A DNA stretch of 62,658 bases, the filler included, from Nemertoderma westbladi (taxonomy: Eukaryota; Animalia; Xenacoelomorpha): NCBI GenBank assembly GCA_032718475.1. It is 3 parts of 3 records of this genome, joined end to end, with 100 filler letters (N's around TTAATTAATTAA, not from the genome) between each part and the next. Parts side by side here need not be neighbours in the genome. Positions count along the whole stretch, not along the records: positions 1 to 28,739 come from JAUCBJ010001742.1; 2 more parts are not named here. One strand, written 5' to 3'. The notes under the pieces are model-generated. The model saw nothing but the letters and a program-made list of their open reading frames with translations, ran no database searches and had not been told where the DNA came from. Made by a program: the position numbers and the translations under genes. Shown piece after piece: positions 1 to 62,658 of the stretch (positions within the stretch are counted from its first letter, which is position 1; every line of letters starts with the position of its first letter).

Positions 1-212
1 TGACTTTTTATTAATTATAAAAAAAAAAAAATATATAGTGAAATAATTCATCACTAATGTTTATTTTATTTTGAAATAAAGGTAAATTAAATAGCCATTT
101 TCATGAACGATATTTTATTAAGTGTTTGTATGTTATTGTGAAATAATTATAATTTTAATGAATAATTATTATCATATCAAACAAGTTAGCATTTTCATTC
201 AGTTACAGTCAT

Positions 213-305
213 GGGCCAAAACGTCCGGGCCGAATCGTCCGGGCCGAATCGTCCGGGCCGAAATGTCCTGGACCGAAACGTCCTAGGCCGAAATGTCTGT
301 ATACC
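213..305. repeat. 14-15 bp tandem repeat (GGGCCGAAWYGTCC x6) ending TGTATACC; probable terminus of a non-autonomous DNA element
   Basis: Six units are visible. The architecture matches the terminus at 41409-41486 (14-bp units ending GGAGACC). Confidence 0.65.
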
Positions 306-1580
306 TCAAACATCAACTGTAAGTTTGTATAATGTATTACCCAATGAATAGCTCTTCCCAGTGAATCCTATGACAATAGTCTATAAGGTTACTCACTCTT
401 ATGTTAAGTGGGAGGGAGTTGATGAAAATGAATGAGGAAGGACCCAACTAACACTACGTTAGTCTATGGAGGGTCGGTCTCCTTACAGATGATGAAATCA
501 TCAGAAAATGAATACAGAAAATGAATAATATGACTCATATTACTTACTTACGTACCTAGAGAACATTAGTAAATGTGTCAAACCCTAGTATTATTGAAAG
601 GTGGTTTAATATTTACCTAGTTTCACCAGAAGTGACCTAACAGACTTCATTGTTTATATGAAAAAATTGACCTACCACTACTAACCCGTTTAATTTAGTT
701 GGATTGTTTATTATATTTAATTCTATGTAACGAGTATTGATATCAACATAATTCCATTGTTGAAAGTTCATATACTTATTTTGGTGAAAATTTCAGAAAA
801 AACTCAATATTACATAATTTAACATATTGTATTGGATTGTGTTGAGAACTTGTACGTGATTTCAGGGAACGATTTTGCTGCCAAGGCTAACTGTATACAG
901 AAATCTTATATTTTTGTCGTATTATTATTCATTTCCCATGCCTAAAACATTTATGCTTCGATTGTATTGAATGGCCCATAAGGTTGTTTTTATTGTTGCC
1001 TAACAACGGCTGTAGTATTATTGAACTCTCATTGGTAGCAGCCGAAGTTGATATCCCTGCGTCTTATTGGCTGTTCTATTCACTGGGCATTGTATATAGT
1101 CGTTGTCAACCCTTACAGGCTAGCTCTTTTGATTTTAACCTAAATAACACCTTAGGTTTTTGTATTGATTTCATAAGCGCCATTGTGCCACTTTAATTAC
1201 TGTGGTTCACAATATTTACCTAATCACTTCATTGTAACTAGTCATTTACTCTAATCATTTGTATTAACAACTAATATTTGCACTACTTGTTGATGAATAT
1301 ATTGGACTAAAGATCAAACCAACTTGATTCCCACACGATAAATGTAAGTGCGCCTGTCAGTAATAAGATTCGGTTCATTTAATGCAAATGTGTGAGTCCA
1401 CAATATTGTTATATTATTCCCAACTAGTAGCTACTATTATACTATATTATACTATAGATACGGCTCTACCTTGAATGTAAAAATTGAGTTACTTTTTATA
1501 AATTTGCTAGTGTTAGACGTAGAATGAAATAAAATGTTTCTTCATTATTACAGTAATTCGACGAACTATATTCTCTGAGT

Positions 1581-2298
1581 ATGCCGAAAGCTAGCCAACT
1601 TGGTCACCATGGTTACCAATAGACCACACGTGGTATTACCATAGAAACGAGGCGCCACCATTGGCAATCCGAGAGAACACGACTGCAGGGGATATGATGA
1701 CAGATATCTACTGACACTCTGGCAACAATAATATTCTAGAACTTTCGCAAAGACACGACGCTTCTACCTACAGAATACCGCCGGATTTCCTAAACAAATC
1801 GAAGCGAAAATATAAAATTGGAAACTCTTTTTCTTTCCACGACAACCGACACCAGACGCGCGACTACGGGGTTTATTTCGACGAGAAGTTTGGGAAGTTT
1901 AAATCCTACGGAGATAAGCGGCAGCATCTGTCTGCGAACCACATCGAGTGGGTGAGTGACACAGCTGGGCGAGGTACCCGGCCCTACACGTCGGTTTACC
2001 GGAGGAGTTTCAACCGAGTCTCGTCTGTAACCCCGGATACAACTGCGGGGATATTGCTTGATATCCCTCCTGTATTCCGGGCCGCCACCTCGGAATCATT
2101 CTGACCCCACTCCCGCTTCCCCCGTGTCTACCCGACCCCGTAGTCAGGGCGACTGATCGCTCGGAATATATCCGGGTTGGTATGACAGCTCCTCATTCCG
2201 GTTCATTTAGGACTCCTCTTCGCTCCATCGCTTTGGCACAGGAACCATTCCAGAAACCCAATAACTGGCGATATTCAAACAGAGGCGTTAAAATATAA
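1581..2298 (+). pseudogene. TEX36: TEX36/HDNR-motif family gene, intronless and disrupted
   Basis: Manual translation gives MPKASQ, then TWYYHR...RIPPDF...NSFSFHDNRHQTRDYGVYFDEKFGKFKSYGDKRQHLSANHIEW...SRFPRVY, then TPLRSIALAQEPF..NNWRYS. This fits the HDNRH..G.Y.D..DKRQH.S.N...W and RFPR pattern of TEX36. Lesions: frameshift near 1600, in-frame stops at 1712, 2102 and 2141, frameshift near 2180. Confidence 0.7.
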
Positions 2299-4314
2299 TA
2301 GGATTTATTTGTATATTATTAGGTAATAAAGAATTTTAATTAACAATTAATTTGTTTAATTATATCAGCTGATTTTGAAAAGTCCAAATTTTGCTCTCGT
2401 AACTCCTCCGACATTCTCAAAATGTTTCTATAAAATATATTAGGTAATATTAGGCAGACAACTGATACGGATGTTGAAATATTTAAGGCAACACTTATGA
2501 GTTAAGGTGCACCTTAGCTAAGGTTGATTTATATGCAACTGGCCTGTTACGGTATATGCGCTGTATACATATATTAGTCAGTTATACTGTACATATATTA
2601 GTCCATTATACAGTATAATATATTAGTCCTTTATATAGTATCATATATTAGTCCGTGATGCAGTATAATTATTTTAGATAAGGCATAATAGCGCAGTGAC
2701 ATTTAGATAAGGAGAATAAAACGCCCATATATTTTAAATTCATCCATTTTGTATAGTATGTAGCCCTACCTATGTAATTTTGTAATAGGATATAAGTAGA
2801 TAGTTCCAGGGTAGCAAGTTCTTGTTGGACCCTGGATATGGGCTTGCTATTATTAGCCTTGATGGGGCTAGCTATTGGTTTTAATTTTCTCTATAATGCG
2901 CTAAATTAACCTTTGTGCATCATGTTATTAGTACCGCTAAATTAAGCATTGGCAAAATTACCTTATATGGTGACGAATTGTGGGTTTTAGGAGCAATAGG
3001 TTCACAATCCGGCTCTCTTATTGGCCTAACTGCTTCCAGGTTGGTCTAATGATAGCTCGGATTGGGGAGCCAATGAGAGATCGATTGCATCACCTTTCTC
3101 AAATCACCTATAAATTGGCGTTTTGCCGGTATGTGCTGTGTTAGTTACAGTAGTGATAGTTTCTTCTTGATTATTCAGAGTTTCGGATACATTTGTGCGT
3201 AAATTCTGTATTTCTGCTTTTTTCGGAATTATTTTCTTGCAATGATTAGCTAGATTCTTGCTTGTGTTTCTCAATCAATCCCAATGATTGCTGTCAATTA
3301 CACTTGGAACTATGATTTCTACCTTTTAGTAAATGGTTCTATGTGATTTATTTCGACGCAATAATCCCACGGGATTTCTTAGACTGTCAGACTTTGTGAT
3401 TTGCATGTGCCGTTACGGTAGCTACCCATAGGATGGAGAGCTAAGTTACCGATAGGCGCAGGGTGCATCGGGGGGTTAGCGACGAAGGGAGCGCGGAGGA
3501 TTCAAAGGCGGGCAACGCTGGCATGAAGGTCACCGTTGCGGTTGGGCATTTGGCAGTGTAGAGCGGAGACCACTCGCTAGTACAGTAATTAGGGGCTGAT
3601 GATCCAGATTTTGTCTCTATTTTGTAGTATTAGGGGGGCAGGAATTGGGTTAGTTAGGAAGCCTAGATGTACTCGGGAGAGGCCTACATGCTTTACATAT
3701 CGAATTGCGAGTTGCGGTCGTTGCGAATAGCAAACGGCACTGTATTGTGAACTATTGATTGTTACGCTGATTGGTGTGTTACTAAAGTGTGCCTAATAAA
3801 TCACGAATGCTTAGATAGGCACTCTTTTCCCTTTGATTGATTTCTATTTCTTAGTTACGAAATTAATTATTGCTTAGGTTGAAAATAATACAGTATCTTA
3901 GGCTGTTACTAGTGTGACCCGGTGTGTAATAAATTAGAATTGCGCATTCTGGAATACTTAGTAATTAGTACGCTGTTACATATTTGTGACTGTAATTAAT
4001 TAGTAAAATTAAGAATTTGTACGCAGCATAGCGGAGAGTAGTTAAGGTAATAATTTAAAGTACCGTAAACTATTCATGCTGGGCGGTTATTTGAATTAGC
4101 GGGCAATAAGTTAGATCGCAGTATACAGTACGCAAAACGCATTAGTAATTTGCTGGCCTAAAGCCAGCCGTAGGCAAGTTTAGTCCCACAATAGGTATTA
4201 CCCCTAAATAAAACTGTACCATTTTTGATTATTTAAATATTCTCACATTCACACATTCCATTAGGGAACCCCAGTATTTGCGATTAGACGCGATTGTTTG
4301 CGATTAGATTAGAG

Positions 4315-4583
4315 TATAAAAGACGTAATTATTAGCGCGTTTTAAAAGTAAGATTAGGCCATAAGAATACACTCTGAGTGTAAGGCCTCTCACACTCGTC
4401 TTAAGTCAGCTTAGGGAGTCGATTCAGGTTTGTTGTTTTGGTTATTCCCGCTTGGCTCATATATTCGAACAGTTAGCTCTCTATTGAGTAATTGATAGAG
4501 AAAGTAACGAGAATTTAGCAGGAGCCGTAGAAAATTAGGAAATATATTAGCGGACGGCAGATTAGCGCCATCCAACGGTAAGT
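4315..4583 (+). promoter_or_regulatory. LTR TATA-like box (TATAAAA near 4315) and consensus splice donor CG/GTAAGT (4578-4583)
   Basis: Motifs are visible. The donor is also present in the 3' LTR (24147), and AATAAA lies about 50 nt before the LTR end (7588; 24214). Confidence 0.45.
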
Positions 4584-4592
4584 AGTGGGTTT

Positions 4593-7533
4593 CTCACTCC
4601 TCTACGTATACACGGATACTCACTACCAATTACTAACAACAGACAATACGGAAAACGTCAGAGGGGCGGGACAGCCATATACCTAAAAAACGGACTAGAC
4701 TACACACACCGTACAGATATTACAATTGAACACTGCGAATCTTCTTGGGTTAGTATTTCTAGAACAAAAAAATCTAAAAATATAAAACCAATATTAATAG
4801 GCAAAATTTATCGCCCTGATTCCTGCGATCTAAATAATTTTCTAGAAAATGTCAACAATTTACTTTATAATTTATCAACTCAAAATCTTGACGTTATTTT
4901 AACCGGCGATTTCAATTTAGACCTTTTAAAAAAATCAAACAACGCTATTAAATACCTACAAGTTTTAGAATCATACTCCTTCGAACAACTAATTAAAGTC
5001 CCAACTAGAATAACCCCCCATTCCAAAACTCTACTTGATCACATTTCAACAAATATACGAGATAAAATAATAACTCCCGGTGTTTTCCTTGCAGAAGTAG
5101 GTACAACTGACCACTTAGGTACATTTATTACAATTCAAAATTACTCATGTTTTTTTAACCCACCTGAAACACGTTACACTTACGACTATTCTAAATTTAA
5201 CAAAGAAAACTATCTAAACGATTTGCGAGAAACCAGCTTGTGGACATATAAAAATGATAATATTATGACTGAAAATAAATTTGAAGAATTTTACAAAAAT
5301 TTTGAAAAAATAACGAGTAAACACCTACCGAAAAAACAATTAGAAAAAAATGAAATACCAAAAAAACCATGGATGACCATAGGACTGATTAAATCGTCAA
5401 TAACTAAAAATAAAATGTACGCCGCTCTCTCAAAAAATACGACAGAAGAAAAATTAAAGGAATATAAAAAATACCGTAACAAATTTTCGAAAACTCTAAA
5501 ATCTGCGGAAAAATTATATTATGCAAAAGAATTCGACAAAAACAAAAATAATATGAGAAAAACATGGAATACAATAAATTCAGCTTTAAACAGGTCAAAA
5601 CCGAAAACTTCACCAAAAAAACTAATTATTACTGATAAGAATGGAAATAATAAAGAAATTACTAACCCCAAGGAAATCTGCAGTGTTTTTAACAACCACT
5701 TTGCTACTATAGGAACTCGACTGGCACAAGAGATACCCACAACAAACAGAAACCCAATACGTTATATAAACCACAAAAAACCAAACTCCTTCTCACTTGT
5801 TGAAACCTCTAACACTGAAACTATTTACAACATACTAGATCTCAATAACTCAAGTTCAACTAATGACAGCTTCCCCATCACTCTAGTTAAATTAGCAGCG
5901 TACGATATTGCACCACATTTGACATATCTGATAAATCTCTCTATTAAAACCGGTTCATTCCCATCCACTCTTAAATCTGCTAAAATTACCCCAGTTTTTA
6001 AATCCGGCGTCCCTACTGACAAAAATAATTACAGGCCCATATCAATATTACCTGTATTCAGTAAACTCTTTGAACGCGTAATCAACTCCCAACTAATCTC
6101 TTATCTAGACAAGTACTCCATACTCTCACAATACCAATACGGATTTCGAAAACAATCTACAACAACAGATGCCATACTGACTGTAACCGAAAAATTACAA
6201 AATATTCTAGAATTACAAGAATCTGCCTGTTTGATATCAATAGATCTTAAGAAAGCCTTCGATACTTTACAACACAATATTCTCTTAACGACGATACAAA
6301 CCTACTTTACAATCACAAAGACCTTGAAATACTAACTGAAACTGTAAATACCGAACTTAATAAAATTGATCTATGGCTAACCGACAACCAACTATCATTA
6401 AATCTTAAAAAAACAGAGTATCTATTTTTTACAAATAAAAAAGAAACAAAACACAATAACATAAAAATACGTAATCAACCAATAAAAAATGTAAATGAAA
6501 CAAAATTTTTAGGAATTTGGATAGACAGAAAGTTATCTTGGAAAAATCATTGTGCTTATGTTTTGAAGAAAATCTCAAAATCAGCTGGTATATTTTTTAA
6601 ACTCCGACACACTCTACCACTACGTATAAGAAAATTACTCTACTGTTCACTGATACAACCTTACATTAATTACGGTATAGTGATCTGGGGTAACGCTCAA
6701 TCTACACATACAAAACCTATTAAAATTAAAATAAATAAACTAGTCAGAGCTAGCTATTACCTTCAGTCACTACAGAGAACACGCATCACCACTCTACAAA
6801 CAATTAGATATACTACCGATTGAAAAACTGCATTTTCTTGAAACAGCTAAACTAATGTGGGAAATCCACAATAACAAAAAACAAAATTTTATCACTTCGT
6901 TGTTTCAACAAACATCTACTGTACATACTTCCAACACAAGATCAACAACAAGAAAAAACTACTATGTACCACGGACCCGACTACTACAAGGACAGAAATC
7001 ATTAAAATATAACGGTGTCATTGTCTGGAACACGCTAGATGTAGATATGAAACAAAGTAAATCGAAAAAATCATTAGGAAGAAAATTAAAAATTAAACTA
7101 ATAAATGAGCTACAGTAAGATAAAATACGAGAAATAAAATACAAAAAAATATAAAATATTGCGATTTTATCCAGTTTCAACTCCTAAAAATACAAATTAA
7201 ATTAATTGAATAAAAAGTAAAATAAATATACAGTACTTTGTGGGAAAAACGAAAAAATGGAAATCGCCTGAGCTGTTGCTGGTTGGATAGGCTAGTACCA
7301 CCCCACCCACCCCCCCCCCCCCCCCCCCGAACTGGTCGTTGATAGCAGTTGACAAAACTAGCTTCGGCTACTGCCAACTACTATCAGTGCACTATTATTA
7401 CCAACATTCAAAATTATTAAATTGTTAAATGCTTACCCTGCTAATTAAAAATTAAAAATAATGCAATTATTGTTATAATTATTGTGTACGACCACTCGGT
7501 ATAAATAAAAATAAATAAATCTCAATCTCAATC
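4593..7533 (+). mobile_element. 5'-truncated CR1-group (L2/Crack-like) LINE inserted in the 5' LTR
   Basis: APE motifs (RGGGTAIY, IYRP, TGDFN, PTRIT, LLDH, TDH) and RT motifs (NYRPISILP, QYGFR, IDLKKAFDT). An internal deletion near 6288 jumps to DDTNL. The 3' tail is AATAAA...(AATCTC)n, and the LTR resumes at 7534. Confidence 0.92.
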
Positions 7534-8883
7534 TTTTGTACTCCGCAGCCCTACATTAGTAATTATACGCTCCTGATTGCCCTGTTTAATAAATAGAGCA
7601 GTTTGTGTTTTTATTGGTTAGGCCGGGTAGTTTGTTCGAAACAGTAAAGCACGTTTTGTTTTGCTGTACTGCGTACAGTAAGACAGAGAGTGTATTCTTT
7701 AGGCTGTTAGTTTAGACTACTGTTAGTTTTGTTTGTTTTGCTGCCTTTCAACAGTAAAGCACGTTTTGTTTTGCTGTACTGCGTACAGTAAAGTACGATT
7801 AAGATTGCTGTATTAGGTACTGTACTGCGTACGGTGAGACAGAGAGTGTATTCTTTAGGCTGTTAAGTTAGAGTTTGGTATTCATTAGTCGCAATACAGT
7901 AGTACAGTAGTGCATTAGGCTGATTTCTGTTACTGCGTACAGTAGAAAAGACATTTGTTTTGCTGTACCACATACAGTATTCATTAGGCTGTTAGGTTAG
8001 TGTACTGTTCTAGTTACTGTACTGCGTACAAGTGGATGTACGGTAGTGCGTTTACTAATCACAAATACAGCAGTTCATTAGGCAAGCTGTAATTAGTAAG
8101 TTTTTGAAAATATTAGCTAGGTTTGTGAGAATTCAGTTTCGGTCAAAATTATTTTGTAATAAAATCTAGAGTTTTGTACCGGTATATTAGATAACCGCTT
8201 AGTTGTTTTATACCATCTGGAGATACATGGCAAGACGGAGCTTCTGAGTTTGGGGTTCGTGTGGGTCTGCGGGTTCGGTTTGCAATCCGTGAAAGGACTG
8301 AAACTTTGGACGCGGATGTGGAATCTCACAGCAAACAAGGTTAGTTGTTCTGTTGGCACCATTGTGTTTGTGGAAGCAGTAAAAAATTATCGGTTGTTTA
8401 ACTGCGAAGCTGAACTCAATTTATTAGTTAGGTTAGTTAGGTTTAGCCGACCATGTTTTTTGAATCGCTCAAGTTAGAGAGAGAGAAAGAGAGAGAGTCG
8501 CAGCGCAAAGATGTAGCCACGCGCTAGTGGATACATATAATATTTGAAATTAAAATTGCGTTAATTAGAGCTGTATATGCAAAATTAGAAATATTTGGGT
8601 GGCAAGTTTATTTTGAATATTTTGTATTAGATTCAAAGTTATTTTGTGCTATACCGGTATTTAAATGCTATATAATAGCTATAGAATAATATTTATGTTT
8701 AAATTTTGTATTGGTATTTGCTACAACTATATCCTATTAAATTCCCAATATTGTATTGCGAATTTATTTGACATTTTGAGACCAACCAATTATTTGACAA
8801 ATAATTTAACCGCATTGCGATTAAATTATATATATCTCGAATTTTGCGAGATTTTAGCCGGAAGGCAAAATATTACTTAGACA

Positions 8884-11800
8884 ATGAGTGTCTCAGACAA
8901 GGAGGCACTAGAGGACAGCTATGAGACGGCGGCCGGGCCGCCGACTGATACAGTGTAGACATAACTGTTGACGACAATGCCGACTATGACGACGCAGCGA
9001 GTGATGCTGATGTAAGTGAACAGGAGGACGAGACAGTAACCAGTGAGGAAGAGCAAGGTGAGGTAATAGTATTAGGATCCCCTACCACTACTGTAAGGAA
9101 GGATTGTATAGCAACCCGGCCAGAGGTGAGTGATAGGGAGGGTAGTATAGCAGAAGCGAGAGCCCGGAGCCCGGTTTCCAGACCTGTGGGCATGGTAAGT
9201 GCCGTGGTCCCAGCGGCTATAAGGAGTACCCGTAGTTCCCGAAATAATCCTTCAAGTCCACCGAGTGTGAGTCAGGTAAGCGAGAGAGAACTAGACATTG
9301 CGATAAAGAAGAAACTTCGTGCGCATGCCGGACATATAACCCGGACGGCGGACAAGGTAAGGAAGATGTTAGCCAACTCAGCGAACATCGGAAGGGAAGG
9401 GTTAGTAGAGATTAGAAGAGGATACAACTCAGCGTTATTCAAGCAGACAGAGGAGCTTGCAGTCCTAGCAAAGAAAGCAGTGGAGTCTCAGTCGAGCGAC
9501 ATGGCGACGATGATTTACGATAGGGTTTTAGCAGCCTTGTTGGAGCACCGCGCGTTATCGGAGCGATTTCGACAAGTTAGGACGGATAACTGGTTGCTAT
9601 GGGCATCACAAGCGCAGGCAACTCAGGTGAGCGGCGCAGAGTTGAGAGATTTAGTGGAGCGAGAAGAGACGCAAGATAAGGAAGTGCGCCGTTATCAGAG
9701 GGAAGTTACCAGTTGGCTGATGCAGAGTGGAGTGGTGGTACCGGGCCAGGTGCTACCAACGACGGAGAACATCCAACAGAGGACGTTGACTCCACCCGAC
9801 GACGCATCTAGAGACAGTGGCGATTCCCAGGTTAGTCACGCGCGAGGTAAGGTTATATGTGCTAGATCCCTTGTTTCTCACAACTCGGCAGAGGAGAGAA
9901 GATGCCGACTGGACGAACAACAGGCGGAAGTTTTGCGTGCAGCGGAAGCACGGAAGGAAGCTGAGCGGGAATGGGAGCGCACACGTAAGTTAGACGCGAG
10001 GTTGCGAGAGTTGGAAGATAAAGGTAAGCGTGAGCAAGCGGAGCGTGAACAGAAGGAACGCGAACTCCAACTCGAACGCGAACAGAAGGAATGCGAACTC
10101 GAACTTGAACGCAAATGCAAGGAACGCGAACTCCAACTTGAACGCGAACGGAAGGAACGCGAACTCGAGATCGAGAAGGAGCGACAGGCGTTGTATGAAG
10201 AAAAGAGGCGTGTGGAAGAAGAGAGCGCAGCGAGATGAGCAAGGGAAGAAGAAGAACATAAACTGGCGCAGTTGGAAAGTGCGAGATTAGATTTAGAGAG
10301 CGAAGAACGGACCAGAAAGGCGAATGAAATCGCCGAGAAGGGGATGCGAATGATCGAAGAATGTGGGGCGAGTGTAGGTACCGAGTTGCGAGAACTGTTC
10401 GCACTGCAGAAGGCCGAACAGGAAGCGAGAACTCCGACTGTATGTGAGTCGACGACGACCAAAATTCCTATACCCGGTCCAGCTATTACAAGTACTCGGA
10501 TTGCTAAACCGTTCGCTACATATCGCACGCCAGTTGGTATTAGTGCTTCACCCATCGTGCAGGATCCACGTCATCAGAACACCGCACCAGTACATATCGA
10601 ACGTGAGAACGAAGAATTTAGAGGAGAAACTCCAACGGGACGAGTATTTGGCGAACCGAACCCGCGGGTTTGGAATACACGGACAGAGCGCCGACCCAGT
10701 TCGACGGAGAACTTCCGGGTTAAACCGGAAGAGGGATCATATGAGAGACAGCGGTTTACTCAGATAGAGCCGACTATACAACAGAACCCTAGCCAGGAAT
10801 TTATTACGAGGGATGAGTTAAGTGCTAGTTTAGCGCAAGCTATTTCGCCGCACATCCAACCTATAACGGACATGCTTAGTAACCTGCAGTTAAAGGAAGC
10901 AGCCCTGGTAAGAAGTAATTCAAATCCTAGCAGGCCTGACTTAGATAAAGTCCAACCTAGTCAACGAGTACGTATATCGGAGGCAACTATACCACATAGA
11001 CCTCAGGTAAGGACGCCTGTCCCGACTATTTCTAATCCCAATTTCGAAAATTTGGCAGAGAAGTTTATACAGGAGGCTTGGGTCAGGGCCTCGGGCCAAC
11101 ACGAGCGCTAAGGACTGACACTGAATCAATCGATGAAGAGGAAGACATGAGACGTCAGAAGTCCCGAATCTATAAGGAAAGAAGGACGGACGCGGAGCAG
11201 GTAAGTTTGAACCACCGGGAAAGGACCAGACTTAATAACCCTGCAGAACTAAACCATTTGTTAACCCGGAACGACGCAACTCTTAGAGACATAGGGAAGT
11301 TTGCCGCTAGGCAAGGACTACCGCGCAACAACCCCAGAAGTTTATGGGCAACCATAAGCACTGGAGGACATTCAAAACTTATGCCGATGAACAGCTGACC
11401 AACAGCACCTTTACTCCCAACGAGAAGTTTAACTATTTGCTTCAAATGCTCCATCGAGAACCTAGAGTCATTGCTGACAATTTTGTTGGCAATGAAAGAG
11501 CGTTTGAGTTAGCAATAAAGACACTTAGCGACATCTACGGGAATAAAACCAAGATGGCACAGTCGATAGTGCAAGACTTGAGTAAAGGCGGAAGGATAAC
11601 AACTCCGTTAGAGCTGTTGAACTTAGCGAACGCTATTTCGAACGCATTGGACATCTTGAGGATGGTGAATCTACCTCATCATGGTGATCACGCCGAAGTT
11701 TTAAAGAGTGTAATAAGATGTTTAAACATGCGTTACAGACAGAAATGGCGCAAATTAGAGAATAAGTTGGAGGGTCAAGGTAAGGTGTTGACACTTCAAC

Positions 11801-14800
11801 ACATTCATGACATGATAGCCACAGACGCAGTAGCAGAGATGAAATCAAATTTCTCAGAGGAGAATATGAGAGAGTCTAAACCTGTTACTGGTAAGTCTAT
11901 GGTAAGTTTTGACGATGACAGGACCACTGTGACATTTAACTCAGTAGACAGATATAATTCGAGTACCCCAGCCTTTAGATCAGACTCGCGAGTATGGTCA
12001 GGTGAGCGGTTAGATAGACCTAGGTTAAAGCAACAAGAGTTGCCGGATGGATTTGTAGGTTGCCAATTCTGCTTACTAAGGAGGTAAGATCTGACAATCA
12101 TAAGTTAGATAGTTGCAGACGGTTCAAATAATTAAATTTGGAACAGAGAAGAGTTCAAGTGCGGACGTTGGACACCTGTTGGGCATGTCTTGCACCAGGT
12201 CATGTACGGCGGCAGTGCCCGAACAGCAAGGACGGATGCATGGAATGCGGCAGACTACATCACAAGTTGCTACATGCAGATTTCCATACCCCAATGGATC
12301 GTTACTTACAGCGAAATCCTCAAAGGAAGGGGAGCAAAGAACCCGTATCGATAAGGAGAAATACGTACACCGGCATTCAGGACGATGGTTATCAACCAGG
12401 TTTGTCGGACGAGGATGGCGAGTCGAGTGCGAGAGAGGTGACCTGCCAAGGTTTCACCGCGGATAGTTCATCGACCAGCGCGTGGACGTATTTATCATCG
12501 GCCACGTCGGAGATATTTAGCGTGATTCCGGTGAAACTTACCAGAGATAAGGGATTGAAAAGAATATATGTGATGTTGGACACTGCGTCCACATTATCCT
12601 ATATCAACGAGGAAGTGGCGAGAGCCGTTTCTAGCTTCCAAGATGCCGAGGAGATCCAAATAGAGTTGAAGTCTATGCACGGGGTAGGGGACACAGAATT
12701 TTGGTAGAACTAGACTCCCTACTTCCGAGAGAGCAACACACTCGACAAGAACGAAGAGCATTGCCATTGGACGGATTCAAGTGTCTAGCTATGAAGGGGT
12801 TCGGCAGGCAGTTAGGTAAGGTGCCACCGATGAGTCCCATAGCACAGGAGTATTTTGACAAGGTTAGAGTACCGAGACACCAGGTAGGTTATAGGAATGT
12901 TTCTATGTTAATTGGTGCAGAACAGCTGATCACACACCAGATATGGAAAACGAGACCAGCTGAGCCGCATGTAAATGGACCACATGCCCATAGGACTATA
13001 TTAGGTTGGTATACAAGAGTGCCCATGTCCTATGAGTTTACAGGTGGCGACAAGCCAATAGACAGATACAACGAATTACAGCCTATAGCTGAACCACCGT
13101 TAGTAGAACCACCAGACATAGACGAGTTTAGGAGAACTTGTATTGACCATTATAGTGACGTTAGCGAGTCGGACGAGGAGTTGATTCCCGATAATGTTAG
13201 GTTGTCGGAACCACTTCACAATGACCAGACAGATAGTGAACCCGAGGACTACTGTTATCAGACCCGTGGGTCTGGTTCAGCGGCCCACGCTACCTATTTG
13301 AGTAACATTTTGACTTATACCGACATAGTGGAGGGTCAAGTGGCTAAATATTGAGACCTAGACATTTTCCAATACAGTGAGGAGGAGTTGCAGAAGGAAT
13401 TGATACGCCAGGACCTTGAGACAGGAGCCAGAACCGTCGAATGGCTGGATAAGGACGCAATGGAACCCGGTGGATATGACCTAGCCATGTCTACTGATGA
13501 GAAACGGGCGCTGGAGATGATGGAAGATACCATACGTCTGCTACTGACTGGACATTTTGAAGTTGGAATGTTGTGGCGTCGACAACCACCTAAGTTGGAG
13601 AACAACTACAGCTTAGCCTTGAAAAGATTGAACGGAATAAGGGCTCGGTTGTTAAGGAATCCGGACATTAGGGAGAAGTATTGCGCCCAGATCAACAACT
13701 ATTTTGCCAAGGGATTTGCTGGGAAGGTAGAGGAGCCGGACTTAGTGACGGACCAGACTTATTACCTCCTACACCACTATGTGACTCACCCTGACAAACC
13801 TGACAAAGTCCGAGTAGTCAACGACTGCGCAGCAGTCTACAGAGGTATGTCCCTGAATTCAGAGTTGATGGACGGTCCCAACCTGAACAATTATTTGATA
13901 GGTATACTTTTACGTATTAGACAGCGGCGATTCGCATTTACTTGTGACATCGAGGCGATGTTTCACCAGGTAAGAGCCTGTAAGGCAGACCAGGATAGTC
14001 TTAGATTTCTCTGGTTTGAGAATGAAGACTTATCCGGCCCAGTGGTTACATACCAGATGTACGTTAGGATATTTGGCGCCCGCGATAGTCCAAATGGCAC
14101 GCTGTTTGTTCTAAAGAAAACGGCAACAGCCCAGATTGGTAAGTACCCAGTAGAGGTTATTGAGTCCATCTTGAGAAACTTCTACATGGACAACGGATTG
14201 GTGTCTAAGGACACAGCGGAATAAGCCATAGAAGTGGCTCACGGCCTGCAAGAGTGCTTGGCTACAGGGGGATTCCCTCTGACCAAGTTCACTACAAACT
14301 CGGAGGCCCTATTAGAATCGTTCCCGGTGAAAGATCGCGGGAGCGGAGACATTGAATTGGGGGTAGAACCCATCCCCATGACACGAGTACTGGGACTCGC
14401 TTGGAATCCGAACACGGATAAGTTCCAGGTAAGAGTTAGATTTGAGCCCAGTAGTCCAGACAAAGTTTTGACAAAGAGAATTTGCTTATCGACATTGAGT
14501 AGACTATTTGACCCGATGAACTTTATCAGTCCGGTAATATTACAGGCACGAGCGTGCATGAGGAAAATTTGGTTGTCCAACCTCGAGTGGGACGAACCAA
14601 TATCTCCTATACATGCAAAGCAGTGGAGAGAGTGGGAAGCCGAGTTACATCTATTGAAAAATATAGATGTACCCCGTTCCTACTTTCCGAATCAGCTGAT
14701 ATTCCCAGCTGATCTCGAACTCCATTTGTTCAGTGACGCAAGTGACACCGGATTTGGTATGGTAGCCTACCTTCGCCGAGAGGTAAGTCAGGACAAGTTT

Positions 14801-17180
14801 GAGACGGCTTTTGTGACTTCTAGATCAAAGACAATGCCGGTCAAATACATGACTGTCCCTCGTGCAGAGTTACAGGTGGCAGTAGTTTCAGTCGAGGTAA
14901 GTAAGCAGATAATAGAGGAGTTAGACACGACATTGACCTTATTCTATTGGACGGACGCATCCTTAGTGTTAGTATATATCGCAGCCGACAATATTGCACT
15001 AAAGACATTTGTGGCCAACAGACGCGCTCAGATCGTAGACGTTTTGACGAAGGAACAATGGAGACATTGTCCGGGAGTGTTGAACCCGGCCGACATAACT
15101 TCGAGAGGTGCAATGCCGGTGGAATTCTGTCAGGAAGAGTCGCAGGAGTTTTGGTTGCATGGACCTGATTTTCTAACAAGGACACAGGAACATTGGCCAG
15201 AGCGACTGAAGATAGTGACCAATCCGATGCCAGAAGATGCAGAGGTCAAAGTGGAGAAAGTCTCTAAGTCAAAGTCTAAAGCCAAACTCAAGTCATTGGA
15301 GCGGCCTGAAGAGTCATTGGAGCGGCCTGAGATATCATTGGAGCAGCCCGGAGACATGTCAGACCTACAGACTTACGTGACTACTATGTCAGGAAGGGTA
15401 AGTTATGACATAAAACCACCCTTACAGACTAAACCAGAGTCACAGTTGGTAAGTGACGGACAGAAAATGACCGACACAATGGAGCCTTTGGTTTCCAAAC
15501 CTGCGGGTTTGGATTCGAAACTTCCATTAGTTAGCGGACAACCGTCGCTGGCATTAGAGCCAGCTAGTATTTATGATAAATTACTAAATTCGTCTGCCTC
15601 TTGGATGACAATTTGTAAAAGAACTGCGTGGTTAAGCCGATATATTCCGTACCTTTGTTTAAAACATTCGAAACATTTCGGAGAACAAATGAGCACTAAT
15701 AGTGAGCGAATTCAGAAATTGAAACAACCTCTGACAGAGGATGAAATTGATCAAGCGGAATTAAAGCATTTGAAGCATTATCAAATGTGTGCCTTCCCAA
15801 AAGAATTCCATCTATTATCGGCTCAACGACCAGTTCTCTATAAACCCCTTAGAAAATGGAGTCCATTAATCCATAAGGGTTTGATTTGTCATAGATCGAG
15901 AATCCAGACTGTCGACATAAACTCACAGTTTAGGTTCCCAGTGATAATCCCTAGTCACCCAATAGAATTTCAAAGAGCGATTCCATGGGATATACACAAG
16001 CGATTGCATCACGCGGGAAAGTTACACTGTTTGTCGGCAGCGAGACAGTGATTCATTCTATTGCAGCCAAGCAGGGCAGTAGGTACTATGTACGACGCCT
16101 GTCTGGTTTGCAAGAGGGTGAATGCCAGAGTATTGGAACAGGAGATGGCTGAACTCCCAGAAGCGAGAGTGCAGGCATATGACCCACCCTTTACGAATAC
16201 AGGGATGGATTGTTTTGGTCCGATTGAGGCAAAGAGTGGACGGCTGACCCACAAGCGATGGGGCCTGCTACTGACATGCATGGCTAGTAGAGCCATACAT
16301 ATTGAGCGTGTGGCAGACATGTCGACCACATCTCTGCTCCTGGCCTTAAAGAGATTTATGGCCAGGAGAGGACTAGTAAAGGCGTTTTACTCTGATAACG
16401 GTACAAACTTTGTCGGAGGGAATAGCGAGTTAAACGTGGCACACAAAGCAGCACAGAATAAAGAAATTTCTGCAGCACTTTTGCCCCAAAGAATAGAGTG
16501 GAGATTCAATACTCCAGAAAGTCCTTGGAGAGGAGGAAGTTGGGAGCGTTTAGTTTGCTCTATAAAGCAGGGCATTGCCAAAACATTGCCTGTGAACAAA
16601 CAACTTACCGACGACGAGCTGGTCACAGCTTTCATCGAAATCGAGCATACACTAAACTCGAGGCCGATAGCTATGTTGCCAGACGGTGTTGCATTAACGC
16701 CGAATCATTTGCTAATGCAGAGTCCAGCATTTCTTGTGCCGGCATCAGAACCCATTAGTGCCGACCTATATAGTCGTAAGAGCTGGAAAATAACTAAAAA
16801 AATGAATAATGGAAAATAAATTTGTGGCGTACACATTCTGGGAATATTGGCGGGAATACTATCTTCCCACCATATCTACCAGATCAAAGTGGTACAAAAC
16901 GGTTAGGAGCCTCCAAAGAGGAGACTATGTATTGATAACCGAGCCGATTGTCAAGAGAAAATATTGGGAGACGGGAGTCATCTTGCATATACACCCAGAC
17001 GTGCAAAACATAGTGCGCACAGTCACTGTGAAAATTAGGTGCAAGTGTCCGAAACCAAAGAAGTGTAAAACTAATGGTTTACGCACCTTGGACCGACCGG
17101 TCCAAGATATTGTGTTATTAGAGGAGACACGCATCAAGACAGGAGATTATAATTTGTCTCCTGCCTCAAAACAAAATTAG
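8884..17180 (+). pseudogene. BEL/Pao gag-pol polyprotein, about 10 stops/frameshifts
   Basis: Coiled-coil Gag N-terminus and Gag core (11344-12087); three BEL-type Cys/His knuckles (CWACLAPGHVRRQC, CMECGRLHHKLLH); protease LDTAS; RT DIEAMFHQV/FGARDSP/YMDN; RNase H FSDAS, PRAEL, WTDA, NPADITSRG; integrase GMDCFGP, SDNGTNF, GGSWERL; C-terminal FWEYWREYYLP domain. Confidence 0.95.
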
Positions 17181-17863
17181 TGTTGGACGCAACTCACTTT
17201 GTATGCATTCCTCGTATGCAAATACTAGGAAATGCATAGGAGCGGGATTGTGGTGATTTGCGTTGAGTTGTCTGGTGGGTATCAAAAAAAATTTTATTTT
17301 CAAAATTTTTTGAAAATTAAAAATTAAAAAAAAAATTTTTAAAATTAGAAGTGAACCCAAGACAATCTCAGACGCTGTGTATAGACGCATTTTGAATTTG
17401 TCTATAGACACAATAATTTGAAAAGTCATGAAGCCTGGAAAATAGCATTTAGAAACCATGGTGACGGCTATATTATGTAGGAGTGTAAATTGAGTTTAGC
17501 AACTTCCTCAGATTGGTGCCAGCAGTGCAACTAAGGTGCTAAAGGTTAGTAGCACCAGAGCGTACACGGACCCCACTCAGTAGTTTGCAGTGAAGTGTGA
17601 TGTTCGATTATCAAACCTGTGGGTTTGGTATAGTCGAGCGTTGAGACTATTGTCCTTTCTAACTACTGTAGCTTAGTACAAGTAATGGGAGTAGTTTGGG
17701 CATCAAAAAGTGAGTTGGTCACAGCCAGTTTATCTCCAAAGTTTTTGCGCTATGCATGGGAATAGGTTAGAGGATAGTTAGGAATGAGACGGGATCTAGA
17801 GAGTCGAACCTGAACTGCTGGAAGGCGGGCGGGGGGGGGGGGGGGGCTCATGAGGTCTGACAT

Positions 17864-17882
17864 CTAACTGATTTACCCACAG
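17864..17882 (+). promoter_or_regulatory. Putative splice acceptor for a subgenomic mRNA of the extra ORF
   Basis: CTAAC branch point, then TGATTTACCCACAG, about 130 nt upstream of ATG 18015. Confidence 0.5.
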
Positions 17883-18014
17883 CGTAATTAGTTACGTAAC
17901 GGAACCTTATTGGGATATATATATATATGTATATACGCGGATTGTAATGGAGAAGGGAATTAGAGCCCAACCAAATGAATCGAATCGAATGTTTACTACC
18001 ATGGAAGGTCGGTA

Positions 18015-18464
18015 ATGGAGCTAAATGGAAAGTATAAACCCTCTTACGATAAAGAATTAAGGAGGGAAAGAATGAGAGCGTTGGGGGACAGTATGGAAGT
18101 TTTGCGGAAGGAGTATCGCACTCGGTATCCCTACGATTTCGCGTTAGACGTATGCGACATTAGTGCAGACCCGGACGAGGAGATCGCACGGCTGTACCAT
18201 ATGAACATGTATTTACGACATGAAGAGCCTCTACCTGCAGTCCGAGATTAGTTCGACAGAATGCATCTTTACAGGAGGACTCGAGGCGAGGATCAAGAGA
18301 CGTCGAAGGTCTTCAGTGTATACAAGTTGTTCTATAAATGTGGTGAATGCATGAACAAACAAGACGTGGCGATTCCCGACCGATTGGACGAGTAACATCC
18401 TAAACCGATATTAACGTGATGTCAAGCTCACCAATTCCTTAGATACAACGAGGGAGGTTACCCA
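18015..18464 (+). pseudogene. Probable N-terminal extension of the extra ORF (same frame, three stops)
   Basis: ATG 18015 is in frame with 18465; stops TAG 18249, TAA 18393 and TGA 18417; no frameshift. Confidence 0.5.
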
Positions 18465-21400
18465 ATGAGCAACCCGATGATCAGTATCGACTTCAGCAGA
18501 AAGCGGCCTCCAAGACCTATTACGCTGACCGTTACGACATTAGATCCGTATACGGAGATTAAACCCTGTTCGACACCCAGTTTGATAGAGACAGCAGCGG
18601 CCATTTCGCTATACCGAGCCTACAAGGATCTAGAGGTGCGGCGCGAAGCGGCACGGGACTCGGGTACCAAACCCGTGGGTTTGGAGCTCTCGAGTCCCTG
18701 GACTACGTTTACTTTACCTCATCGAGCGAGAAGCCTCACGCCTGAGCATCAGGACGACATAGACGCGTTGCGGCAGGAGGAGCGAGCAGCGAAGGCAAAA
18801 CAATTATTCGATGCGCGGGTAGCGGAATATAATAAGACCGCGGATAGACATCAGGAGGAGACGAGGAGAATGACCGGATTTGTTCCACAGGCCGTATCTC
18901 AACCCCGACCGGTGTATCATTCCGACGGCAATAAACCTGCGATATTGGTAGATCACCCGGAGTCGCAAGAAGCAAATAGATTCTTGCCGATGGTGAGGAT
19001 GTCGGATCATTGGAACGTCGACTGTCTACGGGAAGTTTTATGCGCGAAGTTTTTGCGTGATGTCCCGATGCAGATCACAGACTATGACACATTGGATAAG
19101 ATTGGAGCTCCGGGGAAGGAGATTAAGCTATTCGGATGGTTAGACAAGTACATCAAGGTATGGGTCGCGGTGGCTACATTTCCAGATGACGAGGAGGTAG
19201 ACCAGGCGTGGCTGAGGAGAAAGGGATCTTACACCCGATATGACGACCACAAGGCTATCGAGCGCATGTGGACCCCATCAGAAGAGATTCAGCGTCAGTG
19301 GAGGAAAACGGAGGAATCACTGCAGGATTGGAGAGTGATGTTCTACAACAATGAAGGAGGGTCTCATCAGGAATGCTTGACTAGTAAGTGCATTCAAATT
19401 CGCGCGGCCGATGGTGTGACTCATGTGTTTATGCGCGTAAGAGCGGATAGAGAGAAACTGGAGCCCATAATCACGACACAATATCGGAAGGGGAAGGATC
19501 CTAGGGAACAGATTTTGGAGGTATGCAGGCGAGGAGGTATGCACGGAGCGGAGCGTATCGACGCCAGGATGCTACCCAAGAAAGTTAGAGAGGTGTTTCT
19601 TAACCAAGATTATGTCAAGGTGGGATCGGGAGTCCAGAGCGATTTGGAAAGTGACTTTAACGCCATGACTGATTTGGAGGATAGATTGCCAAGACCGTTT
19701 GTCGACACCAAGCTATTGTTGCTATGGGCACAGGATATTGGAATTTATAGGGAGTATCCCAACTCTGCCAAGACTGGTATGGGCTTCATAGCACATTTAT
19801 TGTATAATTGGGACTTCAAGTTGAAGACGCAGAAGAAATACGAGGAGGCGTATGGTGAATATAACACGCCACCGGGAGCAGAGTTTAAATCCCACTTCAA
19901 GCGGCAAGCGTTAGTGTATTGGAACATATGCGCGCCACCCCGTGCGTCACTACAATATTATTTGGTGCTTGAGTCGAACACGGTAACTTGTTTAGTAGCG
20001 GATATCGTTGCGCGAGTTTTGAAGCGTCATCCATTGGTGTTCGGAGGAGATCAATACGTTCGCTCGAAAGGGGGAATCCAATCCGACGTGATGAAGCGTT
20101 TCTTAACCCCGTTCTTCAACCAATCGTTAGAGAATACGTCGATGGTGAGGAGAGGATTAGCGATATTCGAAGGGATATATCGACAGAATATCGGAGATTT
20201 GGGAGACCGACCGTCGATGGAGTATCTGACGCCAGAAGCTTTGGAGAAGTGGTTCGGGAATCAAACCCACGGGTTTGGTACTCCCTTCCACTCGGAGGCT
20301 GATAGACCTGTTAGAGAGGGTTGGCCGGAGACGTTAGTAGAGGTGTTTGGAGTAGAACTTCTGGTAGAGAAGACATATCCGAAACGAACGCGGGAGGAAA
20401 TATTGGAGATAGAGGAAAAGGGCGAGGATGTTTACTTCGTTCCGGATCGACAACCTTTAACTGGAGAGGATGACATCGTATTAGACATTGGGAAAGAAGG
20501 AAGTGTGAAACCGATTGGAGACCTCATATACGAGAGGGCCTGGTTTCCACAAGCGCATAGGTGCAAGTTGTGCGGCAGCACAAGGCACAATCAAAAATCG
20601 TGCGACGCAGTAGTGGAGGCGGCGCATAAGGTCTGCCGTTGGTGCAACGAGACCAACCATTCATTTCATACGTGCACCGTTTTCATTTCTCAATGTGGAT
20701 ATTGTGGAGTAAAGGGACATTGTAGCGCAAGATGCCAACTGCGAGACGATTCCTTCCAAAACCATAGCGCTAACCTACTTCGGGAGATGCTAGATAAGTG
20801 GGAGAGTGTGGCTGACTACCACATACAAGCGCAGATGCATTGGTTACCATTTAAGGCGGGATATGGATTTTGGGCGGTAGACCCATCACATGTTGCATAC
20901 GAGCCATATTTGCAGTCGTTACCACAATATCAGGAGCTCATCCTAACCGCTCAAGACCTTCCACAGAACACTGGAGTCATAGTTGTTCGGGAATACTTCA
21001 GACAACTAAATATGGATAATAAGTACACTTGGAACTTTGTTGCTATTTGTGACCGTATCACGAAAGGTCTATTTTCGGAAACTAGAAAGGTGGTGCGCGC
21101 GCGAGGAGATTGGAGGATGGCGGCTATTCAATACTGCAACGAATTCCTATTGACTCACGTACCAGTGGGGTCGTTGACCGCTCGGAGAATTGAAGAACAG
21201 CGAACCACAGCGCCCACAGTGACGACCGTTGGAGCTCAAGGCTCACGGAAGGAACCAGGAGGAGAGGTCCGAGACAAGCATCAAGTCAAGGACGACCACT
21301 ATCATTTGATTATAGAGGCTCAGCGATTGCAGCGCAAGGCGCAGGGGGCGTCGGAGAAGGCGCGTGTGCAATTGCAAAAGGAAGAGTTGGCGGAAGTGAC

Positions 21401-21602
21401 CACAGGAGCACGACAATTGGGACGAGGTCGAGGTAGAAGCATGAGCTGGGAATCTGTCGGGGCTCAGGGAACATCATCGCCGGTTCCGGGGAGTGACGCC
21501 TCAAGGACGCCGTCAACAGAGTCTACAAGGAGTAGACTGGTGTATCTGGGGAGGGGGCAAAGGAGAGGAGCGAGCCCGAGAGACCCAGGAGCTAGCCGAT
21601 GA
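18465..21602 (+). CDS. Accessory ORF of the BEL element: DnaQ/DEDDy (WRN/EXD-like) exonuclease-fold domain plus three CCHC zinc knuckles
   Basis: 1045 open codons. ExoI-like VMFYNNEG (19335), LPKKVREVFLNQDYVKVGSGVQSD (ExoII), FVDTKLL, KTGMGFIA and W..PP..SLQYYLVLES (ExoIII-like). Three CX2CX4HX4C knuckles at 20562-20735; RG/S-rich tail. Confidence 0.8.
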   Translation: MSNPMISIDFSRKRPPRPITLTVTTLDPYTEIKPCSTPSLIETAAAISLYRAYKDLEVRREAARDSGTKPVGLELSSPWTTFTLPHRARSLTPEHQDDIDALRQEERAAKAKQLFDARVAEYNKTADRHQEETRRMTGFVPQAVSQPRPVYHSDGNKPAILVDHPESQEANRFLPMVRMSDHWNVDCLREVLCAKFLRDVPMQITDYDTLDKIGAPGKEIKLFGWLDKYIKVWVAVATFPDDEEVDQAWLRRKGSYTRYDDHKAIERMWTPSEEIQRQWRKTEESLQDWRVMFYNNEGGSHQECLTSKCIQIRAADGVTHVFMRVRADREKLEPIITTQYRKGKDPREQILEVCRRGGMHGAERIDARMLPKKVREVFLNQDYVKVGSGVQSDLESDFNAMTDLEDRLPRPFVDTKLLLLWAQDIGIYREYPNSAKTGMGFIAHLLYNWDFKLKTQKKYEEAYGEYNTPPGAEFKSHFKRQALVYWNICAPPRASLQYYLVLESNTVTCLVADIVARVLKRHPLVFGGDQYVRSKGGIQSDVMKRFLTPFFNQSLENTSMVRRGLAIFEGIYRQNIGDLGDRPSMEYLTPEALEKWFGNQTHGFGTPFHSEADRPVREGWPETLVEVFGVELLVEKTYPKRTREEILEIEEKGEDVYFVPDRQPLTGEDDIVLDIGKEGSVKPIGDLIYERAWFPQAHRCKLCGSTRHNQKSCDAVVEAAHKVCRWCNETNHSFHTCTVFISQCGYCGVKGHCSARCQLRDDSFQNHSANLLREMLDKWESVADYHIQAQMHWLPFKAGYGFWAVDPSHVAYEPYLQSLPQYQELILTAQDLPQNTGVIVVREYFRQLNMDNKYTWNFVAICDRITKGLFSETRKVVRARGDWRMAAIQYCNEFLLTHVPVGSLTARRIEEQRTTAPTVTTVGAQGSRKEPGGEVRDKHQVKDDHYHLIIEAQRLQRKAQGASEKARVQLQKEELAEVTTGARQLGRGRGRSMSWESVGAQGTSSPVPGSDASRTPSTESTRSRLVYLGRGQRRGASPRDPGASR

Positions 21603-21826
21603 GACTATAGTATCACGGGGCGACAGACTCTAGATATATACATCATCGTCGCTCTGATGTATATTGTAGCATTTTTTGTAAATATCCGACTAGACTCATA
21701 TACACTAGCCGCACTGATTTGAATTTATATTATGAGAGAGGCGAAGGAGGTGATTGGGGAGACAAACCTGCGGGTTTGGCTTACTCCTTTCACCTGCCCT
21801 AGCAAAATTTTATAAATGAAAGTAAT

Positions 21827-21960
21827 ATATTTTGTAAATTTAATTTGTATGTAGTAATCATTATGTAGAACGAATGAGAAACAATATTTTGTAAATTTAA
21901 TTTGTATGAAATAATCGTTAACATTGAAAGAGATAATATTTTGTAAATTTAATTTGTATG
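21827..21960 (+). repeat. Three copies of ATATTTTGTAAATTTAATTTGTATG in the BEL 3' UTR
   Basis: Copies at 21827, 21884 and 21936. Confidence 0.8.
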
Positions 21961-22115
21961 TAATTCATTATGCAATATCTATAAGCAATATTTGTAAATA
22001 GTAGAGTTATTATAGTTATTTAGATTATTTGGAAGAGAATTTAATTTGTTTGTATACATCGCCTTATACTCTTCTACAATTGGAGGGAAACATTGTATGA
22101 TTTCCCTTGGAGCGG

Positions 22116-24270
22116 TGTTACGGTATATGCGCTGTATACATATATTAGTCAGTTATACTGTACATATATTAATCCATTATACAGTATAATATATTAGTCC
22201 ATTATATAGTATCATATATTAGTCCGTGATGCAGTATAATTATTTTAGATAAGGCATAATAGCGCAGTGACATTTAGATAAGGAGAATAAAACGCCCATA
22301 TATTTTGAATTCATCCATTTTGTATAGTATGTAGCCCTACCTATGTAATTTTGTAATAGGATATAAGTAGATAGTTCCAGGGTAGCAAGTTCTTGTTGGA
22401 CCCTGGATATGGGCTTGCTGTTATTAGCCTTGATGGGGCTAGCTATTGGTTTTAATTTTCTCTATAATTGCGCTAAATTAACCTTTGTGCATCATGTTAT
22501 TAGTACCGCTAAATTAAGCATCGGCAAAATTACCTTATATGGTGACGAATTGTGGGTTTTAAGAGCAATAGGTTCACAATCCGGCTCTCTTATTGGCCTA
22601 ACTGCTTCCAGGTTGGTCTAATGATAGCTCGGATTGGGGAGCCAATGAGAGATCGATTGCATCACCCTTCTCAAATCACCTATAAATTGGCGTTTTGCCG
22701 GTATGTGCTGTGTTAGTTACAGTAGTGATAGCTTTCTTCTTGATTATTCAGAGTTTCGGATACATTTGTGCGTAAATTCTGTATTTCTGCTATTTTCGGA
22801 ATTATTTTCTTGCAATGATTAGCTAATTGATTCTTGCTTGTGTTTCTCAATCAATCCCAATGATTGCTGTCAATTACACTTGGAACTATGATTTCTACCT
22901 TTTAGTAAATGGTTCTATGTGATTTATTTCGACGCAATAATCCCACGGGATTTCTTAGACTGTCAGACTTTGTGATTTGCATGTGCCGTTACGGTAGCTA
23001 CCCATAGGATGGAGAGCTAAGTTACCGATAGGCGCAGGGTGCATCGGGGGGTTAGCGACGAAGGGAGCGCGGAGGATTCAAAGGCGGGCAATGCTGGCAT
23101 GAAGGTCACCGTTGCGGTTGGGCATTTGGCAGTGTAGAGCGGAGACCACTCGCTAGTACAGTAATTAGGGGCTGATGATCCAGATTTTGTCTCTATTTTG
23201 TAGTATTAGGGGGGCAGGAATTGGGTTAGTTAGGAAGCCTAGATGTACTCGGGAGAGGCCTACATGCTTTACATATCGAATTGCGAGTTGCGGTCGTTGC
23301 GAATAGCAAACGGCACTGTATTGTGAACTATTGATTGTTACGCTGATTGGTGTGTTACTAAAGTGTGCCTAATAAATCACGAATGCTTAGATAGGCACTC
23401 TTTTCCCTTTGATTGATTTCTATTTCTTAGTTACGAAATTAATTATTGCTTAGGTTGAAAATAATACAGTATCTTAGGCTGTTACTAGTGTGACCCGGTG
23501 TGTAATAAATTAGAATTGCGCATTCTAGAATACTTAGTAATTAGTACGCTGTTACATATTTTTGACTGTAATTAATTAGTAAAATTAAGAATTTGTACGC
23601 AGCATAGCGGAGAGTAGTTAAGGTAATAATTTAAAGTACCGTAAACTATTCTCGCTGGGCGGTTATTTGAATTAGCGGGCAATAAGTTAGATCGCAGTAT
23701 ACAGTACGCAAAACGCATTAGTAATTTGCTGGCCTAAAGCCAGCCGTAGGCAAGTTTAATCCCACAATAGGTATTACCCCTAAATAAAACTGTACCATTT
23801 TTGATTATTTAAATATTCTCACATTCACACATTCCGTTAGGGAACCCCATTATTAGACGCGATTGTTTGCGATTAGATTAGATTAGAAAAGACGTAATTA
23901 TTAGCGCGTTTTAACAGTAAGATTAGGCCATAAGAATACACTCTGAGTGTAAGGCCTCTCACACTCGTCTTAAGTCAGCTTAGGGAGTCGATTCGGGTTT
24001 GTTGTTTTGGTTATTCCCGCTTGGCTCATATATTCGAACAGTTAGCTCTCTATTGAGTAATTGATAGAGAAAGGAACGAGAATTTAGCAGGAGCCGTAGA
24101 AAATTAGGAAATATATTAACGGACGGCAGATTAGCGCCATCCAACGGTAAGTAGTGGGTTTTTGTACTCCGCAGCCCTACATTAGTAATTATACGCTCCT
24201 GATTGCCCTGTTTAATAAATAGAGCAGTTTTGTGTTTTTATTGGTTAGGCCGGGTAGTTTGTTCGAAACA
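22116..24270 (+). repeat. 3' LTR of the BEL element (2155 bp)
   Basis: TG...CA termini; matches the 5' LTR. Confidence 0.95.
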
Positions 24271-24858
24271 CGGCCCCCCCTGGTCTAACAGCAAGTTAAG
24301 TAAATAAAGTTAAGTTATTGCAACTATAATTTATTAATATATTGTAAATATTGACCAAACATAAACCAATAACCCATAACCATCACACATATAAACTGGT
24401 AACATATAGCAGAATAGCCAAGATTCAGTCTCTTCTAAAACTTATTGGGAATTCAAACTGCAAAATAAATAATAAAAACGTTAAAGTAAATAATTTTATA
24501 GTAAATAAAAAGATATTTATTCAGGAACTCAAGTTCCTGGTATTATTAATCAGGAACTTTTCACCTACATGTAATATATCGTATTTTTATTTATTTACCA
24601 TAGAAATGTTATACGAAATACTTATAGCAACCATATAGCAGAATATTTCATGAGATGGTGATGGAGGTCATTAAGGAATCTAGTGAAATAAAATTAAATG
24701 TTTCATATTAAATTTTTTACACATTGCGTTTCCTACCCGCGGTAAGTAGTTATTACTCAGTAGAATAAAAATTAATTTTATAATTAAATGTAAAAGTTAG
24801 TTTCCAACGCTACTCTATTGGAATTATTTAGTAATTTTATATAAAACTTACAGTTTTA

Positions 24859-27669
24859 CTAAATCCAAATCTTCATTTCAACTCGAGAAGCCGGATTCCC
24901 ATCCAGTAAAATGATCCCAATAAGGTCCTTTCCGATACCCCCGCACCATATTCTCCGTTCAAGCTACTGTACCCGCAGTCTGTGACTGTACCACCACGAC
25001 CCAGTATGTTCTACGGCGCAGTTGGTGGAGCTCCCTGTCATTATCGCGGTCCTTGGTAGAGAATGGTGCACCGTTGGAATAATCCAATGCGTCACCAGCA
25101 GTACCACGGTAACCGGATACATGTAGGCGATAATTAGTTGCAGCTGATCCGATAGAGAAGTTGTTGTATTCCGCGTATTTGTGTTCGTTGGTGTAATTCT
25201 TTTTATCATTTGTTCTCAATCATTGGGATCTACCCACCCCTCTCCAGTGAACCACAAATCGACTCTCAACTTCACCCCGCCTTCACTCAGCTTGTGGATC
25301 TTCTCCAACCCCAACCAAAAATTGATAATCGGGTTGCCAAATCCATTAACGTATTCGTTCCAGGTGCGGTAAAAGTCAACAGATCCATCAACTCTTTGTT
25401 GAATCTTTATCCCCTGAACCCATATCAGATGGCCGTATATATTGTTTAACGCGTTTTGGATGGTTACCAGATCTTGGTCATGGTCATTATCCTAAAACAA
25501 TAATTATTGCGTAACTTGAGATTATTTATCTATTAATTCGAAAATATTTTTGTTTTCATCACCATTAGATAAAAATACGAAGCAATTTAGCAGAGGTAGG
25601 CTTACTCACACATTTATTTAACAAGGCTGGTAGGCTTACTCACATATTTATTTAACAAAGGCTGGTAGGCTTACTCACATATTTATTTAACAAGGCTGGT
25701 AGGCTTACTCACACATTTATTTAACAAAGGCTGGTAGGCTTACTCACACATTTATTTAACAAGGCTGGTAGGCTTACTCACATATTTATTTAACAAAGGC
25801 TGGTAGGCTTACTCACACATTTATTTAACAAGGTTGGTAGGCTTACTCACATATTTATTTAACAAAGGCTGGTAGGCTTACTCACACATTTATTTAACAA
25901 GGTTGGTAGGCTTACTCACACATTTATTTAACAAAGGCTGGTAGGCTTACTCACACATTTATTTAACAAGGTTGGCTCAGGCTTACTCACACATTTATTT
26001 AACAAGGCTGGTAGGCTTACTCACATATTTATTTAACAAAGGCTGGTAGGCTTACTCACATATTTATTTAACAAAGGCTGGTAGGCTTACTCACACATTT
26101 ATTTAACAAAGGCTGGTAGGCTTACTCACACATTTATTTAACAAGGTTGGTAGGCTTACTCACACATTTATTTAACAAAGGCTGGTAGGCTTACTCACAT
26201 ATTTATTTAACAAAGGCTGGTAGGCTTACTCACACATTTATTTAACAAAGGCTGGTAGGCTTACTCACACATTTATTTAACAAAGGCTGGTAGGCTTACT
26301 CACACATTTATTTAACAAGGCTGGTAGGCTTACTCACACATTTATTTAACAAAGGCTGGTAGGCTTACTCACACATTTATTTAACAAAGGTCTGGTAGGC
26401 TTACTCACACATTTATTTAACAAAGGCTGGTAGGCTTACTCACACATTTATTTAACAAGGTTGGTAGGCTTACTCACACATTTATTTAACAAAGGCTGGT
26501 AGGCTTACTCACACATTTATTTAACAAAGGCTGGTAGGCTTACTCACACATTCATTTAACAAAGGCTGGTAGGCTTACTCACACATTTATTTAACAAGGT
26601 TGGTAGGCTTACTCACACATTTATTTAACAAAGGCTGGTAGGCTTACTCACATATTTATTTAACAAAGGCTGGTAGGCTTACTCACACATTTATTTAACA
26701 AAGGCTGGTAGGCTTACTCACACATTTATTTAACAAAGGCTGGTAGGCTTACTCACACATTTATTTAACAAGGCTGGTAGGCTTACTCACACATTTATTT
26801 AACAAAGGCTGGTAGGCTTACTCACACATTTATTTAACAAAGGCTGGTAGGCTTACTCACACATTTATTTAACAAAGGCTGGTAGGCTTACTCACACATT
26901 TATTTAACAAAGGCTGGTAGGCTTACTCACACATTTATTTAACAAAGGCTGGTAGGCTTACTCACACATTTATTTAACAAAGGCTGGTAGGCTTACTCAC
27001 ACATTTATTTAACAAAGGCTGGTAGGCTTACTCACACATTTATTTAACAAAGGCTGGTAGGCTTACTCACACATTTATTTAACAAAGGCTGGTAGGCTTA
27101 CTCACACATTTATTTAACAAGGTTGGTAGGCTTACTCCCACATTTATTTAACAAAGGCTTTGGTGGAGCAAGTGGGGGTCTTTTTACGGTAGGTACAGAA
27201 GGTCTACATGCACATTTATCTTTGGTGGAATAAGTTGAATGGCTTCGGCGGAGGAAACTAAATTATTTCGAAAAAGTGACTTTTATATTATTATTATTAT
27301 TATCGTGTAATTTGATGAACTCTGTAGTTTGAACAGTGTAACTTTATAGATAGGATAAGGATGTCGGAGAGGATTTGAGACACAGAGAGGTTACAGAAGT
27401 CAAATGTGCAACCAGCCAAACGGAATCTTGATTTGCACCAATCGTACTTACAGTAGAACGCGATTAGCAGATTTAAACTTTAACAGCAAAAGTTAGTTGT
27501 AAGTGTAGTTAGAACTTCAGTGGCTCTACAAACACATTGATTCTACATTAAATAACAAACTTACATTGTCTCTTTCAACCAATTCGGTTAAGTTCCCATG
27601 GCTCTCTCCCAGACACTCCACAGCTAAAAGAGCTGCAAGAGTTAAAAGTAGAAGAGATTCCTTGAACAT
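24859..27669 (-). pseudogene. Secreted fibrinogen-related-domain (FReD) gene, frameshifted
   Basis: Signal-peptide exon 27669-27565 (MFKESLLLLTLAALLAVECLG...) ends at a GTAAG donor. Last exon 25491-24859 reads IQQRVDGSVDFYRTWNEYVNGFG..FWLGLEKIH, YAEYNNFSI..NYRL..GTAGDAL..FSTKDRDND, NCA...GSWWY, SLNGEY, VEMKI*, with several frameshifts. Confidence 0.8.
25595..27159. repeat. 34/35-bp tandem satellite, about 45 copies (GGCTGGTAGGCTTACTCACACATTTATTTAACAAA)
   Basis: Contiguous near-identical units with no spacers. Confidence 0.97.
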
Positions 27670-28051
27670 TTTAGGTAACTGAATGCGAAATTGAAATTGA
27701 ATACAAACTAAAATACAATATTCTGCGAATGAATATAACGACACTAACACGCCATACTTAAACAATATAAAACGCAACCTAATAAACATTAAATACCAGC
27801 TGCTGCTTAGTGGAAGCAAAGTAGCGCAATGTTAGTAAATGGGGCAGTTTATATGAATAAATAATTGGTGTGTTTTATGAAATAAAGTAAGGGACTGATA
27901 GACCAATACAAACTCTCCTACTAAAAGGTGCCTTGGATACCAGCCGTTACATTTACCGATATTGGTTTTGGTGACACTAGCAAAGCCAAAGAGCAACTAA
28001 TTTATATGAAGAAATACTGTAGCTAGAATTCCTACTTGATGATAGAGGTTG

Positions 28052-28567
28052 TTTTTTAACCGCCGTCAAGGCGGAAATTGGCTTTAGCCCTCACTAACTA
28101 CTATATACACCTCCTCACCCAATACAAAAATCAGGGAATAATGTTGAGAAAGGGGTATATTTGGTCGAGATAGGGTATAAGGGGGAAGCCGACTATCCCA
28201 GTAGGTGGATAGACCCCCATTACACTTTCTAAATTTTCGTTTCGAGCGAGTCCGACCGACGGATTTCGAGTTGGGCCCAATGGAACGTTTTAAAAATTTG
28301 AATTTCCGCCAAACGCTACAGCCAAACTGCTAGTTAGTTAACGATATACACAATTTTTGTCAATTTGCCCAAAAGGGTCATTTATATGACCTTTGATCAT
28401 GATCTATATGATCTTTGGCCTAAAGCATGGAGTATTTTTATATTATATAGTAATTCATACTATACGCAAAGTCTAAGATGACATTTCTGGAAACACTTTA
28501 AAATTTATATTTGAAATTTTAACTACTGTATTTGTTCACCCAGCCATGCAATAATGGCTGGGTGAAC
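28052..28567. mobile_element. Possible Helentron/HINE-like non-autonomous element
   Basis: T-run followed by the hairpin CCGCC-GTCAA-GGCGG (28060-28074) and a perfect 14-bp stem at 28534-28567. Confidence 0.3.
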
Positions 28568-28739
28568 CACCAAAATATTAATCTTTAAAATTCGCAAAGC
28601 CCTTGATACCTTGTATGTCCGCAATATAATAGCACTCATGGCCTCCCATAATTATACAGTGTAATAAATAAGTATATAACAATAAGATTATGATGGCAAT
28701 ATTAAATCTGAGAATGTTAGCCGTTATTACATAACATAT

Positions 28740-28839
28740 NNNNNNNNNNNNNNNNNNNNNNNNNNNNNNNNNNNNNNNNNNNNTTAATTAATTAANNNNN
28801 NNNNNNNNNNNNNNNNNNNNNNNNNNNNNNNNNNNNNNN
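28740..28839. other. Assembly gap with artificial six-frame-stop linker TTAATTAATTAA
   Basis: N44-TTAATTAATTAA-N44. Confidence 0.97.
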
Positions 28840-29714
28840 TGCTTATGATTGAAGTATAAAGCGTATTCTTTAGGAAATACTTTGTTACCAATCACAATCA
28901 TACACTATTCTGCCGACCGTCAGTATATTTGATCACACATAAAGAGAGCAGCAATTGACTCACGTAGGGTCTGCTAAATAACATTGGATTCAATACACAC
29001 CACATTAATATAAATCGCAATTGTTATGTATAGCCGGTCTCTCTAACCTGTAGTGTATCAAGAAAATTGGGAATTTGGGTGATTTATCCGTATTATCCAA
29101 AGAGCAATATTTCCATCAACAAATAGGTACAATTAATAACTGACGGTAAAATAACAGTACAAACAATATGATTAATGCAATTAAATTAAGTGAGTTAGTG
29201 AGTTCGTTCGATTGATTAATTAGGTAACAGTTTATACTTTCGATAATTTAAGCAGTTTTACTAGAGTTCTTCCCAAAAAGCCGGTGTTTCTGGCTTAGAC
29301 AGCAATAACAACAAAGTATCAAGTAAAAAACAGTAAGACTGAGCACTCTCCTTATGATCGGCCGAAAAGCTACACGTCGACAGGAAAAATCGCTCTGATT
29401 GGCTCAAGCCAAACAAAGAACTATGCGTCCAATGGCTGTTTCCATGTCAGCAACCAGCTGTTAGATGTCGTAATATGAATCATCACGGCTAAGCTGTGAA
29501 AGGTAGTTGGTGCATTGCAGGTTTTTTGCCTTGCCATGTCCGCCAAAACACGTATATAGCAGAATGACTTTTATGTCCGTTAAAACACCTGTAACGGTAC
29601 CTTGCGGGCGAGGGGAATATATATACAGTTAGAGAACCTTTTTAGAGTATTCCAGCGCCTGGGGGGAAACTGGATTGCGAAGCAAAAGGGGCCAGTTATA
29701 TCCCACAGAAGCTT

Positions 29715-30092
29715 TTACAAAGGCAGAGAGCCAGACCAACAGCTGGCCATGTATATACCATATGATTGAAGTTTTGATATAAGCTTTGTGTGTGAAACTT
29801 TATCGAATGCACGTTGGAAGTCTGTGTAGATTATGTCCACACCAACACTCGAGTTACGAAATGTAGCCCAATCGAGGCTGCATTCAAGTAGTTGAGTAAA
29901 AGTTGATTTTGATTTGAGGAAACCGTGTTGGTGGGGACTGATGACCTTTATACGGACTAAGTATGCAATCATACGGTTTCGTATTATTGTTTCCATTGTT
30001 TTCACCAGTAGACTTGTTAGAGAAATAGGTCGATAGTTTGACGGATCAGTGCGTGGGCCTTTATTCTTGAAGATTGGAATTATGTGAGCCAA
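29715..30092 (-). mobile_element. CR1-type LINE reverse transcriptase fragment
   Basis: IIPIFKNKG..DPSNYRPISLTS..QHGF..DIIYTDFQRAFDKVSH..KLQSYGI. Confidence 0.88.
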
Positions 30093-32171
30093 CCGCAAGG
30101 CGACCTAAATACTTTAGAGAATAATTTAATTTATTTTGAAGCCTTCCTTAATCTAAAACAGATTAAATTCCCTTTTTTGCGTTACCCTCATCGAATTCAG
30201 TTCTGGTCTGAATTTGAGGAAATCTTTAACTCACTCAATAGCAGAGAATTGGACGTCAGTGCGGATAAGAAATGGTTATATCTATTGCGTCAGATTCAGC
30301 TGTTAAATACCCCAAGAAATGGAAAAATATATTCACCGGACGATCTAGCTCAAGCATTTACATGGTATTGCATGTCAACTAATCTCTACAGTGAGATGCG
30401 TGATTGTTTAGTACTTCCAAGTCTGCGGCTTCTGAGAAATCTGACTTCTTCTGTAGCCAAGCAAAGCGCCAATGAGTTTATCACTGCGATATTCAACCAT
30501 ATTGAAGAGCGACAACGTCTCTGTGTACTTATTGTGGATGAGATATATATTAAGCCATCAATACAATACCATGGAGGTACAATCTTTGGAATGGCTCAGA
30601 ATGATGGGAGTCTGTTGGCCAAAACTGTGCTTGCTATTATGGTGAAGTGCCTGTTTGGGGGTCCATCGTTTATCGTAAGAATGATACCATGTAGTGGATT
30701 GGACTCTGAATTTCAGTTTGATAATGTTAAGTTTGTTATGAGAAGTATTGCGGAATCATCAGGGTTTACAGTTGCTATAATCTCGGACAATAATGCAGTT
30801 AATAGGAAATTCTTTGCTAAGTTTATCAAGCCTGATATTAGTAAGCCATGGTTTGCCAAGTCTCCTGTATCAGAAAATCCGGTATTTCTATTATTTGATT
30901 TTGTCCATCTATTGAAGTCAATTCGAAATAACTGGTTTACTGAAAGAAGGAAGTGCTTAAAGTTTTATGACGTTCGAGATGAACCACATGGAGAGATATC
31001 TTTACAGGCGAATTGGGGAGATTTGATTGCTCTATATACCTTGGATTCACAGGCTTTGGTAAAAGCATCGGAACTAACTCTGTCTTCCATTCAACCATCG
31101 AAAATACAACGGCAGAATGTCAAGCTTGCTGCCAAAGTTTTCTCAGACAAGACATTAGCTGCCCTTAAAACATTTCCTATTGACAATAATCAGTACGCCT
31201 CTGTTGGAACTGTTGTCTTTATTGAATTGATACTTGAGTGGTGGAAAATAGTTAATATCAAAGCCCCATCAGCTGGTCCCAGATATAATGATGGAGCTCG
31301 GTATGTATTCAGTTCCAAAGCCGACCCACGATTGGACTTTCTGTCTGATATGGCGGATATGTTTGCTTCTATGAAGCCTACCTCTAATAAATCACGTGTT
31401 GAAACCTTCACAGTGGAAACAGCTACCTCTCTACATTGGTCAACCAAATGCCTGTGCGATTTAATTCGGCATCTTTTAGACCTACCATCTCCTTATAGCC
31501 ACAAGTTTGTCATAACTGGCTTGTTTCAGAGTGATTTCCTTGAGGAGTTTTTTGGTAAAATTCGCCAAGCCTTTGGTGGATGTTATTACGTCAGCGTTCA
31601 GCAAGTCTTCGAATTTTCAGCCATAAACTCAGCCAAAGTGCTGGCCACCTTGCATGCTCTTCCTGACATTTCTGGGCCATCGTCTGAACACAACTGCACC
31701 AATTGTTTCTTACCACTTACGAAAGATGAACTTGATATTGTTGATATTATTCCCATACTCGTAGATGATCTGAGCGAATCCGAGAAGGCAGTACTGTTAT
31801 ATATCGCTGGGTATTGCTCATTTAAATCAAAGATAATCTCGGTGGATAAGCCAACAAGCCTCAGTACTACAGTTGTTGGATACTTTGAGTCTATAAATCG
31901 AGGGAGGCTTTCATTGCCTGACAACAGTTTATATATCTTTGTGTTGTGTTGTTATTCCTTCTTCATGAACGTTCCTAGTAGGGAGTTACTTTGTAGGAAG
32001 CGCCTCCTTGCCCTTTTCAGGTTTGTCAATTCGTATGTGACGAATGATGATGTCACATACAGTAACAAACTTATTCGTACTCTGGTTAATATTTTGATTA
32101 ACAATTTGAGTAAACAAACAATGGATGACTCTGTTTCGGTGCCACAAAAACGTGCTAAATTTAATTGTTAA
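30084..32171 (+). CDS. P-element/THAP9-family transposase, N-terminally truncated (no THAP domain)
   Basis: LPSLRLLR, VLIVDEIYIK (D), IISDNNAVNRK (D), FDFVHLLKSIRNNW, RQNVKLAAKVFS, QSDFLEEFFGKIRQ (E), YIAGY; 695 open codons. Confidence 0.9.
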   Translation: MSQPQGDLNTLENNLIYFEAFLNLKQIKFPFLRYPHRIQFWSEFEEIFNSLNSRELDVSADKKWLYLLRQIQLLNTPRNGKIYSPDDLAQAFTWYCMSTNLYSEMRDCLVLPSLRLLRNLTSSVAKQSANEFITAIFNHIEERQRLCVLIVDEIYIKPSIQYHGGTIFGMAQNDGSLLAKTVLAIMVKCLFGGPSFIVRMIPCSGLDSEFQFDNVKFVMRSIAESSGFTVAIISDNNAVNRKFFAKFIKPDISKPWFAKSPVSENPVFLLFDFVHLLKSIRNNWFTERRKCLKFYDVRDEPHGEISLQANWGDLIALYTLDSQALVKASELTLSSIQPSKIQRQNVKLAAKVFSDKTLAALKTFPIDNNQYASVGTVVFIELILEWWKIVNIKAPSAGPRYNDGARYVFSSKADPRLDFLSDMADMFASMKPTSNKSRVETFTVETATSLHWSTKCLCDLIRHLLDLPSPYSHKFVITGLFQSDFLEEFFGKIRQAFGGCYYVSVQQVFEFSAINSAKVLATLHALPDISGPSSEHNCTNCFLPLTKDELDIVDIIPILVDDLSESEKAVLLYIAGYCSFKSKIISVDKPTSLSTTVVGYFESINRGRLSLPDNSLYIFVLCCYSFFMNVPSRELLCRKRLLALFRFVNSYVTNDDVTYSNKLIRTLVNILINNLSKQTMDDSVSVPQKRAKFNC

Positions 32172-33658
32172 TAATTTTACATAATTTAATAAATTAATAA
32201 ATTAATTTTTAATAATTAAGTTAGTTAGTTAGTTAATAAATTTAATAATTTTACATTTGTGGTATGCTTCCTTATTTCTTGACAGACAGACGGACAGAAA
32301 GACTGACAGACATATATACAAGTTTAAAGTCGGTCTAGATTCCTCTAAACCTAAAAATTAACATCTGAAATAAAATCACCAACCATGAAACCCCATTTAA
32401 CGAAAACCTCAGTTTAGTGGTGTGATTTCTTATTTTTTGACTGACAGTCCGACATAGACAATTATACACCACACAGTATACAGCAGCTCCCATGTACCGT
32501 TAACGGTTTATTGCATTAGACTACAGTCTAGTCAGTCACTTTCAGTTCTAAAGTATAAAGTGTAGCATATTTGCTACAAATTTTGAACCTATAACTACTG
32601 AACTACATGCAGTACAATTTCGAAAAATTAGTGAATAATTATTTTTTTAATTTTTTTATCAGTTTTTGTATATTTTGAACTAATCTGTGCAGGAAAAACA
32701 TTGCAAAAACAATTTCAAACATAAAAACGATAATTCATGCAGTAGAGGGTTAAAACCCAGTGGTTCTAATGTTTTAGAAGTCCTAGAAGTTTTCAGCCTA
32801 AGCAAATTTCTGCCTTTATTGGGCTGCATGGCCTTGTATAGAGGTCGCCTTGGCCAACCGCCAGGATGCAGGGACAAAACCAGAATCGAAACATTGTTGA
32901 AAGAGGCAGCTGATTGGTTCAGCAACCCAAACAGAAATACTCTTGAGCAGTACAGCCGTAATTCTGTCAGGGCCAGCAGCTTTGTTAACTTTTAGCTATG
33001 TTCAAATTAAGCACTCAGCCATGCAATAAAGCACCACAGAGTAAAAATAAATACAAGTAATGTATTAATAAACAAAATAAAATGAAATGCAGAACGAGAA
33101 CACAATAAAAGTACATATTTACGTAGGCCTAATCCAGTAATCCACATTAATTTATAGATATTCTGATATTACATTCATTGAAACATTGGAGTACAGTATA
33201 TATGGCATAATAAGTAAATAAAATTTAAAAAAAATTAAATTAGCAAATTCAATCAGAACATTTATTTAAATAAAAAAATAGGCCTATGCAATAAAAATAC
33301 GCAATAATTTTTATCAAAATATGTAATAAATTATAGAGTAAAATTCAGTAGGCCTAAGGTACATAAATCAGACAATTAATAGTTCACTAGGCCTATACAT
33401 TATTCATATTTCAGTATTTAGTACTGTAGATCGAAACATTAATTAAAATACCGGTATGGATCAAAGTGTATTATATTATTACAGTAAAAATAAATCATTC
33501 ATCGCAATAAAAAAAATAAAATTGTTCTATTTGTAAAAGAAATAGATATTATAGAAATAAATTAACTAAAATACGTGGACGTTATTCATTGTTAATTTCC
33601 AGGACCCCTGGCAACAGGCAATGAGAGGACAGGTCGATTAGGTCGAGTTTAGTTTGCC

Positions 33659-33892
33659 TTAACCCTAATTCAGTAATTAAGTAATTAAAACTGTATTTTA
33701 GGCTTAGATGTAACCCTACCTAATCCTGTACTGCTGTAAGCTGTAACCCTACACCCTAAGTCATACCGGTAGCGGTAATTTAAGAAATTTCGCGGGATGT
33801 CCGACATTATTGATATAAGGCAGTACCTAACAGCCTATGGCCCGGTGGATTAGATTATTACTTAGGGTTAGGGACTTACAGACTTAGGGGTT
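33659..33892. promoter_or_regulatory. Cluster of telomeric-type TAACCCTA/TTAGGG motifs upstream of APRT
   Basis: TAACCCTA near 33660, 33710 and 33744; TTAGGGTTAGGG near 33862 and TTAGGGG near 33884. Confidence 0.35.
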
Positions 33893-34041
33893 GGATACCT
33901 GTACGGTACGTACCGTACATGGCAGATCTGATTTTAAACACATCTGATCTACCGGCAGACCGGTATCTGGGTATATCATCGCACTACCGATTTATACACT
34001 ACAACACTTGGCCTACCTATTCGTGTATCCAGTTCTCAGAT

Positions 34042-34587
34042 ATGGCATCGAACCGTCAGAATCGTCTAGACAGAATAAAATTATTAATCAAGGATTACCC
34101 CGACTTTCCTAAACCTGGGGTTCTGTTCCGGGATATATTCCCAGTCCTACGGAACAATCAGGCATTCAAAGATCTCGTAGACCTTCTATCCGAGCACATC
34201 CGTGAGACATCCATACAGGCAGTCGATGTTGTGGTAGGTCTGGACGCTAGAGGTTTCCTTTTAGGTCCGCTAGTTGCGTTGTCTTTAGGGGCGGCGTTTG
34301 TTCCCGTTCGTAAGAGCGGTAAGTTACCCGGCGAATGTTTCAAGGTTTCTTACTCTTTGGAGTACGGTACGGACTCACTTGAGATACAGAAAGCAGCTGT
34401 TCCATCCGATTCCCGTGTTGTTATTATTGACGATCTCTTAGCTACGGGCGGAACTATGAAAGCCGCATGTAACTTAGTGAATCAATGTGGCGCTCAGATA
34501 CTAAAGTGTATCTTCTGTATCGAACTATTAGCTCTGAATGGTCGAGATGGTATTAAACATGACGTTTTCTCCCTTCTACAATACTAA
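34042..34587 (+). CDS. APRT: Adenine phosphoribosyltransferase, intronless CDS (the ORF extends upstream to ATG 33919)
   Basis: YPDFPKPGVLFRDI, GLDARGF, VRKSGKLPG, YSLEYG, PRPP-binding VVIIDDLLATGGT, animal-like C-terminus FSLLQY. Confidence 0.96.
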   Translation: MASNRQNRLDRIKLLIKDYPDFPKPGVLFRDIFPVLRNNQAFKDLVDLLSEHIRETSIQAVDVVVGLDARGFLLGPLVALSLGAAFVPVRKSGKLPGECFKVSYSLEYGTDSLEIQKAAVPSDSRVVIIDDLLATGGTMKAACNLVNQCGAQILKCIFCIELLALNGRDGIKHDVFSLLQY

Positions 34588-36634
34588 ACTTCGTTCTATT
34601 CAGGAATTTTATTTTCCACCGCTTTGAAATGAGTAAGATGCCAAAGTGCGAAGCATTGATGTTTATCACAGGTTAAAGTTTATTTTTTATTTTATTTTGG
34701 GTTGTAAGTCATTCTAATAATATCCGTATGTATGTAATCCCATGAAATTTGAAATAGAGCAACTGTAGTTTGATATCCTAACTTTTTACTGTGTTAATCT
34801 TAGTCAGAATTTTTAAGTAATTTTTGCGAAAAATAATATTTCAATATAGGTCACATTGCTACTAAAAGCCATACAGAGTTAGAGTTGCCTTACAAATTTT
34901 GTATTGTTCCTGTTCCTGTTCGTGTTTATGCGAAATATTATTATGATATGAACACGAAACAACTTAGCAATAATTTTATACTGGCCAGTGTTCTAGCAAT
35001 TAATTTTGTGTAGTGCTTTTCCAATGATATTGAGGTCAATCATTAATTTTAGTTCATATAAACCGCTATAGTTTGTAATGCACTGTCAGACTGTAGCTTA
35101 TGTTTTAAAATAGCTTTTTTAGCAGTTATTCTCAAACAGATTTAATTTTATGTGCAGAGAACAATAAGGCTCTGATATTGTTCTACTATATACAGTTTGC
35201 AATGGGGTAATGATATTATTTTTTGCAATGGGGTAATGATATTATTTTTATCTATTAGGTTGTAAATATTTATCAGTGAAAGGTTCTTTAAATTTTAATG
35301 GTTGCAGCGAGATTTACAGGTATATTTTTATTTTTATGGTAATTATTTATTATATTATATCGTAATGTATTACACAGTATATCATATTCATATTGTATTA
35401 TATATCATATCGAGCATTACTTGACATTATATTTAAATATCTATTACGCTCGTGTGACGCTCTAGGCCAGAACTTTGGAGCTCCGATTAAAACTTGCAGT
35501 AGTTTAATTCGGTTGGTGAATGTGTGAACGGTGGTGGGGAATGGGTCTGAACAACAAGTTGGACATCAACTGTATATTTTTTGTTTATTTGCAATAATAT
35601 CGTCAAAAATATTGTGTATTTTGATTTTCCATTTTCTGCTGCCTCTTGCAAGGATCTCCAAAGAAGTACTGGTTTCGGTATAAGATGTTATCTCTTAAGA
35701 ACTACTGCACACGCTTACTTACGTCTACCTAGAAGTACACCCCCTAGAGAACTATTACACCAGGAAACTCCAACTCAGGTGAATGACACTTACACAGACC
35801 AAGCAAAGCAATCAATGGGACGTGAATACAATGGAGAAAGCAGAGGCCCTTTCCATTAACATTACCCTCCCTGCCTGCTTTATGTAGTACAGTAGCCCAT
35901 CTCTCTTAGAAGCCAAGCCAACCAAACCTTCCTTCCCTCTTTATAAGACTGCAGTTTTATCGTAACATATGCCCACCGCCACCGGAGACAGGGGGGAATC
36001 TGGACGCAAAACCCGCCTTGGCGAATTAATATCCCGCCTCAATGCTAAATTCTCAATTTAGGGAAAGGAGCAGCTTACAGTGGCACGTTATCTTAACCAA
36101 AACAATAAACTAAGCACAATATAACAGGTTACAGTTTTATTTTTGAGAGTAATCAGCTGTTATTTGCGTCGAATTTCCCCTGGAGAGGGATGCATTTTTA
36201 TTACGTCCAGTTTCTCCCCTTATCTGGCTCCAGGCTCACCGACCTGTAATGGAAACATAGATGCTAGGGTAGTAAAGGAAATGGTTGTATAGTGAAAGAC
36301 TGGGCTGGGTGTGTGTACTGCTACTGCTGTAATAAATCATCTACTTAAATGTAGCCAACCTCCTCCCTACCCAATCCACTCAGTAAAAAATTTACATATC
36401 TGGCCTGCAAATTGCAGGTAGTGCAGGCTGCAATGTAACCCAAATCGTCCTTAGTGTACAGTGTAAAGCCGTTATCTTATGATGAGGCATTACCATCATA
36501 CAGCCTTTCCTTTGGGTTAGACCACGGCAGTCTAAAGTATAGGACGATAACCATAGGAGGTTTGGGTGAGGCCAACATACGATTTTTTTTATATAATTTT
36601 ATTTAATAATTAAATAATTAATTAATAATTAAAT

Positions 36635-39583
36635 AAAGGAGCCTCTAAAGGGAGATGAAAAATAATTTGTTTTGCTAACTCATGCGAACGACTTACTGAG
36701 TCGTGCGAACGATTTATTATTTTTTTTGGCTCTCTATTAAACTGTATGCTAAGACTCACTTACTTCGTGGCTCGCCCCTCAGATATCAGTCATTTATAAC
36801 AAGACGTCATATTATTTAGCCAATCAGATTAGAGATAGTAAGTCGTTCCCATGAGTTGTTAGTAAGTCGTTTGCACGAGTTAGTCAGACGTTCGCACGAG
36901 TTAGTCAGACGTTCGCACGAGTTAGTCAGACGTTCGCACGAGTTAGTCAGACGTTCGGACGAGTTAGTCAGACGTTCGCACGAGTTAGCACGAGTTAGTC
37001 AGACGTTCGGACGAGTTAGTCAGACGTTCGCACGAGTTAGTCAGACGTTCGCACGAGTTAGTCAGACGTTCGCACGAGTTAGTCAGACGTTCGGACGAGT
37101 TAATCAGACGTTCGAACGAGTTAGTCAGACGTTCGCACGAGTTAGTCAGACGTTCGCACGAGTTAGTCAGACGTTCGCACGAGTTAGTCAGACGTTCGCA
37201 CGAGTTAGTCAGACGTTCGCACGAGTTAGTCAGACGTTCGAACGAGTTAGTCAGACGTTCGCACGAGTTAGTCAGACGTTCGGACGAGTTAGTCAGACGT
37301 TCGCACGAGTTAGTCAGACGATCGCACGAGTTAGTCAGACGTTCACACTAGTTAGTCAGACGTTCGGACGAGTTAGTCAGACGTTCGCACGAGTTAGTGA
37401 GACGTTCGCACGAGTTAGTCAGACGTTCGCACGAGTTAGTCAGACGATTGCACGAGTTAGTCAGACGTTCGCACGAGTTAGTCAGATGTTCGCACGAGTT
37501 AGTCAGACGTTCGGACGAGTTAGTCAGACGTTCGCACGAGTTAGTCAGACGTTCACACGAGTTAGTCAGACGTTCGCACGAGTTAGTCAGACGTTCGGAC
37601 GAGTTAATCAGACGTTCGCACGAGTTAGTCAGACGTTCGCACGAGTTAGTCAGACGTTCGCACGAGTTAGTCAGACGTTCGCACGAGTTAGTCAGACGTT
37701 CGCACGAGTTAGTCAGACGTTCGAACGAGTTAGTCAGACGTTCGCACGAGTTAGTCAGACGTTCGCACGAGTTAGTCAGACGATTGCACGAGTTAGTCAG
37801 ACGTTCGCACGAGTTAGTCAGACGATCGCACGAGTTAGTCAGACGTTCGGACGAGTTAGTCAGACGTTCGCACGAGTTAGTCAGACGTTCGGACGAGTTA
37901 GTCAGACGTTCGCACGAGTTAGTCAGACGATCGCACGAGTTAGTCAGACGTTCACACTAGTTAGTCAGACGTTCGGACGAGTTAGTCAGACGTTCGCACG
38001 AGTTAGTGAGACGTTCGCACGAGTTAGTCAGACGTTCGCACGAGTTAGTCAGACGATTGCACGAGTTAGTCAGACGTTCGCACGAGTTAGTCAGATGTTC
38101 GCACGAGTTAGTCAGGCGTTCGGACGAGTTAGTCAGACGTTCGCACGAGTTAGTCAGACGTTCGCACGAGTTAGTCAGACGTTCGCACGAGTTAGTCAGA
38201 CGTTCGCACGAGTTAGTCAGACGTTCGGACGAGTTAATCAGACGTTCGAACGAGTTAGTCAGACGTTCGCACGAGTTAGTCAGACGTTCGCACGAGTTAG
38301 TCAGACGTTCGCACGAGTTAGTCAGACGTTCGCACGAGTTAGTCAGACGTTCGCACGAGTTAGTCAGACGTTCGCACGAGTTAGTCAGACGTTCGCACGA
38401 GTTAGTCAGACGTTCGCACGAGTTAGTCAGACGATCGCACGAGTTAGTCAGACGTTCACACTAGTTAGTCAGACGTTCGGACGAGTTAGTCAGACGTTCG
38501 CACGAGTTAGTGAGACGTTCGCACGAGTTAGTCAGACGTTCGCACGAGTTAGTCAGACGATCGCACGAGTTAGTCAGACGTTCGCACGAGTTAGTCAGAC
38601 GTTCGCACGAGTTAGTCAGACGTTCGGACGAGTTAGTCAGACGTTCGCACGAGTTAGTCAGACGTTCGCACGAGTTAGTCAGACGTTCGCACGAGTTAGT
38701 CAGACGTTCGGACGAGTTAATCAGACGTTCGAACGAGTTAGTCAGACGTTCGCACGAGTTAGTCAGACGTTCGCACGAGTTAGTCAGACGTTCGCACGAG
38801 TTAGTCAGACGTTCGCACGAGTTAGTCAGACGTTCGCACGAGTTAGTCAGACGTTCGCACGAGTTAGTCAGACGTTCGCACGAGTTAGTCAGACGTTCGG
38901 ACGAGTTAGTCAGACGTTCGCACGAGTTAGTCAGACGTTCGCACGAGTTAGTCAGACGTTCGCACGAGTTAGTCAGACGTTCGCACGAGTTAGTCAGACG
39001 TTCGCACGAGTTAGTCAGACGTTCGCACGAGTTAGTCAGACGTTCGCACGAGTTAGTCAGACGTTCGCACGAGTTAGTCAGACGTTCGCACGAGTTAGTC
39101 AGACGTTCGCACGAGTTAGTCAGACGTTCGCACGAGTTAGTCAGACGTTCGCACGAGTTAGTCAGACGTTCGGACGAGTTAGTCAGACATTCGCACGAGT
39201 TAGTCAGACGATCGCACGAGTTAGTCAGACGTTCGGACGAGTTAGTCAGACGATCGCACGATTTAGTCAGACGTTCGGACGAGTTAGTCAGACGTTCGCA
39301 CGAGTTAGTCAGACGTTCGCACGAGTTAGTCAGTCAGACGTTCGCACGAGTTAGTCAGACGTTCGCACGAGTTCGTCAGACGTTCGGACGAGTTAGTCAG
39401 ACGTTCGGGCGAGTTAGTCAGACGTTCGGGCGAGTTAGTCAGACGTTCGCACGAGTTAGTCAGACGTTCGCACGAGTTAGTCAGACGTTCGCACGAGTTA
39501 GTCAGACGTTCGCACGAGTTAGTCAGACGTTCGGACGAGTTAGTAAAAATTTTTATTTTTAATGTCCCTTTAGTGGCTCCGTA
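36635..39583. mobile_element. Non-autonomous TIR element (TACGG terminus, IS3EU-like) with an expanded internal satellite
   Basis: Left end GGAGCCTCTAAAGGGAGATGAAAAATAA; right-end reverse complement TACGGAGCCACTAAAGGGACATTAAAAAATAA; inverted satellite-like units at 36670-36712. No TSD seen. Confidence 0.65.
36836..39545. repeat. 21-bp tandem satellite (ACGAGTTAGTCAGACGTTCGC), about 125-130 copies
   Basis: Direct observation; this repeat produces the spurious RVSQTFA/RRSHELV ORFs. Confidence 0.98.
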
Positions 39584-39706
39584 GACTCGTACCGTACCTG
39601 TACTGTATAAATAAAAACAGGATTCTTCCCCATATAATAATTGTACAATTCAAATCGTTTCATTTGTATTTTATCTAATTTATTTCATAATAATTTTGTC
39701 ACGGTG

Positions 39707-40564
39707 ATGGGTCGACTAACTCAAGATCAGTTGGATTCATACGAACAGAACGGGTTTCTGATCGTAGAGAACTTCTATACGGCGGATGAATGTCGGGAGA
39801 TGCAGGATCGCATGAAGAAAATAGTCGACGATATGGTTCTAAAAGACCACGAACCAACAACCTTCAGTACGGAAGAGAAAAGCAACGAATCACGCAATGA
39901 ATATTTTATGAAGAGCGCGGATAAAATACGATTCTTCTTTGAGGAGAATGTGTTTAACGATAAAGGCGAGTTGAATGTGGATCGGCACTTGGCGATCAAC
40001 AAGGTTGGCCACGCTCTCCACAGCGAGGACGAAGTATTCCGTCGGTTTACTTTCGATCCACGGGTTAAGGATTATATCCGGGACCTGGGCTTCTCCCATC
40101 CCGCGGTCGTACAGAGTATGTATATCTTCAAACCCCCAGGAATAGGGGGCCGTGTGGCGATGCATCAGGATGCCACATTCCTACACACCGCGCCGCCGGC
40201 TCGTGTGGTGGGAGTCTGGGCTGCGTTGGAAGACGCCACCGAGAGTAACGGTTGTCTGCGGTTCGCCGCCGGTACCCATAGAGACGAGTTGAGTCGACGT
40301 TACTGTAGGAATGAATTAGGAGCGATGGAGTTTGACGCGGCGCTCCCCGCTGGGTGGCGCGATGAGCAGTGCGTCGCGACCCCAGTAACTAAGGGGTCTG
40401 TTATTTTTATACACCCCCTAGTGGTTCATATGAGTCTACCTAATACATCGCAACAGTCCCGGCATATTTACACGTTCCACCTAGCGGAAACTGAAGGAAC
40501 TGTATGGGAAGCCAGTAACTGGATCCAAACAAATGACTCTTTCACATTTCCGCTTTTATATTAA
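39707..40564 (+). CDS. PHYHD1: Phytanoyl-CoA dioxygenase domain-containing protein 1, intronless CDS
   Basis: YFMKSADKIRFFFEE, INKVGHALH, QSMYIFKPPGIGG.V..HQDATFL (HxD), ALEDATESNGCL, VVHMS, SRHIYTFH. Confidence 0.93.
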   Translation: MGRLTQDQLDSYEQNGFLIVENFYTADECREMQDRMKKIVDDMVLKDHEPTTFSTEEKSNESRNEYFMKSADKIRFFFEENVFNDKGELNVDRHLAINKVGHALHSEDEVFRRFTFDPRVKDYIRDLGFSHPAVVQSMYIFKPPGIGGRVAMHQDATFLHTAPPARVVGVWAALEDATESNGCLRFAAGTHRDELSRRYCRNELGAMEFDAALPAGWRDEQCVATPVTKGSVIFIHPLVVHMSLPNTSQQSRHIYTFHLAETEGTVWEASNWIQTNDSFTFPLLY

Positions 40565-40721
40565 TTGGTTACGCGTTTAATGGTGGTCCTTACATGTGTA
40601 ATTTTGGATTTTTGTTAATTGTGATAGACCCAGAATATTAGTACATACTCACTACCGAAAAAAAATTGTACATTCTATATACGCAAGTAGTCTACTGTAT
40701 TATTAAATTATGATTATGTTT

Positions 40722-41486
40722 CGAAATTAGGACAATTCGTATCCGGACAAATCCTGCCCGCAATTTTTTTATGATGGGTACGAATTGTTCGGATGCAAAA
40801 ATATTTATACAAATTGATAACTAACACTTGTTCTATAACATTTATAAAAAAAGTTGAAAAAAAACTAGCTAGTATAAAAAATGTGTACAAAAATATTCAT
40901 CAAAATTGATAGCTAACACGTGTTCTAACCAATCAAAAAAATGTTTTGTTACCTTTTTCTCTTGACATTCGTTTCGGTTACTGTGCGTTACATACAGACA
41001 TTCCATTGTTAATTTTAGCCCAATTATTATTGATAAATAAAATAATGTTCTTTTTTTTTATTTTTAAACTTGGTATTTGTTTTCTGATAGTTTTACATTG
41101 TTAGGGATTGTTATTATAAGTTATTATTTCTTGGATTGTATAGTACTGAAATTATTGAATTCATAAAAAAGTAGAAAAAACTAACTAGTATAAAAAATAA
41201 AAAAAATGTGTTCTAGAACAAAAAGTGTGTTTTAGAACAAAAATATTCAACAAATTCTTCAAATTCAACAAATATTCATCAAATTGATACCTAACAAGTG
41301 TTCTATAACATTCATAAAAAATTAACAAAAACGAACTAGTATAAAAAATCAATATAACGTACTTTTACTCGTCAGTATCCGTACAATTCGTACCCGTCAA
41401 AAAATTTCGGGTACGAATTGTCCGGTACGAATTGTCCGGTACGAATTGTCCGGTACGAATTGTCCGGTATGAATTGTCCGGAGACC
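40722..41486. mobile_element. MITE-like element with inverted 14-bp subterminal repeats (GGTACGAATTGTCC) and 6-bp TSD ATGTTT
   Basis: ATGTTT at 40716-40721 and 41487-41492; GGACAATTCGTA units on the left, five GGTACGAATTGTCC units on the right; duplicated internal A-rich blocks. Confidence 0.7.
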
Positions 41487-42487
41487 ATGTTTGATGTCTC
41501 ACTGTCACTCACAATAGTGTAACCAGAGCGATAGAACCAAGATAACACTTTACGCTAACTAATTACCACATTATTGCTCTAATTTTCACTCATTGGATCC
41601 GATCCGATCCGCTTTAAACGATTTAGTTTAGTTATTTATTGCAAGGGTATTAATCTACTCCTTAACTTAATTAATTTTACTCTACTAAAATTCTGAAGGT
41701 GTCCACATCCACACCAACTAATTAGACACTGGAAATCATGGTTCTTTCAAAAATTTTTTATAAACACCTTACTTTATACTATATTGTATGGGGTTGGAGT
41801 CATGAACAGCTCCTTTTCAGGTTTAATTATTAGGTGACATCACGCTCCCCACACTGCTTGTAGGTGTTTTTTTTTGCCGCGAAACAAATAAATAATAATA
41901 TTTATAATTTTGTATGATTTTTAAAGTATTATATTATTGATTGTGAAGGGGCGGTAACAATAAAAATCTATTGAAATCAACGAATGTATAATGTATATTA
42001 ATTAGTTTATGCCATTACAATATGTAATTAAATTATTAAGTATAAATAATTAAATTAAATAATTAAGTAAATTAGTTTATTTTATTGATTAAAAATAGAT
42101 TATTCAATAATTATCGGCGATTCATTCAAAGAACATCCAATTATGTTACTCCCCACACACAGTCATTATTTGGATAGTACCGGTATTCCAGTACCATAAA
42201 CCGCTCAACATAATAAATTACCGCTTGTTTATTCCGGTCTGTCGTTAATGTTCACGGAAATGGACACTAATGGAGTACCTGCTTTGCTTCCCACATGGGG
42301 GGGGGGGGGGGGGGGGGGTCTTAATTTAGTTTCATAACGAAACTGCCTGAAGTTGTAGGAAAGAGAGACTACAGTAGACCCTCAAAATCCGTATAGACCG
42401 TATCGGGTCTTTTTGTTTAAACTTACTTTTATTTGAAGTTTAGGCAGTTTCACTAACAGCCAGCATACTGACTTTTCTAATAAGTAA

Positions 42488-43088
42488 TAACTATTTACAT
42501 ATTTGTGTGTAAAGTAGCACTTTTCAGTGTGATGATCCGAGTGGCTTTGTTACACGAACGAACGTTAGTGAGTGAGTGAAAATAAAGTCACGAGGATCAG
42601 AACACAGTAAAGTACTTTGCAAAAAGTATGTGTGTAGTTTTATTCCAAAATTGTAACATTACGAAATGATTCTACATATATTATAAGTGATAGAAACTGC
42701 ACAAATTAAATTAGTTTCTGTATAAATAAATGTAAAAATGACATAAATTATGTTATAAATAAGTTAGCTTATATTTATGGTGGCGTTTGGAGGCATGTTA
42801 GTAGTTTATAGCCACTGGTTATTAATAGCTACCGGTAGGTACTGCAGTAGACCTATCTGACTGTCAGGCAATTAATAATAAATACCACCTATTGGTACCC
42901 TACGTGGTAACCAATGACGCCGTAACTTTACAGCTCGCCCCCATTGGTTACCACATAAACAAGGGACCAATGCAATCTAAATGTAAGGCAATACAATACT
43001 GTCATGACCTCTAAAGTTGTAAAGAGCTAAATAACATCTCGTTGATAATACTAACGGCGTTGAGTAATGTTACAAATTTTGGAATAAA
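42488..43088. mobile_element. Non-autonomous element with a long terminal hairpin and asymmetric inverted repeats (Crypton-like architecture)
   Basis: Imperfect hairpin at about 42490-42640; inverted repeats TTTATTCCAAAATTGTAACATT (42639-42660) and AATGTTACAAATTTTGGAATAAA (43066-43088). Confidence 0.45.
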
Positions 43089-43189
43089 GTAATATTTTCT
43101 ATAAATATATGGGTCCGAATTATTGCTAAATAAAAACTCTATTTTTTATAGTTGACCTCATATACAGGTTAACATTTTGCAAACGAAAA

Positions 43190-44800
43190 ATGTCTTTAAA
43201 ACTAATCTCAGGCATCTGCAAATCATTTAACCAAACATGGGATAAGAATTATCCCACCTATTTGTGCAATTATAAGACAAGTATGCCACAGGTTATTACA
43301 GCTCGCTGTCCAGGGTTTATCAAATATGGTGGAAAAAAGGTTTACCTAAAAAGGTTCCATTGGAAACGTGTAACAAAGGAGCAGATTTCACAGTACAACA
43401 AATCGATTTCGTCAAAAATTGACACATACCTTATATCTACTGGTAGCTCCCCGACGGATTGGAACTATGATGTGTTAGATGTATTTGTAACAGACTTTCA
43501 GCAGCAAATTTTCAAGTCAGCTTTTGATTTTATCCCTATTTATAAGACCAATAAGAAGACAACTAACATACGGATTAGATCTGCCACTCTCGCAGAATAC
43601 AATCTTTGTAAGGTCAGTGGTGAGGGATTGAACTCTGCTCTAGGGCGGACTTATAAAGATTCCAAGAAAAGTGTTAGACGTCTTAAAAATTGGCTATGTT
43701 CAAACAAAACAGCTAATTAAGTCTCCAAGATCATTACATCATTGGATAACAATCCTGGTCTGGAAACATATCAATCCGAAATCTAATGTTATACTGTCCC
43801 GAGAGACTCAATCAGCTATCCGTGAGCAATACAATTGTAATATTAATAGTGGGCACAAGTCTGCTGATAATTTAATTGAGCCAAAGCAGTGAAGGACTAT
43901 CACAATTCTATCCGAGACCTTCCACAGGAGAGGGTGGACCTCCAAATGGTTATCCCTGGACTCCCTATCCCGATGGAATGGAATTGCACTACCAGCGATC
44001 ATTTTCCCAATCCGTTTCATTTTTGGATCCCTTGCTTACATCTATTGAAGCTGACACATTGGACATATGCTGCCGTAAGGTTCTACGTAGTCTAATGCAT
44101 GTTGGACCATATCTCTCAAATAGTTGTACCTACACTCTACTGAAGACCACACCAATTAGTACGTTCACCTTCTGCGATGTCATTGGATGTACTCAGAGGG
44201 CAGCTTTCTGTCCAAACAAGATGTTGAGTTCTATTATTTGTGAAAGCTTCTTTCTTATCTCAGTCCACATCCCAGGACGATATGTCAGTGATGGTGCTCC
44301 TATGAAGCTGGGCATTTCCCGTTACCGGTTACCTACACTTACATCACTACACTTCTCGAGGTACAGTATTAAGGGTCTCTGTACCCAGGTTTTACCCGGC
44401 TGTCTAACTTTTGTCCGATATAATCAATATGGACTTTGTTCTAAATTGCTTGCGCTGTAATATTACTTTTCCCAGTTAAGTCAAACGCATCCAGGAATTC
44501 CTCAATCAATCACGCATGGTGTAATCTGCATCATCATATTTATAGTTTCTGATTTATAACTTGCTCTTCAATGACGATCTAACCCCTATGATACCCTGTT
44601 TTATGGTGGTGCACCCTGTTTATAGTTGCTCTCAATGACCACACCTTATATAATGTTTTCAATGTGTCGTGAATTTTATTACCATAGCCATATGTATGTA
44701 CAGAAGTAAGCCTTCTATTCCATTGGATTTTATATTTTTATTTTAACTTGCCGGCGATGACCGGATTATTAATAAATTATTACAGTATTATAATAATACA
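43190..44800 (+). mobile_element. Highly degenerate LINE relic
   Basis: The W.K....ISQY...LDVFV..FQQQIFKSAFDFIP segment resembles the APE-RT linker; it ends in AATAAA plus (ATT/AAT)n near 44772-44800. Weak support. Confidence 0.35.
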
Positions 44801-45300
44801 ACGTTTTCATTTTACCCAAACCGATAATACTTATAATAGCGCTTATACGGTAGAAATGAAAATGTTTTCTACCAATAAGAAATGACACACGTTTAGTATT
44901 TAGTAATGTCTGGAACTGCACACAGTTGTTATAATTATATAAAGACACAAACCCAAAAATAAAACAAACACAAACTGAACTTATATAAAATAAAACAAGT
45001 TTAAATCCGGTTCATTTCAATATTAAACTAACATACCGGTAAACAAATATATAACAGGAAATATTAAAAACAATAACGCCAAAGCAGCAAAGAGTCTCCA
45101 TGGCAGGGCAGTTACCGGTACCTGTGGACGGTACTGCGTTACGGCAGTACGGTAGAGCCTACTGGAACGGTAGGTAATTGTTTGTCATCGTTTAGTTCTT
45201 GTAGGATAACAACGATTAAACTAAATCCACAAACCCTCGGGGTCAGACTGTATCAACTGTAAAAGATCTCGATTGTCTAGCTACCGTCCAGGAGTTATCT

Positions 45301-45400
45301 NNNNNNNNNNNNNNNNNNNNNNNNNNNNNNNNNNNNNNNNNNNNTTAATTAATTAANNNNNNNNNNNNNNNNNNNNNNNNNNNNNNNNNNNNNNNNNNNN
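45301..45400. other. Assembly gap with artificial TTAATTAATTAA linker
   Basis: N44-TTAATTAATTAA-N44. Confidence 0.97.
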
Positions 45401-45973
45401 TGTCATCGGCGAAATGCCATTTTCAATAAATATATTTATTCGACATACTGTACAGTATGTCTCAGAATAGAGTAACCAATCAGCATTCAGACTCAGACCG
45501 TATATATAAAGCTCAACCATCAGACTTTCCGATTCATTCTGTATTCTATTTCAATCACAACATTTTTCCCACAAATTTGGTTATTACTTTTTCTGCCTTT
45601 TCCGCTTTCCTACTTCAGTACTCCTTCATTCAGAATTCAGCACTTTCTTTTACATTCAGACATTGCAGCCTTAGTAGATCTTTACTTTAGATAATATCCA
45701 GTCCGGCAGTACTAATATTTAGATACTTTAGTTTAGTCATATTCATTCGCCTATGGTAATTACAATTACTACATTTCCAAATAAAATGTAAGATGTCACA
45801 ACAACTGTCTTTAAACCTTTTCCATCAGTCCATGCAGACAGAATTAGTGATCAACCAAAATGGAACATAGTTTAGCGGCGTAGACTATTGTTCTCAATAG
45901 AATTAGAATGCAGATACAGTACATATTTCAGTTCATCATCAGATTACTCAGTTCAGTAGTTCCGCCGCGAACA
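45401..45973 (+). repeat. 5' LTR (573 bp)
   Basis: Matches 50180-50751 with only a few differences. Confidence 0.93.
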
Positions 45974-46587
45974 TTATAACCAAATTTTAATCGAATATGA
46001 TTCAGTCACTCCATTATAACCAAATTTAATTTTTTAAGCTACCTTAGTCTACACATATTCAGACAGTCAGACATTTCAAATATTCCGGCATTCCTTCACC
46101 CTGCAGCCCTGCCTAGTACAGTAGCAGTAGTACCGGTACATCAGGATATATAGGCAGATCTGCAGATAGGCTTATTACAATATAAGCCTTACGGTACCTA
46201 GGCCCCATATGGTCCTACTGCCTGACTGGCCCCATATGGTCCTACTGCCTGACTGCCCTATCTGCCTATCATCCTATTGTGTATTGTAATCGAGATTGCA
46301 TAGGCCTATGTTCCTGTACCCATGCTGCCATGGTCAGATGGTACCTGTATCTGTATAGTCCAATATTAGACTTAAGATTTTTTTTTGCTGGTAGGCCTGT
46401 AGGCCAAACAGCTATTCATAAATTCAGACTTTTAGGCCTTTAATTCAGACCGCGATACCGTCGCTAATACCGGTACCGCGAATACCTACGTTCAGACTGT
46501 CAGAGGTCAATTCCGTTCTACGAGCTACAGCTGACCGGATAAACTGACAGCAGCATGTCGAGGAAGACAGGTTAAGAAGATCCACGA

Positions 46588-48663
46588 ATGGATCTTGATG
46601 CAACTGTCACCAATAGTGATACCCTGGGATTGCCAACCAATCCCAGCGGACATGGATTATCTGATTCAGGTGGGATCCAAACAAATCAGGAACAGGATGT
46701 TGGTAACAAAGGTAGGAATGATGGCCCTGTATGTAGGCCTAGATATAAGCCCTCGTCATCGGAAGTCGATCTCATAAATTCTGTAAAGAGGTCAGTATCT
46801 GGTTTAAAATCTCATTTTTCGAAATGTTCATCTGTACTGGCACCAAAAAGTTCAGGTGACATTGGTTCCAGTACGGTTAGTGTGAAAGACTTGAAGACTC
46901 CTCAAAGTTCGTCAACTTTTTTAGATCACAATATTAATAATGGCTTTTTATCACCTGAGTTGCCCTTCTGTAAAGAGTCTTTATACCAGTCTTCTATACG
47001 TAGATCAAAAAAATCGAATTCCATTATCAGCAAGAATTCTAGTAAATCTAGCCACAAATCCTCAGCAAGCCATTCTGCCAGCTCAGTTTCAGCAAATGCT
47101 ACTCTAAAGTTTCTTAAGGCTAGTAGTGAACGCAAATTAACAAAATTACGGTGCGATTTGGATGCTGAACAATCTAAAATAACCAGACAATTACATGATG
47201 AACATCGTAGAGGCCTAATACAAATTGCTGAGCTAAATGAAAGTCTTGCTGCTCAGGAATTAAAACTTTTGAATCCTGAGATGGCCGCTCAGGTCGATAA
47301 TATTTTTCCAGAACCATTTCCCTATTCAGAACCTTTATGCCTATCAGATTCAGTACCAGTACCCTTAGACCTCTCAGATTTAAACCCTTTCTCAAACTCA
47401 GAACTTGTTTCAGATTCAGAACCTGTTCCATATTCAGAACCTTATTCAAATTCAGAACCTTTAGATGTATCTGATTCAGAACCACTTTCAGTTTCAGAAC
47501 CTTTTTCAGATTCAGAACCTTTTGCATCAAGTTCAGAACCTCTTTCAGATTCAGAACTCCTTTCAGATTCAGAACCTTTAGATGCATCAGATTCAGGACC
47601 TCTTTCAGATTCAGAACCTTTTTCAGATTCAAAACCTGTTCCATATTCAGAACCTTTTTCAAATTCAGAACCTTTAGATGTATCAGATTCAGAACCACTT
47701 TCAGTTTCAGAACCTTTTTCAGATTCAGAACCTTTTGCATCAAATTCAGAACCTCTTTCAGATTCAGAACTCCTTTCAGATTCAGAACCTTTAGATGCAT
47801 CAGATTCAGGACCTCTTTCAGATTCAGAACCTTTTTCAGATTCAGAACCTGTTCCATATTCAGAACCTTTTTCAAATTCAGAACCTTTAGATGTATCAGA
47901 TTCAGAACCACTTTCAGTTTCAGAACCTTTTTCAGATTCAGAACCTTTTGCATCAAATTCAGAACCTCTTTCAGATTCAGAACTCCTTTCAGATTCAGAA
48001 CCTTTAGATGCATCAGATTCAGGACCTCTTTCAGATTCAGAACCTTTTTCAGATTCAGAACCTTTAGATACATCAGATTCAGAATTTTTCCCTATCTCAG
48101 AACCTTTTACAGATTCTGAACCTTTCCCTAACTCAGATCCTTTTTCAGATTCAGAACCCATTAACCTTTCAGATTCAAAACCATTTCCTTCCTCAGATTA
48201 TTTTTCAGATTCAGAACCTTTAACTAACTCGGAACCTCTTTCAGATTCAGAACCCCTAGACCTTTCAGATTCAGAACCTTTAACTATCTCGGAACCTCTT
48301 TCAGATTCAGAACCTTTAACTAACTCGGAACCTCTTTCAGATTCAGAACCTTTAACTAACTCGGAACCTCTTTCAGATTCAGAACCCCTAGACCTTTCAG
48401 ATTCAGAACCTTTAACTAACTCGGAACCTCTTTCAGATTCAGAACCTTTAACTAACTCAGAACCTCTTTCAGATTCAGAACCCCTAGACCTTTCAGATTC
48501 AGAACCTTTAACTAACTCGGAACCTCTTTCAGATACAGAACCCCTAGACCTTTCAGATTCAGAACCCTTAGATGTATCAGATTACGAACCTTTCACAAAC
48601 TCAGAACTATTTTTAGATTCAGAACCTTTTACCAACCTAGAACCTTATTCAGACAACCTGTAA
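46588..48663 (+). CDS. Gag-N-terminus-like ORF with a long acidic SDSEP repeat region
   Basis: 691 open codons: Ser-rich segment, then a predicted coiled coil, then about 420 aa of SDSEP(L/F) repeats including three 213-bp higher-order units (47425, 47638, 47851). Confidence 0.6.
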   Translation: MDLDATVTNSDTLGLPTNPSGHGLSDSGGIQTNQEQDVGNKGRNDGPVCRPRYKPSSSEVDLINSVKRSVSGLKSHFSKCSSVLAPKSSGDIGSSTVSVKDLKTPQSSSTFLDHNINNGFLSPELPFCKESLYQSSIRRSKKSNSIISKNSSKSSHKSSASHSASSVSANATLKFLKASSERKLTKLRCDLDAEQSKITRQLHDEHRRGLIQIAELNESLAAQELKLLNPEMAAQVDNIFPEPFPYSEPLCLSDSVPVPLDLSDLNPFSNSELVSDSEPVPYSEPYSNSEPLDVSDSEPLSVSEPFSDSEPFASSSEPLSDSELLSDSEPLDASDSGPLSDSEPFSDSKPVPYSEPFSNSEPLDVSDSEPLSVSEPFSDSEPFASNSEPLSDSELLSDSEPLDASDSGPLSDSEPFSDSEPVPYSEPFSNSEPLDVSDSEPLSVSEPFSDSEPFASNSEPLSDSELLSDSEPLDASDSGPLSDSEPFSDSEPLDTSDSEFFPISEPFTDSEPFPNSDPFSDSEPINLSDSKPFPSSDYFSDSEPLTNSEPLSDSEPLDLSDSEPLTISEPLSDSEPLTNSEPLSDSEPLTNSEPLSDSEPLDLSDSEPLTNSEPLSDSEPLTNSEPLSDSEPLDLSDSEPLTNSEPLSDTEPLDLSDSEPLDVSDYEPFTNSELFLDSEPFTNLEPYSDNL

Positions 48664-49806
48664 ACCTATCAAATTCCGAATCTGTATCTAGCTCAGAATC
48701 ATTCTTTAGTTCGGAACATTTACCTAGATTTGGATCTTTCCCATTCTCGGGTCCCTCAAATCCAATGACAACCTGTAATAAAGAAACATCTTTTAACTTA
48801 ATTATGGGGGGACAGTCGGGGCATACTATTTCGTCGGTACAATCATTTTCTCTTCCATCATTTTCTTCAAATATGTCAACCCAAGCATTCCATTCCTACT
48901 CAATGGCTAATACTGATTTGCATTCCCTTTCAGATTCCGAAACTTTTTCAAATTTTCCACTACGGCAGAGTATTAGCCAATCTGTAATCATACCCCAGCG
49001 GCCCCAGCCAGGGTTGGCATATCCTTTAGAAAATTGTACCGTTCCATTCAATACAATAAATGTACCCCCTGTAAAAGGTGATTCCGTACCAGTTTGTGTT
49101 GCTTCAGCCAAAGGTATCCCTGCTTCTGATTCTCAGCTTCAGGTTGTTCAACCTGCTTCCCAACAGGGATATAAAACTTGTACTTTTCCTATTAAGTCGG
49201 CTCTTACAGCTACAACTGACACCTTCAGAAAACTACCATTTACATATACATATATCTATGTATTTTTTGCTTTTAGAGTAAATTAAGCTGCTAGATCTAT
49301 CATGGTTTGCTCAAGAACAACCATTCAACCGTCACAACCTACTACGATATGACCAAGAATAGCAACGCCATCAGACTCTATCAGCCATTCCGCAGTCGTA
49401 TGTTAAGCTTATTCTTTAAACTCTGTGCCTGTCCGGTCCGTCCGTAATATCAATTAATTTATATATAGATGCGGTGCAATTTTGGTGATGGTATATAATA
49501 CCTGCGCGAGTCTATTAGGCTGCATATCAAATTTCTTTTTTAACAGTATTTTTCCTTTTTCAATATTTTGCTTTTTGATTTGTTTTGATTTCTGCCCTTT
49601 CAAAAAATTCATATTGGTCTTATTTTAGTACTGATTGGTACCTCTAAAAAAAAAAAAAAAAAAATATAAAATATAAAATTCAAATTATATACTATATATA
49701 ACTATATGTGTGAGTAAATTCACACTAATAAAATTAATTAAAAATAATATAAAAGTAATGATTCTGCCCTTTCTCCTTTCGTATGGTTTTAATCCATACT
49801 TTTAAT

Positions 49807-50019
49807 TGTACGTCCTATATGTGCCCTTTCGTATGGTTTTAATCCATACTTTTAATTGTACGTCCTATATGTGCCCTTTGTACGTCCTATATGTGCCCTT
49901 TGTACGTCCTATATGTGCCCTTTGTACGTCCTATATGTGCCCTTTGTACGTCCTATATGTGCCCTTTGTACGTCCTATATGTGCCCTTTGTACGTCCTAT
50001 ATGTGCCCTTTGTACGTCC
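49807..50019. repeat. 23-bp tandem repeat TGTACGTCCTATATGTGCCCTTT (about 8 copies), probably part of a nested HINE-like insert (about 49400-50160)
   Basis: Units are visible; a GTCC-type microsatellite lies at 49430-49445. Confidence 0.8.
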
Positions 50020-50179
50020 AGTCAATTAAATATGATTCAATTTGTAATAATACACACCCTAATTAAATAAAAAATTATAATATATCCCTACAGAATTAAA
50101 ATAAATATGTCGTAACATTTCGCCACGTAGTTCAATCCAATTTATTGCGAAAATGTTCGTCATAAATTGTAGGGGGGAC

Positions 50180-50751
50180 TGTCATCGGCGAAATGCCATT
50201 TTCAACAGATATATTTATTCGACATACTGTACAGTATGTCTCAGAATAGAGTAACCAATCAGCATTCAGATTCAGACCGTATATATAAAGCTCAACCATC
50301 AGACTTTCCGATTCATTCTGTATTCTATTTCAATCACAACATTTTTCCCACAAATTTGGTTATTACTTTTTCTGCCTTTTCCGCTTTCCTACTTCAGTAC
50401 TCCTTCATTCAGAATTCAGCACTTTCTTTTACATTCAGACATTGCAGCCTTAGTAGATCTTTACTTTAGATAATATCCAGTCCGGCAGTATAATATTTAG
50501 ATACTTTAGTTTAGTCATATTCATTCGCCTATGGTAATTACAATTACTACATTTCCAAATAAAATGTAAGATGTCACAACAACTGTCTTTAAACCTTTTC
50601 CATCAGTCCATGCAGACAGAATTAGTGATCAACCAAAATGGAACATAGTTTAGCGGCGTAGACTATTGTTCTCAATAGAATTAGAATGCAGATACAGTAC
50701 ATATTTCAGTTCATCATCAGATTACTCAGTTCAGTAGTTCCGCCGCGAACA
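50180..50751 (+). repeat. 3' LTR (572 bp)
   Basis: Follows the PPT; TG...CA termini. Confidence 0.93.
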
Positions 50752-53700
50752 AATGTTTACGGAACCCATATTGGTCATTGGAAAGAATATTGTATTTCTC
50801 TAAATATGAAATTAATTGGGAGTTTATCACAGTTTCGTAAAGTTTAGTAAAGACAGGAAGTATGGATATGGGACGATAATTGTTTTTATCAGTCGGATCT
50901 CCACTTTTGTAAACGGGAATTATTTTGGCTTGTTTTAGGATATTTGGAAAGTAACCAGATCTTATGGAGATATTAATGAAATTTGTGATGTGTGGGGCAA
51001 GGTCATAGGCTGCAATTTTTAGGATAGGAATGGGGAAGTTATCGTTAGTTGAGCAATTATTTCTTAGGTTTAGGATATTATATATAGTTTCAGTTTCGGA
51101 CGTTTGAGAGAGGGAAAATGAGTTTGGTTTCCGGTGGTTTACAAAACGTGTTGGGTTACGCTTTGTTGCAGGAAGTGAACCGGCAAGTTGGGGGCCTACA
51201 TTAGCAAAGTAGTGATTGAACGTAGTTGCTATGTCAAGTGGGTCAGTATGTTCAAGTATACCAGTTGATGTAATAGTTTTAAGTTTTTTAGGTGAAGAAA
51301 GTGATTTAGTCTTACGGAGTGCAGAGTTAATAGTTTGCCAAGTTTTCCTCGTATTATTTTTGTGTTTTTCAAATTGTGCGTGATAGTATGACTTCTCAGT
51401 TAGTCTTAGTACATTTGTCAGTTTATTGCGGTATTTTTTATAGTAATTTATTTTTTCAGGACTGGGATTCTTACCTAACGAGGCATATAATTTATTTTTA
51501 GTTAATATTGACTTAACCAGGTTTTCAGTCATCCACGGTTTTTTTGGCATTTCCTTTTTTAGTAGTTCTTTTTTTGGTAAATGAATATTTACTATTTTTT
51601 GAAAGTCATTATAAAACAACTCAAATTTCTTTTTGTATGTATTATATGACCTTTGGTATGACCAATTACGTGGATTTCTTAAATCATTTAAGAAATTTGT
51701 TTTATTAAATTTTCGGTAGTCATACGTATACTGTTTTTCGGAGGATTTGAAAAAAACATTATAATTTTGAATAATAAGGAAAGTTGCAAGATGGTCAGTT
51801 GTTCCGATTTCTGATAGGAAAACTCCAGGCGTTATTAATTTATCAGTTATATTAGAAGAGAAATGATCTATAAGTGTTCTAGAGTGGGGTGTTATTCTAG
51901 TTGCAACCTTGATATACTGATCAAAAGAGTTAGATTGTAGGCTTTGGGTATATTTGTTAGAAATGTTGGTTGATTTGAGTAAATCTATGTTGTAGTCACC
52001 GGTTAAAACTATGTCTAGATTTTCTTTTGATAATTGGAATATAGTCTTATTTAAGTTTTCAATAAATTCATCAGCATCGCACGATTGGGGGCGATATATA
52101 GTTCCTAGTAGTAACGGCTTCTGTGTCTGAGTAAGTAAGTTCCGTGAGCGGTTAACAGTTATCCAAGTGGACTCACAGTTTTCAATTTTAATATCTTGAC
52201 GGATGGAGTAATCCAGACTATTCTTAATGTATATGGCGGTGCCACCACGGTTTAATTGTCCATATTTTCGGTTTGTAATAAGTGGGGGACTGTAGCCAGG
52301 GATATTAAAGTAAGTGAGATCAGTATCGTCAGTGAGAAAAGTTTCAGTGAAAGTAAGAACGTCGAACTGATAATCTAGGAGAGCTATGTGATCTAAAGTG
52401 TGGCTTAAATTTTTGTTCAGACTCCGGCAGTTTAAATTGAAAATTGAAAAAGAGTTATTTTTTGGGGGATATTATTGAATTTTGATATATTAAAGTACCT
52501 ACCGTCAGTATTATTAGAGTTCAAGTTTTGATCGGGATCAATATCGTTAAAATAGTTATTTAGTTGTTTTGAGTTTTCAGCTAAACTGATATCAGATTCA
52601 TTATTAGAAAATATATCGTCATCATAATTAGGAATCATATGAAACGGGAAAATTTCCAAATTGCAGAAATTACAGTAAATTTCATGTTTTTGTATGGAGA
52701 TATCACTGGTTGACAAATGGGTACCACATGGTACGTGGTATAAATTGGTGCAAAAGGCGCATTTAAAAGAAAATTCATTAGGGTTAAATTTTGAAAAACA
52801 AAATTCGCAAGAATTGACGCTGGCTGTGCTCATATAGGAGAAACTATAAAATTAGTACGGGAGGGGGAAATAAAAGGTAAGTTTGATATTCAACTGAGAT
52901 TGCCAGGAGAAAATAGCAATCTGAAAAATTTATCTAGCCTAGATAAGGTGGTACAGTATGATATCAGCTATACCAGTAGTGAAATCTATGGTAATTGATA
53001 TGCTGAGTAATGATAGAAAATTCAGATAATAAAATATTGTTTATCAGCACTGTTATCATGAGATGACATGTATTATTATGAAGGGAATATTTTTTGGTAT
53101 GGTTAGTTGGTGACAGCGTTAGTCGGCACACGCAAACGCGTGTATAAAATGGTTTCGAAAATAAAAGTGGTGATATATACTTTACATTTATATTTCTATG
53201 AGAAGTGAAACGAATTAGATAAGGTAGAGTTTATTCTTTGTTATATGCTGAAGAAACATGATTATGATTTACAATGTTATGTTACATGAATTTACAACTC
53301 TAATTAGGCCTAGTTTTACACAGACGAGGGAAAGAAACATGATAGATTTTAATAGATGGATAGATGTTGTGTTACATGAACGACTTAATGTTTACATGCG
53401 GTTAGTGTTAGTTAGACGATTGATATCCTCGAGGCAGTTTATCGCCGTTGGGTGCGAGTTAGCAGTCAGCTTAGCCATAACAGTCCCATTGTAGGAGTAT
53501 GCGGAATTTATCTTTCGTTGTTTCTTCATGTCAACTAGAGACTTTAGAAGAATAGTGCGTCGTGGTGTTAGGTTCTCGGCTACGTAAACCTTATCTCCTC
53601 TATTCTGCACGTCGGATAGGATATTTTTCTTTCGGATAGACGAGTTTCGCTTGTTTCGCGATATGAAACGAACTATAACTGGGCGTGGGCCTGTCTTTTT

Positions 53701-54250
53701 CTTACCGAGGCGATGGCTTAACATCGATTTTATTAAGAACATGTTGAATAGCAGCCGCATCGTCTGTTTCGCTTTCCTTTATTCCATAAAATACGAGGTT
53801 GTAATTCCGACCGTACTGCTCCAGCTCGTCGTTCCTTTGACTCAGATTAGCGATTTCGATTGCCTGATCAGATACGACAGATTTAATGGAAGTGAGGTCA
53901 CTCTCGAGAACGTCCGTTCGTTGCTCAAGGCTGCTCACTACAGGAATAATGTCATTGGACTTCATTTGATCATCACGGAGGGTTTTAATATCGCTACGAA
54001 GTTCACCGACTTCGTTGGTTAGCCGTTTAATGGTGGATAGAAGCGCCTCGTAGGATTTCTCATTAACAGTTTCATTGTCGGATCCGCTTGAGTGAGAGAC
54101 GAGTTCAATAGGCGTGGGGATTTTCTTTTTCTGTTTGTTGGCGGGCATGTTGATTTAATAGATTTGTAAAATTGGTAGGGGCCAATAGGCTACTGCAATA
54201 TCACTTAGAACCGGTAGGTACTGACAAAGCCTACATCAGTACATAGTGCA
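50752..54250 (-). mobile_element. 5' part of a CR1-group (L2/Crack-like) LINE, related to 4593-7533
   Basis: ORF1 54148-53392 (frameshifted; coiled coil, LEQYGRNYNLVFYGIKE, HRLG..PRPVIVRF, ENLT). ORF2 from 52833 with PHD-like Cys cluster, APE and RT N-terminus (PKKPWMT, NYRPISILP, QYGFR). Confidence 0.92.
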
Positions 54251-54254
54251 GAAT

Positions 54255-57200
54255 ACTGGAATGCTGATGTACCTTACCCTGCTGTTGGGATGGATTACAC
54301 GGGACATTTATGGGTAATAAATGATCGTATTAGTAGAGAGAAGTCAAAAGTTTATGTTTGCCTATTTACTTGTTGTTCAACACGAAAGGTTAATTTAGAA
54401 CTAGCTAATGATTTATCAGCTAACAATAAATACATTGCTGCAAATTACACTGCCTACTGCCTGTCTGTCTGTGTTCATGCTTACATAGTATTGGATTGCC
54501 TGTATATTTCGCCCACGGACGCCAGTGGCCAACCTGTTTCTGTGGTGTATTGTTTGGGATGTCACAAGGGTCTCAACGCTGCTGCCAGTGTGGCACCACC
54601 CCTGATGGTAGTTGCATAACGGGGTGGTGTGGTTGCCACAAACGTCGGCGTCCTTGTATCAGTTGCGCACAGTTTCTCACCGGAGGATGCAGGAACGAGT
54701 TCACTTCCAACATTCACACATTGTCGCCGCTGTCGCAACCACCCATTCCGATAAACTTTTCCTCCCCGCACGAGACGTTGGACACCATGGAACGGACTGG
54801 TTCAAACAGCCAGCTTTCGTTCGACTCACTAAGCGAAACGTTGGTACCTCAGTCAGGAAACGGAGACAACGACGCCAGCCAGTCTACCATCAACCAAGAC
54901 GGCCACATTCCGCCCACAGACCCTGTCCCCGACTGTCCTCGTCACTCAGTGAAACCCACAGACGCCCCAACTGCCAGGGCAGCTGCCCAGGACACCACGA
55001 CCTTTGGCAGTACGTGGGCGCATCAGCGACCGAGAACCAAACGAACCCCGACCCACAGGACTTAATGACTAGGGCCTACGGGGCCGCATTGGTTGGAAAG
55101 GGGGCCGCCCCGGATCTCTTACTACACCAGTGGAGGCGCGCTACTCAGTTGATCGGGTCCAAATGCCGTCTGCCTGGTGGTGCATTGGGGCGGGACTTTG
55201 TTGAGCTGCTGGCCTCAGAGGCAACAGCCTTCCAGTCGGCGTTGCAACACAATGTGGCAAATGCCCGCTCAGAGCGTTTACTACTCACGGACTCGCTTCT
55301 ACTCCATCGCGACCCTAAAGTAACAAAGGTGGCCGACATCCGCCGTCTCCTCTCCCGAAGAATCGGTCTTTGGCAAGGCGGCCAAATGGAGGCCCTCCAG
55401 GAGGTGGAGCGATGCTCTAAGAAGTTTGGTTCTGGCCATCGGGTCAGTCGTCAGCCGCCGGACAATGAGAAGGAACACACGATCCGTGTGTTTACCCGCC
55501 TTATGCTTGAGGGAAAAGTGCGAAGCGCTGCACGGTGGGTGATGGGCCGGGATTCTGGAGGCGTACTAGAGCCCAGCAATGACGTGGAGGTTGGGGGAAA
55601 CAAGGTAAATGTCCTGGACGTGCTCAGAAGTAAACACCCCTCAGTGGCGGCACCTCCGGTTGGTTCTCTACTGGATCTTGAAGATGAGCTACCGGTGCGA
55701 GTTGACGTCGACATAACGGCCGCCCATATAGAGTCGGCTGTCCGCCACCTCCACGGCGGGGCGGGACCTGGCGGTTCTGATTCCACCTGCTGGCAGGATT
55801 TTCTGCTAAGTTACGGGGCCCACAGCGAACGCCTACTCGAGGGAATTGCAGGCATCACTCGCAGTCTGGCGAACTCAGTAGTCCCGTGGGAGTCCACACG
55901 TGCCCTCATGTCTGGCCGGCTCATCGCCCTTGATAAGTGCCCTGGAGTGCACCCAATTGGGATTGGCGAATGCCTCCGCCGGATCATGGCACGAGCCATG
56001 GCGCAGACTACTGGCGACGACGTAACAACAACTTGCGGGGCTGAGCAGCTATCAGCCGGGACGTCCGCGGGAGTCGAGGCCGCCGCCCACACGATGGCCA
56101 ACATCTTCGAGGAGCGGGCCGATGATGGTTGGGGGGTACTCCTGGTAGACGCCTCCAACGCATTCAACTCACTGAATAGGGTGGCAGCGCTGTGGAACGC
56201 CCGCCGTTTATTGCCAATGTGTTCCTTGTTCTTATTCAACTGTTACCGAGGATACAGTATATTGGTTGTGAGATGAACAGATGCGATATTATTCAGCGAG
56301 GAGGGAGCCATACAGGGGGACCCGCTCGCCATGCTGTTCTACGCAACAGGGGCCCTACCACTAGTCCGATGCCTGTGTTCCTCGAAGACGCGACAGAACT
56401 GGTTTGCGGACGACTCGGCTGGTGCTGGGAGACTCGTGGACGTCCTGGAGTGGTTCCTTCACCTCAAAGCCAACGGCCCAGCACTTGGTTACAAGCCGGA
56501 ACCATCCAAGAGCTACCTGGTAGTGGCGCCGGCTTTTATGGAGGAGGCCAAGCGGATCTTCACGGGCCACTCCATCAACGTGGTTACTGGCCACCGCTTC
56601 CTCGGGGGTTTCCTGGGTGGAGTGTCTGACAGGACGGCGTTCGTGGGGGCCAAGGTACCTGCATGGGTCGACGTAGTAGACAAGCTGTCCGAGATGGTAG
56701 CCGAACAGCCGCAGGCTGCGTTTGCGGCCATGGCCTGCTCCCTCCAGAGGGAGTGGGCCTACCTTCAGCGGGTCACACTAAACTGCAGCGACCAATTCCG
56801 AATCCTCGAGGAGGCCATAGCCCAGCGTTTTCTGCCAGCCCTACTCGGAGGCGAAATATCTGCTAACGAACGCCGGCTGTTCTCCTTGTCCCCCCACATA
56901 GGAGGGATGGGCCTATGGGACCCTATAGTGGAAGCTACTCCTTCCTACGACACATCCCGGGCCGGAACTCGGTCCCCCAGCCAGGCAATCATCGGGGTTG
57001 AACCCTTCTCCCTGGTAGATCACCTCGCTTGTCTTCAGGGGGCTCGCAAAGTGGGGCGAACACTACAGCTTGCACGGGAGGACACCGGGTTCAAGGAGGC
57101 GATCGAAGACATGTCACAGACCCGACGACGCACAGTACCACAAGCTGTTGACTACCGTACCAGCGGCTGGATTTCCTGTCTCCCCCATGCAGAGCATCAC

Positions 57201-58430
57201 CTCGACCTTTCTCCTCGTGAGTTCCAGGATGCGGTGGCCATCCGCTATGGTCAGCCCCTCGCCTCGGTTCCGAGCCAGTGCGATGGGTGCAGGGCCCCCT
57301 TCGATCTTAACCACGGGTTAAATTGCAAGAAAGGAAGTCTCGTCATCCAGCGCCACAATGAGCTACGGGACGTTGTGGGCGACCTGGCGGCAGCAGCATT
57401 CGGGCCCCGCAATGTTACTTGCGAGCCGGTCGTTCGGGAGCAGCAGGGGGTCGACGGAGCTTCTGGTCTTCGGTGTGACGTGGGCATTCGGGGGGCGTTT
57501 AACCCGCAGACCCAGGCGTTGATCGACATCAGGTTGGTTAACCTTGACGCCGGGTCTTATGCGGGGCGCTCCCCGATGTCAGTCCTCGAGTCAGTCGAAG
57601 ACGAGAAGAAGCGGCTCTACTCCAACGCAGTCTGGGAGCGGCGTGGCGACTTCTCGCCATACATTGCCTCCTGCGACGGAGTGTTGGCCGCCCAAGCGGA
57701 CAAGCTCCTCAGGACCATTGCCCAGAAGCTCCACCGGACGTGGGGGAGACCCTACAGCATGGTGATGGGGTGGGTCCGTACCCGGGTCCAGCTGGCTATC
57801 GTACGCGGGGCTTCCCATTGCCTTAGAGGGTCGCGGACGAAATGGCGTAGCAGGCTCGGGCTGGACGACGGCACTGGGACACCAGGTGTCTTTGTGTGAC
57901 AGGTGGTGTTGGTGCTAGTATTTTACTAATTGATTAACAAACGTTTTGCTAAAACATTTTCCTGTGTGGTATTGTATGTAATAAATCTATCGTGCATTTA
58001 TTAGTTTACAGAAATTATTAATATTAAATTCTGATTTATCAGCTAATGCCTTTCTTCAATGCTTTAAATGTCATTGTGCTGTATATTCGACCCCATCATT
58101 GTGTATTTCTGACCAATGCTTCAAACTACGTAGCTGGTAATGATGAACTCAGCGAACTCTACAATACTTTAGATAAAGAGGATAATATTAATGGCATGAA
58201 AGATTTTTGTAATGCAAAAAAAGTAAAGTTATATTTCTGCAAGATAAGAATACGGTTTCATCACATACCAAAGAGAGCCCCATGGTGGGGTGGGTTGTGG
58301 GAAATTCTTGTTGGTCTTGTAAAGACTGTACTCAAGAAAATTTTAAGATCATAATTTTTGACATTTTAATGAACTGGAAACTGTTCTAAAAGAATGTCAA
58401 GCAGTGATAAATAATAGACCACTTTACTAT
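54255..58430 (+). pseudogene. BEL/Pao integrase relic split by a CRE-type insertion (pieces 54255-54423 and 58032-58430)
   Basis: VGMDYTG..KVYVCLFTCCSTRKVNLELANDLSA continues after the insert with NAFLQCF, then IPKRAPWWGGLWE.LVGLVK, ELETVLKECQAVINNRPL. Confidence 0.88.
54424..58031 (+). mobile_element. CRE-clade-like RLE non-LTR retrotransposon, apparently full length, 15-bp TSD
   Basis: TSD TGATTTATCAGCTAA at 54409-54423 and 58032-58046. ORF 54559-57899 (frameshift near 55000-55060, stop at 56274): Cys-rich N-terminus; RT PIGIGE, VDASNAFNSLNR, QGDPL, FADD; CCHC, RHNELRD and an RxD..D restriction-like endonuclease. Confidence 0.9.
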
Positions 58431-58503
58431 TGTAAAGTGGTAAAGTAGTGGTAAAGTAAAGTAGTGTAGTAGTAGCTTATTATTATTGTTATTATTATTA
58501 TAG

Positions 58504-58776
58504 CCTCGCTGGTTACACTGGAAATAGTCGAAAGTTATGTCCTGGCTTATTTCCTGGGATAACTTCTTTCTGGCCTGTGAGAACTAATCAACTCTCAGCA
58601 GTGCGGCGGACAAAACACAAAGCTACTGGAAACTGTCCGAGCCCTTGGATTGTATTCTGGACAGACGAGGACTTTAAAGGTCATCATATGGAAGTCAACG
58701 GGGATATTAATACTGTGCAGATGACTCATACATCTACTAACAACTTGGTATCCAGTATAGAAGTCAAGTGTGGAAG
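58504..58776 (+). CDS. Exon of a multi-domain beta/gamma-crystallin protein
   Basis: AG/GT bounded, phase 2-2, 273 nt: GYTG...LCPG.F...NQLSAVR...IVFW.DEDFKG..E...D...NNLVSSIEVKCG (Greek-key motifs). Confidence 0.8.
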
Positions 58777-58888
58777 GTAAATATATTATTATATTTTAAT
58801 AAATGGCATTATTTATGCTTTTTTTAGTCATACTCATTAATGCACTCGAAATTTGTTGGATACAGCTTTACAAAGTCGACAATGACGT

Positions 58889-58956
58889 TCAGATTTGATT
58901 GAACTGGTCACCTCCGGGCTGGAAGTCTGACGCTCTAACCATTCAGCCAGAGGCTC
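58889..58956 (-). mobile_element. tRNA-derived SINE head
   Basis: Reverse strand has A box TGGCTGAATGG and B-box-like GTTCAATC; no acceptor stem. Confidence 0.6.
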
Positions 58957-59315
58957 AAGTTTCATTTCGGAGAACCCCATAGTCAGCTTCTCCAGTAGAG
59001 GAAACTGGATGCCAAAGCAAATTGAGCTAAACTCTATAGGTGGATTCTGTGGAGTTCTGAAGGGGATGGTGGCCCCATGGATAACAAAATCATGAATAAG
59101 ATTTTAATTTTATCCTAAATCATTATTGTTTATAATACAATTTTCATTTGAAATATTTTTATATTAAAGATGCAAGCAAAAAAATGCACCAATAAGAATG
59201 TGATTTTACGTATTACATGAGAAAATATAGTATAATTTTTTTTTTTTATCTGAATTTAAATAATTATAAATTCTATAATTTCATTATTATATAAAATAAA
59301 TTTATTTGAACGCAG

Positions 59316-59450
59316 ATGGATCATATATGATGGTGATCACACTGGCCTATACGCAATCCTTGATGAGGGGAATTATACTAACGCTGCAAGTTGGAACAGT
59401 GTGGAATACACAAGCCTTCCGACAGGTCCCGCAGATGATGACATATCAAG
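59316..59450 (+). CDS. Next exon of the beta/gamma-crystallin-domain gene
   Basis: CAG/GT bounded, 135 nt, in phase: (R)WIIYDGDHTGLYAILDEGNY...DDDIS(S). Confidence 0.8.
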
Positions 59451-60079
59451 GTTATTATTATTTTGAATAGAAAATTAAAAGTAGAGTTTTCTTCAGACAA
59501 TTTTGGCTGGGTAGTTTGGCTGAGTAGCACAACCAGTTCTGTCCATACCAGAACATTACTTCTTTAGTACAATTTAGTCCGATTTATTCATTTAGTATCA
59601 TATACTCATTGTATCACATTTCTCGATCATATAAAGATGCATAAAACAAAAATAACTCCGGTATTCGATTTTGAGATGAAACATGAATTCTGAAAGCCAG
59701 CAATAATTAAGTTTATATTTAGCAAAAAAAGGGTAAAAAGTAGGTGCACAAATTTTGATTTTATTTTTGATAGTCGATAAATTCATTTAAGATAGGAAAA
59801 ATATTAATTCCATTTTTTTGTAAAGTCTCTAACATACTTTGCATAGAGGAACAAATGAGAACATGGGTGAGTTAAGGCCCGGCCTAGTCCCTCTATGTCT
59901 TTATGGGCAGATCCGAATCTACTTCTTTTACATTGTTTTACTTTTAAACTCGTCTCGCATTATTCTTTGATGTAAATTTTCTATATATTATAATGCCTCA
60001 TATTAAAATCGAATATAGTTTTTATGATATGTTATATTTATTTATTTATTGTTGTTGTATATTTATTTTATTCATTTAG

Positions 60080-60253
60080 CGCCCGAGCTCTGACAATATC
60101 ATGTGGTTCTGGAGCAGCACTTGTGATGTTTAACCTGAATGATTTTGCTAGTAGTGCACAACCTTTAGATCAGTCAGCTGACCTTGCAACTCTCGTTTTC
60201 AACAACATCATGTCATCATTCATTATTACCTCAGGGACATGGACTTTCTATGA
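60080..60253 (+). CDS. Third visible exon of the beta/gamma-crystallin-domain gene
   Basis: TAG/GTAAGT bounded, 174 nt, in phase: (S)AR...LVMFNLNDF...FNNIMSSFIITSGTWTFY. Confidence 0.8.
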
Positions 60254-60319
60254 GTAAGTTTGATATTTACTTTTAAGGGCTGTTCGTTTTTGCATCTAGA
60301 GCAGAATTAATGGGGATAT

Positions 60320-60408
60320 TGTAGTATGCAGCCAGATATATATAATCATCAGTCTGTTAGTGCTATATCAATGCCGTCATAGCCATGGCCTAATGTATAA
60401 CCACTACA
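60320..60408 (-). repeat. Very short (89 bp) putative 3' LTR of the Gypsy element
   Basis: Inverted termini TGTAGT...ACTACA, preceded on the minus strand by PPT GGGGAAGAGAG (60422-60412). Confidence 0.65.
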
Positions 60409-60505
60409 CTACTCTCTTCCCCAACACCAACATAAGACAAATAAAAAAAACCAACACCAACACCAACAGAAAACAAAGTCTTCCATATTATAGTTTATAG
60501 TCACT

Positions 60506-62658
60506 TTAAACCCCATAAAATTGAGTTTGCTTACGTTCACGACGAGGGTATTGTTTATTAGCTGTTTGAGCTTCCACTTGGTTCTCTTCCATTCTATCAA
60601 AAACCCCATAAAATTGAGTTTGCTTACGTTCACGATGAGGGTATTGTTTATTAGCTGTTTGAGCTTCCACTTGGTTCTCTTCCATCGTTTCAACGACTTC
60701 ACTAGGTGGGTGCAGTTTGCTCTGCCCCTTCTCAATATGGGCAGGTCTAGTTACATTTCCCCTTGGTGAAAGCTGTTGTGGTGGTTCCTGTCCAATTGGT
60801 TCGGATTGAACAGCTATAGGTAGTTGGTAAGGGTATTGAAAGTCCCCCACATGTTCAGCAACAACAGGTTTCAACATCCTACGATTCCTAGTACTGATGC
60901 GATCATCTGGACCACGTAATACAACCTTATGACCATTGGTCTCCATGACCCGATGACCACTGTAACCATACCCAGGGGCGTTAAATTTCTTAACCATTAC
61001 CGGTTGATTAACTGCAAGTGGCTCCAATGGTTTGGCCCGATGAGTAAAGTCGTGATCACTCTTTATCTTCTGTTGACGCTGTTCATAGCCTGGATAAGTG
61101 TCAGGAGATGACATGAGTGGGAGTGAGGGTAACCTCGTACGAAGATTGGTAGCTAAATGTTCGAACAGGACCCTTGATGGGATTGCACCAGTAATTCGAT
61201 GCTTGGTGTTACGGAGAGTAAAGATAACGGTAGATAGTCGGGTTTGAAAGCCCGCATTAGAGTTAGGAGTTGCACGCATCATCTTCTTCACTGTACGGTG
61301 AACACGTTCAACCATGCCATTTGCCTGGGGATAGCGTGCAGAAATTTCCACCAGCTTACAGTTAATACTCTGTAAATATCCTTTAAATTCATAGGACCGA
61401 AATACTGGTTCATTATCTGAAACCAATGATAATGGGAACCCGAAAGTTGCGAATATTGTATTCAAATGAGGGATGAGACGGGTTGCAGATAACGATGGCA
61501 GCGGTGTGATGTCTATGTAGCGTGAACCATAATCAATGATACTGAGACACAATCGCCCTTCGATATGGACACCATCAATAGCCAATTGCTCCCAGGGATG
61601 GTATGATGCAGATTGGTGCAATGGTTGTGGTGGAGGCAAATCGCTAGATAGCCTACAATAGTGGCAAACTGAAACAAAATGCCGCACTGCCTGTGACAAA
61701 CCAGGCCACCAGACACTAGCACGGAGTAGGTCTATGACCTTTGTAATACCAGGGTGCCCCTCATGTGCGAGTTTTATTAACATTGGACGTAAAGTAACAG
61801 GTACAACAATGCAGTTGTTGTATAATAAGATGGTGTTTTCATTAACAACAGCAGTACTCAAATCATGTCTAATTGAATAAAAAATAGACTCTGAGGCAGA
61901 TAATGCATTCCAGTCATTAAAGTGTAGTCGATCCATAACCCGTGATAGTTCAGCACACATAGCAGTCTCAGTAGCCAGGAGGTTGATATCCACCAAATGT
62001 GATTCCAGTACAAGATTAACAAATATATCAGGTATTTCCTGCTGTGTAGGCTGGACATTACTCAAAGGTGCTCGTGATAAGGTATCTGCAATGAGATTAT
62101 GCTTTCCTGGAATGAATTCAACATCAAAAGCATATGGTAATAATGAAGTTAAGAAACGTCCAATCCGTGGAGGGCACTGGTCAATAGATTTCTTGAAGAT
62201 TGATCGCAAAGGCTGGTGATCAGATAGCACAATGAAATGGCGTCCGAGTAGATACTGACGAAACTTGGTGATTCCAAATACAATTGCCAAAGTCTCACGC
62301 TCAATCTGAGAGTAACGAGTCTCAGTACTGGTAAGAGAGCGACTAGCAAATGCAACTGGTTTTAAACTACTCATGACCTTAGATGCAGCTCTCTCAGTCG
62401 ATTGTAGAAGCACTGCACCTAAACCCACTGGAGATGCATCACATTGTATATAAGTCTTGTAGTTTGTATTAAACAATTTCAATACAGGAGCAGTTGTAAG
62501 CATAACTTTTATAGTGTCAAGCGCATGTTGGCATGTATCAGTCCAGTAAAATATAGTATTGGATTTAAGAAGTTCACGGATAGGTGTGGTGATAGTGCTG
62601 AAGTGTGGCAAAAATTTTGCGAGGTATGTCGCCATGCCGAGAAATCTCTTACAATCTG
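60506..62658 (-). CDS. Ty3/Gypsy (Mag-like) pol: RT end, RNase H, integrase; runs off the window
   Basis: CDASPVGLGAVL, YSQIERETLA, SDHQPL, HEGHPG..C..C, IIDYGSRY, LVSDN, ANGMVER; open frame; 93-bp-period duplication at the C-terminus (60508-60685). Confidence 0.93.
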   Translation of the reverse strand, partial: DCKRFLGMATYLAKFLPHFSTITTPIRELLKSNTIFYWTDTCQHALDTIKVMLTTAPVLKLFNTNYKTYIQCDASPVGLGAVLLQSTERAASKVMSSLKPVAFASRSLTSTETRYSQIERETLAIVFGITKFRQYLLGRHFIVLSDHQPLRSIFKKSIDQCPPRIGRFLTSLLPYAFDVEFIPGKHNLIADTLSRAPLSNVQPTQQEIPDIFVNLVLESHLVDINLLATETAMCAELSRVMDRLHFNDWNALSASESIFYSIRHDLSTAVVNENTILLYNNCIVVPVTLRPMLIKLAHEGHPGITKVIDLLRASVWWPGLSQAVRHFVSVCHYCRLSSDLPPPQPLHQSASYHPWEQLAIDGVHIEGRLCLSIIDYGSRYIDITPLPSLSATRLIPHLNTIFATFGFPLSLVSDNEPVFRSYEFKGYLQSINCKLVEISARYPQANGMVERVHRTVKKMMRATPNSNAGFQTRLSTVIFTLRNTKHRITGAIPSRVLFEHLATNLRTRLPSLPLMSSPDTYPGYEQRQQKIKSDHDFTHRAKPLEPLAVNQPVMVKKFNAPGYGYSGHRVMETNGHKVVLRGPDDRISTRNRRMLKPVVAEHVGDFQYPYQLPIAVQSEPIGQEPPQQLSPRGNVTRPAHIEKGQSKLHPPSEVVETMEENQVEAQTANKQYPHRERKQTQFYGVFDRMEENQVEAQTANKQYPRRERKQTQFYGV

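Follow-up and report, generated by a model that had tools for sequence, protein, structure and literature searches.

The internal region of a very long BEL/Pao-type LTR retrotransposon from Nemertoderma westbladi (GCA_032718475.1) carries eight to ten copies of an 18-nt sequence that is predicted to form a small hairpin. As the best explanation, to which we give an even chance, we propose that these repeats are sense-strand RNA docking sites for a CCHC knuckle protein encoded by the element, which would build the long genomic RNP. All positions refer to the window, that is, the whole stretch of 62,658 nt that was analysed, and all results on the array come from one element copy of the family. 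Citations here and below refer to extracts of the sources.

The element and its accessory ORF

The element, with a predicted genomic RNA of about 17-18 kb, is composed as follows:

2545 to 4592, + strand: 5' LTR, first part, starting with TG (98.3% identity with 22116-24161)
4593 to 7533, + strand: LINE insertion with endonuclease and RT (Pfam RVT_1, Exo_endo_phos), splitting the 5' LTR and foreign to the BEL element
7534 to 7643, + strand: 5' LTR, final 110 nt; the LTR resumes at 7534 (99% match with 24160-24270)
8885 to 17180 (approximate end), + strand: BEL/Pao gag-pol, interrupted by in-frame stops and frame changes (DUF1759, zf-CCHC (weak), Peptidase_A17, rve)
18465 to 21602, + strand: ORF3, 1045 aa, open, with a DEDDy exonuclease-fold domain at about residues 290-530 and three CCHC knuckles at about 700-756
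22116 to 24270, + strand: 3' LTR, 2155 nt, without a motif copy

As in BEL/Pao elements, both LTRs are present, with TG...CA termini and a target-site duplication (TGGCC/CGGCC, 5 nt with one mismatch), and the domains include a DUF1759 Gag, a Pao RNase H (Peptidase_A17) and an integrase after the RT. The best relatives of gag-pol have 29-40% identity. The 3' LTR contains a single TATAAA (22681) and AATAAA at 23371, 23504, 23783 and 24214. In a comparison made without host tRNAs we recognised no clear tRNA primer-binding site: the 60 nt nearest to the LTR end lack a TGG, and the rest of the element offers no 9-nt complement.

For ORF3, Pfam and NCBIfam offered no name and word-indexed searches returned no homologs; a full HMMER scan returned seven relatives (E 2e-10 to 4e-4). 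The profile matches were EXD2 (E 3.9e-7) and Lin28 (E 2.6e-6), hhalign against an RNase D-type set gave 93.9%, and 25 of the 30 Atlas matches belong to the PF01612 set. Both single-sequence folds had a pLDDT of 32-35, and fold searches were uninformative. Judged by its sequence, ORF3 is predicted to be a DEDDy exonuclease-fold protein with Lin28/nucleocapsid-like knuckles, and its domains are, by the same prediction, of the RNA or single-strand binding type. The acidic D-x-E columns of its first catalytic motif contain no acidic residue, and D-x-E is kept in five of the seven relatives, in an alignment of about 20% identity and uncertain register.

An array of similar predicted hairpins

All eight 18-mers listed in the original prediction were found, each of them once, at positions included below:

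8261 to 8278, + strand: doubtful copy in the leader, loop TGCG, wobble-rich stem, from a structure-aware scan and chosen for pairing; not formed in 218-nt context (probability 0.00)
9178 to 9195, + strand: degenerate copy in phase 1 of the Gag N-terminal region, with two mismatched stem positions; predicted to pair in context with a probability of 0.02
10656 to 10673, + strand: loop CGCG, phase 0, in Gag ahead of the capsid domain; probability 0.95 on the sense strand, 0.00 on the antisense strand
11980 to 11997, + strand: extra copy beyond those originally listed, loop CGCG, interval between capsid and knuckles, phase 0, five mismatches to the palindrome; loop-closing pair C-G changed to T-A and one G-A mismatch; probability 0.69 sense, 0.00 antisense
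13258 to 13275, + strand: loop CGTG, protease-RT linker, phase 2, double-sided change from A-T to G-C
15495 to 15512, + strand: loop TGCG, phase 1, longer stem at about 15475-15531, end of an RNase H/integrase insertion of about 80 residues
17611 to 17628, + strand: loop TGTG, non-coding, longer stem at about 17594-17648, 2-nt 3' bulge; z -5.4 sense, -2.8 antisense
18667 to 18684, + strand: loop CGTG, ORF3 N-terminal region, phase 1, 10-bp lower stem
20261 to 20278, + strand: loop CACG, phase 2, in the ORF3 linker that joins the exonuclease fold to the knuckles
21762 to 21779, + strand: loop TGCG, non-coding tail, longer stem; probability 1.0 sense, 0.41 antisense

The string at 9178 is present as claimed, but its fold is not predicted in context.

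The array exceeds the shuffled background and, as had been stated, is missing from the LTRs and the rest of the window. The palindrome CCAAACCCGCGGGTTTGG, a consensus derived from the copies themselves, is matched with at most four mismatches at 7 sites in the internal region of 14,472 nt, for which 500 dinucleotide shuffles gave a mean of 0.042 and a maximum of 2. Raising the limit to five mismatches gives 9 sites, compared with a shuffle mean of 0.39 and no more than 3 in any shuffle. The remainder of the window, 48,206 nt, has no site at the first threshold and one at the second. A covariance model trained on the ten candidate sites likewise found no additional copy in the window (next best 9.6 bits, training sites 22.8-39.3), and the curated covariance models of Rfam gave no match over 2500-24300 at E up to 1. 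In viral contigs we found no BEL locus, and 48 stretches with a single motif site each.

A motif-blind scan for dispersed similar hairpins counted 7 in this element, whereas none of 78 other BEL loci had more than 3. All 78 have neither a comparable array nor an ORF3 profile match. We regard this joint absence as weak evidence, because the control loci are distant (32-42% Pol identity) and short (mostly 5-10 kb), and many of them end near pol.

The proposed periodicity of 1-2.6 kb stands as a regular repeat, but the 2.6-kb gap is filled by the copy at 11980, and gaps now range from 1056 to 2237 nt. This spacing is more even than uniform placement would give (gap CV 0.30, P 0.0016), and also when conserved domains, in blocks drawn after the copies were seen, are closed to placement (P 0.00025).

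Coding context

Seven of the ten candidates lie within coding sequence, outside conserved domains and in codon phases 0, 1 and 2. We therefore reject a protein motif, in agreement with the original prediction, which had also placed the coding copies in inter-domain linkers. The insertion with the 15495 copy is indeed rare (occupied in 1-6% of 23 relatives), and the ORF3 linker with the 20261 copy is variable among seven relatives. Among 120 Pol relatives, four have one motif-type 5-residue peptide and none a 6-residue one (no control rate was computed); the motif-coded peptides are missing from all seven ORF3 relatives. A splice-donor role was rejected on inspection, since GGTAAGT overlaps the 9178 copy only.

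Structure, strand and covariation

The unit is a predicted 7-bp stem with a YRYG tetraloop, usually atop a longer stem of unrelated sequence. A loop G is found at position 4 in all ten candidates and at position 2 in nine, and the apical stem has a predicted pairing probability of 0.69-1.0 in eight (218-nt context). The triloop register, which is the Roquin type, has a predicted probability of 0.00 in all copies and was rejected. CpG decay was likewise rejected as the source of loop variation: 9 of 18 loop CpGs are changed, against 5 of about 74 CpGs per LTR, and the CpG observed/expected ratio is 0.97.

Longer stems had been reported under the non-coding copies, and they are found there, but they are not restricted to them, as the coding copies at 15495, 18667 and 20261 have them too. 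Lower stems are stronger than those of random element flanks in five of the ten sites at P<0.05 (Fisher 8e-6) and than those of shuffled flanks in three (Fisher 0.003). They argue against a double-stranded DNA site, because a duplex site would not need them. We rejected a fixed lower-stem geometry across copies, which was significant only with the defining copy 18667 included; without it, the best of 10 offsets gave P 0.15-0.18 for eight copies and 0.03-0.09 for seven. The lower-stem G-U count (14 vs 2) is given little weight, because the sense strand had served to choose the register. Between sites, 3' flanks are unrelated (identity 0.27 vs 0.26 random), and a core sequence common to such sites in three phases points to a common ligand. 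The 5' flanks are biased (identity 0.34 vs 0.26, reached in none of 5000 random sets).

Of the covariation claimed earlier, the double-sided change at 13258 is confirmed, but it is the sole such change among the eight copies then listed, and covariation in the core is thin. In all ten candidates three pairs covary, which was matched in 8 of 500 shuffles.

The claim of a sense-strand RNA signature can be kept in part. In nine copies found strand-blind, G-U-type departures from the palindrome number 13 for sense and 2 for antisense (P 0.007); in the stem only, the ratio is 5:1 (P 0.22), and of the 13 sense-type ones, 8 concern loop bases, which the hairpin leaves unpaired. Against this lean, 60-nt windows compared with shuffles of their own strand are more negative on the antisense strand in five of eight copies. 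Five of the ten candidates are predicted to fold well on either strand. In these models, the motif appears to behave like a single-strand structure with a moderate sense-strand lean, and this reading is supported.

A possible reader for the hairpins

If the repeats are docking sites, the knuckle protein would coat the unusually long genomic RNA and compact it into a particle for export and packaging, and one site per 1-2 kb would serve the RNA over its full length. The knuckles would recognise the loop guanines (positions 2 and 4), in the manner of HIV-1 nucleocapsid, which contacts G-2 and G-4 in a GGAG tetraloop (PMC3759924), and a second surface, which could be an exonuclease fold (as in Egalitarian) or Gag, would read the stem. 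The candidate reader may be ORF3 or the Gag nucleocapsid, with about even odds. The suggestion that the accessory protein is the ligand is plausible in view of its exonuclease fold and three knuckles. We are more doubtful about the stronger version, in which ORF3, with an exonuclease fold minus its catalytic start, is the dedicated reader of a genome-wide hairpin code, a Rev- or Egalitarian-like pair that would enable handling of a 17-18 kb RNA. As there are copies inside ORF3 too, the array alone would not tell genomic from spliced ORF3 RNA.

Parts of this model are known from other systems. Single-stranded RNA viruses and HBV have dispersed packaging signals, and in a model virus both spacing and motif matter (PMC6281560). 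As in these genomes, multiple small predicted stem-loops with a common motif lie along the genomic RNA, coding parts included; the differences are that here they belong to an LTR retrotransposon, in 8-10 high-fidelity copies with stem and loop conserved, even spacing and a putative ligand. Retroviral psi/DIS hairpins also have G at tetraloop positions 2 and 4, a duplex-capable palindrome and element-encoded CCHC knuckles (PMC7599994, PMC3759924), but they cluster in the 5' leader, whereas the hairpins described here extend from gag through pol and ORF3 as far as the 3' tail. The bdelloid LTR retrotransposons Juno and Vesta, apparently not BEL, have an extra post-pol ORF3 with a DEDDy-type exonuclease fold, whose catalytic residues are described as intact; 'hairpin' and 'stem-loop' do not occur in the text of that paper (PMC5408684). 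In the C. elegans element Cer1, which is of the Gypsy type, the accessory protein CERV is required for genomic RNA export; the text of the paper has no stem-loop or response element among its terms (PMC10309623).

Alternative explanations

In an alternative that we consider unlikely, the reader of the hairpins is an RNA-binding protein of the host, either a transport adaptor of the Egalitarian kind or a factor for export or stabilisation, and the element's own proteins do not bind them. Egalitarian signals are stem-loops of about 40-65 nt with spaced U-A pairs at two positions, bound by Egl-BicD; they are bent by 3' bulges and act in pairs, and the I-factor retrotransposon signal is one of them (PMC13186709). 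With their lower stems our hairpins measure about 45-55 nt, occur more than once per RNA, and at 17611, 18667, 20261 and 21762 (three or four downstream copies) have a 3' strand that is longer by a net 2 nt; the candidate reader shares exonuclease homology of the DEDDy type (PMC13186709, bioRxiv 10.1101/2025.08.03.668247). The likeness drawn in the original prediction holds for the exonuclease-homology domain and, in three or four copies, for the bulge. It fails for sequence: Egalitarian signals are alike in shape and have no common sequence (PMC13186709), whereas these hairpins have 18 nt in common. Moreover, upstream copies have no 3' bulge, no other element in the window carries the motif, and the host protein Egalitarian has LOTUS-like domains and retains its DEDDy residues, whereas ORF3 has knuckles and a first motif without acidic residues.

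It is rather improbable that the copies are processing or pausing signals for a nuclease, polymerase or RT, or neutral remnants of a very small inserted palindrome that settled wherever the protein tolerated it. Their restriction to tolerant linkers would fit, the likeness of 5' flanks could mean common descent, and most ORF3 relatives keep the first catalytic motif. However, neutral inserts would be expected to gather in non-coding DNA and to turn up beyond the element, and we see none in the 48 kb outside; there is one copy per linker, evenly spaced, and the unrelated 3' flanks nevertheless pair with their own 5' flanks.

A slim chance is left for the view that the palindromic units pair two genome copies, from a kissing contact to an extended duplex, and keep the RNA dimer in register for strand transfer in reverse transcription. 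Retroviral dimer signals are palindromic hairpins that turn into extended duplexes (PMC7599994), and the YGYG loops are self-complementary in nine of the ten candidates if G-U is allowed (two by Watson-Crick alone), but the 20261 loop is not. A self-duplex is predicted over two hairpins for every copy, although such a calculation favours it for any hairpin. When 50-mers of the downstream copies are compared, pairing between different copies is predicted to be weaker than self-pairing in most cases, whereas the 18-mers cross-pair as well as they self-pair, and pairing in register would select differing stems per site, not identical ones.

Just as slim is the chance of a palindromic duplex-DNA site at which a dimeric protein would maintain transcription of the integrated element, similar to VANC anti-silencing in VANDAL, where an accessory protein binds its own family's short motif, dispersed in many copies per transposon (PMC5735166): the 18-mer is a near-perfect palindrome, the 5' flanks are biased and the stem-only strand evidence is not significant, but such a site would lead one to expect neither lower stems unrelated in sequence nor a strand bias of 13:2, the LTR promoter has no copy, the ORF3 domains are predicted to be of the RNA or single-strand binding type, and VANDAL is a DNA transposon with a non-palindromic motif clustered in non-coding tandem repeats, whereas these copies are single and mostly coding.

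Significance

In the literature searched, most subscription papers lying outside it, we found neither a cis-acting RNA structure for BEL/Pao nor an LTR retrotransposon with a periodic array of hairpins. According to a review, the size of LTR retrotransposons is limited by transcript production, RT processivity and packaging capacity (PMC6431247). How an element passes the usual limit of 10 kb is an open question, and an array of predicted 18-nt hairpins with a candidate reader next to it makes this question testable. The array may also suggest what retrotransposons use their exonuclease-fold accessory ORFs for, a role that is unproven (PMC5408684).

Dispersed hairpins in the BEL internal region

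The hairpin array is real and well above chance, though the case is weakened by its reliance on a single copy of the giant BEL/Pao element (2545-24270, + strand). All eight 18-nt strings of the original prediction occur where it placed them (9178, 10656, 13258, 15495, 17611, 18667, 20261 and 21762); our scans extended the list to ten candidates, with a ninth copy (11980) and a questionable tenth (8261). Within the internal region, sites with at most four mismatches to the palindromic consensus of the copies number 7, against 0.042 expected from 500 shuffles, and sites with at most five number 9, against 0.39. Since this consensus was derived from the copies themselves, we also counted dispersed, mutually similar hairpins with a detector blind to the motif. 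The element scores 7 with this detector; among 78 other BEL loci (metagenomic, retained from at least 503 confirmed ones) 49 score 1, 26 score 2 and 3 score 3. In the other 48,206 nt of the window, from which the motif had been described as absent, there is no site with at most four mismatches and one with at most five. A covariance model found no further copies in the window, and a search of 2500-24300 against Rfam gave no match at E up to 1.

As had been claimed, the coding copies fall in all codon phases (0, 0, 1, 1, 1, 2 and 2) and lie in inter-domain linkers. Note that the conserved-domain blocks, which 9 of 9 copies avoid, were drawn by us; they cover 36% of the region, so that the chance of nine copies avoiding them is 0.64 to the ninth, or 0.018. 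For example, the copy at 15495 ends an insertion of about 80 residues that is absent from 23 relatives, and the copy at 20261 lies within a variable linker of ORF3, the accessory reading frame after gag-pol (18465-21602, + strand). The insertion (15275-15515, between RNase H and integrase) also holds a short 21-nt tandem repeat. The eight originally listed copies are spaced more regularly than random placement would give (CV 0.30, P = 0.0016); with conserved domains closed to placement, P is 0.00025. The widest intervals are those across RT-RNase H and integrase.

Hairpin structure and strand

The unit is predicted to fold as a 7-bp stem with a YRYG tetraloop at its tip; the alternative triloop register was rejected (predicted probability 0.00). 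In a 218-nt context the stem is predicted on the sense strand for 8 of the 10 candidates, with probabilities of 0.69-1.0, and on the antisense strand for 5; at 9178 and 8261 it is not predicted to form in this context. Loop position 4 is G in all ten candidates and position 2 in nine. Among all ten, 92.9% of the stem cells are paired and three pairs carry double-sided changes, a number reached by 8 of 500 shuffles. The hairpin had been called covarying. The eight original copies include one double-sided change, so the evidence of covariation in the core is thin, and it is mostly the sequence that is kept there.

At -8 to -4 the 5' flanks have a pyrimidine-then-G pattern in common (identity 0.34 vs 0.26, 0 of 5000), and the 3' flanks have no shared pattern (identity 0.27). 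With the core fixed, flank pairing is stronger in energy than for random flanks from the element in 5 of 10 cases (P < 0.05 each; Fisher 8e-6), and than for shuffled flanks in 3 of 10 (Fisher 0.003). The consensus fold of the five best copies has a 2-nt 3' bulge and double-sided changes in 8 of 18 pairs. Its lower-stem geometry, if taken from 18667, scores well on all ten candidates (equalled by 0 of 500 shuffles) and fits 17611, 18667 and 21762 with 10, 10 and 8 of 10 pairs, respectively; with 18667 left out and the offset free, the geometry is not significant (P 0.15-0.18 for eight copies, 0.03-0.09 for seven).

Nine copies came from a scan that ignored strand. Where they deviate from the palindrome, the change is of the sense G-U type 13 times and of the antisense type twice (P = 0.007); in the stem only, the ratio is 5:1 (P = 0.22). 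Base composition (C 2799, T 3460, G 3839, A 4374) gives no reason to expect C-to-T more often than G-to-A. CpG decay was rejected as the source of loop variation, being too weak for the 9 of 18 changed loop CpGs. Shuffle z-scores in 60-nt windows point the other way: for 5 of 8 copies the antisense strand has the more negative value.

Structure of the element

BEL/Pao elements, classed as Belpaoviridae, are not known outside animals.

Features placed in the window
2545-4592 and 7534-7643, + strand: 5' LTR, from self-comparison; a LINE splits the two parts
4593-7533: LINE (endonuclease and RT) inserted in the 5' LTR
22116-24270, + strand: 3' LTR, from self-comparison
34042-34587: adenine phosphoribosyltransferase gene, intronless, 181 aa

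By self-comparison of the window the LTRs are about 2155 nt each. Between the two there are 22 substitutions over 2041 columns, plus 4 gap events, and a 5-nt target-site duplication with one mismatch surrounds the element. The LTR has one TATAAA and, downstream of it, four AATAAA, which would put the genomic RNA at about 17-18 kb. A relative of the LINE, 67% identical, lies inverted at 50754-52285.

The 14,472-nt internal region has gag-pol matches to DUF1759, Pao RNase H and integrase, and the closest Pol relatives are 29-40% identical. Stops and frame changes break gag-pol at about 10 places, whereas ORF3 in the same region is open across 1045 residues, or 3.1 kb (8885-21602 for the two); non-autonomous spread is a possible cause, as is chance. 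Between 7643 and 7850, after the 5' LTR, we did not find a TGG-type primer-binding site. Leader hairpins are duplicated there, a CACG-loop hairpin spanning the LTR border (7643) and recurring at 7753, and three long TGC-triloop stems lie at 7654, 7767 and 7818. Upstream of ORF3, an Arg/Glu-rich short frame (approximately 18015-18396), interrupted by one stop, could be either a small gene in its own right or the broken 5' part of ORF3.

The accessory protein

ORF3 is left unnamed by Pfam, NCBIfam and word-indexed searches, and single-sequence folds were also uninformative. In the Atlas, residues 150-600 group with 3'-5' exonucleases (score 0.90), and the set taking 25 of 30 hits has PF01612 on 50% of its members. 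A full HMMER scan gave seven relatives (P0122-P0128), 25-32% identical over the matched stretches, which share the layout of ORF3: an exonuclease fold, then a linker that varies, then three CCHC knuckles and, following these, a conserved block. The joint profile matches human-type EXD2 (6k17, E = 3.9e-7), Lin28 (E = 2.6e-6) and retroviral nucleocapsids (E about 1e-3). Against nine RNase D-type domains the probability is 93.9%, or 96.3% without the window's protein. ORF3 belongs to an unnamed protein family with these seven distant relatives, for which Pfam gives weak knuckle matches at most. Five of the 7 relatives keep D-x-E, the first catalytic motif; in the window's ORF3, aligned at about 20% identity, no acidic residue stands in its place. 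This may be a family trait or a lesion, and a single copy fits either. The ORF3 profile had no match in the 78 other BEL loci, and the peptides coded by the motif were not found in the seven relatives.

Other features of the window

At 45401-50751 a 695-codon frame is flanked on both sides by a 573-nt direct repeat (99%); the frame holds tandem repeats of serine/aspartate/glutamate/proline and does not match Pfam. Since the stretch starts at an assembly gap, it may be either an element or an artefact. At 54612-57899 a long GC-rich frame (59%) with one stop resembles, on visual inspection, a non-LTR reverse transcriptase and has no Pfam match at E 0.05. A P-element-like transposase, 35-nt and 21-nt satellites and a weak minus-strand BEL integrase remnant occur at 30042-32171, 25595-27159, 36858-39544 and 61223-61756.

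Possible function of the array

One sequence recurs at unrelated sites, which argues for a shared ligand, and unpaired guanines are what CCHC knuckles of this kind recognise. On a tetraloop, HIV-1 NC binds G-2 and G-4 (PMC3759924), the same positions that are kept in the BEL loops. Two proteins of the element, Gag and ORF3, carry knuckles. A host protein reading the hairpins seems unlikely to us. In Egalitarian an exonuclease-homology domain binds stem-loops (PMC13186709; bioRxiv 10.1101/2025.08.03.668247), and the CERV report describes an accessory protein that can drive export of genomic RNA (PMC10309623). Rotifer LTR elements carry DEDDy ORFs, with hairpins unmentioned (PMC5408684).

Copies occur singly in the linkers and do not cluster in non-coding DNA, a placement that suggests selection on spacing, beyond number alone. 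That the motifs are processing signals or neutral relics is improbable. The BEL array would work like the dispersed packaging signals of RNA viruses (PMC6281560), a class that requires capsid binding. Retroviral psi and DIS hairpins cluster in the leader (PMC7599994), whereas the BEL copies run through the internal region. We give little credence to hairpins forming RNA-RNA dimer contacts. Titles and abstract openings in our literature search revealed no periodic hairpin array in any LTR retrotransposon.

VANC offers a DNA-level parallel (PMC5735166). The flanks are unrelated in sequence yet paired, which argues for a single-stranded ligand; sense RNA is likely the relevant strand, and a duplex DNA site is a doubtful reading.

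Taking together the shared sequence, paired flanks, kept loop guanines, two encoded knuckle proteins and the Egalitarian parallel, we see about an even chance that the hairpins are evenly spaced docking sites for the element's own knuckle protein. Binding, reader and the step served are what we infer, and the mechanism as a whole is plausible: an element-encoded knuckle protein would dock at the evenly spaced hairpins and assemble the long genomic RNP, which would then proceed to export and packaging.

Follow-up and report, generated by a model that had tools for sequence, protein, structure and literature searches.

An exonuclease-like and zinc-knuckle protein encoded in the env position of a BEL/Pao retrotransposon from Nemertoderma westbladi

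Results

The DNA analyzed here (the window) is a stretch of 62,658 nucleotides from Nemertoderma westbladi (Xenacoelomorpha; GCA_032718475.1), composed of three joined parts, the first of which (positions 1 to 28,739; JAUCBJ010001742.1) carries a long terminal repeat (LTR) retrotransposon (table 1). Without a nested LINE, the element spans 18,785 bp and is bounded by LTRs of ~2.15 kb that are 1% diverged. Both LTRs are direct and end in TG...CA; self-BLAST aligns 2545-4592 with 22116-24161 (98.4%) and 7534-7643 with 24160-24270, and the pair compared differs by 21 substitutions and 15 gap columns. The element is flanked by TGGCC on the left and CGGCC on the right, identical at four of five bases, the target-site duplications of BEL/Pao elements being ~5 bp long. 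Inspected by eye only, the sequence downstream of the 5' LTR shows no clear tRNA-Arg or tRNA-Gly primer-binding site, and that upstream of the 3' LTR no clear polypurine tract.

Gag is followed by a polyprotein in the order PR-RT-RH-IN, with the BEL/Pao-specific domains DUF1759 and Peptidase_A17. Pfam matches comprise DUF1759 (E 5e-10) and zf-CCHC (E 0.0096) in the gag region, and Peptidase_A17 (E 8e-39) and rve (E 1e-4) in pol, so that the BEL/Pao identity given in the preliminary description is borne out. The protease motif LDTAS lies at 12576 and the pol motifs at 14183, 14729, 16208, 16391, and 16532, the RT motif being placed by pattern, as Pfam gave no RT match on the broken pol pieces; the terminal stop is at 17178-17180. 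This copy is decayed, with at least five internal stops and several frame shifts in gag-pol. Its arrangement as LTR-gag-pol-(third gene)-LTR and the PR-RT-RH-IN order resemble those of Belpaoviridae/Semotivirus in the ICTV profile (PMC8742986), where, in contrast to this element, the third gene is env-like. The same profile gives genomes of 4.2-10 kb and LTRs of 0.2-1.2 kb for BEL/Pao; at 18.8 kb with LTRs of 2.15 kb the present element lies beyond both limits, which describe the members known so far and do not define the group, and its length is nearly twice the upper end.

Table 1. Features of the BEL/Pao element and of its third open reading frame (ORF3), in window coordinates.
Feature	Position	Strand	Basis
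5' LTR, ~2158 bp, split by LINE insertion 4593-7533	2545..7643	+	self-BLAST, TG...CA ends
gag: long acidic/coiled N-terminal part, DUF1759, Cys/His knuckles, protease motif; stops and frame shifts	8949..12704	+	Pfam, motif
pol: RT, RNase H (Peptidase_A17), integrase; stops and one frame shift	12635..17180	+	Pfam, motifs
ORF3 5' extension, 150 codons, three stops in this copy	18015..18464	+	frame; contig variants
ORF3 open part, 1045 aa (P0001)	18465..21602	+	ORF; codon use
DEDDy/EXD2/WRN-type exonuclease-like domain, aa ~266-530	19260..20054	+	profiles, motifs, structure comparison
ExoI N295/E297	19347/19353	+	motif, favoured register
ExoII D393 (KVGSGVQSD)	19641	+	motif
ExoIII Y499/E503 (YxxxE)	19959/19971	+	motif
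Three CX2CX4HX4C zinc knuckles, aa 700-757 (starts 700, 724, 744)	20562..20735	+	motif
Post-knuckle motif, aa ~770-830, common to relatives, no known family	20772..20954	+	relatives-only profile
3' LTR, 2155 bp	22116..24270	+	self-BLAST vs 5' LTR

The third frame, ORF3, runs on the same strand between the pol stop and the 3' LTR, its first ATG (18015) lying 835 bp from the pol stop. The whole frame has 1195 codons up to the stop at 21600-21602, with in-frame stops at 18249, 18393, and 18417, and is open from 18420 (1060 codons), Met 18465 starting a product of 1045 aa; frame, stops, and position are as first described. The 5' extension holds three stops against 8.2 expected (p=0.04), all within the first 135 codons (p ~0.001 if uniform). 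The codon use of ORF3 correlates best with that of the element's own pol (r 0.48) and then gag (0.39), other ORFs of the window reaching at most 0.18. In a Kyte-Doolittle scan, which is not a dedicated signal-peptide predictor, the best 19-residue mean across all 1195 codons is 1.36, in agreement with the claims that the product has no membrane segment and is not an env. No similarity was found between ORF3 and the element's own gag, so that a simple duplication of gag does not account for the knuckles. Pfam searches returned no family for ORF3, nor for the exonuclease region even at E<=10, and word-indexed homology searches with ORF3 retained 0 of 7996 and 0 of 5143 candidates.

A search of 1.84 billion representatives, in contrast, recovered seven distant, unnamed relatives (~20% identity, E 2e-7 to 8e-4) arranged like ORF3, with the exonuclease-like domain, the three knuckles, and the conserved motif beyond them. 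Three Cys/His clusters are found in six of the seven; D-x-E is kept in five of the six with a complete ExoI, which makes the wider exo-knuckle family look active, and the ExoII Asp is invariant in all seven rows of the family alignment. The YxxxE of ExoIII recurs in P0003 and P0004, both with an intact ExoI D-x-E, and P0005 and P0006 have YxxxD. We built a profile from the relatives only, excluding the window sequence. Its best PDB match is TbRND (7C42, E 2.3e-7), a score owed chiefly to the knuckles, the exonuclease part alone giving just 7.6 bits; EXD2 (6K17, E 2.4e-5) is matched through the exonuclease domain, where the alignment begins at the first strand and reaches ExoII (domain E 6.9e-5), and Egalitarian (E 0.065) and WRN (E 0.27) more weakly. 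The profile matches ORF3 with a probability of 99.6%, and ORF3 aa 695-831 with 55 bits (shuffled maximum 8.7), scores that are partly circular because the relatives were chosen by their similarity to ORF3. The best Pfam match of the relatives is PF01612 (E 0.2), and all 30 named matches in the ESM Atlas carry PF01612 (best score 0.92; 164 shared features, under the 170 typical of same-family matches). Profile comparison places ORF3 in an unnamed family of exo-knuckle proteins, to which EXD2 and TbRND are related.

Structure prediction was less informative. The AlphaFold model of ORF3 is poor (mean pLDDT 49.5; below 50 at residues 19-109) and a single-sequence fold reached pLDDT 33. Structure comparison ranked the Nibbler EXO domain first, with 125 positions aligned at rmsd 4.3 and a Z of 4.6 that chance arrangements can also reach, and WRN exo second (Z 3.9); DnaQ-fold chains take up 32 of the 50 listed rows, as judged from titles; Foldseek gave nothing in PDB and BFVD at E<=0.001. 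Nevertheless, the DEDDy/WRN-exo pattern noted earlier is upheld by the relatives' profile (EXD2, TbRND) and by the ESM Atlas, and a DEDDy-type fold is well supported by these comparisons despite the weak model. An insertion of ~35 aa probably follows the third strand of the domain.

Other searches did not extend the family: a word-indexed search with the family alignment retained one of 7987 candidates, P0003 itself, and contig scans found no relative in metagenomes (ORF3), viral contigs (ORF3, pol, P0003, P0004, P0006, P0002), prokaryote genomes (P0007, P0005), or phage records. The one relative seen in its genomic context, P0007, is an intronless gene in AT-rich DNA, with an acidic ORF beginning 1.35 kb downstream; neither RT nor integrase was found at its locus, nor any similarity to the gag-pol of the window.

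The N-x-E at ExoI and YxxxE at ExoIII of the preliminary description can be read as N295-x-E297 and Y499xxxE503, as can its three knuckles where table 1 places them. Local hhalign aligns N295/E297 with the relatives' D-x-E (posterior digits 2-3), and the relatives' beta2-beta3 block fits ORF3 best at aa 308-326 (0.8 vs -5.8 at the next position). In contrast, the ExoI block alone ranks the N295 site fifth among the best six placements, global hhalign and MAFFT place ExoI in other registers, the MAFFT register leaving ORF3 without both ExoI acids, and the strand preceding the Asn matches the relatives poorly. The ExoI register is therefore uncertain, the N295/E297 placement being moderately supported.

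ORF3 is present family-wide, and the element exists in multiple copies. Three DNA runs supply 4122, 3217, and 2120 contigs, which cover it in 30 of 30 bins with a summed contig depth of ~6,000-118,000, which is not a copy number; run X4 (organism B, its RNA status a guess), set aside as evidence of expression, covers 19 of 30 bins at a depth of ~4. Among indels in the contigs (12 of 16 listed), 10 lie 3' of the ORF3 stop and the two inside ORF3 compensate each other. Considering the best 40 of 380 differences from other copies, 20 of 39 near-fixed in-frame differences are third-position changes (p=0.015), the synonymous excess alone (18/39, p=0.07) being not significant, and two of the three ORF3 stops are not private to this copy among the differences listed. 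A high-depth variant has an in-frame deletion of most of the 5' extension (joint 18041-18370, net 327 bases, 109 codons); several out-of-frame deletions occur at low depth. The flanks of ORF3 have similar depth, at most 1% of contigs (organism A) continue into unlike sequence, and the longest match between flanks, inverted or direct, is 9 bases. No contig among those listed spans the stretch that would link ORF3 to pol and the LTRs in other copies.

Discussion

DEDDy-type ORF3s have been described in the bdelloid rotifer LTR retrotransposons Juno and Vesta and in Terminon/Athena elements (Rodriguez et al. 2017, PMC5408684). They share with the present ORF3 a separate frame after pol in the place of env and a DEDDy domain of the RNase D type, and they too lack a membrane segment and a known function. 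However, the carrier is here a BEL/Pao element, the ORF is of 1045-1195 codons with three CCHC knuckles and an extra conserved motif, and the ExoI Asp is missing in this copy, the rotifer residues being called intact; the word "zinc" is absent from the rotifer paper, which notes just a Cys-His-Cys motif in two families. We found no published report of an exonuclease-type ORF3 in BEL/Pao. DEDDy ORF3 cargo is thus known from rotifer LTR elements, and the BEL/Pao carrier appears to be new, a second LTR superfamily with exonuclease cargo. The exo-plus-knuckle architecture, for which the preliminary description gave no BEL/Pao example, has a cellular precedent that it did not name, the active nuclease TbRND. 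TbRND (PDB 7C42/7C45; PMC7797062) likewise has an exonuclease domain followed by CCHC knuckles of similar spacing. It differs in being a cellular enzyme that actively trims U-tails, and it has four knuckles and a linker of ~28 aa, where ORF3 has three knuckles behind a spacer of ~170 aa, together with long extensions. EXD2, WRN-exo, Nibbler (mut-7), EXD1, and Egalitarian are host genes not known to carry knuckles, and ORF3 differs from this group in having no canonical ExoI Asp and a Glu at ExoIII. Transposon-borne DnaQ-like exonucleases with an accessory function are also found in Dada (DEDDy, PMC3706591) and KolobokD (DEDDh, PMC9587614), but both are DNA transposons and the Dada domain lies inside the transposase with all four acids kept.

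Whether the exonuclease is dead, as the label "pseudo" implied, has a mixed answer. Both the ExoI Asn and the ExoIII Glu are present in this copy, but the latter, shared with the intact-ExoI relatives P0003 and P0004, is no sign of lost activity, and the Asn comes from one decayed copy. An Asp-to-Glu change at ExoIII can be tolerated; a literature search on Glu at this position returned no paper with D501E among those listed. Among the best 40 of 380 differences, T/A stands here for a C/G of other copies at 27 sites, 14 of which are in CpG context (p=0.002), and the ExoI Asn codon is also in a context prone to CpG decay. Nevertheless, position 19347 is absent from these 40, so that the Asn is probably common to at least some other copies. 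The N-terminal half of the domain also departs from the relatives far more strongly than the C-terminal half does. On this comparison, the ExoI site would be somewhat likelier to be dead throughout the family than just in this copy.

We put forward, with a probability of about one half, that ORF3 is a family-wide accessory gene whose product binds RNA 3' ends without efficient cutting and would thereby shield the element's own RNA from host decay and silencing. ORF3 would be expressed as a separate protein, given the gap after the pol stop; the knuckles might grip single-stranded RNA and feed its 3' end to the exonuclease pocket, as in TbRND, where the zinc-finger domain provides RNA binding and loss of the first Asp (D80A) abolishes cleavage (PMC7797062). 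The pocket of ORF3, with the first metal-binding Asp absent, may be dead or weak, and the target could be the element's long transcript or small RNAs aimed at the element. A bolder version, which we regard as doubtful, would make ORF3 a catalytically dead mimic of the host's Nibbler/EXD-type trimmers that, aimed by its three knuckles, suppresses small-RNA silencing or 3'-end decay; it would also be the first member to be placed within an unnamed exo-knuckle family common to several mobile elements. To our knowledge, animal retrotransposons have rarely been shown to encode counter-defence proteins.

An independent nested insertion, a possibility raised from the outset, or an unrecognised env-like fusion protein would suit the usual env position of ORF3 and a weak rotavirus VP4 match (E 0.007, 62 residues; PDB sequence search). 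The VP4 match is due to chance, being lost when the family profile is used, and the lack of flank repeats longer than 9 bases, the even flank depth, the rarity of contigs entering unlike sequence, the family-wide presence of ORF3, and its lack of a hydrophobic segment largely refute this reading, which we hold to be highly improbable. It is also unlikely that ORF3 is a passenger gene, captured once, copied without benefit to the element, and decaying from its 5' end. The clustered stops, two of them not listed as private, the high-depth variant without 109 codons, and the low-depth out-of-frame deletions would fit such a history, as would the rotifer extra ORFs, for which Rodriguez et al. (PMC5408684) report no significant departure from neutrality. 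However, 1060 codons remain open in a copy whose gag-pol is broken, common indels avoid ORF3, the common large deletion is in frame, third positions are enriched, and codon use resembles that of the element's own genes.

It is conceivable, if not what we would expect, that in intact copies ORF3 encodes an active 3'-5' exoribonuclease like TbRND or Nibbler, the knuckles picking the substrate and the exonuclease trimming 3' tails of element RNA or host small RNAs, with the Asn a mutation of a dead copy. The D-x-E and ExoII Asp of the relatives, YxxxE beside an intact ExoI, and the CpG-type decay of this copy argue in its favor, as do the rotifer DEDDy ORF3s, which reportedly retain the invariant residues with DEDD changed to DEED (PMC5408684). 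Against it, position 19347 is missing from the 40 near-fixed differences listed, where 14 other sites of the CpG type do appear, and both the poor match before the Asn and the MAFFT register point away from a functional ExoI. What exonuclease cargo ORFs do has been a question since their 2017 description in rotifers. In the present case the cargo gene measures 3.6 kb and has stayed in frame in a family that is both young and multi-copy, and the TbRND structural model together with the intact-site relatives makes the choice between a trimmer and the shield that we favor directly testable.

A Large BEL/Pao Element Carries ORF3

The LTR element at 2545-24270 is a BEL/Pao retrotransposon, as the preliminary description had held. 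Its LTRs differ by 21 substitutions over ~2155 bases and both start with TG and end with CA, the element being flanked by TGGCC on one side and CGGCC on the other. The LINE within the 5' LTR is missing from the 3' LTR, and is thus younger than the LTR element. Without it the element measures 18,785 bp, while the ICTV profile of Belpaoviridae gives 4.2-10 kb (PMC8742986); de la Chaux and Wagner set an upper length bound of 15 kb (PMC3118150). The unusually long N-terminal extension of gag adds to this size. The gag frame at 8949-11108, upstream of DUF1759, comprises ~720 codons, is acidic/charged and coiled-coil-like, and has no Pfam match in that stretch. Pol ends at 17180. With at least five stops and several frame shifts in gag-pol, the window copy is dead. 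Its RT YxDD motif (14183-14194) reads YMDN, in a CpG-decay-prone context; YxDN occurs naturally in some BEL/Pao RTs, and YMDN may represent either decay or a natural variant.

Coordinates of features along the window
Feature	Position	Strand	Remarks
5' LTR	2545-7643		split by LINE; from self-comparison of window
LINE	4593-7533		endonuclease + RT; within 5' LTR, at T run; ends in short AT-rich/TCAATC repeats
3' LTR	22116-24270		from self-comparison of window
Tandem array	25595-27159		~35-bp units
709-codon ORF	30042-32171		uninterrupted; P-element-like transposase domains (TNP-like RNase H N-terminal, GTP-binding)
Phosphoribosyltransferase gene	33814-34587		one open frame, no apparent intron
Tandem array	36726-39560		21-bp units
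PhyH-family gene	39641-40564		one open frame, no apparent intron
Second direct-repeat pair	45401-50751		573 bp, 99.3%, TG...CA
Second LINE fragment	50726-52471	(-)	70% identity across 578 bp to LINE within 5' LTR
GC-rich frame	54612-57899		~1095 codons, one stop; RT-like motifs; C-terminal Cys/His and nuclease-like region

ORF3 Is a Family-Wide Cargo Gene

Between pol and the 3' LTR, the frame we call ORF3 runs from an ATG at 18015 for 1195 codons; stops interrupt it at 18249, 18393, and 18417, and the final 1060 codons are open. This agrees with the initial reading, as do the lack of a hydrophobic segment in ORF3 (best mean hydropathy 1.36), and hence of a transmembrane segment, and three knuckles that match CX2CX4HX4C exactly. 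ORF3 shows no terminal repeats of its own that would mark a nested insertion, and in codon use it most resembles the element's own pol and gag.

Contigs from four public runs were aligned to 17945-21800, divided into 30 bins. Three DNA runs from two samples, one possibly the source of the window, represent one organism (A), and the fourth run another (B). In organism A, 4122, 3217, and 2120 contigs per run cover all 30 bins of the ORF3 region with 80-100% identity, and no more than 1% of them continue into unlike sequence; organism B yielded six contigs over 19/30 bins. Ten of the 12 common indels listed (16 in all) fall 3' of the stop codon, and the other two, in a single contig, compensate each other. 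Among the differences listed inside the frame, 20 of 39 occupy third codon positions (p=0.015) and 18 of 39 are synonymous (p=0.07). Coverage, indel placement, and the third-position excess indicate that ORF3 is multi-copy, with a frame that looks conserved. Stop 18393 is missing from at least 99.7% of aligned depth in every run covering that site, and stops 18249 and 18417 are not among the best 40 of 380 differences. A high-depth joint, seen in one contig per run (depth 1350-4400) with a short side of only 27 letters, shortens the 5' extension by a net 327 bases without breaking the frame (18042-18369), and copies with this variant may belong to a subfamily whose ORF3 is shorter; the remaining deletions listed have depths of 15-169. 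Since none of the contigs listed spans the stretch, we infer that ORF3 lies between pol and LTR in other copies too. ORF3 is a real, family-wide cargo gene.

A Probable Exonuclease-Like Fold

Pfam, single-sequence PDB, and word-indexed searches with ORF3 gave nothing useful. Exhaustive phmmer with residues 201-800 (counted from Met 18465) retrieved seven unnamed proteins (E 2e-7 to 8e-4), all aligning across the exonuclease-like and Cys/His regions and six with three knuckle-like clusters followed by a further conserved motif. One of them, P0007 (contig L002, 124-2025), has a degenerate exonuclease domain and the knuckle-plus-motif module twice; its gene is intronless and in AT-rich DNA, and the beginning of an acidic ORF (3390-3685) lies downstream of it. 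A profile of six relatives, excluding the window sequence and P0007 (P0010 standing for its cluster), matches Trypanosoma brucei RNase D, TbRND (E 2.3e-7; PDB 7C42/7C45, PMC7797062), human EXD2 (E 2.4e-5; 6K17, PMC6648332), Egalitarian (E 0.065), and WRN (E 0.27), as well as Lin28 and nucleocapsid knuckles. Against relatives-only profiles ORF3 scores 86 and 57 bits, the maxima being 4.1 and 8.7 in a partly circular test of 200 shuffles (78 and 98 reported). In the ESM Atlas, PF01612 clusters account for 25/30 matches and 30/30 named matches, at scores (0.91-0.92) that chance attains 4-10% of the time. The domain's AlphaFold model is of low quality (pLDDT 49.5), relatives aligning only to the C-terminal half of the domain; the best structural matches of the model are the EXO domain of Nibbler (Z 4.6) and the exo domain of WRN (Z 3.9), and 32 of 50 match rows, judged by their titles, are DnaQ-fold chains. 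Foldseek with this model gave nothing significant, RNase D ranking first. Taken together, the profile, ESM Atlas, and structure matches make the exonuclease-like fold proposed at the outset very probable.

Catalytic Site and Proposed Role

The domain had been called a "pseudo"-exonuclease, a label supported in part. The ExoII Asp (D393) is invariant in the alignment with relatives. The ExoIII YxxxE (Y499xxxE503) recurs in two relatives, P0003 and P0004, with intact ExoI, and is therefore a family variant and no sign of death. At ExoI, five of six complete relatives have D-x-E. The relatives' beta2-beta3 block fits residues 308-326, a hairpin in the AlphaFold model; local hhalign places N295/E297 on their D-x-E with low confidence, and MAFFT prefers a register in which ORF3 loses both acids. 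Because loss of the first Asp abolishes TbRND cleavage (PMC7797062), the protein of the window copy is predicted to be inactive. This copy shows CpG-type decay (of its 27 T/A-for-C/G differences from other copies, 14 fall at CpG; expected share 0.25, p=0.002), and the ExoI Asn codon sits in a decay-prone context; against a mere decay product, its site is not among the near-fixed differences listed (best 40 of 380), which include 14 other CpG-type sites. A dead or weak ExoI site across the family is rather likely.

DEDDy ORF3s are known from rotifer Juno/Vesta and Terminon elements (PMC5408684, PMC6431247, PMC6338049), whereas the carrier here is BEL/Pao; DEDD domains are also known in Dada and KolobokD. 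No report of an exonuclease ORF in a BEL/Pao element emerged from full-text literature, judged by titles and abstract openings; prior annotation is possible in Repbase and in most subscription journals, which lay outside this scope. The word "exonuclease" is absent from the main text of two surveys covering BEL/Pao.

All functional steps are inference. In TbRND the knuckles supply RNA binding and raise activity (PMC7797062); by analogy, those of ORF3 would grip single-stranded RNA and pass its 3' end to the exonuclease pocket, where a dead pocket would cap that end and a live one trim it. Two DEDD derivatives that are catalytically dead yet still bind RNA, Maelstrom and EXD1, take part in piRNA biogenesis (PMC5408684), and small-RNA trimming is a function of Nibbler (PMC4819955). 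We put forward, at a probability of about 0.5, that ORF3 shields the element's own RNA. An active trimmer, calling for a live pocket, seems less likely, and a mere passenger quite improbable.

Other Features

The 21-bp array keeps 844 codons open in one frame, whose coiled-coil Pfam matches are spurious, and the phosphoribosyltransferase gene is presumably APRT-like. Inside the second repeat pair, an ORF of 695 codons contains long Ser/Asp/Glu/Pro repeats and has no Pfam match; the whole is possibly a young non-autonomous LTR element adjoining an assembly gap. The GC-rich frame, also without a Pfam match, bears motifs that we take to be of CRE/R2 type, suggesting a non-LTR element of that kind.
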